From: an uncultured Micavibrio sp. | Lineage (GTDB): Bacteria; Pseudomonadota; Alphaproteobacteria; Micavibrionales; Micavibrionaceae | Direction of reading: 5' to 3' | DNA length: 38,939 nt | Assembly: GCA_963973475.1 (NCBI GenBank) | Contig: CAXBAL010000001.1 | Coordinates: forward strand, 1-38,939 | Shown here: positions 1 through 38,939 of the stretch, in pieces | How positions within the stretch are numbered: the first letter of the stretch is position 1 | How the letters are laid out: every line of letters begins with the position of its first letter | Made by a program: the position numbers and the translations under genes | Notes under the pieces: generated by a model | What the model was told of the DNA's origin: nothing | The model's input: the letters and a program-made list of their open reading frames with translations, nothing else | Databases searched by the model: none

Positions 1-1753
1 GTCCATTTTGATCATATTTGATTTTGCCTTCTTTGATCACATCATCAAAGACTATTCGTGTAAGTTCTTCAGATTCAGCACCCGGATCTACATCTGTGTT
101 TTTGATTTCCTGTTCAATGTCCTTTTCTTCATCGGTCAGGAATTCATAATAAACGCCATTTCTACGGATATATGTTTGTTGCTCCAAAAGGTTTAATGCA
201 GCTTCAACCGTTTTCCTTAGATCTGCTGTTTCTCGATCTATGCGGTCATGCATTAGGATGCAAATGTTTGTCAGCGTAGGCTTGAATTCTTTAACATACT
301 TGACCAGAAACAGTGCTTTAAGAACGCTAACGGCATATTCGTCAGGCAGGTTTTTATCAGCTTTAAGTATGGATTTCTGAATTTGTGATTTGAGTGCACT
401 GCTGATCCCATCAAACATCATATCGAATGTTGCTAAAGCCCCAATTTCTTTCTGGTTCAATTGAATAGCGACTTGTTGGAAAACGCCAAGCATAGATCGT
501 TCGCCAACAGAACTATGACGGCCCTCAAAGGCATTGTGTCCCGATAAATTTTGAATTGCTGCTTGGAACAGTGTGAATTGGTAAGGAATAAATGGATAGC
601 AATTGATAAAATGCTCTTTATCTTTGAAATTTCTGTAAGTTTGTGAACCATCCACGAAATCAAACAGCGTTCTAAAATCATTAGAATACTGGTCGTAGAC
701 TGATGATAATGTAGAAGTAACGCTGGGTACCTTATCTAAAAGGCGCCTTTGAATAACTTCAGCCACGTCTTGACTTGTGAGCTTCATTTTATTGGCGAAG
801 CGTGCCTGAATTTTAGAAAAGTCATTGCCTTGCTGCCCATCCATTTCACCAATGACATTGCTCATGTCTTCCTGTGCTGTGACTATCACCCAAGCTTGCC
901 CGCGACATTTTGTAGCAAGGCTCTCTGCGATGGTTTGCAGGTTTGTCATTAGTTTAATGTTATCCGCAATATACTGGCCGACCTCATCAACGAAAAAATT
1001 AAGGCGGAAATTTTTTTCTTTTGTTTGAATATAGTTCCAAACCTGATCGGCAAAATCCTCAATAGAAACCTTATATTCAGATCTGTATTTTCCGAGGATG
1101 TCTTTATAGTCTCCTGTATCCCCGCCCATTACGTCAGCATAGGCTTTTGCGATATTTGAGCTTTCTAAAATGGCTTGTTCTCGCCCTGTTTCCCATTCTT
1201 TGCCCGAATGCGTTTTAAATGCATCCTTAAAAGTTTTATATTGCTTACGCTGATCAAGATCTCTTTCAAATTGTGCAATATGGCCTTGTTTGCCGTAATA
1301 TCCACACATTTCATCAAATACTTTTACAAAAACAGAGAGCAAAGCATCAATTTCCGTTTTACTGATAACATCGGCTTTTTGGTCGATGTTAAATAAAATG
1401 CTTTGCGAGGGCAGAGTAGCTGCCTTTTGGATTTCTGCTTTCAGAAATTCGTCCTGACATTTGGCTATGAAAACATCCAGAGCTTTCATACCATCAATTT
1501 CTTTGTTCTCTAGAAGAATGGAAAGGATTTTGAGAAGGTGGGATTTTCCGGATCCAAAAAAGCCAGATATCCAAACGCCATTAGCATTGCTGTAGTTGTT
1601 ATATGCATCCAGAAAGCTGCTAAGTCTTTGCGCGACTTCATTTGTAAGAACATATTCTTCTACCTCTAAACGCAAAGCTGACGCATCATCGGCTTTAATG
1701 ACCCCCTCAATTGAGCGGTCGATGGGCTTGGTATAGATGTCTTGTAGTTTCAT
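1..1753 (-). CDS. brxC: BREX ATPase BrxC/PglY, N-terminal 584 codons (3' end beyond left edge of window)
   Basis: Absent from the ORF track because no stop lies in the window. My translation from the ATG at 1753-1751 reads MKLQDIYTKPIDRSIEGVIKADDASALRLEVEEYVLTNEV... It has a P-loop GFFGSGKSHLLK and a Walker-B-like FFVDEVGQY. The frame stays open to the edge. The gene lies directly downstream of brxA-brxB. Confidence 0.85.
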   Translation of the reverse strand, partial: MKLQDIYTKPIDRSIEGVIKADDASALRLEVEEYVLTNEVAQRLSSFLDAYNNYSNANGVWISGFFGSGKSHLLKILSILLENKEIDGMKALDVFIAKCQDEFLKAEIQKAATLPSQSILFNIDQKADVISKTEIDALLSVFVKVFDEMCGYYGKQGHIAQFERDLDQRKQYKTFKDAFKTHSGKEWETGREQAILESSNIAKAYADVMGGDTGDYKDILGKYRSEYKVSIEDFADQVWNYIQTKEKNFRLNFFVDEVGQYIADNIKLMTNLQTIAESLATKCRGQAWVIVTAQEDMSNVIGEMDGQQGNDFSKIQARFANKMKLTSQDVAEVIQRRLLDKVPSVTSTLSSVYDQYSNDFRTLFDFVDGSQTYRNFKDKEHFINCYPFIPYQFTLFQAAIQNLSGHNAFEGRHSSVGERSMLGVFQQVAIQLNQKEIGALATFDMMFDGISSALKSQIQKSILKADKNLPDEYAVSVLKALFLVKYVKEFKPTLTNICILMHDRIDRETADLRKTVEAALNLLEQQTYIRRNGVYYEFLTDEEKDIEQEIKNTDVDPGAESEELTRIVFDDVIKEGKIKYDQNG

Positions 1754-1768
1754 GTGTTTCCGACCCTT

Positions 1769-2353
1769 TTATACTTCATAGTGATATATATTAAATGCTC
1801 TGTAATACTTGTCGTCTTGCAGGCGCCCAAACAACTGTAGAGACGCGCCATCTTCAAGAGAATGCTCGTATCTCCCCGGAAAGAACATGACCGTGGGCTG
1901 TTCTTTTGCGGTGCTCTGTAAGTTATTCAAAACATTATGTGAGCGGATGTATGGAAAAACCTCGCCTATTCCTGTGATTAAAAGAATATCAAATTGGGAT
2001 TGGTCCATTTTTTCTTTGATTGCCGGAATTAAATGGTTTTCTGTATCCAGAACTCCCTGCAGAAGCTCTTTTAATTCGGCTTTTGAAATTCCACCTTCGT
2101 TATTTAGTAGATTTTCCCATATCCCTCTTTTTTTGATGATTTCGATTGATAGCTCATAGAGATCAATTTGGAGGGCATTTATGGTGGTCTCGCTGAGCTT
2201 TTTGATTAAGCGAGGCAACATTACTTTTATTTCAAGTTCATCTTTAGGATCGTAAGGAAAAATGAAAAAAGGCAATTCATTTCCTAGACCTTGTTTATTT
2301 AAGAATTTTCTGCTGGAAAGCACCGCTGTAAGATGTTCGAGTGGGTTATGCAT
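1769..2353 (-). CDS. brxB: BREX protein BrxB (DUF1788 family)
   Basis: 194 aa ORF. It shows the DUF1788-like pattern (GLGNELPFFIFPYDPKDELE ... IDLYELSIEII ... FPGRY). It overlaps brxA by 8 nt and is followed by brxC. Confidence 0.85.
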   Translation of the reverse strand: MHNPLEHLTAVLSSRKFLNKQGLGNELPFFIFPYDPKDELEIKVMLPRLIKKLSETTINALQIDLYELSIEIIKKRGIWENLLNNEGGISKAELKELLQGVLDTENHLIPAIKEKMDQSQFDILLITGIGEVFPYIRSHNVLNNLQSTAKEQPTVMFFPGRYEHSLEDGASLQLFGRLQDDKYYRAFNIYHYEV

Positions 2354-2978
2354 ATGACTGCGCCTCCTGAAAATCGTAGGCAGGCAAAATTTCTTTAATA
2401 TTCACGCCATATTTTTTAGATAAATATACAATTTTACTTCCGACCTGATTGTGCATCTGAATTGAATTCTGATCTGAAAGTATGTCCATCTCTTTGAGCA
2501 TTCTAAACAAGACCTGTCTGATCTTCTTCTGTGTGCTCGGAGATAATTTGTCTAATTCCTCATTCCACTGAGATTTTGCATTATAGAAGCGATCATAGTC
2601 GTCATAAGTTATGGAGTAGTCCAAAGCATGAATTTTGTCGCTCACAATCTCCCGCATAAAATCAGCAATAAATTGATAAGTTTTACAAATGCAAAGCCAC
2701 AGAGCTTGTTTTTGTTCTGCGGAGGATACCAAATCTCTAATTAATTCTAGATCGGAATCATCCACCCAAGATAGTCTTAGCTCTATTTCTCTAATAAGCC
2801 TTTTACCACTACTTTGTGTGCGGACGGCCAATATATTAGCGCTGCTGACAGCCTCTTTTACCTTAGACCAATCATTTGATTGAAGATAATATTTAATGAC
2901 TGATACGCTTTCCGCGTGGAGAATGGCTCCAGCAGTAAAAGAAAGATTGTATTTTTTTGCACCCTCTACTTTTTGCAT
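2346..2978 (-). CDS. brxA: BREX protein BrxA (DUF1819 family)
   Basis: 210 aa ORF with a DUF1819-like pattern (YNLSFTAGAIL..ES, SGKRLIREIELRL, ICKTYQFIADFMREIV). It is the first BREX core gene in the brxA-brxB-brxC order. Confidence 0.85.
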   Translation of the reverse strand: MQKVEGAKKYNLSFTAGAILHAESVSVIKYYLQSNDWSKVKEAVSSANILAVRTQSSGKRLIREIELRLSWVDDSDLELIRDLVSSAEQKQALWLCICKTYQFIADFMREIVSDKIHALDYSITYDDYDRFYNAKSQWNEELDKLSPSTQKKIRQVLFRMLKEMDILSDQNSIQMHNQVGSKIVYLSKKYGVNIKEILPAYDFQEAQSYA

Positions 2979-3145
2979 TTTGCCTGTTCTTCAATCCACG
3001 TATCGATTTCACTTTTTCTAAAGCGCCAGCTCCCACCAACTTTAAAGCCTGGTATTTCACCTTTGGCCGCTAGGCGATAGGCCGTTTTCTCATTCAGCTT
3101 GAGATACTCTGAAAGTTCTTTGACTGTAAAAATGTCGGTATTCAC
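2966..3145 (-). CDS. small excisionase-family (HTH_17-like) DNA-binding protein leading the BREX operon
   Basis: The core sequence is FTVKELSEYLKLNEKTAYRLAAKGEIPGFKVGGSWRFRKSEIDTWI. The track ORF extends to 3208 (GTG), and an in-frame ATG lies at 3193. I prefer the GTG at 3145 because GGGGA lies about 7 nt upstream of it. The stop overlaps the brxA start by 13 nt. Confidence 0.6.
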   Translation of the reverse strand: MNTDIFTVKELSEYLKLNEKTAYRLAAKGEIPGFKVGGSWRFRKSEIDTWIEEQAKCKK

Positions 3146-3308
3146 ATTATTTCCCCATGATTCAGAAAAAACATAAATGAGAAAATAAGTCATTTTTAAG
3201 AAGAGCACAATACTCGATCTTTCATATAAGCTAACAATACGGAGGGATTTAGAGCAGTATTGATTTTGCAGAATGATTTAAGTTATGCCCGATTTCATCC
3301 ACTGAAAA

Positions 3309-3317
3309 TGTGGATAA
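3309..3317 (-). promoter_or_regulatory. perfect DnaA box (TGTGGATAA on +, TTATCCACA on -)
   Basis: Exact 9-mer read in the sequence. It is embedded in the inverted repeat ATCCAC-N7-GTGGAT. Confidence 0.5.
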
Positions 3318-3322
3318 TTATT

Positions 3323-3901
3323 TTACGTTCCGAATAGTCGAGCAAAGAAGCCCCTCTTTTCATTATTTAAAAGCTTTTCCTGCTGGCTTTTTAATTCATT
3401 GATAACTGTTTCGAGATCGCTGAATTTCTTCTCATGTGATTTTTCTTTTTCCTCGATCTTGTCTTTCTCAGATCGCTGGTCGGTGAGCATGAGCGTCAGC
3501 CGGTCTTTTTGTTCTTCGGCTTTTATGCGCTGCTCTTCTGTTTTTTCAAGACGAGAGCGGAGGTCTCCAATCTGATCAGAGAGCTGTTTGCGTTCTCTTT
3601 CTCGCTCTGTCTCAAAACTTTTGAGTTTTTCGCGCATCAACTCCAATTCTGTTGAGACATTATCACTGTCTTGATTTGTCTCACCTTTTTTCTTTTTGGC
3701 TTTCTCGGCCTTCTCAACTTCTTCCAGAGTTTTGAGTTGATCACCATAGACGCGAACCAGCTCGGCCACATCTATGATCTTATTTCCCTTATCGTCTTGC
3801 TCGGTTGATATGGATTTCTCGTCGATGTGACGATAGAAAGTGGCGCGGGAAACGCCAACCATTTTAGCTGCTTTGGAAACAGATACTTTATTTGTACTCA
3901 T
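3323..3901 (-). CDS. HTH DNA-binding protein with long charged coiled-coil (KfrA-like architecture)
   Basis: N-terminal HTH (VSVSKAAKMVGVSRATFYRHI) followed by about 130 aa of E/K/R-rich heptad-like sequence. I chose the start at ATG 3901 (MSTNKV), which is preceded by GGTGAG. The track ORF starts further upstream at 3937. Confidence 0.6.
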   Translation of the reverse strand: MSTNKVSVSKAAKMVGVSRATFYRHIDEKSISTEQDDKGNKIIDVAELVRVYGDQLKTLEEVEKAEKAKKKKGETNQDSDNVSTELELMREKLKSFETERERERKQLSDQIGDLRSRLEKTEEQRIKAEEQKDRLTLMLTDQRSEKDKIEEKEKSHEKKFSDLETVINELKSQQEKLLNNEKRGFFARLFGT

Positions 3902-4045
3902 TTTCTCACCTCGTCGCATGAGACATCTCTGCGACATTTGTATTACTTTCTCACAGTATAAAGAAATTTTTTAAGAAAAAAATCCCTATTACCAAAAATC
4001 AGATTCGCATTGTGAGTCAAATCAGAGTGTCCAGAACTGTCTTAC

Positions 4046-4054
4046 TTATCCACA
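4046..4054 (+). promoter_or_regulatory. perfect DnaA box TTATCCACA
   Basis: Exact 9-mer, followed by TGAGACTGT. Confidence 0.5.
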
Positions 4055-4189
4055 TGAGACTGTGTGTAAGAGAGTTCCAGAAGTGTCTCAATTTTTATTA
4101 CATTTCTAAAATCGCCTTCTATCAATGCCTACAGAAGAATTTAATTAAAATTGCAGCCTGTCTTATCTTGTCTAATGAGAATGTTACGT

Positions 4190-4198
4190 TGTGGATAA
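4190..4198 (-). promoter_or_regulatory. perfect DnaA box (TGTGGATAA on +)
   Basis: Exact 9-mer, followed by TGAGACAGT. The flank is similar to that of the box at 4046. Confidence 0.5.
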
Positions 4199-4393
4199 TG
4201 AGACAGTATGATAGATTTTTTATAAGAGATTCAGAATCAGTTAATGATTTTGGGTTTCTAGCACCGCAATTTCCATCCGGAGATTGCAGCTATGTCCCCG
4301 CCCTAGGCGGTGCAAGCCGTCAATACCAGGGCAATTTTAACCGTTGAACCAATAATTAGAAAGGAGAAAGCTTAATTTAGAACCCAGATAAGC

Positions 4394-4453
4394 AAAAACC
4401 GCTGTTGGCGCAGCGGTCTAGCTAAATAAATCAGCGATATATTCTTATTTCGT
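4394..4453 (-). ncRNA. predicted counter-transcribed RNA (ctRNA) antisense to the repC leader
   Basis: A minus-strand promoter (see next feature) lies about 7 nt upstream of the predicted start. The minus-strand terminator has a stem at 4398-4404/4411-4417 (ACCGCTG/CAGCGGT), a 6-nt loop and a T5 run (4394-4398 on +). The predicted length is about 60 nt and the RNA lies about 110 nt upstream of the repC ATG, as in repABC-type replicons. Confidence 0.45.
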
Positions 4454-4459
4454 ACTCTC

Positions 4460-4488
4460 AATATACCGCTGAACGAATCAGGACGCAA
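4460..4488 (-). promoter_or_regulatory. sigma70-like promoter for the ctRNA (TTGCGT-17 nt-TATATT on minus strand)
   Basis: The -35 is the reverse complement of 4483-4488. The -10 is the reverse complement of 4460-4465. The spacer is exactly 17 nt. Confidence 0.45.
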
Positions 4489-4560
4489 GTGAAAAAAGTG
4501 TTTTTTCGCGACCCTTTTTTGCGGCCTAGTTTCAGGGGTTTCTAATGGCTTAAATGAAAC

Positions 4561-5886
4561 ATGCAGATATTAGATATTAATTCGCCAAGTGCATTTGGCG
4601 GACGGGTAAGCTCACCCAAATTTCGGGCAGGCTTACAGGATTTGGATGAATATATAGGCCTTGAAGAGGATGTTGATCGCTTCAAAGCCCTTAAACTTGT
4701 TAAGATGGCAGGCAAGGATGCAGGGTTTTCTGCTGAATTGGTCGAGCTTCTAGAGTATTACGTGATCCGTACAGATGAAGCAGACTGGCAAGAAGGCTCC
4801 CAGCCTATCAATTACCAGAGCGTCACTACGACTGCCCTGGATCTTGATATATCTGAAAGACAGGTGAGAAACCGTGAGAAAGCTCTTCATGCCCTCGGCG
4901 CACTGACTTGGCAAGATTCCGGTAATTTTAAACGCTACGGCATGAGAGATCGTGAGACACGAGAAATTAAATATGCTTTCGGTGTTGATTTGTCACCCCT
5001 TGCCTCTTTAATGCCTGCACTGGAAGCAAAAGTCGCTGCCAAGCAAGCTGCTAAAGCCAAATGGAATGATACAAAGCGTAAAATTTCAGCCTATAGAGCA
5101 CGTATAAGAGCCTTGATTGCAGAGGCTGGTCATTATGATGAGCTGGATGAGATGCTTCTCCATATAACGCATGAATACGAAAAAGTGTCTTACTCTATCC
5201 GGACATATCATTCTCAAAGCGATCTGGATAAGCTCCTTGCTGAGCATAAAGCATTATATGAGGCTCTTAATCAGAGTTTGGAAGGGGTTGCTCAAGCTGA
5301 GGATAAGTCTTCTTTTTCTTGTGATACGTCCGCCACGGACGAAACTGACTTCCCCCACATACAATGTACAAACCTTCAAACATCTAATAAATTAGATTAC
5401 TGTAACCGTTCCGGTATTAGCCTTCAGGAAGGCGTAGCGGCTTCTTCAGAGACCAATAACAAACATACAGCAAGTGGAGGGATCGCTAAAGAACAAGAAG
5501 CTGAATCCAACAAAATAGCTGAAACAATCAGTAATATTACGTGGAAGCAGGTGCTCAATGCTTGTTCTGATCGTTTTAAAGAACGGATACCCCTGCATGA
5601 GCGGCCATTGTCCTGGCAAGATCTAACCGATGCTGCACACGGACTTCTTCCGACGTTAGGCATCCATAAATCTGCGTGGTGGGAGGCTTGTTCTACTCTG
5701 GGCCGCACTGGTGCTACAATCTGTATCATGATTATTGATCAAAAGATGCAAGATCCGTCCAATCCTGTCCGCAGCCCCGGCGGTTATTTACGAGAAATGA
5801 CGGTTCGCGCGCAGAAAGGCGAGTTAAATTTACAAGGCTCGATTTTTGGACTATTAAAGCGGAGCGAGGAAAGTAAAGATGCGTAA
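4561..5886 (+). CDS. repC: plasmid replication initiator RepC (no repAB upstream)
   Basis: 441 aa. RepC N-domain pattern: GNFKRYGMRDRETREIKYAFGVDLSPL. RepC C-domain pattern: LGIHKSAWWEA...SPGGYLREMT. Confidence 0.85.
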   Translation: MQILDINSPSAFGGRVSSPKFRAGLQDLDEYIGLEEDVDRFKALKLVKMAGKDAGFSAELVELLEYYVIRTDEADWQEGSQPINYQSVTTTALDLDISERQVRNREKALHALGALTWQDSGNFKRYGMRDRETREIKYAFGVDLSPLASLMPALEAKVAAKQAAKAKWNDTKRKISAYRARIRALIAEAGHYDELDEMLLHITHEYEKVSYSIRTYHSQSDLDKLLAEHKALYEALNQSLEGVAQAEDKSSFSCDTSATDETDFPHIQCTNLQTSNKLDYCNRSGISLQEGVAASSETNNKHTASGGIAKEQEAESNKIAETISNITWKQVLNACSDRFKERIPLHERPLSWQDLTDAAHGLLPTLGIHKSAWWEACSTLGRTGATICIMIIDQKMQDPSNPVRSPGGYLREMTVRAQKGELNLQGSIFGLLKRSEESKDA

Positions 5887-6388
5887 AATCATCCCCCTAC
5901 TCTCAGTTTGTGCCCTGATTATCTTCGCCTTGGCATTTGCCGCGCATAACGGACAGGCGCAAAATCATCTTACCGGCGTTATCAATCATTTTACGGATGG
6001 TGACAGCTTCATAATACATGGCCGAAAAGTCAGGCTTTGGGGTATTGATGCGCCGGAATACTATCAAAATTGCCGTGATGCGACTGGCAAGGCATATCCT
6101 TGCGGCAAGCAGGCGCGTCAATTTTTTGAGAATTTGGCAGTATCTCGCGCTGTCTCATGCGACATTATGCCTGCGGCCAAGCGAGAAAGCCGAATTGTAG
6201 CAAAATGCTCTCTGGGTGAAGCCGATTTAGGCAGTGAAATCGTCAGTGCCGGCCATGCCATTGACTATACCTATTTCAGTGATGGATTCTACAAATCCGA
6301 GGAAAGCGCCGCAAAATCAGCACAGAAAGGTATCTGGAAAGGTACGTTCACAGAGCCTTATCAATGGAGGAAGCAAAATAAACGGTGA
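5879..6388 (+). CDS. secreted thermonuclease (staphylococcal nuclease/SNase family)
   Basis: Signal peptide MRKIIPLLSVCALIIFALAFAAHNGQAQ. SNase motifs: TDGDSF..VRLWGIDAPE ... R.VAKC. The ATG overlaps the repC stop by 8 nt. Confidence 0.8.
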   Translation: MRKIIPLLSVCALIIFALAFAAHNGQAQNHLTGVINHFTDGDSFIIHGRKVRLWGIDAPEYYQNCRDATGKAYPCGKQARQFFENLAVSRAVSCDIMPAAKRESRIVAKCSLGEADLGSEIVSAGHAIDYTYFSDGFYKSEESAAKSAQKGIWKGTFTEPYQWRKQNKR

Positions 6389-6484
6389 GAAATGGTGTTT
6401 CTCGCTCTGTTCAGCTTAAAAAACCGTGTCAATGTACGCTAAAGACATCCAGATCAATCGTTGTTACAGAAATAATAAAACATT

Positions 6485-6512
6485 TTGCAAATATAAAAGT
6501 TTGTTTTATAAT
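6485..6512 (+). promoter_or_regulatory. sigma70-like promoter TTGCAA-16 nt-TATAAT upstream of the ATPase gene
   Basis: The hexamers are at 6485-6490 and 6507-6512, about 40 nt upstream of the ATG at 6554. Confidence 0.4.
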
Positions 6513-6553
6513 TTATAAAAGATGGATTTATAACTACAGGATTTAAATTTTCA

Positions 6554-7795
6554 ATGTCACATATCAAAAGACACGCACGACATAGACTTCTAAAGGCATT
6601 AAATGTCAGCCCTGTCGTGTTTTTAAATGGTCCGCGACAGGCTGGCAAGAGCACATTGGTACAATCCATTGCCAAGAAAGATTACCCAGCCGAATATGTG
6701 ACTTTTGATAGTACAACACAAATGGCTGCCGCCGCCAACTCTCCTGAGAGCTATTTGAAAGAGCGTAAAGGTGCCTTAATCATTGATGAAGTTCAGCTTG
6801 TTCCGGAGATTTTCAGAGCCTTAAAGGTTGTCGTGGATGAATTGAGACTGGAACAACCAAAACTCAAAGGGCGTTTTCTACTCACAGGGTCAGCCAATAT
6901 TATGGCCTTGCCGAAATTATCAGATCCTTTGGTTGGTCGCATGAGCGTTTTAACGCTCTATCCGTTGGCCGCTTCAGAAGCCTTGGCCGGCGACGGTAAT
7001 TTTATCGAAAGGCTCTTTAACAAAGAATTTGAGCCAGATTCTGCCAAATATAAACTGGCCGAGGTTATACGCCTAGCGACCTATCCGGAAATTTCAGGTT
7101 CAGAAAAACTTGAGCGCACAACCTGGTTTGATGGTTATCTGACCACTATTTTACAACGAGATGTCCGCGCTCTTGCTGAAATTGAAAAATTAAGCACGCT
7201 GCCTAATTTGCTTCGGATTTTGGCTAATCGCGCCGGCGGTTTGGTGAATGATGCGGATATCGCAAGGGATGCCGGTTTAAATCCTGTGACGTCCCGGAAT
7301 TACAAAACCTTGCTTAAAATGCTGTTCCTGACTTTCGAGCTGGCGCCCTGGTCGCGCAATATTGGAAAACGTCTTGTCAAATCCCCAAAAGGTTATATGA
7401 GCGATACTTTGCTCTTATGCCATCTCATGCAGTATGAGCTGAGCGATCTTGAACAAAACAGACCGGAGCTTTTTGGGCATGTTCTTGAGAACTTTGTTGC
7501 GACCGAACTTCTCAAGCTTATGACATTTCAAAATGAGAAGATGGATTTATACCATTTCAGAACCAGTGATAATAAGGAAGTTGATTTTGTCTTGGAAAAA
7601 TCTAACGGGCAATTAGCTGCAATCGAGGTTAAGCAGCGGGATAGCGTCTCAAAAGCTGATTTTAAAGGTCTGGAAGAGCTTCAGCGTTTAGCAGGTCATG
7701 ATTTCATATGCGGAATAGTCTTGTATCGCGGCCGTGATGTTGTTCCGTTCGGCCAAAATCTATGGGCAGTGCCTGTGAGCAATCTTTGGCTTTAA
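6554..7795 (+). CDS. AAA-family ATPase with DUF4143-type C-terminal domain
   Basis: 413 aa. Walker A: GPRQAGKST. Walker B: ALIIDEVQ. The C-terminal half is typical of AAA_14/DUF4143 proteins (FENFVATEL, EVDFVLE). Confidence 0.8.
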   Translation: MSHIKRHARHRLLKALNVSPVVFLNGPRQAGKSTLVQSIAKKDYPAEYVTFDSTTQMAAAANSPESYLKERKGALIIDEVQLVPEIFRALKVVVDELRLEQPKLKGRFLLTGSANIMALPKLSDPLVGRMSVLTLYPLAASEALAGDGNFIERLFNKEFEPDSAKYKLAEVIRLATYPEISGSEKLERTTWFDGYLTTILQRDVRALAEIEKLSTLPNLLRILANRAGGLVNDADIARDAGLNPVTSRNYKTLLKMLFLTFELAPWSRNIGKRLVKSPKGYMSDTLLLCHLMQYELSDLEQNRPELFGHVLENFVATELLKLMTFQNEKMDLYHFRTSDNKEVDFVLEKSNGQLAAIEVKQRDSVSKADFKGLEELQRLAGHDFICGIVLYRGRDVVPFGQNLWAVPVSNLWL

Positions 7796-7846
7796 ATTAA
7801 CCTAGAAATTAATAAAACGTTTGAAAAAATAACCTGTAAGTTAATT

Positions 7847-8449
7847 TTACGCGGAAAGTTGTCGGGCAATCTCCGCAAGCCACGCGCTTTTAATATATCG
7901 CAGATTCTTGCGTATCTGGCTCTTATCACTGTCTGTTAAATGCCGGGCGCATTTTTGTATATGATCCCTTGTGACGTGCTTTTCCCCTAAATTATGAAGA
8001 GCCTGTAAAGTCACGCTCACGGGAGAATTCCAGTCTAGCAGAGTGTCCGGTATTGGGGATGACACCAGCCTGATTTGCTTATTTTTGACAGGAATTGTTT
8101 TTGGCTTGCCTGTTGTTGTGTAAACCACCTTTCCTGGAACTTGGGTTGTCAGCCCAAGTAGGTTTGCCGCTGTGGCTCCTGACTGTGCAATACGATCTCC
8201 TGTTTTTCTTGCAACGGCCTGTGCGACCCCTTTGACGCTCGGTGCCATGACACCGATATCTGCATCCAGTTTGGGGTAATCATATAGTCCACGCTGAATA
8301 CGGCGAATATCACCGTCCTGAACAAGACGGTATAAAATCACATCCACATTACTGCGTGATGCTAAATCGACAAAATCCTGCGGCGTAAAGACCCATCCAC
8401 GGCCTTTCCGCTTAATTCTGTTCATAATTTTTTGCGCTGTAGATAGCAT
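7847..8449 (-). CDS. AbiEi-like / DUF6088-family protein (antitoxin-like), no AbiEii partner
   Basis: Pattern: FTPQDFVDL...ILYRLVQDGDIRRIQRGLYDYP...SGATAANLLGLTTQVP. The start was chosen at ATG 8449, with AGGTGA 6 nt upstream. The track ORF starts at 8500. Confidence 0.6.
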   Translation of the reverse strand: MLSTAQKIMNRIKRKGRGWVFTPQDFVDLASRSNVDVILYRLVQDGDIRRIQRGLYDYPKLDADIGVMAPSVKGVAQAVARKTGDRIAQSGATAANLLGLTTQVPGKVVYTTTGKPKTIPVKNKQIRLVSSPIPDTLLDWNSPVSVTLQALHNLGEKHVTRDHIQKCARHLTDSDKSQIRKNLRYIKSAWLAEIARQLSA

Positions 8450-8546
8450 TTTTATCACCTCAATATGTAAGATAATAATATATATTAATCTTACATTCAA
8501 TTAGTTAATAATCTATGTATAACAAGGGTTTTGATAGGTTTTAATT

Positions 8547-8743
8547 AGCCCCCTTCGGGCCGATTTAACAAGACCTTCGCTGACGCTCACCTTCGGCTGA
8601 CTTGCCGGTATCCCCACCTTTCCGCGGCTTCGCCTTGTGCAAGGCGGGTGATCCCCCTCCGGCAAGTCCGGATCATGGTTAAATCTCCCCCGCTTTTGTG
8701 CCGCTATGCGGCTCATAGGAAAGAAGTGCAACACGCACTTTTA
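8547..8743. promoter_or_regulatory. conserved nested-hairpin element, copy 1 (candidate ssDNA promoter/priming signal or structured leader)
   Basis: Near-identical to copy 3 over about 140 nt and to copy 2 in the core and tail. Outer helix: 8598-8607/8658-8667. Middle helix: 8612-8619/8640-8647. Apical helix: 8625-8627/8631-8633. It ends 25 nt before the ParB-like ATG. Confidence 0.6.
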
Positions 8744-8768
8744 ACTAAATCAGCGAAAGGAAAAAACT

Positions 8769-10490
8769 ATGACTTACACAAAACTACCAATCACGAAAAT
8801 TCAGGTTTCGGATGCTAACCCTCGCAAAGCCTTCGATGAGGACTCAATTCTGGGCTTGGCTCAATCCATTAAAACGGACGGGTTGCTTCAAAATCTGATA
8901 GTCGGAAAAGCCAAAGGCAAAAAGAAACTACACCCTATTATCTGCGGTGAACGCCGTTTTCGGGCTATAAGCCATTTGGTTGAGAATGGTGATTTTCCCA
9001 AAGATTACGAGGTTACGGTTGAAATTAAAGACGACCTCGATGCCGATACAGCTTTGCGAATTGCCACAATGGAAAATATCCAGAGGCAAGATTTGACACC
9101 ATTGGAAGAAGCTCAAGCCCTTACCAAATTGGTTCAGGATGGCGAAAAACTCGATGATATTGTCGCGCAAACTGGTCTTAGCGCACACACTGTCAGACGC
9201 CGCCTTGTTCTCATGCAGTTAAGTGAGACCGTCAAAGAATGTCTTGAGACAGGTGAAATTACTCTCTCGCAGGCAGAAGCCTTGAGTATTGGGACTTTTG
9301 AGGAACAGGAACGCTGTCTCAACATGGCAAAATCAGGTTATTGGGATGCCGAGGATATCAAAGACCGTATTTTGGGCGATCTTCCGACCCTATCAATGGC
9401 TATTTTTGAGCGTGAGCTTTACACAGGTGACTATACAACCGACCTTTTAGGTGAGGACGATAACACCTATTTCAATGATGCAGAGCAATTCTTTGAACTG
9501 CAAAAGCAAGCGGCAGAAGAACTGGCAGAATCCTATCGTGAGAAGGCCGATTGGGTGGAATTTGTTGAGGGCTATTTCAGTGCTTGGCAGTATGGCCGCG
9601 CCGAAGAAGGTGAGACAGGAGGCGTTATTGTCTCGTTATCGGCAAGCGGTGCTATTGAAGTCCATGAAGGGCTTATCAAAACCAAGGCTGATGAAGATAC
9701 AGCAAATAGCCTTAAAGTGAAGCCTAAAGCCACCTACCCTACTCCGCTACGCCGTTATATGGCCATGCATAAAAGTATCGCGGTTCAATCGGCTTTGATT
9801 GAAAACCCAAGGGTTGCGAAACAGCTTGCTGTCGTAAACAAGCTATATCGCTTCAAAAACCATGATTGTCTGTCCTATTTCGAGCAGGAAGAGACAACCT
9901 CCCCTGCCCTCGCAATTATCAATGAACAGGCAAAGGCTTTATTGGCGCATTTCGGCCATGACTCCGAAGACGCTACATGGCGCGATTTGGGTTATCTTTT
10001 CAACTATGACCTAGAAGATGCCTATAAAGCTGTCAAAGACTTATCGGATGATGTTTTAGAAAGCCTTTTGGTGACACTGGATGCCTTGGAATTCGGGCAA
10101 TTATTCTGTGAACAGCTTGATACCTATGAGGGCAGTATCTTCAATCAGGTTGCTCAGGATTTGCGTGTTGATATGCGGAATTACTGGCGACCAGATGAAG
10201 CCTTTTTGAAACGCCGTAACAAGGTGCAATTACAGCAGATTGTTACCGATGCAGGGTGCTTTCAGAAATTCGGCAATGTTGCAGGATATAAGAAAAAAGA
10301 GCTTGTTACCTCTATGAGCAAGCATTTTCAGCATGTCCTTACTCTTGAAAGCCCGAATGAAGACGAGTTGAAAGCAACGTTCTGGATTCCAGAAGCTATG
10401 GCTTTCCCTGCGATTGACCCTGATGCCAAACAGGATGAGCTGGATACTATCGAAGAAGATAGTGCCGAGAACTTCAAAGAAGCCGCCTAA
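8769..10490 (+). CDS. ParB/Srx N-terminal-domain protein (large ParB-like leading-region protein)
   Basis: 573 aa. ParB N-domain motifs: ITKIQVSDANPRK, LLQNLIV, ICGERRFRA. An HTH follows (LDDIVAQTGLSAHTVRRRL), then a long C-terminal extension. Confidence 0.8.
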   Translation: MTYTKLPITKIQVSDANPRKAFDEDSILGLAQSIKTDGLLQNLIVGKAKGKKKLHPIICGERRFRAISHLVENGDFPKDYEVTVEIKDDLDADTALRIATMENIQRQDLTPLEEAQALTKLVQDGEKLDDIVAQTGLSAHTVRRRLVLMQLSETVKECLETGEITLSQAEALSIGTFEEQERCLNMAKSGYWDAEDIKDRILGDLPTLSMAIFERELYTGDYTTDLLGEDDNTYFNDAEQFFELQKQAAEELAESYREKADWVEFVEGYFSAWQYGRAEEGETGGVIVSLSASGAIEVHEGLIKTKADEDTANSLKVKPKATYPTPLRRYMAMHKSIAVQSALIENPRVAKQLAVVNKLYRFKNHDCLSYFEQEETTSPALAIINEQAKALLAHFGHDSEDATWRDLGYLFNYDLEDAYKAVKDLSDDVLESLLVTLDALEFGQLFCEQLDTYEGSIFNQVAQDLRVDMRNYWRPDEAFLKRRNKVQLQQIVTDAGCFQKFGNVAGYKKKELVTSMSKHFQHVLTLESPNEDELKATFWIPEAMAFPAIDPDAKQDELDTIEEDSAENFKEAA

Positions 10491-10503
10491 TTTCTCCGAA
10501 CTT

Positions 10504-10537
10504 GCCGCCCGATAATTCGGGCGGCTTTCTTTTTTTA
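10504..10537 (+). terminator. rho-independent terminator after the ParB-like gene
   Basis: The 8-bp GC stem GCCGCCCG/CGGGCGGC has a 6-nt loop and is followed by TTTCTTTTTTT. Confidence 0.7.
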
Positions 10538-10548
10538 AGGATATCCCC

Positions 10549-11208
10549 ATGAGTATTGACGAATTTACCAAAGAATTATTCAATCTAGACCGTTCCAAAT
10601 CAGCCTCAGAGAAATTCAGGGATTTTTGTGAACTGGCTTTTTGCGCCTATGCAAAGCTGACGGCTGCACCCGACCGCGCGGAAGCACTGGAAGAGCGTTA
10701 TATGAATATCGTTCAAACATACCATGACAAAGACACGGTTAGGGCATATCCCCGCCTAATGGCTATGGTCTGGCGCGGTGTGCAAGATGGACAGGACTTT
10801 CTCGGACAGGCCGCCGCCGAATTAAATGCGCTCGATGCCAAAACAGGACAGTTTTTCACACCAATGCCCGTGTCGAGAATGATGGCAATGATTGGATTAC
10901 AAGGCGCAGAGACTGCCATCAAAGAAAAAGGCTTTATTACCCTGAATGAGCCTGCATCGGGCGCAGGCGGGATGATATTAGCCGCCGCGAGCATCATAAA
11001 AGAAATGGGCTATGACCCCTCCTCCCATCTAATCGTGAGCGCACAGGACATTAGCCAGCTTGCTTATCAAATGTGCTTTTTGCAACTGACATTCGCAGGA
11101 ATACCCGCCTATCTGGAGCGTTGCAACAGCTTGTCTATGGAGTCTTTCGACGCTTCTTGGACGCCGGCCACGCTTGCCTTTTACAGGCAGCATGGCCGTC
11201 TTTTTTGA
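10549..11208 (+). CDS. truncated N6-adenine-methyltransferase-like protein (SAM-binding half only, no NPPY/F motif)
   Basis: 219 aa. It has GQFFTP (motif X-like) and LNEPASGAGGM (motif I), plus AQDIS..QMCFLQL (a GQE...N-like region). The protein ends about 25 aa later, and no (D/N/S)PP(Y/F/W) motif occurs anywhere in it. Confidence 0.6.
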   Translation: MSIDEFTKELFNLDRSKSASEKFRDFCELAFCAYAKLTAAPDRAEALEERYMNIVQTYHDKDTVRAYPRLMAMVWRGVQDGQDFLGQAAAELNALDAKTGQFFTPMPVSRMMAMIGLQGAETAIKEKGFITLNEPASGAGGMILAAASIIKEMGYDPSSHLIVSAQDISQLAYQMCFLQLTFAGIPAYLERCNSLSMESFDASWTPATLAFYRQHGRLF

Positions 11209-11224
11209 TCTTGGCTGTATCCGT

Positions 11225-11398
11225 CAAGACCTCCCTTCGGGCCGCTAAAGCGCACAAAAACGGTATCCCCGCCTTTCCGCGTCTTCGACTTGTGCAAGGC
11301 GGGTGATCCCCCTCCGTTTTTGTGGGTCGTGACTGCTCCAGCCGCTTCTTAAGCCGTTTCACGGCACTTCTAGGAAAGAAGTGCAACACACATTTTAA
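11225..11398. promoter_or_regulatory. conserved nested-hairpin element, copy 2
   Basis: Outer helix: 11253-11263/11314-11324 (11 bp, perfect). Middle helix: 11268-11275/11296-11303. Apical helix: 11281-11283/11287-11289. It ends 12 nt before the ardC ATG. Confidence 0.6.
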
Positions 11399-11410
11399 GG
11401 AGAAAAGAAG

Positions 11411-12283
11411 ATGAAACGCACCGATATTTACCAATCCGTTACTGACACAATCATTGAAGCCTTGGAGCAAGGTTTATCAGGTGACTTTGAATTGCCTTGG
11501 CATGGTTGTGGAGGTGTTCCCCAGAACGCCCGCACAGGAAACTATTATCACGGTATCAATGTGCCTTTGCTATGGGCGCACCAGATGAAAAGCGCCTATT
11601 CAAGCGGAACATGGGCAACTTATAAACAATGGCAGGATATGGGCGCACAGGTAAAAAAGGGCGAGAAAGGCCGCCAGATTGTTTTTTGGAAATCCATAGA
11701 AGTCGAGCCAACCGAAGACAATGAACAGCGCGAGCAAATTATGTTTGCCAAATATTCAACTGTCTTTAATGCCGATCAGGTTGATGGATATACCCTGCCC
11801 CAAGATGATTTTGAGCCGAATGATATACAGGCTATTTCTGCGGCAGACCAGCTCATTGACGCTTCAGGCGCAGATATTCGCTTTGATGAGCGCCGCGCAT
11901 ATTACAGCGTCATGGATGATTATATCAATCTACCAAGCCCTGAATTTTTCAGACATACCTGCGGCTCTACAGCTACGCAGAATTACTACAGCACTGCATT
12001 TCACGAGCTTGTTCACTGGACAGGCGCGGAAAAACGCCTGAACCGTGAGCAGAAGCATAGATTTGCTTCAAAAGACTATGCTTTCGAGGAATTGGTCGCA
12101 GAACTTGGCGCCGCCATGCTTTGTGCATCTACAGGCGTAGAGTCAAGCCCCAGAGAAGACCACGCCATTTATATACAAAACTGGCTGAAAGCCTTGAAGG
12201 ACGACAAGAAGTTTATCTTTTCGGCCAGCTCACAGGCACAAAAAGCCGCTGATTATCTCTTTTCTTTCACCAATCAAGATTAA
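11411..12283 (+). CDS. ardC: antirestriction protein ArdC (ssDNA-binding N-domain plus HExxH metalloprotease domain)
   Basis: 290 aa. ArdC N-domain pattern: WHG...PQNARTGNYYHGINVPLLW...WATYKQW. The C-domain has FHELVHWTG and AFEELVAELGAAML. Confidence 0.9.
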   Translation: MKRTDIYQSVTDTIIEALEQGLSGDFELPWHGCGGVPQNARTGNYYHGINVPLLWAHQMKSAYSSGTWATYKQWQDMGAQVKKGEKGRQIVFWKSIEVEPTEDNEQREQIMFAKYSTVFNADQVDGYTLPQDDFEPNDIQAISAADQLIDASGADIRFDERRAYYSVMDDYINLPSPEFFRHTCGSTATQNYYSTAFHELVHWTGAEKRLNREQKHRFASKDYAFEELVAELGAAMLCASTGVESSPREDHAIYIQNWLKALKDDKKFIFSASSQAQKAADYLFSFTNQD

Positions 12284-12295
12284 CCCAAGATAAAA

Positions 12296-12316
12296 GGCAG
12301 GGGAAAGCCCCCTGCC
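12296..12316 (+). terminator. hairpin after ardC (weak terminator)
   Basis: GGCAGGGG-AAAGC-CCCCTGCC. The downstream T tract is poor (CCTTTA). Confidence 0.4.
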
Positions 12317-12336
12317 CCTTTAATGAGGAGCAAATT

Positions 12337-12510
12337 ATGACTTATCTCGTATTCATTGACACGCAATCAGGCGAAAAAACGCATTCCATTTGGAACAACT
12401 GCGAAGACTGTAAGCATCAAGTGGATGTTCTGAACAGCGCAGGCTATTGCGCTTGGTGGGAATTCATACCCGCCGCGCTGAATGCCCCGAATGGCCAATA
12501 TCTTGTCTAA
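12337..12510 (+). CDS. small hypothetical protein (57 aa), below ORF-track length cutoff
   Basis: My translation: MTYLVFIDTQSGEKTHSIWNNCEDCKHQVDVLNSAGYCAWWEFIPAALNAPNGQYLV. A GAGGAG Shine-Dalgarno lies 7 nt upstream of the ATG. Confidence 0.4.
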   Translation: MTYLVFIDTQSGEKTHSIWNNCEDCKHQVDVLNSAGYCAWWEFIPAALNAPNGQYLV

Positions 12511-12547
12511 GCCCCCTACTCTCAATTTTTAAAAAAAGGAATACACT

Positions 12548-12973
12548 ATGCAACAAGCACAAACACTTACATGGGATGAAACTGAGATTGCTAATGCCTA
12601 CGCGGCTGAATTTTTAGCCGCCGAGATAGCCGAGACGGAAGACGAAGCCTTCTCTATGGCAATATCGGATACGCAAGTCATAGAATGGGAATTCGAAGAT
12701 TTTAAGGAACAGCTTAAAACCATTCTTGACGATATTTCGCCCGAAGGCTTTTTCTATGTAGAAGGCCGGAATATGGGCTGGAGACGATTATCAGGCCATG
12801 CGGAGATAAAAGCAGATAGTGCAGAATCCTATATTGAAAAAGCCTTCCCTAAAACATCGGAATGGACGTTTCGAGGCGTTTACACCCCTTCCAAAAAGTC
12901 TTTGGATTATACGCTTTATCACCATGACGCGCCTACTGGAGAGTTTTATACTGTCATTGCAAATTCGGCATAA
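12548..12973 (+). CDS. strongly acidic hypothetical protein (141 aa)
   Basis: An AAGGAA Shine-Dalgarno is present. By my count there are roughly 27 D/E versus 11 K/R. I recognise no family. Confidence 0.6.
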   Translation: MQQAQTLTWDETEIANAYAAEFLAAEIAETEDEAFSMAISDTQVIEWEFEDFKEQLKTILDDISPEGFFYVEGRNMGWRRLSGHAEIKADSAESYIEKAFPKTSEWTFRGVYTPSKKSLDYTLYHHDAPTGEFYTVIANSA

Positions 12974-12984
12974 GGCGTGAAAAG

Positions 12985-13240
12985 GAGTAAGTAGGATTTT
13001 CTTTACCTCTGCATATATAAAAGAGTAAGTACGGAAGTAAAGATTTAGCGAAAATAACACAACGGTAAAACCCTACTTACACTTGTTGGTATTTCACTAA
13101 GACGGTAAGACCTTACTTCTCTAAATCATCAGAAAGGTACTTTACGAAGATGGTAAGTCACTATATACTCTAAATGGTAAGTCATTAACTCTTCACGAGA
13201 ACACCTGCCGACTTACCGTCAAGAATAAGTCACTACTTCA
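12985..13240. repeat. centromere/operator-like array of GTAAG/CTTAC-containing repeats upstream of parA
   Basis: GGTAA(A/G)NC copies occur at 13064, 13104, 13152 and 13176. An inverted GACTTACC lies at 13211-13218. GAGTAAGTA occurs at 12986 and 13023, and ATAAGTCACTACTTC at 13225. Confidence 0.55.
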
Positions 13241-13263
13241 CACCTTTGTTCAAGGAGCTAAAA

Positions 13264-13947
13264 ATGTCATATATTATCGCTATATCCAGCTCAAAAGGCG
13301 GCCCTGGCAAAACCAATACTGTTGCCAACCTCGCCGATTATTGGGCTTTAAAGGGTAAGAAAGTCGCCATGCTCGACTCTGACCCGAACAAAAATCTTTC
13401 CAAATGGTACAATAAGAAAGCCTTCGATGACGCTTTTGCAGGGGTAAGCTTGCAAACCTTAGAGGATGAAGAGCAGATTATCGATGCTGCGGAAGCGGCC
13501 GCGCAGGAACACGACATTGTTTTGATTGATGTAGCCGGTGTGCGGAGTAGGGCGCTTTTATATGCGGCCGGTATTGCCGATCTGGTAATTGTTCCTGCGC
13601 AGCCTTCCGAAGATGATATTGATGAAGCTATCAATACAATCGAGGCTGTTAAAAGTGCAGGGAAGCTTGCCAAGCGCGATATTAAATACCGCGTCCTGTT
13701 GTCTCAAACACGCAAAGGCACGATTGTTTTGGAACACGCCGCCAAGCAGTTTGAGGAAATCAATAATATCAAAATCTTCCGCACGACTATCGGACAACGC
13801 GAAGCCCATAAACAGGCGCGTTTCTACGGTACTACCGTCATGCGCACAGAACCTAAAAGTCCTGCTGCTGAAGACTTTGCAAATCTGGGCAAGGAAATCG
13901 ATAAAGTTTTGAAAGAGGAAGCCAAGCTGCAAAAACAAGCGGCATAA
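13264..13947 (+). CDS. parA: ParA/Soj-type partition ATPase (small, type Ib-like)
   Basis: Deviant Walker A SSSKGGPGKTN. Also DSDPN and LIDVAG. The ATG at 13264 is preceded by AAGGAG. The track ORF starts at a TTG at 13246. Confidence 0.9.
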   Translation: MSYIIAISSSKGGPGKTNTVANLADYWALKGKKVAMLDSDPNKNLSKWYNKKAFDDAFAGVSLQTLEDEEQIIDAAEAAAQEHDIVLIDVAGVRSRALLYAAGIADLVIVPAQPSEDDIDEAINTIEAVKSAGKLAKRDIKYRVLLSQTRKGTIVLEHAAKQFEEINNIKIFRTTIGQREAHKQARFYGTTVMRTEPKSPAAEDFANLGKEIDKVLKEEAKLQKQAA

Positions 13948-13948
13948 G

Positions 13949-13978
13949 TAGAGAAGTCTTTACTTCTGTACTTCTCTA
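13949..13978. repeat. 9-bp inverted repeat TAGAGAAGT/ACTTCTCTA between parA and the ParG-like gene
   Basis: The arms are at 13949-13957 and 13970-13978. The loop contains TACTTC, the same word as in the upstream array. Confidence 0.4.
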
Positions 13979-14004
13979 TTTAATCATTTATGAAAGGGAC
14001 TATC

Positions 14005-14310
14005 ATGGCAAAACCAAGTTTAAAGAATCTTCCGAATGTCGGCACGGAAAACCGTAACGCGGACGAGCTGAAAAAGCGCTTATCAGAAGGGGCAAAGGAT
14101 TATCCAAGCCTGAAAGTGGAAAAAAAGAAGGATGCGACCAAGAAGCGCAAGAAATCCTCTTTATCCATGCCGGAATATGTTTGGGATCTTCTATGGGATG
14201 CGACCAAAGAGAGTAGGGAACCCCAAGGTGTTATCGTAATGCGCGGTTTAAAAGCTTTGGGCTTTGAAATTGATGAAGCCGATCTGGTAGATGCCCGTAA
14301 GACCCGCTAG
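14005..14310 (+). CDS. small basic protein with C-terminal RHH-like fold (ParG-like centromere-binding candidate)
   Basis: It lies immediately after parA. It has a lysine-rich linker and then SLSMPEYVWDLLWDATKESREPQGVIVMRGLKALG. The ATG at 14005 is preceded by GAAAGGGA. Confidence 0.55.
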   Translation: MAKPSLKNLPNVGTENRNADELKKRLSEGAKDYPSLKVEKKKDATKKRKKSSLSMPEYVWDLLWDATKESREPQGVIVMRGLKALGFEIDEADLVDARKTR

Positions 14311-14508
14311 GGTCAGGGCGTTCCCTTGTGCTTTGACAAGCCCAAGGTCAGGCTCTATTCACTAACCAGCCCCAAGCGGCCGAGGCCACTTCGGGCTGCT
14401 AAGTTCACCGAACCTCGGTTGCCCGAGTTTCGGCCCATACGGGTAACGATCCCTAACGCGATCATGGCAAGGCCATTCCTGATAGGAATGGTCATTTGTA
14501 TTTAAAGA

Positions 14509-14700
14509 GGCCGCTTCGGCCCGATTATCAAGACCTTCGCTGACGCTCACCTTCGGCTGCCTTGCCGGTATCCCCACCTTTCCGCGTCTTCGACTTGTGC
14601 AAGGTGGGTGATCCCCCTCCAGCAAGGCCGGGTCATGACAATCTCCTCCCGCTTCAAGCGACAGATTCCTGTCGCCTCGAAAAAAGTATGTTTCGAGGCG
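14509..14700. promoter_or_regulatory. conserved nested-hairpin element, copy 3
   Basis: Outer helix: 14559-14568/14619-14628. Middle helix: 14573-14580/14601-14608. Apical helix: 14586-14588/14592-14594. Two small hairpins follow at 14658-14675 and 14673-14700. It ends 26 nt before the DUF6876 ATG. Confidence 0.6.
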
Positions 14701-14726
14701 CAATTTAAAAGGAAAAGGAGTTCGCT

Positions 14727-15128
14727 ATGACAGACCAACAAACACAATCACTTAACGGCAACCAACGCAACAAGCTGCGCGAGCAGGATTTAGCCAATTT
14801 TTACGGCACAGAAGTCTGGTACAGACACCCCGCTTTTAGAACCTATCTTTATACTGAAGGCGTGCAATATGTTGCAGAACATGGTGAAGCCTATTGGCTT
14901 TTGGATAAAATTTTTGCCTGTCATGCCAGTGTCCCAAAATTATCAGGTGAGGATTTTTGTAGTTGGGAGCTGAATAAGAATGCAGAAGGGCATGGCGCCA
15001 GGCTTATTTGCACAGATGGCAATTATAACGAGCTGTATTCTGAGAGCATTCTCTACACTGATTTTCCGCTTACCAGCATCAAGTTCTATTGTGTGAATAA
15101 TGTCTTGTTGCTCCCCACAGAATATTAA
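14727..15128 (+). CDS. DUF6876-like leading-region protein
   Basis: Pattern: FYGTEVWYRHPAF...YTEGVQYVAEHGEAYWLLDKI...YTDFPL...LLLPTEY. A GGAG Shine-Dalgarno is present. Confidence 0.65.
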   Translation: MTDQQTQSLNGNQRNKLREQDLANFYGTEVWYRHPAFRTYLYTEGVQYVAEHGEAYWLLDKIFACHASVPKLSGEDFCSWELNKNAEGHGARLICTDGNYNELYSESILYTDFPLTSIKFYCVNNVLLLPTEY

Positions 15129-15142
15129 GGGGAGGGCAGGAT

Positions 15143-16084
15143 ATGACACAGCTTGATTATTCAAAATTCAAAACAGAGATAAACTTGACCCAGTATGCCG
15201 CGCATCTAGGCTATGAGATAGACCGTAAGAAAAGCACACGCTCATCCATAGCCATGCGAAAAGACAGCGATAAAGTTATAATTTCAAGGCGTGGCAATCT
15301 TTGGGTTTATTTTTCGGTCACAGACGATAGCGACAACGGCACTATTATCGACTTTGCCGAGAAGCGCACTCATAAAAGCATTGGCGAAATTGGGCGCGAC
15401 CTGCAAAACTGGATTGGCGGCGGCGTCTCACTGCCTCATGCAAAAAGCTATGTGCGAGAGGTTGCCCCTCAAGAATATGACCCCGCACGTATTGCTGGAA
15501 TTTTTAAAGCCTTAAAACCCGTCAATAAACACCGTTATTTGGCCAGCAGAGGGCTTACAGATGCCCTTTTGACAGAAAGACGGTTTGCAGGGCGCGTTTT
15601 TACAGACCGCTATCAGAACGCCGCATTTCCGCATTTTAAGGATGGTCAGGTTTGCGGGCTTGAATTGAAAAACCACGATAAAGCACTTTTTGTCAGGGGA
15701 AGCGAAAAAACTCTTTGGCGCTCATATGTTTTCAAGGATGACAATACACTGATTTTGGCAGAAGCCGTGATAGATGCATTGAGTTACCATGCGCTATATC
15801 ATAGGGAAAAAGCTGTCTATGCTGCTACAGGGGGTGGGTTATCGCCAGAGCAGGGAGAAATTATTACGGCTTTCATCTGCGATTTTGAAGCTCTGGAACA
15901 CATTATCATTATTCCCGACCATGACCAAGGCGGCGAAAAGTTTGAAAAGCGCATCCGTGAAGCCATCGAGTTATCGAGCTTTAACGGATTGTGTGAAACG
16001 CACAGGCCATGCCTAGAAGGGCAGGACTGGAACGATGTTTATAAGGACACACCCGAAAAAACTGGAAAAATTATGCATATATGA
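15143..16084 (+). CDS. DUF3991/Toprim-domain protein (primase-like conjugative protein)
   Basis: 313 aa. The Toprim acidic motifs are LILAEAVIDALS and IIIPDHDQGGEKF. A GGGGAGG Shine-Dalgarno is present. Confidence 0.75.
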   Translation: MTQLDYSKFKTEINLTQYAAHLGYEIDRKKSTRSSIAMRKDSDKVIISRRGNLWVYFSVTDDSDNGTIIDFAEKRTHKSIGEIGRDLQNWIGGGVSLPHAKSYVREVAPQEYDPARIAGIFKALKPVNKHRYLASRGLTDALLTERRFAGRVFTDRYQNAAFPHFKDGQVCGLELKNHDKALFVRGSEKTLWRSYVFKDDNTLILAEAVIDALSYHALYHREKAVYAATGGGLSPEQGEIITAFICDFEALEHIIIIPDHDQGGEKFEKRIREAIELSSFNGLCETHRPCLEGQDWNDVYKDTPEKTGKIMHI

Positions 16085-16133
16085 TACAATTATTGTATTA
16101 TTTATGCTTTAAAACTGTTTTATGGAGGTAAAA

Positions 16134-16394
16134 ATGCCCAATATTGATTTAGGTGATCCGTATGAATCTTACGTCAAAGGTTTAATTGGATCAGGATTAT
16201 ACAGCACTTATGCCGAAGTGGTTAAGGATGCTTTACGCCTTCACATGAATAATGAAACACCTTCAAAACAAATGGCTTTTATTCATAGCGCTATTTTGGA
16301 AGGAGAAGCCGATATTCAAGCCGGTCGCACGAAAAAATATTCGCCCAAGATGCTGGATAGTATGACAGAGGACGTTTTAAAAGAAGATGTCTGA
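16134..16394 (+). CDS. parD: ParD-family type II antitoxin
   Basis: Sequence: NIDLGDPYESYVKGLIGSGLYSTYAEVVKDALRLH. The ATG at 16134 is preceded by GGAGG. It overlaps the toxin gene by 8 nt. Confidence 0.75.
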   Translation: MPNIDLGDPYESYVKGLIGSGLYSTYAEVVKDALRLHMNNETPSKQMAFIHSAILEGEADIQAGRTKKYSPKMLDSMTEDVLKEDV

Positions 16395-16695
16395 AAACTA
16401 CCAAATTCAATTTTCCGCGCGCGCAGAAAAAGATTTCAAATCTATTCAGCGATACACGCTCAAGACCTATGGTGAAAAGCAGGTCTGGATTTATACAGGG
16501 ATGCTGAAAGAAGCTTTACGAAAACTCGAAGAAAACCCGAAATTATATGGTCATATGCGCCCTGATATTCCACAGATCTATCGCGCTTACAAAATTGGCG
16601 AACACAGCCTGATTTATCGTATCGAAGACCGAACTGTTTATTTAATTGCTATATTACATGGTAGCATGGATTTTACCTCTCAACTCAAAACCTAG
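16387..16695 (+). CDS. parE: ParE/RelE-family type II toxin
   Basis: 102 aa. It is a typical ParE (A..D...I..Y ... YR.Y..G.H.I.YRIED..V.I..ILH) and is translationally coupled to parD. Confidence 0.75.
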   Translation: MSENYQIQFSARAEKDFKSIQRYTLKTYGEKQVWIYTGMLKEALRKLEENPKLYGHMRPDIPQIYRAYKIGEHSLIYRIEDRTVYLIAILHGSMDFTSQLKT

Positions 16696-16810
16696 ATTTA
16701 CAGTGTTGCAATAATGCTGACGATTTCCTTTTTTTGGAAATTATCGACCAAACAGCCTTATGCCTTTCAAGATTGGGCAATTTAACTGACCTGCCTTCGC
16801 CTATGCTTCA

Positions 16811-16868
16811 AGAATAAATTTCCCCTTTTCGCGTTCGCTCAAATTCCTCGCGGGAGCAAATTTATTCT
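16811..16868. repeat. 11-bp perfect inverted repeat AGAATAAATTT / AAATTTATTCT with 36-nt GC-rich spacer
   Basis: The arms are at 16811-16821 and 16858-16868. The palindromes GACGCGTC and GCCGGC follow. It sits in the intergenic region between parE and the DUF736 gene. Confidence 0.35.
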
Positions 16869-16959
16869 GTGACGCGTCGAAGCCGGCCAGTGAATTTTAT
16901 GCCATCGTAAAAGGGCAATATGGTGTTGCTTTGGTGATAATCAAGAAAAGGAAAATACA

Positions 16960-17265
16960 ATGTCAATTATAGCAAATATGAAAAAACAAGAGAATGGAAG
17001 TTTTGAAGGAAAACTGAAAACAGCAACCTTGAATCTTCATCTCAAATTACAGCCTATCGGTGATGCTGAAGCGAATGATAACAAGCCTGATTTCAGAGCC
17101 AAAATCGGAAGCTTCGAAGCAGGTGCAGGGTGGAATAAGATTAGCGATAATCAAAATCCCTACATTTCCGTTCAGATTGATGCGCCGGAATTCCCAAATC
17201 CGATTTACGCCAATCTGGTTCAAAAAGACGACCAGTATATTTTGATCTGGTCACGCCAAAACTAA
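16960..17265 (+). CDS. DUF736-family protein
   Basis: Pattern: ENGSFEGKLKT..L......PDFRA....FEAGAGWNK......PYISVQIDAPEFPNPIYANL...LIWSR. Confidence 0.8.
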   Translation: MSIIANMKKQENGSFEGKLKTATLNLHLKLQPIGDAEANDNKPDFRAKIGSFEAGAGWNKISDNQNPYISVQIDAPEFPNPIYANLVQKDDQYILIWSRQN

Positions 17266-17273
17266 CTCACTTT

Positions 17274-17300
17274 AGCCCCTCGCAAAGAGGGGCTTTTTCT
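17274..17300 (+). terminator. rho-independent terminator after the DUF736 gene
   Basis: AGCCCCTC-GCAAA-GAGGGGCT followed by TTTTCT. Confidence 0.75.
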
Positions 17301-17375
17301 TGTTCGAAATGCGCTCTTATCGGAAATGATGAGGGCGATTTTTGTGCTTTGAATCAACCACTATGCAGACCAGTA

Positions 17376-17404
17376 GATAGGGCATGTAGAGAGCGGATAG
17401 GGCA
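17376..17404 (+). promoter_or_regulatory. direct repeats GATAGGGCA x2, 20 bp apart (candidate accessory-protein binding sites near oriT)
   Basis: The copies are at 17376-17384 and 17396-17404, in the AT-rich region upstream of the relaxase gene. Confidence 0.3.
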
Positions 17405-17523
17405 GTATAAAATGTGACAGTGAAGTGCGTTTGGTAGATATTAGATTAATACAAGATAAAAGATATAAATTATATTTATACGAACTTATTGTTATTATTG
17501 TGTAATTTACACGTTTATAAGTC

Positions 17524-17552
17524 TTGTAATAAGGTAAAATAAATTGTATATT
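17524..17552 (+). promoter_or_regulatory. sigma70-like promoter TTGTAA-17 nt-TATATT upstream of the relaxase gene
   Basis: The hexamers are at 17524-17529 and 17547-17552. Confidence 0.4.
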
Positions 17553-17583
17553 AGGAGGGTGTAAAATTGCGTTTTTCACGTGA

Positions 17584-19656
17584 ATGAGAAAAGAAGAATT
17601 GATGTTTTTAGATCGGATCAGGGCTGAGAATTTTACGGGGAGCGATGGCGTTTCCCGGCCATTGATCGTGACCAGAGATAGCCCCAGAAAAGCGTTCTTT
17701 AAAAAGCTCAATCGTCATGGTGAGGTAAAGTCAGGACCGAAAAAAATCAAACGCAGATCGGGACTGATGCGCGGCAATTCATTTGCAGGTTTGGCATCGG
17801 CGCAGCGCGTTGTTGTGAAAATCAATCCGGTGAAGAACAAGACTAAGGGGGTTGGATCGGGCGCAAATTCCGGCGGCCAAAATCTCTATCATCACATCCA
17901 TTACATTAGCCGAAACAGGGCAGGTGAGGATGCTGAAAAAGCCATCCTGTTTGATGCTAAAAACGAGGGATTGGAGCGTCAAGATTTTTTCGAGTTATGC
18001 AAAAATGATCGTCACCATTTTCGGATGATCATCTCGCCGGAGCGGGGCAATGAGATCGAAGATTTTAGAGGCTATGTTCGGGAAGTGATGAAGCGTGCCC
18101 AAGGGGATCTCAAGACCAAACTCTCATGGGTGGCGGCTGTTCATTATGATACTGATGATGTTCATGCGCATGTGATCATTCGGGGCAAAGATGCGCGCGG
18201 TGAGGATCTGGTGATGGCTCGCGATTATATCGCATTTGGCATTCGCGCAAGAGCGCAAGAGATTGCAACCGAGTTATTGGGCGAGCGCTCAATCGAAGAC
18301 ATTCAAAAAGGATTGGAGAAGGAAGTGGACGCGCTGCGGGTCACTTCTTTAGACCGCTTTATTGAAAAGCAGGTTGGCGAAGATCAGGTGGTCGATGTCC
18401 GCAAAGACAATAATTTCGGTAAATCGGCGCATTATGAGTCTGTCCTGAAAGGGCGGTTGCGCTATCTGGCCTCAAGCGGCATGGCGGTCGAGAACCCTCC
18501 GGGGGTCTATACACTGAAAGAAGGGTATAGAGATGTCCTGGCCAGTATTGCCACGCGCAATGATGTGATTAAAAAGCTTTATGAGCGCGTAGAGGGCTTG
18601 GATGATCTTGAAGTCTATTCTCTAAAAGCCGGAGAGGGGCAGGTTATTGAAGGGCGCGTTTTGGATAAAGGGCCAGCCGATGAGCTTACAGACAAGAAAT
18701 ACATTGTTGTTGAAGCTCTCTCTGGCGGAAAGCATTACGTTCCAGTTGGAGAAGCCTTTAATTATGATGAGGTGAATAAGCGCGGCCTCGTGCGTGTTCG
18801 CCCATTCGATCATTCAACCGGTAAGGCCGATCACAATATCGCGCTGATAGCAGCCCAGAATGAGGGTATTTACGATATTGAGAAGCACCGCGCCTATATC
18901 GCTAAGGAACAGTCTTACATCGATGAGGACGTTCGAGAGCCTTACTTACAATCCCATATCAAACGGATTGAGACGCTTGTGCAAAATGAAGCGGCTACAG
19001 AATTAGGGCAGGGGCGTTATCAAATCCCTGATGATGTGATCGAAAAGGGCAAAGAGATCTCTGCCAAAATCAATGCGCGTGAGAAAAAGCGGTTCTATCC
19101 AAAGCTTGATATTCTTTCATCCCATGCACCGGAAGATATGGTGGATGCGAAAAAGAAGACCTGGCTGGATAAAGAGCTTTATAAGAGAAGCAAGGGAGAT
19201 CGCAGTATCACCGATCAATCTTTAGAAGCTGCGCTTCAAAAACGTCAGCAATGGCTTGTCGATAACAAACTGGCAATGATCCAGTCTAATGGTGAGTTTG
19301 CCATGAAGAAATCAGCAATGCGCGATCTCAGCGTCATGGAAGTTCATGAAGAGGGTAAATTCCTGGCCACAAAAGCCGGTCTTACCTTTAACGATCATAA
19401 AGTCTCATCCGATCAGGCTTATACTTATCTTGGTTATACCGAACTTGAAACAGGAAAATGGGCGGTTGCGATGCGCGGGAAAGAGCTGCAAATGGCGCGG
19501 ATTGATAAAGCCCCCGATCTTGAAAAAGGACAAAAGGTTCAATTTAATGAAATCGAGCGCGGACTATTCGAAATGCGCGCCGCCGAACAACAAAAACAGC
19601 AAGACAGGCAGCAATCATCACGCGGGCGTGATGATGATAATGAAATGGAGCTATAA
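17584..19656 (+). CDS. conjugative relaxase (VirD2/MobP-like nuclease domain with DUF3363-type C-terminal region)
   Basis: 690 aa. It has RVVVKINPV, HHIHYISRNRAGED, DRHHFRMIISPE and the histidine triad HYDTDDVHAHVII. An alternative start lies at ATG 17602 (MFLDRIR). Confidence 0.85.
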   Translation: MRKEELMFLDRIRAENFTGSDGVSRPLIVTRDSPRKAFFKKLNRHGEVKSGPKKIKRRSGLMRGNSFAGLASAQRVVVKINPVKNKTKGVGSGANSGGQNLYHHIHYISRNRAGEDAEKAILFDAKNEGLERQDFFELCKNDRHHFRMIISPERGNEIEDFRGYVREVMKRAQGDLKTKLSWVAAVHYDTDDVHAHVIIRGKDARGEDLVMARDYIAFGIRARAQEIATELLGERSIEDIQKGLEKEVDALRVTSLDRFIEKQVGEDQVVDVRKDNNFGKSAHYESVLKGRLRYLASSGMAVENPPGVYTLKEGYRDVLASIATRNDVIKKLYERVEGLDDLEVYSLKAGEGQVIEGRVLDKGPADELTDKKYIVVEALSGGKHYVPVGEAFNYDEVNKRGLVRVRPFDHSTGKADHNIALIAAQNEGIYDIEKHRAYIAKEQSYIDEDVREPYLQSHIKRIETLVQNEAATELGQGRYQIPDDVIEKGKEISAKINAREKKRFYPKLDILSSHAPEDMVDAKKKTWLDKELYKRSKGDRSITDQSLEAALQKRQQWLVDNKLAMIQSNGEFAMKKSAMRDLSVMEVHEEGKFLATKAGLTFNDHKVSSDQAYTYLGYTELETGKWAVAMRGKELQMARIDKAPDLEKGQKVQFNEIERGLFEMRAAEQQKQQDRQQSSRGRDDDNEMEL

Positions 19657-19658
19657 AC

Positions 19659-20078
19659 ATGGCCAAAACCAAACGGGTACAAAAGACAGTTTATTTTGAT
19701 GCGGAAGTCTGGGAAGCATTGGAAAAGCAGATGAAAGTCTCTCATAATCCCAATGTCTCTGCGATTGTGAATGATGGTTTACGCTATGCGATGTTTCCTG
19801 AACATCGTAATGACCGCGATGCTGATCTTGTGAAGCTCTATAACCAGTTTTCAGCGTCTTTGGCGATGCACCGGAAGAAAACAGCGCGTGATCTGGCCTT
19901 CATGCAAGAGCTGATCTTGAAATTTAGCCATGAGTTTTTTATGCACCATCCTTCCATTCCAGAAGACAGTAAAGCTCCGCGAGAAGCGGAGGCCAATGCA
20001 CGGCTTGATGCCTTCATGGAAAATATTGTGCGCAATATGTCTGAATTAAAGCCCCTATCGGATCGTGAAGAGGTCTAA
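19659..20078 (+). CDS. ribbon-helix-helix-like protein (candidate relaxosome accessory factor)
   Basis: The N-terminus KRVQKTVYFDAEVWEALEKQM...SAIVNDGLRYAM fits a beta-alpha-alpha RHH fold. The gene starts 2 nt after the relaxase stop. Confidence 0.5.
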   Translation: MAKTKRVQKTVYFDAEVWEALEKQMKVSHNPNVSAIVNDGLRYAMFPEHRNDRDADLVKLYNQFSASLAMHRKKTARDLAFMQELILKFSHEFFMHHPSIPEDSKAPREAEANARLDAFMENIVRNMSELKPLSDREEV

Positions 20079-20081
20079 TTC

Positions 20082-20381
20082 ATGGCATATAGACGCGTCG
20101 GCAATGATTTTATGGATGAAGAGGAATATGAATTCCACGCGATCGGCGTGTGGAGTTTCTGGGTCTTTATCGCTGCTGCGCTCTTCACCGGCTACAATAT
20201 TCAGGAGTTTATACCCGATGAGTGGCCAAAATGGGCGCGGTTTGCTTCGACTATTATTCCGGCAGTCATTGTTGGCGGTATTCTTGGCGCTCTTGGCATA
20301 TTCATCCGTATCGCATTTTTCTTTGCGCTCACTTGGGGCGTGATTGGTCTAGTTCTATATTGGATTTGGCAGAGTATTTAG
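20082..20381 (+). CDS. small integral membrane protein (about 3 TM segments), unknown function
   Basis: Hydrophobic stretches: VWSFWVFIAAALFTGY, IIPAVIVGGILGALGIFI and FFFALTWGVIGLVLYWIW. It is tightly packed after the RHH gene. Confidence 0.5.
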   Translation: MAYRRVGNDFMDEEEYEFHAIGVWSFWVFIAAALFTGYNIQEFIPDEWPKWARFASTIIPAVIVGGILGALGIFIRIAFFFALTWGVIGLVLYWIWQSI

Positions 20382-20458
20382 CCGATTTTGTTTGCCCTAT
20401 CCCTTGTAATAAAGTTTGCGAACATCTTTTTTAAAGGTTTTAGATGTAGAAAATTTAT

Positions 20459-20487
20459 TTGATATTTCTTTTAAATGATACTATAAT
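20459..20487 (+). promoter_or_regulatory. sigma70-like promoter TTGATA-17 nt-TATAAT upstream of hipB
   Basis: The hexamers are at 20459-20464 and 20482-20487. A TATC/GATA-rich sequence (TATCAATATATATCGATA) follows and may be the operator. Confidence 0.45.
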
Positions 20488-20506
20488 ATCAATATATATC
20501 GATAAA

Positions 20507-20833
20507 ATGAGAACTGCGGATATAATGGTATCACTTATAACACCAGCAAAAGCGCAAAAAAAGCTCGCAGAGCAAGCGCGGGCACGGCGCCTGCAAATGG
20601 AATTAACGCAGGAAGGTCTGGCGGAGCGCTCAGGTGTTGCATTGCCGACCCTTCGCAAGTTTGAACGCACGGGCGCTCTATCCCTGGAATCATTTCTTAA
20701 GCTTCACATGGTGCTTGGCGGATTGGAAGATATCCTTAAAGCTACGCAAATTAAAGAAGAGAGCTATTCTTCCATCGATGATGTATTGAAGTCAGATAAC
20801 GTACCTATCCGCAAGAGAGGGACACGCAAATGA
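20507..20833 (+). CDS. hipB: HipB-like XRE-family HTH antitoxin
   Basis: Sequence: LTQEGLAERSGVALPTLRKFERTG. It overlaps hipA by 4 nt (ATGA). The start could be ATG 20507 or ATG 20525. Confidence 0.75.
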   Translation: MRTADIMVSLITPAKAQKKLAEQARARRLQMELTQEGLAERSGVALPTLRKFERTGALSLESFLKLHMVLGGLEDILKATQIKEESYSSIDDVLKSDNVPIRKRGTRK

Positions 20834-22074
20834 AGAACTATCTCTCTGCAACAGAAGTAAGGGTCGGCATTAATTTTGGCGAAGGTGTTCAAACTGTAGG
20901 CAGATTAGCTGTACGGGAGCACAAGATTTATTTTGAATATGATAGCGCCTTTATAAAAAGCGGCATAGAGATATCACCGCTACGCTTGCCTTTACTATCA
21001 GGTGTTCAAAGTTTTGATCATGACCTTTTTGAAGGCTTGCCCGGTGTATTTAACGACAGCTTGCCTGATGGTTGGGGACGGTTATTGTTTGATCGTTTTA
21101 TAAGATCACAGGGAATATTGCCCTCAGATATAACACCGCTTGATCGCTTGGCGCATGTGGGGTCACATGCTCTTGGCGCACTTGTGTTTGAACCTGATCA
21201 CAGCGCAGATGATACACAAGGCGATATAAACCTTGATAACCTTGCCTCGCAAGCGCAAGAGGTTTTGGACGGAACGTCGGATGACGTATTGGCGGAACTC
21301 ATAGCCTTAAACGGATCTTCAGCGGGAGCAAGGCCAAAAGCACTAATCGGTGTAAACGAGAAAAGGGATCATATCATTCATGGTCTACATGATTTACCCG
21401 CAGGTTATGCACCATGGATGGTTAAATTCCCGAATAGTCAAGATGGGCTAGATGCCGGTGCAATCGAATTTGTATATGCATTGATGGCAAAAGAGGCTGG
21501 CATTACCATGCCTGATGTCCATCTTTTTCAAGCAGAGCGCGGCGCAGGTTATTTTGCGATTAAGCGCTTTGATCGTGATGGTGACAAACGATACCACATG
21601 CACACGGCTTGCGGATTGTTGCATTCAGATTTCCGCACACCTTCATTGGATTACGAAGATTTAATTGCGCTCACTGGTATGCTGACTCGCGATGTGCGTG
21701 AGGTGGAAAAGCTATATCAGCTGGCCGTGTTTAACGTGTTAGCTCATAATCGCGATGATCATTCCAAAAATTTCAGTTATTTGATGGATAGCCAAGGGGG
21801 ATGGAAACTTTCCCCTGCCTATGACCTCACATTCTCATCTGGCCCACGCGGCGAACAAAGCATGATGGTTATGGGTGAAGGTAAAAACCCTGATACAAGC
21901 CATCTGTTAAAGCTGGCAGATGAAGCGAAAATCAAAAAAGACCGTGCGCTTGAGATTATTGAGAGCACAAAATCTAGCCTGTCCAAATGGCCAGAGCTTG
22001 CAAAGCAATATGGCGTTAGTGATATGAACATTAAGCTGATACAAAGCAGAATATCGCAGGTGGCCGGAGAATAA
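20830..22074 (+). CDS. hipA: HipA-family serine/threonine kinase toxin
   Basis: 414 aa. N-domain: DSLPDGWGRLL. Kinase core: SSAGARPKA, FAIKRFDR, HNRDDHSKNFSYLM, LSPAYDL. Confidence 0.9.
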   Translation: MKNYLSATEVRVGINFGEGVQTVGRLAVREHKIYFEYDSAFIKSGIEISPLRLPLLSGVQSFDHDLFEGLPGVFNDSLPDGWGRLLFDRFIRSQGILPSDITPLDRLAHVGSHALGALVFEPDHSADDTQGDINLDNLASQAQEVLDGTSDDVLAELIALNGSSAGARPKALIGVNEKRDHIIHGLHDLPAGYAPWMVKFPNSQDGLDAGAIEFVYALMAKEAGITMPDVHLFQAERGAGYFAIKRFDRDGDKRYHMHTACGLLHSDFRTPSLDYEDLIALTGMLTRDVREVEKLYQLAVFNVLAHNRDDHSKNFSYLMDSQGGWKLSPAYDLTFSSGPRGEQSMMVMGEGKNPDTSHLLKLADEAKIKKDRALEIIESTKSSLSKWPELAKQYGVSDMNIKLIQSRISQVAGE

Positions 22075-22135
22075 AATAAGCGCATATTTTAATGTTACAA
22101 ATTCAAGCAATTGAATTACTTATAGGAATGAAAAA

Positions 22136-22498
22136 ATGAGCATTAAACCGATTAAAAATGAGCATGATTATGAAGCAGCGCTTAAGCGTATTGAAGAGTT
22201 GTTCGATGCTACGCAGAATACGGCTGAAGGTGATGAGCTTGAAGAGCTGATCACTTTGGTATCTGCTTATGAAGATGCTCACTACAATCTTGATGTTCCA
22301 GACAAGATTGAAGCCATCAAACACACTATGGAAGCCAGGGGCTTAAGAAAGAGCCAAAAAATGCGCGAAGTAAGCGAGAGCATTATTAAAGGTATGGAAG
22401 AAGCTGTTGGCTTCGCAAAAGGCGAAAAAACGGGATCTGTTGTTCATAGTGCAGATGAAAACAGTGTCCGCAATGCTCCGGTGAAGAAAAGTGATTAA
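22136..22498 (+). CDS. HigA-like antitoxin N-terminal domain fused to a non-HTH C-terminus (degenerate or hybrid)
   Basis: The N-terminus IKNEHDYEAALKRIEELFDA...EGDELEELITLVSAYEDAHY..PDKIEAIKHTMEARGL is typical of long HigA antitoxins. The expected HTH segment is replaced by unrelated sequence. Confidence 0.5.
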   Translation: MSIKPIKNEHDYEAALKRIEELFDATQNTAEGDELEELITLVSAYEDAHYNLDVPDKIEAIKHTMEARGLRKSQKMREVSESIIKGMEEAVGFAKGEKTGSVVHSADENSVRNAPVKKSD

Positions 22499-22507
22499 GG
22501 CATAGAC

Positions 22508-24322
22508 TTATTCGAGATCGTCGGACAATAAGTCCAATATTTCGTCTTTCGAATCTTCATCTTCATGATCAGGAATTGTATCAGAGACATTTTCCTGCTT
22601 TTTCGCAAACATATCGCTTTGATTAGGGTCTTTGGCTTTTTGCGCCTTTTTTTCTTCTTCGGTTGGAATATTAAATTTTGGAATATCATTTTCCATGATG
22701 TTCAATTTTGGCACAATCGGCGCAGGAACATCGCGGGATTTAAAATTCTTATCGCTAAAATACTTAAGCTTATTAGCCTTTATGGGAGAGGAAGACTCCA
22801 CCAATATAATTTGCTGATTATCTGGAAAGTCCCGCATTTCATGTTTTTCGATCAGAGGCCGGCCACGTTGAGAGACATTATCCATGGGCGCTTCATAGCG
22901 CATGGATTTTTTCTTAGATCTGGAAGTCACTTCAACGGTTTGCTGGCCGCAGCTTTCAGAGACATATTGCGCCGTTGCCAGATCATTTGTTGCAAAAAAC
23001 ACCTGATGGGCGCAGCAAGAGAGAATACCGTTACGTTTTTCACGGCCATATGTCACATCTAGCCAATTCAAAGACTGCACGACTGCCATCACGCGCACAT
23101 TGTAACCAGCCAGAAGCGTGAATGCGGTTGTCATGGAATCAATACGGCCTAACATATGAAACTCATCGAGCAGCATTAAAACCTTGTGCGGTTCATCATC
23201 GCCAGGCTCTTTCATAGAAAGCTTGGTGATGATTTGTTCAAAAAAGATGCGGAGCAGGGGCGTGAGGGTTTCAATCTGACCAGTTAGAACGCCAACATAG
23301 ATTGAGAGTTTTTTACGGCGTAAATCCTCGATTTTAAAATCGGTCTCCGATGTGGCCGCATCAATCAGAGGATTATCCCAAAGATTGATGGCCTGATTGA
23401 GCGAGGATTTAACACCGGAGCGCTCTTTGGCCGCCTTGTTTGCAAAATTCATCAGAGATTTTTTAACTGTGGAGGTAAGTTCAGTGTGCGTTTGAACAAT
23501 ATGCCGGCATACATCGCCCAAATCGGCTTCCGTTCCCAAAAGTCTGTTAATAGCCCCGATTGTTGAAGGCATGGCATTATTATTCATCACATAAAGCGCA
23601 AGGCCGACAAAGAGTGCGCGAGCTTCAGACGCCCATATCGGATCGCTTTTAGGCGGATCTTGTATCAGAATTTTAGCAATGACTTGTAAATCACTCACGC
23701 ATTGATGTGGGTCTTGGCTTACAGCATCGAGCGGGTTATAGCGGTGCGAGAGGCCATGCTCATCCATTGGAGACCACATAAAGACATCGTGACCATGCTC
23801 TTTCCTGAATCCGGCGGTTTTTCTATAGTTCTCATGCTTCACATCAAAGCAAATGACTGATCCTGGCCAGTTTAAGAGGTTGGGAACAACAATGCCAACG
23901 CCTTTACCTGATCTGGTAGGTGCCACAACTATACTATGCGTGGGATGATCGCTGATGAGGTACTGGTTTTTAAATTTGCCTAAGATCACTCCTGTTTTGG
24001 CAAAAAGCTTTGCTTTCGTGATTTCTCTTAAAGTTGCCCAGTGCGCTTTTCCGAAAATGTCTTTGCCCTTGAAGGCTGTGTCATAAATTTGACCTGCAAT
24101 AAATATGAGCGCAAGGGCAGGGGCGCCGAAAGCTACAAACAGGCGTGACCCTGTTTGCTCGTCAATCTCATTTCCAAATGTAAACCAGATGGAAAGCGGG
24201 TTTGCGAATTCCAAAGGCTGTTTTGAGAGCAGGAAAAACATGAGTGATGCGGCATAGGAATAGAGAATAAGGCCAAAGATGCCGCCAAAACCATAGAGAT
24301 ATTTTATATTTGTGTCGCTCAT
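22508..24322 (-). CDS. virD4: type IV coupling protein VirD4/TraG
   Basis: 604 aa. It has two N-terminal TM segments, Walker A APTRSGKGVGIVVPN, Walker B LMLLDEF, and an acidic C-terminal tail. Confidence 0.9.
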   Translation of the reverse strand: MSDTNIKYLYGFGGIFGLILYSYAASLMFFLLSKQPLEFANPLSIWFTFGNEIDEQTGSRLFVAFGAPALALIFIAGQIYDTAFKGKDIFGKAHWATLREITKAKLFAKTGVILGKFKNQYLISDHPTHSIVVAPTRSGKGVGIVVPNLLNWPGSVICFDVKHENYRKTAGFRKEHGHDVFMWSPMDEHGLSHRYNPLDAVSQDPHQCVSDLQVIAKILIQDPPKSDPIWASEARALFVGLALYVMNNNAMPSTIGAINRLLGTEADLGDVCRHIVQTHTELTSTVKKSLMNFANKAAKERSGVKSSLNQAINLWDNPLIDAATSETDFKIEDLRRKKLSIYVGVLTGQIETLTPLLRIFFEQIITKLSMKEPGDDEPHKVLMLLDEFHMLGRIDSMTTAFTLLAGYNVRVMAVVQSLNWLDVTYGREKRNGILSCCAHQVFFATNDLATAQYVSESCGQQTVEVTSRSKKKSMRYEAPMDNVSQRGRPLIEKHEMRDFPDNQQIILVESSSPIKANKLKYFSDKNFKSRDVPAPIVPKLNIMENDIPKFNIPTEEEKKAQKAKDPNQSDMFAKKQENVSDTIPDHEDEDSKDEILDLLSDDLE

Positions 24323-25371
24323 GAACCCCCCGGATACCAGATTTCAGAAATAATGCGTTTGCCGCCAATGCGCTTGAGTTGGATCACAACATCTATGATC
24401 GAGCTGATATAAGCCATGATCTGGTCATGGGTGAGGCCGAGATTGGCTTGCATCACCATCAAACAGATTTGCTCTAATGCCCCTTGAGGCGTATCGGCGT
24501 GAATTGTGGTAATTGATCCCGGATGGCCAGTATTGACAGCGCGAAGAAAGCTATAAGCTTCCTTGCCGCGTAGCTCACCAAGTAAAATACGGTCTGGGCG
24601 AAAGCGAAGACTGGCTTCCAATAAATCCTGAATGGTGACTTTGCTCTGCCCTTGATCGCCTTTGGATGCAAGAAGGGATACATGATTTTTCTGCGGCGGC
24701 ATGACTTCAGGCGTATCTTCTATGGTCACAATGCGCTCATGAGGCTCAATCTCTTTTAAAATTGCGTTCAAAAGTGTGGTTTTTCCGGTCGATGTTCCGC
24801 CGGAGACAATGATATTTTTCTTGGCGCGAATGGCCGCAGAGATAAAGTTCTGATATTCGCCGGCCTCAAGATGGGATTGCAGAGTTTGATTGATGTCGAT
24901 TTTTGATGCGCTGCTTTCTTTTAAGCTCTCAAATGCCCCCATTTCCCGATAATCATCAAGACTTAAATCCCGCATGACTTGCTTACGGATGGATAGGGCT
25001 ACGCCAAAGCGGGAAACAGGCGGCGTTGCAAACTGTATACGCTCACCACTTGGAAGTGATGCCGATAATAAAGGCTTATTGGCGGCAATGGATTGATCGG
25101 TGTAATTAGCAACCAAACGGCCTAAACGCCATAAAATATCATCGGTGATTTCTTTGTTTTCGATGAACAGCATTTCAGGCTCACCGGCCTTTTCAATCCA
25201 AAGCTCACCTGGTCTATTCACGCAAATCTCAGAAATATCGGGATCATTCAGGTACTTCTCGAAAAGCCCTATATATTGTTTGAGATAAACGCCAGACTGC
25301 TCAGATTTTACGCTGTCTTTTTGCTCAAAAGATTGGTTGGCGGGTTTTACGGGTTTTTTGTGTGAACTCAT
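24319..25371 (-). CDS. virB11: T4SS ATPase VirB11
   Basis: Walker A: SGGTSTGKTT. Also RIVTIEDTPE, GELRG and TGHPGSITTIHA. The start was chosen at ATG 25371 (MSSHKK). The track ORF extends to 25437 and would overlap virB10. Confidence 0.9.
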   Translation of the reverse strand: MSSHKKPVKPANQSFEQKDSVKSEQSGVYLKQYIGLFEKYLNDPDISEICVNRPGELWIEKAGEPEMLFIENKEITDDILWRLGRLVANYTDQSIAANKPLLSASLPSGERIQFATPPVSRFGVALSIRKQVMRDLSLDDYREMGAFESLKESSASKIDINQTLQSHLEAGEYQNFISAAIRAKKNIIVSGGTSTGKTTLLNAILKEIEPHERIVTIEDTPEVMPPQKNHVSLLASKGDQGQSKVTIQDLLEASLRFRPDRILLGELRGKEAYSFLRAVNTGHPGSITTIHADTPQGALEQICLMVMQANLGLTHDQIMAYISSIIDVVIQLKRIGGKRIISEIWYPGGS

Positions 25372-25381
25372 CTCGCGCCTT

Positions 25382-26548
25382 TCAATTTTTTGGGATATTT
25401 CCGGCGACTTGCGAGAAGTCCAAATCTTTACCAACAAAGACTTTTATGCGGGCGCCTTGGTGAACATGAACGGTTGGCGGTATTCCGATAGAGTTATCAA
25501 GGGCGATTTCGGCTGATCTTGAAAAATCTGTGCCTGTATCAAGGGCAACAGTGGCCTGATCGTCATCATCAATGGCATTCACGCCAATCTGGAGTGCCCC
25601 ATCAATGAGTGAGAGAAGTACCGATGAACCAAAGCGTTCAAAGAAATGTGTGTCAACCTCGCCGGCCAAACCGCTACGCCCCAAATCATCGCTGCCGTAT
25701 GAGCCGATATTGATGCTCACACCGTCATTACGGATCAGGCGGTTCCAGATCACAAAAACGCGGGACTGTCCGCGAACAAGCCCTGAGCGATAACGCCCGA
25801 TGAGCTTTGATCCTTTGGGAATAATAAGGTGAGAGCCATTAAAGGAATAGACATCTTCGCTGACGATCGCGCGCACCAATCCCGGGAGATCGCTCTGAAT
25901 GGCCGTTTCTAAAATACCGTCAATCAATGTGCCTTGTGTAACAAGCGAATCAAGATTTTGTAGCTGGGATGCTGTAGCCATTTCAACATCGCCATTTGCG
26001 TATTGATTGGCAAAGGCGATATTGGGGTCTTGCTCACCGCCGCCAAGAAGTGATCCAGCCGCCCCTTGGGAAGATGAGCCACCTGCAACATTGCTTTGCG
26101 CTGAACCGCTATTATCAAAGATAATTTGAGGGGATCGCCTACGCTCTTCCATGCGTTTCTTTTGCTCCCTCGCCAAACGCAAAGCTTCCTGCTGCATTTG
26201 AAGTTCGCGCTGTGCCTCTAGCGGATCATAAAGCTCACGCTCGTCAATCGGGGGAACGAGCTGTTCGAGCGGCACTTCTGTTTGTTCTTCAATTTCAATA
26301 TAAGGGCCGGACGGGGTAGGTGTTCTAAACTCGATTTCTTCAGGTGTTGTCAGCTCACGCGGCGCGGATTGTTCCATTCCATCCAAAGCAACAAAGATGA
26401 TTGCGATAACGCCAACAGCCAGAAATGCAAAGATTCCAAATTTAGAGGCGCTTGAGCCTTGAGCTATGGTCGGAAACTCACGATCACCATCCAAAGGTTT
26501 TGGTTTAGGCTCTTCATCGAAGCTATCAGGCGGGGTTTGATCATTCAT
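25382..26548 (-). CDS. virB10: T4SS protein VirB10
   Basis: 388 aa. It has an N-terminal TM segment, a Pro-rich linker, and a C-terminal VirB10/TrbI domain (GTLIDGILETAIQSDLPG, GEVDTHF). Confidence 0.9.
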   Translation of the reverse strand: MNDQTPPDSFDEEPKPKPLDGDREFPTIAQGSSASKFGIFAFLAVGVIAIIFVALDGMEQSAPRELTTPEEIEFRTPTPSGPYIEIEEQTEVPLEQLVPPIDERELYDPLEAQRELQMQQEALRLAREQKKRMEERRRSPQIIFDNSGSAQSNVAGGSSSQGAAGSLLGGGEQDPNIAFANQYANGDVEMATASQLQNLDSLVTQGTLIDGILETAIQSDLPGLVRAIVSEDVYSFNGSHLIIPKGSKLIGRYRSGLVRGQSRVFVIWNRLIRNDGVSINIGSYGSDDLGRSGLAGEVDTHFFERFGSSVLLSLIDGALQIGVNAIDDDDQATVALDTGTDFSRSAEIALDNSIGIPPTVHVHQGARIKVFVGKDLDFSQVAGNIPKN

Positions 26549-26560
26549 ATCATAATATCC

Positions 26561-27511
26561 TTACTCATTCAGGCTCGCTGTTTTTGGGCTATCAAAATTG
26601 GAAAGGAGCTGCGCCAAGAGGCTTGGCTTTTCTTCTTTTTCAGCTTGAAGGGCGGCAATATCAGGTTTTTGAGAAGGAACAGGCACGGACGCGACATCTA
26701 TCTCTTTGACTTCTTCAAGCTCTGCGATGGGTTCTGGTTCATAGGATGCCGGTTCAACTTGAGGATAAGCATCATTCCAGATACAAGTGGCCGTATCACC
26801 GTCTCTAAGCGTGAATTGAGAGCCGACGCCGGAGACAACGAGATATTGATCTTGAAGATTGAAATTGACGAGACGTTCATTCCCATTTTCATCAACGCTA
26901 AAGACAGCAGGCATCACATCAAAATCTTCAAACTGGAAGTATGTGAAAACGCCATCATCAAAAGCGCGGATCGGGCGCAGGCGTTTTGATCCGGCATAGC
27001 TGTAATCAAAATTTAAATCCGAGGCGCTGACATTATCGAGCGGATTGAAATGGGCTTGGGAAACACTGCCAATAAAGGCAAGCTCTTTAGCGGCTTCATC
27101 GGCGTAATGAAATTTGAGCCGGAAGGTTAAGTCCGAAAATCGAGGCGAATAAGCATCTCCAGCAGTTACCTCGAAGGTATAAATCCTTTTATCTGTAATG
27201 ACCGTCATATTGGTTTCGGCATCTTCTTCCAAAGGCTTGATGAACATGATATTGGGCTGGCCGGGCTTCATCACTTGCCAAGCTTCGGTATCACCCAAAG
27301 AAATGGTCTGAATGCGCTCTTTTTCCGAAAATTCAATCACCGTTGAATAGCCGTAATGTCCTCTGATCTGATAAACATCATTCTCATGATAAGTAACGAC
27401 TTTCACACGGGCGTCGGCGCTCGTTGGTCTTGGGTCTTTGCCTGCAAGGGCAGGGGATATGGATAGGCAGGAAATCAGGGCTGTTCCTAATAATAATTTT
27501 TTAAATGTCAT
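26561..27511 (-). CDS. virB9: T4SS protein VirB9
   Basis: 316 aa with a signal peptide and a CagX/VirB9 pattern (VYQIRGHYGYSTVIEF, WQV, IYTFEV). Confidence 0.9.
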   Translation of the reverse strand: MTFKKLLLGTALISCLSISPALAGKDPRPTSADARVKVVTYHENDVYQIRGHYGYSTVIEFSEKERIQTISLGDTEAWQVMKPGQPNIMFIKPLEEDAETNMTVITDKRIYTFEVTAGDAYSPRFSDLTFRLKFHYADEAAKELAFIGSVSQAHFNPLDNVSASDLNFDYSYAGSKRLRPIRAFDDGVFTYFQFEDFDVMPAVFSVDENGNERLVNFNLQDQYLVVSGVGSQFTLRDGDTATCIWNDAYPQVEPASYEPEPIAELEEVKEIDVASVPVPSQKPDIAALQAEKEEKPSLLAQLLSNFDSPKTASLNE

Positions 27512-28185
27512 CGAACTCTCTCCAATACTTCTGGGTTAATACGGTAATGCGTGACTTGAAAGCCAAGCGGATTAGAAAATCTGTCTTTCATCTGCATGGG
27601 TTTTTGCGAATATTGAAACTGGATAACAGCGTTGAAATGCCCTGTTTTTATGCGGTCATTTTCTCTGACCTCGCGCATAAAACGCACTGAAGCCGTTTTG
27701 TCATTGATGAAAGAAACAGACTTGATTTTGATGTCGATAGAGGCTTTTGCGCCAAGCTTTCGTGAGGGGTTATCGGGGTTCGTTCCAGACCAAAGCTCCT
27801 GAAATTCCTTCAAGGCTTCGCCATCAGACATAAGCTCTACAGCTTCATAATTTTCTTTTAAAATGGCCGGATTATACTGCTCTCGCAAAGATACGTATTT
27901 CACAAGATTGGCCTGAGTGACAGCTTCATCTTGTGTGAGATTGCCGTCATAAAGTCCTTTGGTGACTTCGAGATAACCCGTTGTTTGATCAACAGTGACA
28001 ACATAAGGCTCAAAGGTTTTAAGCGGTAAGATCAAAATCAGCGTCAAAAGAGAGAGCGCGGCGATCCCCATGCAGAAGAACGCCATGATCCAAGCGCGAT
28101 TGCGCGATAACAGGGCATTGGCAATCACTTCCTGATCCCATGTTTCGCCTTTTTTATAATATTCCGGTGTCTTTGTATTGGTCAC
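27508..28185 (-). CDS. virB8: T4SS protein VirB8
   Basis: 225 aa bitopic protein with a VirB8 pattern (EPYVVTVD, YVSLREQY). Confidence 0.85.
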   Translation of the reverse strand: MTNTKTPEYYKKGETWDQEVIANALLSRNRAWIMAFFCMGIAALSLLTLILILPLKTFEPYVVTVDQTTGYLEVTKGLYDGNLTQDEAVTQANLVKYVSLREQYNPAILKENYEAVELMSDGEALKEFQELWSGTNPDNPSRKLGAKASIDIKIKSVSFINDKTASVRFMREVRENDRIKTGHFNAVIQFQYSQKPMQMKDRFSNPLGFQVTHYRINPEVLERVR

Positions 28186-28188
28186 TTT

Positions 28189-29196
28189 CTAAAATCCTCT
28201 GATATTTTTGGCAGCTGTCGTCACGCGCGCGCCCATAGCTTTTCCTGTTTGAACGGGATGGCGGGCAATGTTGTAGCCCATTACGCCGGCCCGGAATGAG
28301 CCTTTGGGCGTTCCTTTGCCAAAGCGCGATGCTAATCGTGATGTCCATGCTGCCGATCCCATTGTTGATAGGGATAGACCGCCCGTGACCGATGCCGCCA
28401 TGTTCATAACCTGCATGAGCAGAAGAACCGAGACGATTGAGACAAAGAAGAACGGGCCGATATAAGAAAGGGTCTGTGCATCTCCACTTGAATTATTTTC
28501 AAGATTTTGAAGAGGTGGCTCTGCAATCGTTAAGAGCAAGGCGAGCAGGGCATAGACGAATATTGGTATGATGGCATAATTGAGTAGTGTGCGCAGCCAG
28601 CCTTCAAACAAATTGCGCGTATTGGCAAAAATCAAAAGCAATATAAAGAGCGGTCCGATTGAAAGCAGAATAGCGACAGCAATCTTAGCCAAGATAATCA
28701 GCATGGCGGCATAGCCGGTGAGTGCCAAAGCCCCAAACCAGATCACTGCGGCATGGAAGTATTTCCCTAAATCCGACCAGCCAGCCCCTTCCAAAATATC
28801 GCTGACAATATCCATAGCCCTGTCATAAAACTGGGAGAGGATGGTGTTTGCGGATGTATCGTCAGTTGCGACCGCATTCGGTGTTGCATTAGCCGCGCCT
28901 GTCATGATTTGGCCGGCCACATCGGACGGCAGATCAGTCGCCATATTATAAACAAGAAGGAAGAACGTATCCCACTCGGTTGCGATTAAGAGGAGAACGA
29001 TAATCTTTAATGTATTTACGATTAAATCCGTTGCAGCAAAACGGCCGGAAATAATGACTTTATAGCCAAAAACAGCAATAAAGATGATGAACATCAATCG
29101 CCAGAGAAGCTGAACAGTCGGCGTTAGGCTTCCAAACGCACCTTGGACGAATGCGAGAATGACACTATCAATATTGTTGATGAGAGCCTCGATCAT
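28189..29196 (-). CDS. virB6: T4SS inner-membrane protein VirB6/TrbL
   Basis: Polytopic membrane protein in the VirB6 position. I prefer the ATG at 29196, which gives an ATGA overlap with the upstream lipoprotein gene. The track ORF starts at 29214. Confidence 0.8.
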   Translation of the reverse strand: MIEALINNIDSVILAFVQGAFGSLTPTVQLLWRLMFIIFIAVFGYKVIISGRFAATDLIVNTLKIIVLLLIATEWDTFFLLVYNMATDLPSDVAGQIMTGAANATPNAVATDDTSANTILSQFYDRAMDIVSDILEGAGWSDLGKYFHAAVIWFGALALTGYAAMLIILAKIAVAILLSIGPLFILLLIFANTRNLFEGWLRTLLNYAIIPIFVYALLALLLTIAEPPLQNLENNSSGDAQTLSYIGPFFFVSIVSVLLLMQVMNMAASVTGGLSLSTMGSAAWTSRLASRFGKGTPKGSFRAGVMGYNIARHPVQTGKAMGARVTTAAKNIRGF

Positions 29197-29585
29197 TCTT
29201 GTTTCTTGCTCCAATCACCCCAAAGATTTTTGCTGTCATCTCGCGCTTTTTTGCGCGCTTCGTCTTGAAGGTGCTCAATAATGAGATCAATCTCGCTCCA
29301 ACGCTTGATAGCTTTGACATTACGGGCAGAAATATCGCCTAATCCTGCCTCTTTAAGAGAAATTGCAATGAGGGATGCGCGGTCTTCACATTCTTTATAT
29401 TTTTGGCCGTCTGCGCTTACAGAGTCAGGATTCGCCCACATCTTGCCGCAAAAGCTTTTATAGTTTTGGCTTTCGAAGATTTTTTGCGCGAGCGTGTTCG
29501 TCTCAACATCCTGCAAGGTATTGTCCTCTTGAATGCAGGCACTCAAAGATAATGTAATCAGGCATAAGAGAAGGACTTTTCTCAT
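29193..29585 (-). CDS. 130-aa lipoprotein (entry-exclusion-like candidate)
   Basis: The lipobox is LSLSAC. It lies between the virB5/virB7-like genes and virB6, where Eex-type lipoproteins sit in some VirB-type plasmids. No motif-level assignment was possible. Confidence 0.45.
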   Translation of the reverse strand: MRKVLLLCLITLSLSACIQEDNTLQDVETNTLAQKIFESQNYKSFCGKMWANPDSVSADGQKYKECEDRASLIAISLKEAGLGDISARNVKAIKRWSEIDLIIEHLQDEARKKARDDSKNLWGDWSKKQE

Positions 29586-29767
29586 GAATGATCCTTCATT
29601 TTGGTTTTGGTGATCTCTGCTACATTGATAGGCAGCGGATCACAAGGATTGCCGGACAAGCTGGCTGTTTTTTTATTGCCGCATGGGGCTTTCTTTTCGC
29701 TGTAATGCGAGCAACCACTTATACTAAAAGCAATCAATACAAATGAGAGGGTGAGTAGTTTTTTCAT
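29582..29767 (-). CDS. 61-aa lipoprotein, VirB7-like
   Basis: The lipobox is FSISGC. It is short and contains a PLPINV segment resembling the P-[ILV]-N-K VirB9-binding motif of VirB7. Its position before virB6 is atypical. Confidence 0.5.
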   Translation of the reverse strand: MKKLLTLSFVLIAFSISGCSHYSEKKAPCGNKKTASLSGNPCDPLPINVAEITKTKMKDHS

Positions 29768-29778
29768 GTGTTTTCTCC

Positions 29779-30525
29779 TTAGTCTGGGAATTGAATAGCC
29801 TGCCTTGCGAGATCAGGATCATATTGGTTAAAGGTTGCTGCGCGGCGGTTTTCCATGAGCTGCGTGTTATCAATGGAAGAGTTTTGCTGAATTTGAATAG
29901 CATTCAGGCGCATAATCTCATTCATCAAAATGCCGTTCTCAGCAGCAATGCGGGCATTCAGATCAACAGATGCTTTTAAATCATCGCTATTGTTCAGCTC
30001 GCTCAGCAGAGATTCATAAGTCTGCATACGCACGGGGATATTGTTGTAAGCCTGTTCACTGGCTGCGATTGCGGCATAGGTCGTGCCGGTTCTGCGATCA
30101 ATAGCTTTGGCGACTTGGCCGCTTGGATCAGAAGCCATGATTGTGGCGCCTGATAAGGGATCAAACTCACTATAAAGATTGCTATAGATATTTTGTGTTC
30201 CCAAAGCGCCATTAGGAATAGGCGCGCCGTTAATCATATTGAGCGTGTCCTGCCAGGTATTGGGAAGATATTGACGAAGTTGCTGTTCAAATACCCCGTT
30301 TGCTACATCGCCCATATTGCGCGTTCCGGTAATTGCATCGGCTTGTCTAACCGCTTCTTCGAGCTGATCAATCTGATTGGCATAGTCATCGGCCATAGCA
30401 TCAAGTTGCGCAATAAGCTGCGCGTATCCAGAGGCATCATAAACAGGGATGCCTTGCGCCTTCGAATGGGTGGATGTTAAAAACATCAAGGTCGTAGCAA
30501 TGCTGGCAATAAGGAATTTATTCAC
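29779..30525 (-). CDS. virB5: T4SS minor pilus protein VirB5
   Basis: 248 aa with a signal peptide, then QGIPVYDASGYAQLIAQL and a helical body. It lies between virB4 and the lipoprotein genes. Confidence 0.75.
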   Translation of the reverse strand: MNKFLIASIATTLMFLTSTHSKAQGIPVYDASGYAQLIAQLDAMADDYANQIDQLEEAVRQADAITGTRNMGDVANGVFEQQLRQYLPNTWQDTLNMINGAPIPNGALGTQNIYSNLYSEFDPLSGATIMASDPSGQVAKAIDRRTGTTYAAIAASEQAYNNIPVRMQTYESLLSELNNSDDLKASVDLNARIAAENGILMNEIMRLNAIQIQQNSSIDNTQLMENRRAATFNQYDPDLARQAIQFPD

Positions 30526-32930
30526 GTTTGGGTTCTCCTTTGAATAAAAAGCCCAAGCCAGTCTTCAGGATTTGGGCTGGTTTCAGAGATAATTTGATCC
30601 ATGAGATTGACGCTTTCGGTGCGCCCTGACAGCACAGCAATGAAATCATCCATGCCGCTCAGATCAAGGCGGGCGATTACGGAGTCGCTGCCATGTTTAA
30701 TGAGAAAGCAGCGTGATTCCGGTGATATTTCACGAATGAGTTTCAGTTCATGGTGGGTCAGACCAAAGCCTTTGCAGTAGTCTTCTTCGGATGCCTTATT
30801 ATTAGGAAAGAATATCTGTGTAGGAGATTGTTCGATGATGGTATCACCCACATCGGAATTTAGGGCATCTCGCACCGATTGGGTAGCAAAGCCTAGAATA
30901 CCGTTTTGCTTACGGATTGTTTTCATCCAGTCTTTGATACGGTATGTAAAAACCGGATCATCAAGCATTTTCCAGCCCTCATCGAGCATGATAATGGTCT
31001 TTTGCCCGTCCATGAGCGCCGAAATCCGATGAAAAATATACATGAGCCACGGTGCGCGTGAGGCGGCATCATCCAAGATTGAGGTCAGATCAAAGCCAAG
31101 CGTTGAATAGCCAAGCGAAAGGGTGTCTTCTTCATTATCAAAGAGCCATGCTTTTTCGCCCCCACTGTGCCATTTGGCTATTCTGGCTGATAGGGAATAC
31201 GCATCCCCTGAATCATATCCTGCCAAAAGCTCTGAAAAATAGCGAAGCCGCCTGTGGTGGGGCGGTGTTTCAAAGTTGGCTTTGATAGCATCGCTGAGGA
31301 TATCGCTTTCCTGTGGCGATAATTTTGCGCCGCCATCTGATGTTATAATCAAATCGAGCCAATCTCTTAAAAAGGCTTTATTTGCAGGGGTATCATCAAT
31401 TTGCAGAGGGTTCAGGCCGGTTGGTTCACCAGAGATGACATTGGTATAATCCCCGCCAATCGCGCGAATGAAAATTTCTGCGCCGCGATCCTTATCAAAA
31501 TAGACTGATCTTGGCTTTACGCGTTGTGCTTGCGCCATGAGGAAGGTGAGGAGGACTGTTTTACCTGTTCCGGTCGGGCCAATGACTGTGAAATTGCCTA
31601 CATCGCGCTCATGAAAGTTAAACCAATAGGGCGTTCCAGACGTTGTTTCCAGCCGCGTAATGGCATCGCCCCAATGATTACCGATTTTGCTTCCGGCAGG
31701 AAATGTGTGCAGGCTTGCAAAGCTTGCAAAATTCTTATTTGAAATAAGAGAACGCCTTGCAATATAGCTGAAATTCCCCGGCAGATTAGCCCAAAATGCA
31801 GGCTCCAAATTTACATCTTCTCGCGCAGAAATCAGGCCGATATTGGTAAAAACGCTCAAAATATCGCTAATCCCGAAATCGAGCCTGTCTTTATCGGCCG
31901 CGTGAACGATGAGAGAAATATGATGCTCGCCAAATGTCGAGAGGCCGGAGGCCAGATCATTACGGGCATCTTGAATATCCAGAATAAGGCTTTCTGCACC
32001 GGATTCTGTTGCAATCATCTTGCGTTCAGCTTCATTCATGGCCGCTAATGAAGTTTGACGATCGACAAATCCGAAGCTCTGACAAAGAATAAATTCATGG
32101 GGCAGGGCTAGCAGATTATCGAGCATTCCTGCGCCCGTGGTAGAAGCATATTCTTTTACGGATAAGACAGCCCCAAGCTTAATATCGTTTGGCGCGGCGC
32201 CTCTTAATTCGAATGTCTCGCGGCCAAATGAAATGCGCTTTTCAGGTAAATAACTGGCGATTGATTGTTCCGGCAGTCTCACCTTTTTATTCTCAAAATT
32301 AATCAGATATGAGAGGAAGGATAGATTTTCCGAATAAAAGCCGTGATCGTCCTTTTGTACGCTGAGTAGCTTAGGCTTATAGGGTTTGAGGGTGGAAAGG
32401 ATGTTATTGACCGCTTCGTTGAGAGCGCGAAGATTTTCAGCTTCATTTTGTTTTTGATGGTCTTTATCAACTTTGGAGAATAATGTCCGGCTGAGTTCAG
32501 ACATAAGGCCAATTTTGCTTTTGGCTGGCCTTCGAATGATGGTGATATATTGCTCATTCACAAACATCTTCTTCGTGCTGAGCTTCTTTTGATAGGTGCG
32601 GTCAAGATCGCCGCAGAATTGATTGTCAAAGTGGGAATCGAGCTGGTCAAAGACCTGCCTTCGAATAGTATGCTGATAAATTGCAAAGCGGGAATTGCTG
32701 ATCCCTCTTAATAATGTGGCACGGATGTTTTTGCGGCTATCCAAATCAACCTGATCGGACGTTTCAAAAGGAAGACCTTCAACCTTGATTATTTTTAGAA
32801 GATAGCCTGCTTTGGTTTTGAGCGTCGTATCATTTAAGTGACGCGAATAGGGAATGAAGGACTCGACAGAGATCTCACGTTTTGCAACATGACCGTATCT
32901 CATATCTTCTTTTCTCGCCGCTTTCAGCAT
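30522..32930 (-). CDS. virB4: T4SS ATPase VirB4
   Basis: 802 aa. Walker A: GPTGTGKT. Walker B: IIMLDEGW. Confidence 0.95.
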   Translation of the reverse strand: MLKAARKEDMRYGHVAKREISVESFIPYSRHLNDTTLKTKAGYLLKIIKVEGLPFETSDQVDLDSRKNIRATLLRGISNSRFAIYQHTIRRQVFDQLDSHFDNQFCGDLDRTYQKKLSTKKMFVNEQYITIIRRPAKSKIGLMSELSRTLFSKVDKDHQKQNEAENLRALNEAVNNILSTLKPYKPKLLSVQKDDHGFYSENLSFLSYLINFENKKVRLPEQSIASYLPEKRISFGRETFELRGAAPNDIKLGAVLSVKEYASTTGAGMLDNLLALPHEFILCQSFGFVDRQTSLAAMNEAERKMIATESGAESLILDIQDARNDLASGLSTFGEHHISLIVHAADKDRLDFGISDILSVFTNIGLISAREDVNLEPAFWANLPGNFSYIARRSLISNKNFASFASLHTFPAGSKIGNHWGDAITRLETTSGTPYWFNFHERDVGNFTVIGPTGTGKTVLLTFLMAQAQRVKPRSVYFDKDRGAEIFIRAIGGDYTNVISGEPTGLNPLQIDDTPANKAFLRDWLDLIITSDGGAKLSPQESDILSDAIKANFETPPHHRRLRYFSELLAGYDSGDAYSLSARIAKWHSGGEKAWLFDNEEDTLSLGYSTLGFDLTSILDDAASRAPWLMYIFHRISALMDGQKTIIMLDEGWKMLDDPVFTYRIKDWMKTIRKQNGILGFATQSVRDALNSDVGDTIIEQSPTQIFFPNNKASEEDYCKGFGLTHHELKLIREISPESRCFLIKHGSDSVIARLDLSGMDDFIAVLSGRTESVNLMDQIISETSPNPEDWLGLFIQRRTQT

Positions 32931-32945
32931 TGAGGATTAATCCTT

Positions 32946-33263
32946 TCATGGCTTGTAGCTGTTCGACTTCCAAAACGATCTGTTTTGTATCGGGCCGCAA
33001 CTCGTTAATTTTGTAATGTATATGCTCATCCAGTGAGGCTCTTTTTCCGTCAAAATATACGCTGCGATATGGAGCGGAATGCAGACGCTTAAGAAAAAGA
33101 GGGCTTTGCCGGAGAGAGAAGCAAAGGCAATCATACCGATTCCAAAGAGGATAAAATTAATCCCGAAAAACTCCATAGGCACTCCCAATACAAGTGGCGG
33201 CCTTGTCATACCGACAAATAGGGGATCTAAATCTTGATTGTCCTTGAACTCCATAAATGCCAA
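32946..33263 (-). CDS. virB3: T4SS protein VirB3
   Basis: 105 aa. It has LFVGMTRPPLVLGVP plus two TM segments. Confidence 0.85.
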   Translation of the reverse strand: MAFMEFKDNQDLDPLFVGMTRPPLVLGVPMEFFGINFILFGIGMIAFASLSGKALFFLSVCIPLHIAAYILTEKEPHWMSIYITKLTSCGPIQNRSFWKSNSYKP

Positions 33264-33267
33264 CTCC

Positions 33268-33558
33268 TTAAAGTGAGCCGGCTATGCTGTCCACAATCGC
33301 AGGTGCGCCAAATACGAGAATAATTCCGCCGATAACTGAAGCTGCAATTCCCCAAGCCAAACGCCCTGTCATCCAAAGAATGCCTAGTCCGACAACCGCG
33401 ATAATTGCAATGATCCGAGCCCAGGTATTGGTCAACAAATTCATTAAGGCGTTTAGAAAATTTGTTCCTGAATCAAAGAGGGCTTGTGCATGAGCTGCTT
33501 CGGGATATGAGACCAGTATCAATGATATTAATAAAAATAAAACATACCGATTCTTCAT
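33268..33558 (-). CDS. virB2: T4SS pilin VirB2/TrbC
   Basis: 96 aa. It has a long signal peptide ending AHAQ, followed by two hydrophobic helices. Confidence 0.85.
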   Translation of the reverse strand: MKNRYVLFLLISLILVSYPEAAHAQALFDSGTNFLNALMNLLTNTWARIIAIIAVVGLGILWMTGRLAWGIAASVIGGIILVFGAPAIVDSIAGSL

Positions 33559-33770
33559 AGCGCATCCTTACTCATAATTGAATTTTCACAAATTCATAAA
33601 AAGGGACTGTGCAGCAATTTCAACGACTTTCACCTCAGAGTTAATAAATCCAGTAAAATTATACGCATCAGGTTGAATCCCGTTTAGTCAAATAAAAATC
33701 CCGATAATGATCTTAACAAAAGCGCGCGCATGTCTTGGTAGAGCTAAAGATTGGGAGACATGCCAAATCA

Positions 33771-34223
33771 ATGATGGGGTTTGATACTTTGGCTGTGCTT
33801 GCAAACCACACAAATGGACTTAAAAAAATGGAGCAAGCAAAACCAAAAAACACAGAATTCAATGTGAAATTAGGCAAGAAACTGAGTTTTCTTCGTCAGA
33901 ACCGGAGCCTTTCGCAGGGTGAATTGGGAGATTTATTAGGTGTTCGGGCACAGCAAATACATAAATACGAAACAGGTGAAAACCGAGTAACGGTTGAGAG
34001 GCTCAAAGACTGTGCGGATGTTTTGGGGGTATCTATGAATTATTTTTTCATAGATAAAAATGGCCCTTTTAATACTGATGATAATGAACTTCTTCAGCTT
34101 GTAAGTGAATTTTACAGCGTTCCAAGCGACGTCAGAGTTGAATTTTTAGCTTTAGTGCGAAAACTCCGGCAGTTTTCTCAGCAATATCAAAATTCCTACA
34201 ATGAAGTGGAGGAGGCAGATTAA
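33771..34223 (+). CDS. XRE-family HTH transcriptional regulator, divergent from the virB operon
   Basis: Sequence: LSQGELGDLLGVRAQQIHKYETGENRVTVERL. The start is uncertain: TTG 33735, ATG 33771 or ATG 33828. Confidence 0.7.
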   Translation: MMGFDTLAVLANHTNGLKKMEQAKPKNTEFNVKLGKKLSFLRQNRSLSQGELGDLLGVRAQQIHKYETGENRVTVERLKDCADVLGVSMNYFFIDKNGPFNTDDNELLQLVSEFYSVPSDVRVEFLALVRKLRQFSQQYQNSYNEVEEAD

Positions 34224-34696
34224 TGAAGTTTCTCAAATTAACAATTTTGGCTCTTCTGGCTGTATTCGTTTTAAACCCTTCCCTCGGAAATTCTGCCAGC
34301 CAAGACGCTTGTGCGATTTGGATATGCTTGCCCGGAGGGTTCCCATCGGAATGCAGCGGAGCTTACAGCGAGTTTAAAAAGCGTATTAAAAAGGGCAGAG
34401 ATCCGCTTCCTAGGCTATCATCATGTACGACCGGGCCGAATGGTGAAAAGGTAGACGGTCATTATCAGCTTGGATATGAGAGATTTGAGCCATGCGATGA
34501 TGGTTACGTATTAAGGGAAAGGCGGCAGGGCTACAGATCCACTCAAGGGGTATGTTACCGTACTCAATGCGTACCGCAACAATATCAGGAGAATTACAAT
34601 TACAGGTGTGAGCATTATCAAGCTGTTGTTCGGTCAAAACCTCATTTTATTAAAATGTGGGTTGATGGGGCGTATTTAGGGCAATATTTTTATTAG
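34223..34696 (+). CDS. secreted cysteine-rich protein, tentatively TrbM-like
   Basis: It has a signal peptide, then DACAIWICLPGGFPSECSGAYSEF. This resembles the ACEAILCLSS...P.EC motif of TrbM-family proteins. The assignment is from memory only. Confidence 0.45.
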   Translation: MKFLKLTILALLAVFVLNPSLGNSASQDACAIWICLPGGFPSECSGAYSEFKKRIKKGRDPLPRLSSCTTGPNGEKVDGHYQLGYERFEPCDDGYVLRERRQGYRSTQGVCYRTQCVPQQYQENYNYRCEHYQAVVRSKPHFIKMWVDGAYLGQYFY

Positions 34697-34757
34697 AAAT
34701 TAGCAATGCTGATTTTAATTATTGAGTTAGTAACTCTTTAGTGATATTGTCATCTCA

Positions 34758-35078
34758 ATGAGCAAGTTTTTTTTAATACTTTCCGCTTTCGCATTGATCG
34801 TCTCCGTGACGGTCTGCGTTTCGCATGCTGCTCATGCCAGTGTTGATACGGACACGGAAATCTCCATAAGCATTGATGCCGACGGTTCAAGCGATAATAA
34901 GCTGGGCAGTAACGGTTGCGATATGTTGTGCGGTGGTTGTTGTGTTCATCACGCGATGAATACATCCTTTGGTGTAAAAGACTTTGCCGTTCTTGGTAAA
35001 GATCAAATGAGCCTTCCCAACACATCCCTCTTTGTTTCAGACTTGATTTACGGCCTGAAACGTCCCCCTAAAGCTTAA
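34758..35078 (+). CDS. small exported/membrane-anchored Cys/His-rich protein upstream of czcCBA
   Basis: It has an N-terminal hydrophobic segment, the motif CDMLCGGCCVHHAM, and a C-terminal LKRPPKA. Confidence 0.5.
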   Translation: MSKFFLILSAFALIVSVTVCVSHAAHASVDTDTEISISIDADGSSDNKLGSNGCDMLCGGCCVHHAMNTSFGVKDFAVLGKDQMSLPNTSLFVSDLIYGLKRPPKA

Positions 35079-35214
35079 ATCTATAAGGCGTAGTATATCT
35101 GCCGTTTGACGATAGTCGCGGCTGATAAATTTTTACGACCTTTTCATCTGGGACTGCGCGGTTTTTTCAGCGCGGCCTGACCCCATTTTGATTTAAGCTT
35201 AAGGAACTAACTAC

Positions 35215-36498
35215 ATGAAAAAATACCTCACTATGTCTGCAATGGCAGTGCTGCTATGGCAGCCGACCATGGCGAATGCGGATGGTCTTGATAAAGAAAC
35301 AGCCCTTCGAAAGGCGTTGCAGAACAATCCCACCTATATGGCGGCACTTGCGGCTATTGACGCGGCAGATGGCTCACGCCTTCAAGCCTCTTTGCCGCCG
35401 AATCCCGATGCCGTTTTTGAAATCGAAAACTTCGCCGGAGAGGATGAAAATGAAGGCTTTGATGGAGCCGAACTCACACTTGGTATTGAGCAAACGATTG
35501 AGATGGGCGGCAAGCGTAGCAATCGCACCAAGGTCGCCGATTTTGATTATAAAATTTCTCAACAACAAGCCAAAGCACAAGCCTTGAGCCTTCTCGCTGA
35601 AACTGAATATGCCTTTATCCGCGTAGCCGTGGCACAGGAACGCATGGCACTGGCTGACAAGCGCCTCGATCTAGCGGATAAAACCCACAGCATCGTCAAA
35701 AAACGCATTGGCGCTGCAAAAGCAGCAGACATTCAGCACACTAAAGCCGATATTGAACAAGCAGCGGCAGAAGTTGAAAAACGCAAGGCCCAAAAAGAAT
35801 TAGTTACGGCACAAAATGATCTGGGGCGGTTGCTCGGTGTTATGGATGTGTCCGATCTTGATATTGAGGCCGATCTAGGCGCATTGCCGGATCTGATTGA
35901 AAAGCAAACTCTTCTGGATGCTTTAAGGAATGCCCCGCAATCGCAAGCACAGGAATTTGCCAAGATGCAAGCGCGCTCTTCTTTTGATCTTGCGAGATCA
36001 CAGGGCGTCCCTGATCCGACTTTTGGTCTGGGTGTGCGGCGTTTTAATGAAAATGACAGTACAGCTTTGGTGGCCAGTCTGTCTTTTCCTATTCCTGTCT
36101 TTAATCGTAATCAGGGCGGAATTCAAGAAGCCAAGGCCAATATGATCAAGGCCGATGCGCAAAGCTATGCTGCTGGACTATCTTTACGGCAATCCGCAAT
36201 TCAGGCATGGGAAAGCCTCGCTTCATCACTGGAAGAAACCAGCCGTTATCAGGACGAAATTATTCCTAGCGCCCGTAAAGCTTACAGCCAAGCCGATGAT
36301 GGATATGGGCGCGGTGCTTTTACGTTTCTGGATCTGCTCGATGCACAGCGCACATTGTATGAGGTACAAGAAGCCCGTCTGGACAGCCTGTTGAGCGTTT
36401 ATGAGGCCAAAGCACAAACCGATTTTTTGATGGGAACACACAGCTCTCTGATCACGCAAATATCGCAAACAAAGAATAAAGGACAAAATGATGAATAG
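35215..36498 (+). CDS. czcC: outer-membrane factor of heavy-metal RND efflux system (CzcC/TolC family)
   Basis: 427 aa with a signal peptide and two OEP repeats (NPTYMAALAAIDAA, FPIPVFNRNQG). Confidence 0.85.
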   Translation: MKKYLTMSAMAVLLWQPTMANADGLDKETALRKALQNNPTYMAALAAIDAADGSRLQASLPPNPDAVFEIENFAGEDENEGFDGAELTLGIEQTIEMGGKRSNRTKVADFDYKISQQQAKAQALSLLAETEYAFIRVAVAQERMALADKRLDLADKTHSIVKKRIGAAKAADIQHTKADIEQAAAEVEKRKAQKELVTAQNDLGRLLGVMDVSDLDIEADLGALPDLIEKQTLLDALRNAPQSQAQEFAKMQARSSFDLARSQGVPDPTFGLGVRRFNENDSTALVASLSFPIPVFNRNQGGIQEAKANMIKADAQSYAAGLSLRQSAIQAWESLASSLEETSRYQDEIIPSARKAYSQADDGYGRGAFTFLDLLDAQRTLYEVQEARLDSLLSVYEAKAQTDFLMGTHSSLITQISQTKNKGQNDE

Positions 36499-37624
36499 AA
36501 AATTATTATCCATAGCAGTGCTGGGGCTTGCGCTTTTTGCATGGCAACTTACACCTACAATAATCACTTCGGCGAAAGCTGAAACAGAAGCGCATGATGA
36601 TCACGGTCATGATGAACAAAAAGACCACGGCCATGATGACGGGCATGAGCATGAAGATGCCCATGATGAAACTGATGGTGACGATCACGGTGATGACCAT
36701 TCCGAGGAAGGGGATAACCATGACGAACACGGTCATGACAGCCATAAAAAGGAAGACAGCCACGATGACCATGGTCATGGCGGAGGCGACGATCATGGCG
36801 AGCATGAGGAAGGTAAAGTTGAAATTACGCCGGATGCCGCCAAGCTGACGGGTGTTCAATTCAAACAAGCCGGCCCTGATACTGTGGCCATGACAACACC
36901 TCTGACAGGACGTATTGTTTTAAATGAAAATAAAACGGCCAATGTCCGCGCACGATTTCCAGGAATTGTAAAAGCCGTCCACGTCAACCTTGGTGATAGC
37001 GTCGAAAAAGGGCAAAAACTTGCTACAGTAGAGAGTAATGAAAGCCTGAATGCCTATATTGTTTATGCCCCCATGGATGGGGTAATCCTAAAGCGAGAGA
37101 CCAATATTGGCGATGTGACAAACGGCAAGGAATTGTTTGTGATTGCCGATCTATCGACCGTATGGGCTAAATATCATATCTTCCCACGCGATGTGCCAAT
37201 GATCAAAAAGGGGCAAAAGGTCGATATTCATACACTTGATGAAAAGAACCGCCAGAATGCGGAAATATCAATGCTGTTTCCAACCACTGATGCGTTAAGC
37301 CAAACTGTTATTGCGATTGCAGAGCTTTCTAATGAAAGCGGTGTCTGGCGCCCAGGTATGACGATTGAAGGGGATATAAAAGTTGGCGAAAAGCAAGCCG
37401 CTATCGCTGTCCCGCGCTCAGCCCTGCAATTTATTGAAGAGCAACAAGTCATCTTTATCAAAGAGGGCAATACCTATGAACCGCGCCCTGTAAAAATCGG
37501 CATGACCGGAACGGAAAATGTAGAGATTACTTCCGGCCTAAAAAGCGGTGAGACGTACGTGAGTGCCGGAAGCTTTGTCATCAAGGCCGATATCCTAAAA
37601 GGCACAGCCGCCCACGAACATTAA
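36488..37624 (+). CDS. czcB: periplasmic adaptor (membrane fusion protein) CzcB with His-rich N-terminal extension
   Basis: 378 aa with an HlyD/CzcB-type barrel-sandwich pattern (VRARFPGIVKAVHVNLGDSVEKGQKLATVES). It overlaps czcC by 11 nt. Confidence 0.85.
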   Translation: MMNRKLLSIAVLGLALFAWQLTPTIITSAKAETEAHDDHGHDEQKDHGHDDGHEHEDAHDETDGDDHGDDHSEEGDNHDEHGHDSHKKEDSHDDHGHGGGDDHGEHEEGKVEITPDAAKLTGVQFKQAGPDTVAMTTPLTGRIVLNENKTANVRARFPGIVKAVHVNLGDSVEKGQKLATVESNESLNAYIVYAPMDGVILKRETNIGDVTNGKELFVIADLSTVWAKYHIFPRDVPMIKKGQKVDIHTLDEKNRQNAEISMLFPTTDALSQTVIAIAELSNESGVWRPGMTIEGDIKVGEKQAAIAVPRSALQFIEEQQVIFIKEGNTYEPRPVKIGMTGTENVEITSGLKSGETYVSAGSFVIKADILKGTAAHEH

Positions 37625-37640
37625 AATTGAAGCTATATAG

Positions 37641-38939
<1,299 letters not shown>

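Follow-up and report, generated by a model that had tools for sequence, protein, structure and literature searches.

Organization of the locus

The window, by which we mean the whole 38,939-nt stretch of DNA that was analysed, carries three copies of a 56-nt core, identified by repeat search and starting at positions 8606, 11261 and 14566. Copy 1 precedes a ParB-like gene that is followed by an N6-methylase gene, copy 2 lies upstream of ardC (ATG at 11411; Pfam: ArdC), and copy 3 is found upstream of a DUF6876 gene (ATG at 14727) and a Toprim/DUF3991 gene, both assigned by Pfam. Past the copy-3 genes follow ParDE, DUF736 and relaxase genes and then, on the other strand, a VirD4/VirB-type transfer system. 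The stretches 6554-8500, 16122-16695 and 20459-22074 of the window are dense in genes of the toxin-antitoxin or abortive-infection type (AAA/DUF4143, DUF6088/AbiEi-like, ParDE, and HTH plus HipA). The features of the three copies and of their surroundings are listed below.

8548-8560, minus strand: copy 1, H0, a short G+C-rich hairpin present in the DNA and RNA folds of both strands, 3' end of the element on the folding (minus) strand
8552, 8574 and 8590: copy 1, starts of the CCTTCG words (sequence)
8562-8575, minus strand: copy 1, would-be non-template arm of the basal stem S1 (sequence); plus GATTTAACAAGACC, minus GGTCTTGTTAAATC, with the -35-like CTTG/TTGTTA
8576-8598, minus strand: copy 1, variable insert Hx between S1 and the outer helix, restricted to the side of the S1 non-template arm (sequence)
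8599-8608 with 8659-8668, minus strand: copy 1, outer helix GACTTGCCGG/CCGGCAAGTC (sequence, covariance-model match, covariation)
8599-8668, minus strand: copy 1, outer helix and the near-invariant core that it encloses; minus reads GGAGGGGGATCACCCGCCTT...AAGGTGGGGATACC; AGGGGGA forms a 7-nt bulge, and the apical hairpin is variable
8613-8620 with 8641-8648: copy 1, middle helix CCCACCTT/AAGGCGGG (sequence)
8626-8628 (GGC) with 8632-8634 (GCC): copy 1, apical helix GGC-TTC-GCC (sequence)
8670-8685, minus strand: copy 1, S1 template arm (sequence); plus reads GGATCATGGTTAAATC, TTG being lost on that side
8687-8768, plus strand: copy 1, downstream part (sequence, Pfam, spacing statistics)
8687-8693, plus strand: copy 1, C-tract box CCCCCGC (sequence)
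8700-8712 and 8724-8740, plus strand: copy 1, 3' hairpins (sequence)
8716-8734, plus strand: copy 1, tail TAGGAAAGAAGTGCAACAC, common to copy 2 (sequence)
about 8757-8760, plus strand: copy 1, Shine-Dalgarno sequence of the ParB-like gene, which starts at 8769 (sequence)
11221-11335, minus strand: copy 2 (covariance-model match), with S1 arms at 11221-11231 (minus GGTCTTGACGG) and about 11325-11335 (plus GGTCGTGACTG)
11253-11263 with 11314-11324, minus strand: copy 2, outer helix, enclosing the core
14471-14493, plus strand: terminator-like hairpin with T-run (motif scan), just upstream of copy 3, between the ORF at 13990-14310 and copy 3
14509-14643, minus strand: copy 3 (covariance-model match, minus-strand DNA fold), with H0 at 14509-14521
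14523-14535 (minus GGTCTTGATAATC) and 14631-14643 (plus GGTCATGACAATC): copy 3, S1 arms
14559-14568 with 14619-14628, minus strand: copy 3, outer helix, enclosing the core
16795-16880, minus strand: long hairpin without core, possible fourth module (minus-strand DNA fold of -28.7 kcal/mol, z = -4.35)
17376-17384 and 17396-17404: two direct repeats GATAGGGCA, overlapping or flanking the nick-like motif
17409-17400, minus strand: candidate oriT nick site TATACTG/CCC (TATACTGCCC; slash, nick), by motif position upstream of the relaxase gene
17584-19656: relaxase gene

All three copies share a nested hairpin, as the sequence-only reading of positions 8547-8743 had proposed. The features that it listed are all present in the sequence, with several coordinates displaced by 1-2 nt. 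Thus, the A.C mismatch described for the plus strand of the copy 1 middle helix exists and corresponds to a G.T wobble on the minus strand, but is located at 8616/8645 rather than 8615/8644. The apical helix reads GTC-TTC-GAC in copies 2 and 3, and the compensatory change claimed at this position is a true double change (G-C to T-A) relative to copy 1. Hx of copy 1 is the counterpart of a small side hairpin seen in the minus-strand folds of copies 2 and 3, and its length varies widely across the family described below. A degenerate 23-nt pattern of the core matched exactly three times in the window, with no match expected from 100 shuffles, and a covariance model recovered the copies at 8595-8672 (89.8 bits), 11250-11327 (88.4 bits) and 14555-14632 (86.8 bits) with E values of about 1e-16.

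Read along the plus strand, the complete module begins with H0 and a CAAG(A/G)CC arm, to which a side hairpin may be added; next come the outer-helix 5' arm, GGTN-TCCCCRCCYTTCC, the variable apical hairpin, GTGCARGGYGGG-YGA-TCCCCCT and the outer-helix 3' arm, and then the arm pairing with the CAAG arm, the C-tract, a hairpin that often has a TCGCC loop, another hairpin, the Shine-Dalgarno sequence and the ATG. The sequence of H0 differs between lineages; a hairpin equivalent to it, again with different sequences, is located 4-22 nt beyond CTTG in 50 distinct family members.

The hairpin at 16795-16880 contains CTTGAA on its minus arm and CTGTGAC on its plus arm, and ends about 90 nt before the ATG of the DUF736 gene (16960). 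DUF736 genes carry the full element in five other loci. This hairpin may be a core-less relative of the module, in which case the basal stem would be its essential part.

Extent and hosts of the family

The 56-nt core was found only in the sensitive mode of blastn, whereas a megablast search of plasmids gave no match. The sensitive search located it at 71 places in 39 plasmids, mostly alphaproteobacterial and often with several copies per plasmid. An exact-pattern scan of species-representative genomes returned 93 loci, of which about 75 hold genuine elements, and the covariance model, built from 65 distinct sequences, identified 112 copies in 83 loci. Beyond those of the window, plasmids and ICE-like contigs of Alphaproteobacteria yielded about 110 copies, with hosts among the Sphingomonadales, Hyphomicrobiales, Rhodobacterales, Caulobacterales and Acetobacterales as well as Micavibrio MAGs, the Micavibrio contigs among the matches being near-identical to the window. 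The element accompanies MOBP, MOBF and MOBQ systems. In Rfam, the whole window had no match at the gathering score, and the element itself had none at E values up to 10. In the literature, the core sequence is unreported and no single-stranded promoters have been described in Alphaproteobacteria.

Genuine elements were also detected on MAG contigs labelled Nitrospina, Dormibacterota, Akkermansiaceae, Acidobacteriota and Bordetella and in two Thiothrix plasmids (loci L007, L015, L027, L034, L043 and L050/L080); either the host range is wider, or plasmid contigs were mis-binned. The module, about 250 nt in all, can be almost identical before unrelated genes of a single plasmid (L001 5800-6070, 8800-9060 and 13350-13610; L096 8260-8510), a pattern that points to copying or gene conversion and offers a substrate on which leading-region operons could recombine.

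Conservation of the fold

In an alignment of 65 distinct homologues, 96.6% of the cells in the outer and the conserved inner helix pair, and double changes occur in 10 of the 11 outer-helix pairs. The covariation score reached 0.523, compared with 0.145 in shuffles (none of 500 attained the observed value) and 0.07-0.12 when the partners were slid. Given this pairing, the double changes and the covariation above shuffles, the fold is real. The claim of a structured repeat thereby extends from the three window copies, with model scores of 87-90 bits, to the family; covariation was not lost in the larger alignment, and the Rfam search uncovered no known RNA family. The core of about 50 nt between the helices, which includes the 7-nt bulge (AGGGGGA on the minus strand), is near-invariant. 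Minus-strand DNA folds of the copies have z scores of -2.4 to -5.1 (copy 2, -5.1), and the helices also form in the plus-strand RNA of copy 1 (z = -3.5).

A protein-coding gene on the minus strand was rejected as a source of this conservation. The distance between the invariant blocks is 43, 45, 47, 49, 50, 51, 53, 55 or 57-59 nt; it thus varies, and not by multiples of three, so the ORF that spans the element on the minus strand cannot be coding and is an artefact, in line with the sequence-only reading. No reading frame is conserved, and the variation in block distance is compensatory in the helices.

Downstream genes and gene order

In most of the 94 cases considered, the core is followed at 94-110 nt by the start of an ORF that has a ribosome-binding site and the same orientation. 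The 79 distinct downstream ORFs include ArdC (19), ParB_N (ParB-like; 11), DUF3768 (9), DUF6876 (7), DUF736 (5) and ArdA (2), plus methylases; for the small downstream ORFs, Pfam returned no families. In all of the approximately 24 loci with two or more copies, the copies are co-oriented.

The gene order of the window is the same in Sphingobium pDE2, Tardibacter pHSL1 and Brucella anthropi pOANT02. In these three plasmids, the window and a Roseibium plasmid, the elements are on the strand of the relaxase gene; in all but the Roseibium plasmid, where they are found downstream of the relaxase, the elements and their genes point to the relaxase operon from its upstream side. In pHSL1 (L097 2385-5737), the ArdC gene downstream of one element is apparently split by a reverse transcriptase/maturase gene, probably through insertion of a group II intron. 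The pDE2 lineage (also L012/L070, L038/L049 and L016) carries an extra full copy in opposite orientation just beyond the relaxase operon, which in pDE2 is located at 28351-28428 of the plasmid record (L096 8352-8429) and precedes an 87-aa ORF without Pfam family.

The strand that folds

The types of mismatch in the helices point to folding on the minus strand. Among the 65 aligned sequences, the central pair of the conserved helix, at which copy 1 has its wobble, is, when read on the minus strand, GC in 35, GU in 25, AU in 4 and AC in 1, so the plus strand would carry A.C in 25 of them. Similarly, A.C on the plus strand, equivalent to G.T on the minus strand, occurs 18 times in the outer helix, compared with four instances of G.T on the plus strand. 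In the sphingomonad subfamily, a wobble test was applied to the presumed 5' UTR hairpins, a region that is too conserved to be informative.

The basal stem is asymmetric as well. Of 70 elements, 64 have CTTG on the 3' arm of the minus strand (CAAG in the 5' flank on the plus strand), whereas only 18 have it in the same sense on the partner arm, where a mismatch or a bulge of 1-4 nt is usually placed exactly at TT.

Free energies were rejected as evidence for the folding strand. For copy 1, the minus strand does fold to lower energies than the plus strand (-41.3 versus -39.6 kcal/mol with DNA and -85.7 versus -78.0 kcal/mol with RNA parameters), and the same holds for 65 of 70 elements, but shuffles show an equal or larger bias (-3.7 versus -3.1 kcal/mol) a consequence of the abundance of C and T on the plus strand. 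From -85 to +30 around the core, the plus strand contains on average 48 G, 64 C, 18 A and 35 T, the folding strand thus being purine-rich, and such a skew produces a spurious asymmetry in free energy. Of the earlier claim that pairing is better on the minus strand, the argument from mismatch types therefore stands and applies across the family, whereas the energetic advantage is explained by base composition.

Candidate oriT and putative transferred strand

The MOBP nick consensus is YATCCTG/Y (slash, nick). In three lineages, the minus strand carries a nick-like motif ahead of the relaxase operon; in pDE2 and pOANT02 the motif is TATCCTGCCAT, which has the same place and strand relative to the relaxase operon as the motif of the window. 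A scan of all fetched loci gave 12 matches to the nick motif, with no strand preference and at about the number expected by chance, so that the motif by itself is not significant; the matches used were those directly upstream of relaxase operons.

A nick on the minus strand would make this strand the transferred one, with its 5' end near 17402, and copies 3, 2 and 1 would then lie 2.8, 6.1 and 8.8 kb into the first DNA to enter the recipient. This putative T-strand assignment draws on the geometry of the genes and on a short motif that carries weight only through its position upstream of relaxase operons. By the same geometry and weak motif, the elements would be located in the leading region, with the transferred strand as the template of the downstream genes.

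Promoter-like features and proposed mechanism

The alphaproteobacterial -35 consensus is CTTGAC. The conserved minus arm of the basal stem contains the -35-like sequence CTTG(A/C), and we consider it slightly better than an even bet that the element serves leading-region genes as a single-stranded-DNA promoter or initiation site, situated on the transferred strand (T-strand, here minus). A -10-like hexamer was not found at a distance of 16-19 nt on either arm, and nothing consistent appeared after H0 or in the plus-strand 3' flank, so that a defining feature of the known single-stranded promoters was not seen in the element; the position where a -10 box would lie is taken by the C-tract and the hairpin with the TCGCC loop. 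Motifs for sigma-32 (CTTGAA...CCCCAT), sigma-54 (GG-N10-GC) and EcfG (GGAAC...CGTT) were compared by eye and rejected, as their spacing or conservation did not fit. Around copy 3, the scan that identified the terminator-like hairpin found no double-strand promoter of the sigma-70 type in 14300-14760. The hairpin at 14471-14493 would insulate the copy-3 module from upstream transcription.

In the proposed mechanism, the strand that folds is the minus strand, which serves the downstream genes as template and is probably the one transferred; it would fold after its entry into the recipient. S1 would rebuild a duplex -35-like box (CTTGAC, CTTGCG or CTTGAT), the readable strand of which would be supplied by the far arm of the hairpin. 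In the duplex form, the position of the box reads ATGGTT, GTGACT and ATGACA in the three window copies, which makes a poorer -35 box. Since the strand at this position mostly lacks TTG in the double-stranded plasmid, the promoter would be on in the single strand and off once the complement has been made. In some lineages both arms read CTTGAC, so this on/off asymmetry would not be universal. Host RNA polymerase would start on the unpaired template just beyond the stem, and the ParB-like/methylase, ArdC and DUF6876/Toprim genes would be transcribed before the DNA becomes double-stranded. The transcript may also prime complementary-strand synthesis, as that of Frpo does, and the stable G+C-rich hairpins could prime or stall this synthesis in the manner of Frpo/ssp.

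At about -50 to -80, the core would occupy the place of an upstream activating element. It is conceivable, if rather unlikely, that the invariant bulged core is a module of single-stranded DNA recognised by some conserved protein of Alphaproteobacteria (for instance RNA polymerase or sigma, a primase or a further factor that binds single-stranded DNA) and that this module recruits the machinery to the incoming DNA. Such a module would let the family do without a -10 box.

Neither the opposite-oriented copy of the pDE2 lineage nor the position of the Roseibium copies downstream of the relaxase is accounted for by the transferred-strand model, and the same holds for the missing -10 box and the invariant core. 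If the core is a recognition module, the pDE2 copy beyond the relaxase operon could report the single-strandedness of the strand retained in the donor.

Comparison with known single-stranded elements

The Frpo, ssi and ssp elements, grouped into classes 1-3, are single-stranded-DNA promoters of IncF and IncI1 plasmids (Masai & Arai 1997; PMC12672017; PMC11541004). They drive the same kinds of genes from single-stranded DNA (PMC11541004, PMC12672017, 10.64898/2026.01.09.698686), are on in the single strand and off in the double strand (PMC11541004, PMC12672017), and in addition prime complementary-strand synthesis, which they can also stall (10.64898/2026.01.09.698686). In one study, promoters of the IncF/IncI type worked poorly in Sinorhizobium (PMC12672017). 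The element is like Frpo/ssp in the presence of several leading-region copies upstream of anti-restriction, methylase, ParB-like or SSB-type genes pointing to oriT, a layout that the F leading region shares with the window, and in having G+C-rich hairpins on the (here putative) transferred strand, a -35-like box rebuilt in a stem and mismatches that weaken the double-stranded form. It differs from them in its hosts, which are Alphaproteobacteria rather than enterobacteria, and in its build: Frpo/ssp form one long hairpin that holds both -35 and -10, whereas in the element no -10 box was found, and the basal -35-like stem is combined with a helix that covaries, the invariant bulged core and two hairpins, one at the side and one terminal. 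When the F leading region was compared with the element, the best blastn E value was 0.16 and the best covariance-model score 15 bits. Homology to Frpo/ssi is defined by a BLAST E value below 1e-6 (PMC11541004), and with E = 0.16 the element was rejected as a class 1 homologue. Judged from its sequence, the element would thus resemble Frpo/ssp in context, strand and logic without being their homologue, and apparently without the -10 box that is one defining feature of the class.

Likenesses to other single-stranded signals were also considered. The sso of rolling-circle plasmids (ssoA/ssoU) are strand-specific, folded single-stranded DNA with conserved sequence blocks at which host RNA polymerase starts RNA, and the element is like them in being strand-specific and folded, with conserved blocks; by contrast, sso serve to make short primers and are uncoupled from ORFs, whereas the element has a conjugative context and neither RSB nor CS-6 motifs. 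The G4-type signals and ssiA/ssiB of RSF1010 are hairpins recognised by primases in single-stranded DNA, a parallel to the Toprim-domain gene near the element, but they have no fixed relation to start codons, and the element occurs with many transfer systems; we know of no sequence similarity between them and the element. Integron attC sites likewise function as folded single strands, with the choice of strand set by unpaired bases. The element differs from attC in that integrase and cassette array are missing, the core is unlike the R and L boxes of attC, and the element is always tied to gene starts.

Alternative explanations

The same structural and strand evidence fits a single-stranded structure that forms on the transferred strand and serves mainly for something other than mRNA synthesis. 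It could be a priming site recognised by host primase, RNA polymerase or a plasmid Toprim primase, a roadblock that delays conversion to the double strand, or a loading site for a protein that travels with the incoming strand or meets it. The invariant core with its bulge looks more like a specific protein-recognition site than part of a promoter, the hairpins are stable and have a very high G+C content, copy 3 is followed by a Toprim/DUF3991 gene, and in F both a roadblock (ssp2) and priming transcripts (Frpo) are known (10.64898/2026.01.09.698686). A pure priming site or roadblock would, however, not need a fixed distance of 94-110 nt to the start codons of particular gene families, and the occurrence with MOBP, MOBF and MOBQ makes a plasmid-specific partner unlikely; we regard this explanation as unlikely. 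That fixed spacing, together with the shared sense of element and gene, would suit a plus-strand RNA leader acting as a cis-regulatory 5' UTR of anti-restriction genes, for example one whose C-rich bulge UCCCCCUCC, which resembles an anti-Shine-Dalgarno sequence, masks the ribosome-binding site until a signal arrives. The helices do form in plus-strand RNA, but the central helix would have A.C in 25 of 65 sequences and G.U in only one, the conserved CTTG word is on the other strand, a terminator-like hairpin directly precedes copy 3 with no promoter upstream of the 5' arm, and Rfam holds no match even at E values up to 10. Such a leader is accordingly improbable.

The preference for minus-strand pairing might instead indicate a minus-strand antisense RNA, and the inverted repeats could be an operator or cruciform bound in double-stranded form by a leading-region regulator. 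No promoter for a minus-strand RNA was seen, however, and H0 is followed by an A-rich rather than a T-rich run and hence forms no terminator, whereas helices that keep pairing while their sequence changes freely fit a folded single strand and not a duplex operator; we hold both variants to be very improbable. A mobile or recombining repeat of the miniature inverted-repeat type, without function of its own, would account for the flanking inverted arms and for copies that are near-identical over about 250 nt within a plasmid. It is scarcely credible for an element that always lies upstream of, and co-oriented with, a small set of gene families, whose core is conserved across several alphaproteobacterial orders while its helices covary, and around which no target duplications were seen.

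Implications

Thanks to single-stranded-DNA promoters, plasmids can express anti-defence genes within minutes of entering a cell; such promoters are so far known only from enterobacterial IncF and IncI plasmids. If the element is a promoter or initiation site of this kind, it would represent a separate and widely conserved alphaproteobacterial class on plasmids and ICEs of sphingomonads, rhizobia, Brucella/Ochrobactrum, Rhodobacterales and Micavibrio, and the strategy would be general, having evolved more than once. The covariance model would then mark leading regions and the polarity of transfer in these plasmids, and DUF3768, DUF6876, DUF736 and the small ORFs of unknown function downstream of the element would become candidate anti-defence genes. 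It would also provide a defined 50-nt motif of single-stranded DNA whose binding partner can be sought.

Follow-up and report, generated by a model that had tools for sequence, protein, structure and literature searches.

The window analysed here, a DNA stretch of 38,939 nt, carries the same nested hairpin in three places, each time ahead of a gene of a kind known from plasmid leading regions. This raises the question of which strand folds, whether it folds as DNA or as RNA, and what such a structure does in front of these genes. The first-pass annotation of this DNA had proposed a single-stranded DNA (ssDNA) promoter or priming signal, similar in concept to the Frpo-type promoters of conjugative plasmids.

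Three copies of a nested hairpin

The 20-nt start of the core, GGTATCCCCRCCTTTCCGCG, occurs exactly three times in the window, at 8607, 11262 and 14567 and always on the plus strand, with none expected from 100 dinucleotide shuffles. All three copies form a nested hairpin with a core of about 55-60 nt (Table 1), and the core string with four variable positions that the first-pass annotation had described could be read again on the sequence as given there. The same holds for its helices. The outer helix (H1) of copy 2, in which CACAAAAACGG pairs with CCGTTTTTGTG, has no sequence relationship with its counterpart in copies 1 and 3 (CTTGCCGG/CCGGCAAG). Copies 2 and 3 differ in the middle helix (CCCGCCTT/AAGGCGGG and CCCACCTT/AAGGTGGG, respectively), and the apical helix is GGC/GCC in copy 1 and GTC/GAC in copies 2 and 3. 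The loops reported as invariant, TATC and TGATCCCCCT, are identical in the three window copies. Pairing is imperfect at two places, in copy 1 at an A.C of the middle helix and in copy 3 at a C.A of the outer helix, and both pairs become G.T wobbles on the minus strand only. Each copy is followed on its 3' side by two small hairpins and then by a Shine-Dalgarno sequence and an ATG (8769, 11411 and 14727), again as claimed. An extra outer helix that had escaped the first reading is present in all three copies, and a DNA fold of the minus strand of copy 1 gives back every helix. The heptamer CCGAAGG is found on the window minus strand in the bulges of copies 1 and 3.

Table 1. Positions of the hairpin cassettes, their parts and neighbouring genes in the window
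Feature	Position	Strand	Description
Copy 1 cassette	8541-8771	minus (folding)	A/T-rich edge and small hairpin (8548-8561) to ATG of ParB-like gene
Copy 1 covariance-model match	8593-8675		R1, 90.8 bits
Copy 1 long hairpin	8562-8685	minus	
Copy 1 outermost (extra outer) helix	8562-8569 with 8678-8685		GATTTAAC with GTTAAATC
Copy 1 imperfect helix	8570-8575 with 8670-8677		AAGACC with GGATCATG
Copy 1 bulge	8576-8599		two CTTCG (CGAAG on minus strand)
Copy 1 H1	8600-8608 with 8659-8667		
Copy 1 loops	8609-8612; 8649-8658		TATC; TGATCCCCCT
Copy 1 middle helix	8613-8620 with 8641-8648		
Copy 1 apical helix	8626-8628 with 8632-8634		GGC/GCC
Copy 1 downstream hairpin A	8700-8712		GCCGC TAT GCGGC
Copy 1 downstream hairpin B	8724-8740		AAGTGC AACAC GCACTT; then Shine-Dalgarno, ATG 8769
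Copy 2 cassette	11216-11413	minus	from just past methylase stop (11208) to ardC ATG (11411); z = -4.09
Copy 2 covariance-model match	11248-11330		R1, 89.5 bits
Copy 2 long hairpin	11223-11333	minus	
Copy 2 H2 (extra outer helix)	11223-11231 with 11325-11333		GTCAAGACC with GGTCGTGAC; 8/9 pairs; 3' arm read on minus strand GGTCTTGAC
Copy 2 bulge	11232-11252		two small hairpins inside
Copy 2 H1	11253-11263 with 11314-11324		
Copy 2 loops	11264-11267; 11304-11313		TATC; TGATCCCCCT
Copy 2 middle helix	11268-11275 with 11296-11303		CCCGCCTT with AAGGCGGG
Copy 2 junctions	11276-11280; 11290-11295		TCCGC; TTGTGC
Copy 2 apical helix	11281-11283 with 11287-11289		GTC with GAC; loop TTC (C-GAA-G on minus strand)
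Copy 2 downstream hairpin A	11353-11365		GCCG TTTCA CGGC
Copy 2 downstream hairpin B	11364-11384		GCACTTCT AGGAA AGAAGTGC
Copy 2 Shine-Dalgarno	11397-11402		AAGGAG; ATG 11411
Copy 3 cassette	14500-14729	minus	z = -2.78
Copy 3 covariance-model match	14553-14635		R1, 89.2 bits
Copy 3 small hairpin	14509-14521		
Copy 3 outer (extra outer) helix	14523-14535 with 14630-14643		bulge 14536-14559
Copy 3 H1	14560-14568 with 14619-14627		one C.A (G.T on minus strand)
Copy 3 loops	14569-14572; 14609-14618		
Copy 3 middle helix	14573-14580 with 14601-14608		
Copy 3 apical hairpin	14586-14594		
Copy 3 downstream hairpins	14658-14675; 14675-14698		A; B; Shine-Dalgarno 14715-14720, ATG 14727
Genes after copy 1	8769-11208	plus	ParB_N/HTH_ParB protein 8769-10490; N6 DNA methylase-like ORF 10549-11208
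Gene after copy 2	11411-12283	plus	ArdC (ArdcN and zincin MPTase-PolyVal)
Genes after copy 3	14727-16084	plus	DUF6876 14727-15128; DUF3991/Toprim primase-like protein 15143-16084
Presumed oriT	between ~16.7 and 17.6 kb		
Relaxase gene	17584-19656	plus	Relaxase/MobL/DUF3363; downstream of and co-oriented with all cassette-linked genes

A large family with covarying helices

A covariance-model search, of the kind that had been suggested as a check, was run, and the element is not private to the window. The model (R1) found 109 copies across plasmids, ICE-like regions and MAG contigs, mostly alphaproteobacterial, which form a large family with strong covariation in 84 distinct copies. In the model-aligned set of these 84, 95.5% of the cells are paired, against 75% in shuffles, double changes occur at 15 of the 22 pairs, and the covariation score is 0.476 compared with 0.128; slid controls of this alignment score at most 0.10. 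A sequence-only MAFFT alignment of 47 copies has 92.5% paired cells (72.6% in shuffles) and a score of 0.454 (0.132 shuffled) that was reached by none of 500 shuffles. That 17 loop positions are invariant is in part an effect of sampling, since an exact pattern was used to fetch the genome loci; seven copies without this pattern nevertheless keep the loops with one to three changes. The invariant unpaired nucleotides in the two internal loops point to specific recognition rather than mere stability.

Among the carriers are pOANT02 of Brucella anthropi ATCC 49188, pDE2 of Sphingobium baderi and the 153-kb plasmid of Cereibacter sphaeroides 2.4.1. True copies could also be identified in Bacteroidota, Verrucomicrobiota and beta- and gammaproteobacterial isolates. 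Promoter rules differ among these hosts, which argues against a sigma-specific signal. A phage origin was considered and rejected: of 30 pattern matches in viral contigs, 29 are not the element and one is a true copy. Megablast of window positions 8400-15200 against PLSDB returned no near-identical plasmid, and the window shares with known plasmids only the core of ~55 nt. That the motif had not been recognised as a described family is borne out by cmscan against Rfam 15, which at the gathering score placed no family on the element in the window and 14 loci, and none at E<=5 either; the families covered include STAXI (RF01728), radC and alphaproteobacterial sRNAs. Nor was an earlier description of the hairpin family found in the literature.

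The folding strand and the type of loop

The strand that folds is the complement of the downstream genes. On this minus strand there are 90 G.T cells at 14 pair positions versus seven A.C cells at six positions, and the MAFFT alignment is biased likewise. Read on the plus strand, about 5% of the paired cells are A.C mismatches, and at one middle-helix pair A.C is the commonest state (42 of 81 copies). G.T wobbles are equally compatible with an RNA of the minus strand. For hairpin B (39 G.T vs 33 A.C) and H2 (76 vs 83) the counts come from a symmetric-scoring stem finder, which over-extends these nearly perfect stems.

Read on the minus strand, apical as well as flanking loops take the form of d(C-GAA-G)/d(GCGAAGC) mini-hairpins. 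Of 34 short apical loops, 19 are C-GAA-G (seven of them GCGAAGC) and three more are GCGCAGC. Across 80 cassettes CGAAG occurs 99 times on the folding strand, compared with two occurrences of CTTCG; a stem extension fitting the triloop is seen at 68 of 98 CGAAG sites, and only 26 of 98 fit the cUUCGg tetraloop of a plus-strand RNA. GCGNAGC mini-hairpins are extraordinarily stable as DNA and far less so as RNA, bind SSB poorly, and have been described at sites where priming or transcription starts on ssDNA, including the complementary-strand origins of G4, St-1 and alpha3, ssiA of RSF1010 (CCGAAGG) and the ssDNA promoters of N4 vRNAP (PMC13037366). Their documented occurrences are mainly primase sites. 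Since C-GAA-G loops are stable as DNA and much less as RNA, the structure is read as DNA.

Cassette structure and gene context

Each copy is part of a unit of ~200-270 nt that ends at a Shine-Dalgarno sequence and ATG. From core to start codon the distance is 90-107 nt in almost every copy, and the interval contains a UTR hairpin and a Shine-Dalgarno sequence that are both conserved; conservation ends at the ATG, beyond which the coding regions differ from copy to copy. On the other side, the gap to the upstream gene varies in the window from 8 to ~190 nt. At least 12 gene families are preceded by the cassette, and the 72 downstream ORFs include 28 ParB-like, ten ArdC, nine DUF932, five ArdA and three DUF6876 proteins as well as methylases. 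The Toprim gene is absent from this tally and not a constant neighbour. The copies track operon starts of establishment genes, not a regular spacing along the DNA, and the gene classes match those in the leading region of F.

In all five elements with a relaxase annotated nearby (the window, pDE2, pOANT02, pHSL1 and a Roseibium plasmid) the cassette genes are co-oriented with the relaxase gene, and four of the five carry these genes immediately 5' of the relaxase operon. The window layout, running from cassette genes to relaxase, is repeated in pDE2, pOANT02 and pHSL1. Because the relaxase gene is downstream and co-oriented, and by rule enters last, the minus strand of the window would be the T-strand, gene orientation being the one basis for this assignment. 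Matches to a nic site of the RP4/VirD2 type (ATCCTGY) are at chance level with none near the relaxase gene, and no convincing oriT was seen on reading 16650-17620.

Promoter signals

No E. coli-type duplex promoter could be identified inside the three cassettes, and there is neither a promoter-like site on their minus strand nor a conserved promoter upstream of the cassette edge. Ahead of copy 1, positions 8452-8479 resemble a sigma-70 site, and a terminator-like hairpin is found just 5' of copy 3. Folding of the stems does not restore a TTGACA-17-TATAAT pair. The earlier ssDNA promoter or priming reading stands in part: the strand-specific, covarying fold and the leading-region genes support it, but the stem contains no canonical -35/-10 pair.

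The 3' arm of H2 on the folding (putative T-) strand keeps the alphaproteobacterial -35-like CTTG(A/C) even where the partner arm has drifted, and in 15 discordant copies CTTG is preserved solely on this arm. Tentatively, it could be the duplex -35 of a fork-junction promoter. The sole -10-like motif, WAGYNA, is found in the single-stranded tail of 31 of 82 copies, 19-23 nt 3' of CTTGNN, a spacing too long for a duplex promoter, and is no more than a weak lead. Attempts to read CCCTTG...CCCC and the TTGC repeats as sigma-32-like or sigma-54-like sites were rejected by eye for their wrong spacing.

Comparison with known systems

Frpo/ssi-type ssDNA promoters (F, ColIb-P9, pESBL classes 1-3) are also long intergenic hairpins present in multiple copies in the leading region, located on the template strand of ssb, psiB, ardA, klcA, methylase and ParB-like genes and with the same relaxase co-orientation; the concept of a signal that works only in single-stranded form and can also prime is shared as well. 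The element has this placement before establishment genes of a leading region, on what its gene order suggests is the T-strand template. It differs in its mainly alphaproteobacterial hosts, its invariant asymmetric internal loops and its GNA mini-hairpin caps, and its activity is putative. A large survey of leading regions found ssDNA promoters by BLAST to five Frpo/ssi sequences (PMC11541004), and by such homology the element does not belong to them. In agreement with the lack of similarity to Frpo reported at first reading, R1 has no match at E<=0.1 in F 48-68 kb, and blastn of the three cassettes against this region gave noise only; a -35/-10 pair rebuilt by the stem at ~17 bp is likewise absent. 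As the stems have no canonical pair, the resemblance is in concept and not one of membership, and the element would be the functional counterpart of Frpo in Alphaproteobacteria without being homologous to it. In Sinorhizobium meliloti, ssDNA promoters from enterobacteria perform poorly (PMC12672017).

G4-type origins and ssiA/ssiB of RSF1010 are ssDNA hairpins capped by mini-hairpins of the d(GCGAAAGC)/d(CCGAAGG) type that exclude SSB (PMC13037366), and the GNA/GNNA cap is a feature of the element too. These sites lie in replication origins, independent of neighbouring genes, and are read by DnaG or RepB', whereas the element is gene-proximal with UTR and Shine-Dalgarno sequence attached at a kept distance from the start codon, is much longer and has conserved internal loops. 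In pBBR1 the DNA ahead of rep is rich in CGAAGG, but the model has no true match in this plasmid (12.6 bits). Bacteriophage N4 has hairpin promoters for its virion RNA polymerase, with a stem of 5-7 bp closed by a GGA or GAA triloop (PMC13037366). They are similarly start signals only as extruded or single-stranded DNA hairpins, but are read by a phage-borne T7-like RNA polymerase, and no such polymerase gene is present among the window ORFs scanned.

STAXI and radC are structured motifs of mobile elements, located close to ssb, Toprim, antirestriction and integrase genes, and their authors suggested that they might function as ssDNA (PMC2864571; PMC5587801). STAXI is a tandem pseudoknot of Enterobacterales, judged more likely to be RNA from its UUCG loops, and has no cmscan match on the element even at E<=5. 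Integron attC sites are attached to the preceding cassette at its 3' end, with an integrase nearby; here the tie is to the downstream ATG, and the window ORFs that were scanned contain no integrase. In Gram-positive RCR plasmids, ssoA/ssoU are comparable folded ssDNA regions, read by host RNA polymerase to make a primer and needed after conjugative entry; unlike the element, they are single-copy and not gene-attached.

Proposed function and alternatives

On balance, we propose that the element is probably a T-strand single-strand initiation signal for early expression, and perhaps priming, of establishment genes. As the core of a 200-270-nt expression cassette, it would work as folded ssDNA. 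The plasmid would enter the recipient 5' to 3' from an oriT beside the relaxase gene, the window minus strand arriving alone. This strand would fold into H2, the bulge, H1, the asymmetric loop AGGGGGATCA/GANA, the middle helix, the junction TGCACAA/GCGGAA and the apical d(C-GAA-G), giving a long irregular hairpin flanked by smaller mini-hairpins. Such stable DNA hairpins would probably remain free of SSB and so offer a host enzyme, RNA polymerase being the likeliest, a place to bind. RNA synthesis would begin at or just beyond the hairpin base with the T-strand as template, and the transcript would carry hairpin B, the Shine-Dalgarno sequence and the establishment gene (ParB-like/methylase, ArdC, ArdA, DUF932 or others); like the transcripts from Frpo, it may in addition serve as a primer for the complementary strand. 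Once the duplex is formed the hairpin would no longer be possible, and the putative promoter would be switched off.

A pure priming signal (ssi) would have the T-strand hairpins recruit a primase or primosome at several leading-region sites with no role in expression, by means of host DnaG or PriA or of the element's own Toprim/DUF3991 protein. We consider this unlikely, though with points in its favour: the SSB-excluding mini-hairpins are documented at G4-type origins and RSF1010 ssiA, strand and direction are right for priming, a Toprim/DUF3991 gene is present in the window, the cross-phylum spread fits a sigma-independent enzyme, and canonical promoter hexamers were not found in the cassettes. 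However, priming needs neither the constant spacing to the start codon nor a conserved UTR hairpin and Shine-Dalgarno sequence, the copies sit at operon starts instead of being spaced along the DNA, and the Toprim gene does not accompany them. Moreover, priming and transcription are compatible, as Frpo does both (PMC12672017; 2026 bioRxiv preprint).

It seems decidedly improbable that the minus strand is transcribed across the 5' UTR and the element into a structured cis-antisense RNA which, in established cells, keeps the establishment genes from being translated. The small GC hairpin at its would-be 3' end lacks a U-run, and conservation up to the Shine-Dalgarno sequence and ATG, which an antisense RNA would cover, stops there, with differing coding regions beyond. 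The wobbles on the minus strand are of the G.U type that such an RNA would have, but its C-GNA-G triloops are DNA-type loops with much less stable RNA forms, no conserved promoter and no minus-strand promoter-like site in the three cassettes could be found, and no Rfam sRNA family matches. Marginally less probable again is a structural barrier or protection on the T-strand, by which the hairpin would stall complementary-strand synthesis or shield from nucleases and keep the genes single-stranded for longer, with transcription starting elsewhere. There is a precedent in ssp2 of F, an ssDNA promoter hairpin that also blocks conversion (10.64898/2026.01.09.698686), and mini-hairpins withstand nucleases and heat; a barrier leaves the fixed start-codon distance unexplained, and the invariant unpaired nucleotides of the two internal loops point rather to specific recognition.

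An ssDNA recombination site for shuffling of gene cassettes, attC-like or the target of an HUH enzyme, would account for one unit before so many unrelated genes and, as in attC, for strand-specific folding. We regard it as very improbable, as the element is tied to the downstream ATG and not to the upstream stop, an R/L box-like core was not seen, the scanned window ORFs include no integrase or HUH gene, and homologous recombination between copies suffices for shuffling. Finally, the hairpin might act in the plus-sense transcript, as a riboswitch, attenuator or antiterminator within a long 5' UTR behind an ordinary upstream promoter. Such a leader RNA, which the first-pass annotation had itself named as a finding that would contradict its own reading, is hardly credible despite the position upstream of genes and the sigma-70-like site before copy 1, given the A.C mismatches of the plus-sense fold, the bias of 90 G.T to 7 A.C, and the lack of an Rfam match and of a conserved promoter above the cassette edge.

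Implications for alphaproteobacterial conjugative elements

More broadly, and at somewhat less than even confidence, the T-strand initiation signal may represent an undescribed, widespread class of ssDNA initiation signals of conjugative elements of Alphaproteobacteria, with spill-over to other phyla. It would be a fork-type promoter in which only the -35-like element is duplex and the rest of recognition lies in the invariant internal loops and GNA mini-hairpins, delivered as a portable UTR/RBS cassette before a dozen anti-restriction and establishment gene families.

Experimentally known single-strand promoters are from enterobacterial IncF and IncI plasmids only. For the expression of anti-restriction genes on entry of alphaproteobacterial elements, in whose hosts Frpo-type promoters are poor at least in the case of S. 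meliloti (PMC12672017), the family offers a precise, testable candidate together with a covariance model. The groups concerned are rhizobia, agrobacteria, Brucella/Ochrobactrum, sphingomonads and roseobacters with their plasmids and ICEs. With its strand-specific wobbles and DNA-only mini-hairpins, the family is also a natural case in which sequence alone can distinguish an ssDNA structure from an RNA one. In alphaproteobacterial plasmids and ICEs the family may serve as a computational marker of leading regions, transfer polarity and early genes, and uncharacterised early genes (DUF6876, DUF3768, DUF3846, DUF6915 and DUF2958) become candidates for anti-defence functions.

Copies of the element in the window

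The nested-hairpin element is real and strongly supported in the window, which is a conjugative plasmid. The 20-nt start of the core (about 60 nt in full) matches at three positions, exclusively on the plus strand, with none expected by chance. Reading and alignment of the three regions agreed with the first-pass annotation in its details: the copies share the core, which varies at four positions; the outer helix (H1) is formed by CACAAAAACGG/CCGTTTTTGTG in copy 2 and by CTTGCCGG/CCGGCAAG in copies 1 and 3; the middle helix differs by a double change from G-C to A-T and the apical helix by GTC/GAC versus GGC/GCC; and the loops TATC and TGATCCCCCT are the same in all three copies. Each copy has two small hairpins on its 3' side, and beyond these an SD and then an ATG; the two imperfect pairs are wobbles on the minus strand only. 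Folding of the minus strand as DNA reproduced the nested helices (z-scores of the copies -1.75 to -4.09) and revealed one additional outer helix.

Features of the window
Feature	Position	Strand	Remark
Copy 1	8607	+	precedes ParB-like gene (+) and methylase-like ORF
Copy 2	11262	+	precedes ardC (+)
H1 of copy 2	11253-63 with 11314-24		
Copy 3	14567	+	precedes DUF6876 (+) and Toprim/DUF3991 gene
Relaxase	17584-19656	+	
BrxB and BrxA	1769-2978	-	
HTH gene	3323-3937		adjoins BrxB and BrxA
AbiEi-like/DUF6088 gene	7847-8500		
ParD/ParE	16122-16695		toxin-antitoxin pair
Inverted repeat, 11 bp	16811-16871		between parE and DUF736
HipA	20830-22074		kinase toxin

The gene content further includes RepC and a VirB/VirD4 type IV system encoded on the minus strand. 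BrxA/BrxB, at the edge of the window, represent either a fragment of BREX or an incomplete system. ParDE, HipA and the AbiEi-like gene flank the transfer region, and the inverted repeat (AGAATAAATTT...AAATTTATTCT) next to the DUF736 gene is a candidate oriT or operator.

Covariation and distribution

The covariation predicted for the helices was recovered both in a MAFFT alignment and in a model alignment of 84 distinct copies, in which 92.5% and 95.5% of the cells pair, respectively (72.6% and 75.1% in shuffles). The covariation scores are 0.454 and 0.476, compared with 0.132 and 0.128 in shuffles, of which 0 of 500 reached the observed score in either alignment; slid controls gave at most 0.13 and 0.10. 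Both-sided changes occur in 15 of the 22 pairs of the model alignment. H1 varies freely in sequence with its pairing kept, and a further outer helix, H2 (GCAAGGG/CCCTTGC or CAAGACC/GGTCTTG), is found in most copies. A long-apical subfamily (25 of 72 copies) carries an apical-loop insertion of 38-42 nt closed by GCGGAT/ATCCGC (e.g. L006 5293-5406 and L023 7353-7468).

The element is widespread. No plasmid close to the window was found in PLSDB, but the core of about 55 nt alone matched 61 plasmids from Sphingomonadales, Rhodobacterales and Hyphomicrobiales, some of them at as many as five sites. When one genome per species was scanned for the exact pattern, at least 120 loci matched. A covariance model (R1) trained on 47 copies, the type of search proposed at first pass, located 86 copies in an initial 100 sources and a further 23 in 27 more. 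Genome loci were retrieved with CTTGTGC...GTGATCCCCC, so the method of retrieval accounts in part for the invariance of those 17 positions; in seven copies found by R1 that lack this pattern, the loops are retained, with one to three changes. All three cassettes have near-identical counterparts (R1 88-91 bits) on L066 (CAXBFT010000001.1), a 40.3-kb MAG contig from an uncultured alphaproteobacterium, which is probably the same plasmid or a sister plasmid.

Carriers are mostly Alphaproteobacteria, but clear, high-scoring copies occur in isolates outside this class, i.e. Dokdonia pacifica (L082), Cerasicoccus arenae (L040), Nitrosospira multiformis (L049), Pseudoxanthomonas (L023) and Thiothrix pTfr153 (L094), with Bacteroidota and Verrucomicrobiota among their phyla. 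This suggests broad-host-range carriers, or a signal reader that is not sigma-specific. Among 30 pattern matches in viral contigs of IMG/VR (L127-L156) only one was a true copy; the other 29, mostly 26 nt in span, match the pattern and are not the element, and seem to have some different conserved sequence in common.

Downstream genes and orientation

Almost every copy has a start codon with an SD 90-107 nt 3' of ...CCCCCTCC. The layout in between is conserved: a C-run is followed by a small hairpin, then by a longer, near-perfect one, and finally by the SD. Hairpin B of this leader (GGGTTGCAGCGC...GCGCTNCAACCC) has a C.C or C.T mismatch at a constant place in most main-class cassettes (e.g. 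L076 and L105). The 72 distinct downstream ORFs comprise 28 ParB-like, 10 ArdC, 9 DUF932, 5 ArdA and 3 DUF6876 proteins, the remainder being methylases and several DUFs. A simple sigma-70 scan identified no duplex promoter inside the three window cassettes; it did identify a terminator-like hairpin just before copy 3.

All cassette-linked genes of the window point to the relaxase gene. In pDE2, pOANT02, pHSL1 and the window these genes lie just upstream of the operon for accessory protein and relaxase, on the same strand, and in a Roseibium plasmid they are co-oriented with the relaxase. The same gene classes are present in the F leading region, where their orientation with respect to the tra genes is also the same. 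In F and RP4 the relaxase gene enters the recipient last; if this also holds here, the folding strand would be the transferred T-strand and the template of the establishment genes.

The folding strand

When the pairs are read on the complement of the downstream genes, G.T occurs in 90 cells at 14 pair positions and A.C in 7 cells at 6 positions. At one middle-helix pair G.T is the commonest state (42/81), which would become A.C in a plus-sense fold; the main folded form therefore cannot be a plus-sense leader RNA. Short apical hairpins of the minus strand read C-GAA-G in 19 of 34 cases (exactly GCGAAGC in seven of these) and GCGCAGC in three more. CGAAG is found 99 times on the folding strand of 80 cassettes and its complement twice; in the window it occurs four times in copies 1 and 3 and twice in copy 2. 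Of 98 occurrences, 68 can be extended into a triloop stem, and a cUUCGg tetraloop in plus-sense RNA would be compatible with only 26. A review of mini-hairpin DNA (PMC13037366) describes GCGNAGC hairpins as extraordinarily stable in DNA form, far less stable in RNA form, and poorly bound by SSB; it places them at the origins from which G4, St-1 and alpha3 make the complementary strand, and lists mini-hairpins also for RSF1010 ssiA (CCGAAGG) and for the hairpin promoters on phage N4 ssDNA. The loops are informative on DNA versus RNA, being DNA-type mini-hairpins on the minus strand. In pBBR1 (L157), one strand of 1340-1530, upstream of rep, is dense in CGAAGG/GCGAAGC motifs, with no real R1 match.

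Comparison with known signals and proposed function

No earlier description of the element was found, in line with the first-pass remark that it was not recognised as a described family. No Rfam family matched, including STAXI, the nearest published idea, nor did the search return a known riboswitch or leader RNA. The literature searched describes ssDNA promoters for IncF/IncI plasmids only, and none for Alphaproteobacteria. The suggested resemblance to these Frpo/ssi elements holds for position, strand logic and multiplicity, but not for two of their defining features: the element shows neither homology to them, as anticipated at first pass, nor rebuilt -35/-10 boxes.

CTTG(A/C) is the -35 core of alphaproteobacterial promoters. 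It is kept in the 3' arm of H2 on the predicted T-strand in 15 copies, including all three of the window, in which the other arm has diverged, and is a lead as a candidate -35-like piece. This promoter anatomy would be tentative, as just 31 of the 82 copies have a -10-like WAGYNA 19-23 nt beyond it. That the element is found in several phyla also argues for a fairly universal reader, which leaves a primase-type signal as the main rival. Primase-dependent ssi signals share the mini-hairpin caps, but, unlike the element, are not tied to start codons.

The best-supported reading is that the element is an early single-strand promoter and/or priming signal, predicted to act on the single strand complementary to the establishment genes. 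We propose a single-strand initiation signal of the T-strand, in which a stable hairpin would escape SSB and be recognised via the invariant loops AGGGGGATCA/GANA and TGCACAA/GCGGAA; RNA synthesis would begin near the hairpin base, toward the gene, and the signal would disappear once the duplex is made.

Follow-up and report, generated by a model that had tools for sequence, protein, structure and literature searches.

A covarying hairpin element upstream of leading-region genes in alphaproteobacterial conjugative plasmids and its possible role in early expression from single-stranded DNA

A previously undescribed structured element is widespread in alphaproteobacterial conjugative plasmids and ICEs, and three copies of it stand in the window, by which we mean the whole 38,939-nt stretch analysed and not a single element. 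Its nested helices, P0, P1 and P2, form a genuine, strongly covarying structure, and the strand that folds is antisense to the downstream genes. The most likely role of the element is to turn on anti-restriction-type genes from single-stranded DNA just after transfer, a reading that we hold at about even confidence.

The window is a conjugative replicon of the alphaproteobacterial type with a GC content of 44.6%, and encodes RepC, a DUF3363 relaxase, TraG and TrbE (Table 1). A repeat search located a 55-nt core at 8606-8660, 11261-11315 and 14566-14620, and a pattern describing this core (~54 nt) matched three times in the window, compared with 0.00 matches expected from shuffles. A covariance model built from 43 diverse minus-strand cores found exactly three copies, all on the minus strand and each scoring 86-87 bits. 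On the plus strand, the same model (E<=10) returned copy 2 alone, at 7.8 bits, with copy 3 absent. The copies are islands of ~60% GC within the less GC-rich window, and each precedes a plus-strand gene, namely a ParB-like gene (8769), ardC (11411) and the DUF6876 operon (14727 onward). All three genes or operons point at the relaxase gene.

The first-pass annotation had described copy 3 as nearly identical to copy 1, and the two agree at 91% over 120 nt (8558-8677 versus 14518-14637). The finer features that it listed for copy 3 were also recovered. The middle helix (P2) is entirely Watson-Crick, with an A-T pair where copy 2 has G-C, and the same pair in copy 1 is A.C on the plus strand and G.T on the minus strand. 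In the outer helix (P1), C14566 faces A14621, which amounts to a T.G wobble on the minus strand. The 3' hairpins GCGACAG/CTGTCGC (14658-14675) and CGCCTCGAAA/TTTCGAGGCG (14673-14700) are both present in the predicted single-stranded DNA fold, and such leader hairpins differ in sequence between the copies while their positions are kept. The P1 sequence of copy 2 is wholly different (CACAAAAAC/GTTTTTGTG).

Beyond the window, the family comprises more than 140 copies on at least ~120 contigs, mainly alphaproteobacterial. Scanning one genome per species for the exact pattern yielded at least 119 contigs, mostly from Alphaproteobacteria, many of which are chromosomal and hence ICE-like. Among the matches listed, the left arm TCCCCnnnnTTCCG was located 20-57 nt upstream in 125 of 136 pattern instances, which therefore represent a single family with a variable apex. 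The covariance model gave 117 + 31 matches on the fetched loci, with 8 divergent copies that the pattern had missed. Searching plasmids with blastn placed the core in Sphingobium, Sphingomonas, Methylobacterium, Tritonibacter and Tardibacter, at up to four places per record. No Rfam family matched anywhere in the window at the gathering score, and none matched at E<=10 over the elements in 10000-20000. Using blastn with a word size of 11, no match to 14509-14726 was found in 5,426 complete genomes of E. coli with their plasmids (F and IncI included), and a plasmid BLAST search with 14311-14726 returned alphaproteobacterial plasmids only, with no IncN similarity. No account of such an element came up in the literature, whether it was searched by topic or by sequence strings.

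Table 1. Coordinates of the element copies, the parts of copy 3 and neighbouring features in the window.
Feature	Position	Strand	Details
Copy 1 core	8591-8676	-	87.1 bits; ParB-like 573-aa gene (8769-10490) downstream; Pfam ParB_N and HTH_ParB
Copy 2 core	11246-11331	-	87.3 bits; ardC (11411-12283) downstream; Pfam ArdcN and MPTase-PolyVal
Copy 3 core	14551-14636	-	86.4 bits, E ~1e-19; P1, P2, conserved internal loops, apical mini-hairpin
Copy 3 flanking small GC hairpin	14509-14521	-	GGCCGCTTCGGCC; in both predicted folds
Copy 3 P0 arms	14523-14534 (GATTATCAAGAC) with 14632-14643 (GTCATGACAATC)	-	Predicted ssDNA fold
Copy 3 P1 arms	14559-14568 with 14619-14628	-	Left arm holds C14566 (opposite A14621)
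Copy 3 internal loop, short opposite strand	14569-14572	-	TATC on plus, GANA on minus
Copy 3 P2 arms	14573-14580 (CCCACCTT) with 14601-14608 (AAGGTGGG)	-	98% of cells paired in the family
Copy 3 apical region	14581-14600	-	Conserved TTCCGCG / CTTGTGC flanks and variable mini-hairpin
Copy 3 large asymmetric internal loop, conserved strand	14609-14618	-	TGATCCCCCT on plus, AGGGGGATCA on minus
Copy 3 leader	14644-14726	-	C-rich box CTCCTCCC; hairpins 14658-14675 and 14673-14700; SD AAGGAG 14715-14720; start codon 14727
Second, different conserved structured motif	14320-14463	.	GGGCGT...GCTCTATTC...hairpin...CACCGAACC-loop-GGTTTCGG CCCATACGGG TAACGATCCCTAACGC
Terminator-like hairpin and T-run	14471-14503	+	Downstream of the second motif and just ahead of copy 3; hairpin itself 14471-14493
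DUF6876 gene, served by copy 3	14727-15128	+	Pfam
Toprim/DUF3991 gene, then parDE	15143-16084 (Toprim/DUF3991)		Downstream of the DUF6876 gene; Pfam
DUF3363 relaxase gene	17584-19656	+	

Helices, loops and the strand that folds

Read 5' to 3' on the minus strand, the element consists of P1, an internal loop, P2, TGCAC(AAG), a variable apical hairpin, (CGC)GGAA, P2' and P1'. The basal helix P0 encloses P1-P2 as a whole, giving a length of ~120-135 nt with P0 included. P1 comprises 10-12 bp with an invariant GG/CC closing, and P2 comprises 8 bp. That copy 3 belongs to a structured, nested-hairpin repeat placed upstream of a gene, as proposed from the sequence of the window, holds at the level of the family. 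Pairing is seen in 91.3% of cells compared with 68.6% in shuffles, with double changes at 13 of 20 pairs and a covariation score of 0.586 versus 0.167, and slid controls are all far lower. RNAalifold recovers P1 and P2 independently, and double changes were found in all 8 of the variable P1 pairs that it predicts. P0 also covaries in the family (CAAGGG/CCCTTG versus CCAGGG/CCCTGG, and GGTGCAAGGG/CCCTTGCGCC), and in copy 3 it contains one A.C on the plus strand that is G.T on the minus strand. A small GC hairpin equivalent to the one flanking P0 in copy 3 occupies the same place in other classes.

The conserved strand of the large asymmetric internal loop is invariant in 43/43 seed sequences, which was partly forced by the search pattern, and is kept in 7 of the 8 divergent copies found by the model alone. 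The apparent invariance of TGCACAAG and GATCCCCCTCC is likewise partly ascertainment, because both served to fish the family. RNAalifold pairs T26-A80 and C27-G79 inside the loop, leaving AGGGGGA unpaired. On the short opposite strand (GANA), the G and the first A are invariant, the second A is present in at least 90% of sequences, and N is variable. The apex ranges from 20 to 57 nt across the family, and at the apical stem pair 44:63 pairing is kept by double changes in 7 sequences. In copy 3, the mini-hairpin GTC-TTC-GAC (14586-14594) reads GTC-GAA-GAC on the minus strand and forms a C(GNA)G triloop. Triloops of this type form exceptionally stable DNA mini-hairpins, of which they are reportedly a hallmark (Hirao et al., d(GCGAAGC)). 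A C-GNA-G apex can be read frequently among the 47 short-class inserts (GCGAAGC, GCGCAGC, GTCGAAGAC), with an ambiguous register.

Two wobble pairs had hinted that the minus strand is the folded one, and this is borne out by three asymmetries. Across P1 and P2, 48 cells are G.T on the minus strand and 12 are A.C, with 6 of the 12 A.C cells falling in the outermost, poorly paired P1 pairs 7:94 and 8:93. At the P2 pair 32:75, minus-strand counts are GU 23, GC 14 and AU 4, such that G.T is the commonest state. With DNA parameters, 98 of 107 unique cores fold more stably as the minus strand, the mean advantage being 2.8 kcal/mol. Within the three elements of the window, CGAAG occurs 11 times on the minus strand and 0 times on the plus strand, and elsewhere in the window it is balanced (29 and 34 by orientation). 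The two hints from individual pairs were thus right at family level.

Downstream genes and transfer polarity

For each element, the downstream gene was taken as the longest ORF starting 3' of the element on the gene-sense strand, and the resulting 109 ORFs were scanned with Pfam. Among the matches listed, the most frequent domains were HTH_ParB (47), ParB_N (19) and ArdcN (13), followed by ArdA (6), DUF932 (6), DUF3768 (4) and DUF6876 (3), and further families included DUF4942, DUF2958, DUF6878, methylase and PcfJ. Judging from these domain assignments, the downstream genes are typical of leading-region or anti-restriction sets. The placement of copy 3 upstream of a DUF6876 gene recurs at the related locus L064, and DUF6876 accounts for 3 of the 109 downstream ORFs.

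The distance from the end of the model to the first SD-preceded start codon opening an ORF of >=60 aa is narrowly distributed, with a median of 84 nt, an interquartile range of 81-86 nt and a 5-95% range of 71-94 nt (97 of 104 unique copies), although the gene families that follow are many and unrelated to one another. Within this leader, the order of parts is kept while the sequence varies, running from a C-rich box through a short hairpin, a longer hairpin and an A-rich stretch to the SD. The plus sense is not favoured by the leader hairpins (9 versus 22).

In the window and in the complete plasmids pDE2, NZ_CP047222 and pHSL1, 12 of 13 copies, with their genes, precede the operon of accessory proteins and relaxase and run in its direction, and the R388 leading region has the same layout as the window and these three plasmids. 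The exception is the fourth pDE2 copy (record 28347-28432), which is located on the opposite strand beyond the relaxase operon and is still 86 nt upstream of a small gene; this one copy in 13 counts against an ssDNA promoter. Leaving it aside, copies within one locus share their orientation. Relaxase genes are normally placed in the lagging region beside oriT and are the last to enter, with the T-strand serving as template for the early genes (PMC11541004). We infer that the minus strand, which is the one that folds, is the T-strand, because the copies are co-directional with the relaxase operon and the usual relaxase rule is assumed to apply.

A sigma-70 consensus scan of both strands detected no promoter-like site in the three intergenic elements. 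One possible duplex promoter, at 8452-8479, was predicted ahead of copy 1 and could give read-through of that copy, and this too counts against an ssDNA promoter.

Proposed function and rival explanations

We propose that the element is a new class of ssDNA promoter or early-expression cassette, analogous and not homologous to Frpo, and consider the odds on this proposal to be evenly balanced. The folded molecule would be DNA and not RNA, and its output would be transcription. After transfer, the T-strand (minus strand) would fold into the long irregular hairpin P0-P1-P2 with its invariant internal loops, and this hairpin would recruit the transcription machinery of the recipient and could also stall or prime complementary-strand synthesis. 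The gene starting ~85 nt onward would then be expressed ahead of the plasmid becoming double-stranded. The set expressed early in this way would include the ParB-like/methylase, ArdC and DUF6876-primase genes in the window, and ArdA, DUF932 and DUF3768 genes elsewhere. Several features point to such early expression from single-stranded DNA: the covarying hairpin on the template strand, the invariant loops, the DNA-type triloops and the GC enrichment; the presence of multiple copies per conjugative element, the fixed distance to the start codons of anti-restriction-type genes and the leading-region polarity; and the lack of a sigma-70-like duplex promoter in the three intergenic regions, together with the terminator-like hairpin before copy 3. 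A more specific version is tentative, with chances that we would put clearly below even: an ssDNA promoter that recruits the alphaproteobacterial RNA polymerase or a co-transferred factor via the AGGGGGA loop, with no -35/-10 mimic, as part of a portable cassette of hairpin, 85-nt leader and SD that conjugative elements would insert before whichever anti-defence gene is needed first.

To our knowledge, enterobacterial F and IncI1 plasmids are the only ones in which anti-defence genes have been shown to be expressed early from the entering single strand. The element offers a testable candidate for zygotic induction in alphaproteobacterial plasmids and ICEs, and could serve as a sequence marker of leading regions and transfer polarity in ICEs with no known oriT. 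It also flags the downstream DUF6876, DUF3768, DUF932, DUF4942 and DUF6878 proteins as likely establishment or anti-defence factors. If recognition truly proceeds with no -35/-10 boxes, the element would represent a new way of starting transcription on folded ssDNA.

The closest known parallels are the Frpo/ssi elements of F and IncI1 plasmids (classes 1-3, Frpo1/2 and ssp2), which are likewise GC-rich, long imperfect hairpins in intergenic parts of the leading region, several per plasmid, located upstream of anti-restriction, ssb or methylase operons, with the T-strand as template and a presumed action before the plasmid is double-stranded (PMC11541004, PMC12672017, PMC13478746). The GC enrichment of the present elements also matches that of the F ssDNA promoters (PMC13478746). 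However, there is no sequence similarity to Frpo/ssi, the hairpin is much shorter and carries invariant purine-rich loops, and the stem lacks the -35/-10 boxes with 16-18 bp spacing. No -35/-10 pair could be reconstituted on either arm in any geometry, by scan or by manual inspection, which counts against an ssDNA promoter. So does the behaviour of the CTTG box in P0: this sole -35-like box (CTTGNC) becomes CTGG in one class by covariation, as in an ordinary helix, and the CTTGAC-like sequence was accordingly rejected as a -35. The hosts also differ, being Alphaproteobacteria here; in the alphaproteobacterium S. meliloti, leading-region genes of pESBL that are driven by ssDNA promoters were barely induced (PMC12672017).

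The hairpin might alternatively be a DNA-processing signal of the T-strand only, with no promoter activity, acting either as a priming site for host DnaG/PriA or the Toprim primase, or as a roadblock that delays the complementary strand. The strand, the context and the multiple copies fit this reading as well as they fit a promoter, the absence of -35/-10 boxes agrees with it, and the Toprim/DUF3991 gene sits in the copy-3 operon. Both activities have precedents, as Frpo RNAs also prime DNA synthesis and F ssp2 is a replication roadblock (PMC12672017, PMC13478746). Nevertheless, priming or blocking requires neither a fixed spacing of 81-86 nt to an SD-preceded start in 97 of 104 copies nor a conserved leader, and we regard a processing signal devoid of promoter activity as unlikely.

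Two RNA-based explanations are each improbable in our judgement. In the one, a minus-strand RNA opposite the leader of each gene would act as a cis-antisense regulator of translation or stability in the manner of FinP/CopA. RNA would account for the minus-strand wobbles equally well, a constant position with respect to the ribosome-binding site suits such a regulator, and the "wrong"-strand copy of pDE2 poses no problem for it. However, no minus-strand promoter-like site is predicted downstream of any of the three copies, no consistent terminator follows the element, and no Rfam family matches it. Moreover, the apices are triloops or long variable inserts and not conserved kissing loops, and the invariant internal loops suggest a common factor rather than antisense pairing. 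The other explanation, to which we assign a similarly small probability, is a plus-strand riboregulator in the mRNA 5'-UTR, with the C-rich CCCCCUCC and CUCCCCC acting as an anti-SD that masks the ribosome-binding site. The fixed SD/start distance, the complementarity of the C-rich tracts to GGAGG, the stable fold of the plus-strand RNA as well (z = -3.0) and the probable location of copies 1 and 2 within longer mRNAs are in its favour. Yet a plus-sense P2 would have C.A mismatches in 23/43 sequences at one pair and in 10/43 at the next, the plus strand is the less stable one in 98/107 cores, and the leader hairpins do not favour it either (9 versus 22).

A duplex promoter or operator cassette that recurs ahead of leading-region operons and binds a repressor encoded by the element, as in the CUP/ArdK system of pKM101, is very improbable. 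The CUP repeats in the leading region of IncN pKM101 are described as duplex promoter regions bound by ArdK. The gross layout is indeed alike, since these are repeated conserved cassettes before several leading-region or anti-restriction genes (PMC6289460, which cites Delver and Belogurov 1997), and here there are 3 copies in the window and up to 4 per plasmid. The invariant sequence blocks would also suit an operator, as would the second motif upstream of copy 3, which is common to IncW R388, a plasmid that encodes ArdK. What defines the present element, in contrast to the duplex ArdK-binding regions, is a set of covarying helices with wobbles specific to one strand. Compensatory changes hold its helices while the sequences change fully (P1 of copy 2 versus copies 1 and 3), strand-asymmetric wobbles would be meaningless in a duplex, and neither sequence similarity to CUP nor any IncN BLAST similarity was found. 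No ArdK-like domain was detected in the 20 ORFs scanned, which are part of the ORFs of the window.

The element has a further parallel in the single-strand origins of rolling-circle plasmids. These ssoA and ssoU elements are likewise orientation-specific folded ssDNA hairpins with conserved unpaired blocks that are recognised by host RNA polymerase. They make a short lagging-strand primer RNA, and the ssoU type is important after conjugative mobilisation. Unlike the present element, sso elements as thus described have no fixed distance to a start codon, and they carry RSB and CS-6 motifs, which the present element lacks. The attC sites of integrons are also folded single-strand substrates in intergenic positions, with variable sequence, conserved structure and a strand preference tied to conjugative ssDNA. 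They differ in that the 55-nt core here is ~85% conserved, 2-5 genes lie between copies, and the coupling is to the start of the downstream gene and not to the end of the upstream gene. An attC-like reading was rejected, the ATTTAAC...GTTAAAT of copy 1 not recurring in the other copies, and no integrase was found among the 20 neighbouring ORFs scanned.

Several other candidate readings were discarded. The Caulobacter -10 box is GCTANAWC; GANACC as a pre-melted mimic of it was rejected, as its G and A are paired with TC on the facing strand in the RNAalifold structure. A DnaA-box reading of GTATCCCCA/TGATCCCCC was abandoned, since position 3 of the left motif is unconstrained. An RP4-type nick site (CCTG|C) was considered within CCTGCAC and discarded, the copies in the window having CTTGCAC instead. 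The spacings in the leader are wrong for sigma-54 and for sigma-32, and a small ORF in the apical insert of the Brevundimonas class has frames that differ among copies and no SD.

A second conserved motif upstream of copy 3

The stretch 14311-14508, immediately upstream of copy 3, had been noted as unusually GC-rich and rich in hairpins, which agrees with its predicted ssDNA fold (z = -6.9). Of the two suggestions made for it, a partial or degenerate fourth copy of the element was ruled out by the covariance model, which gives 8.7 bits (E = 3) for what is a generic hairpin at 14362-14403. The other suggestion, a separate element, proved correct: the stretch contains a distinct conserved motif (Table 1) with homologues elsewhere. 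An upstream 17-mer (14387-14403) had also been likened to the 5' module of copy 2. The resemblance itself is real, in that both contain the pattern CTTCGGGCNGCTAA, whose 13 specified bases occur window-wide only at these two places (estimated chance expectation ~0.001). The 17-mer is nonetheless not a truncated copy according to the covariance model and lies inside one hairpin of the second motif. The similarity may reflect common mini-hairpin modules.

Homologues of the second motif were found in IncW plasmids such as R388 (two), in an A. larrymoorei plasmid (two) and at loci L064, L059, L057 and L088. The similarity to IncW is confined to this motif, at 14427-14459, and does not involve the main repeat. 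In the tentative promoter reading, this second type of element, which IncW R388 also carries, may act together with the hairpin cassette. In R388, the motif sits in the long intergenic regions that precede ardC and the following operon, and at L088 it again lies directly upstream of a copy of the main element.

A second conserved motif of the leading region

Besides the nested-hairpin main element, both alphaproteobacterial elements and IncW plasmids carry a second conserved, hairpin-rich motif with the layout GCTCTATTC...CACCGAACC-loop-GGTTTCGG CCCATNCGGG TAACGATCCCTNACGC. The IncW plasmid R388 harbors two copies, one upstream of ardC and the other upstream of the next operon. In the window and in L088, one of the comparison loci, the second motif is directly followed by a main-element copy. 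The motif is absent from Rfam, and literature searches yielded no description of it.

A terminator-like hairpin followed by a T-run divides the par-like operon and the second motif from copy 3, the main-element copy preceding the DUF6876 gene. In the L064 version of this hairpin, one stem change creates an A.C pair on the plus strand, equivalent to G.T on the minus strand.

Positions of the second motif and of other features in the window and comparison loci
Feature	Location	Strand
Second motif, window	14320-14463	
Second motif, R388 (L126)	~2880-3040; ~6890-7040	
Second motif, L125	5066-5250; 5883-6070	
Second motif, further loci	L059; L057; L088 1304-1470	
Terminator-like hairpin GGCCATTCCTGATAGGAATGGTC, then T-run	window 14471-14503	plus
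Leader block TAGGAAAGAAGTGCAACACGCACTTT, copies 1 and 2	window 8716-8741; 11371-11396	
Fourth main-element copy of pDE2	L122 11348-11433 (pDE2 record 28347-28432)	opposite
11-bp perfect inverted repeat AGAATAAATTT / AAATTTATTCT	window 16811-16821 / 16859-16869	
Group II intron reverse transcriptase/maturase genes	L123 37137-38966, 41092-42957; L124 3519-5348	

Variation around and within the main element

Copies 1 and 2, which precede the ParB-like gene and ardC, share a 26-nt leader block (92% identity) immediately 5' of the SD; the block is missing from copy 3 and recurs in L059. This distribution suggests that exchange of leader modules is independent of the main-element core. At the apex, Brevundimonas-class copies (L008, L029, L052, L076, L104, L108, L119, and others) replace the mini-hairpin with an AT-richer insert of ~30 nt exhibiting triplet periodicity (ATG/ATC/GTC). 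An ORF for a short hydrophobic or acidic peptide was considered for this insert and rejected, since the frames vary among copies and no SD lies upstream.

Orientation, host range, and neighboring features

The rule that main-element copies lie upstream of the relaxase operon and are co-directional with it is broken only by the fourth copy of plasmid pDE2 (1/13 copies in complete plasmids). This copy, on the opposite strand, follows closely after the relaxase operon at its 3' side; 86 nt downstream of the copy begins a gene for 87 aa that converges on the relaxase gene. A Methylobacterium plasmid (L002) has the same junction, beside an IS21.

Good main-element copies were also found in contigs labelled Thiothrix, Nitrosospira, Desulfocurvus, Dokdonia, Cerasicoccus, and Acidobacteria (L040, L049, L051, L077, L041, L045), reflecting either the spread of the conjugative elements that carry them beyond Alphaproteobacteria or contamination during MAG binning. 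Upstream of the window's relaxase, parE and the DUF736 gene are separated by an intergenic region that contains a perfect inverted repeat, a candidate oriT repeat or operator. In two Sphingomonadaceae plasmids (L123, L124), group II intron genes lie within or beside ardC, and the ArdC/zincin ORFs are split by the intron insertions.
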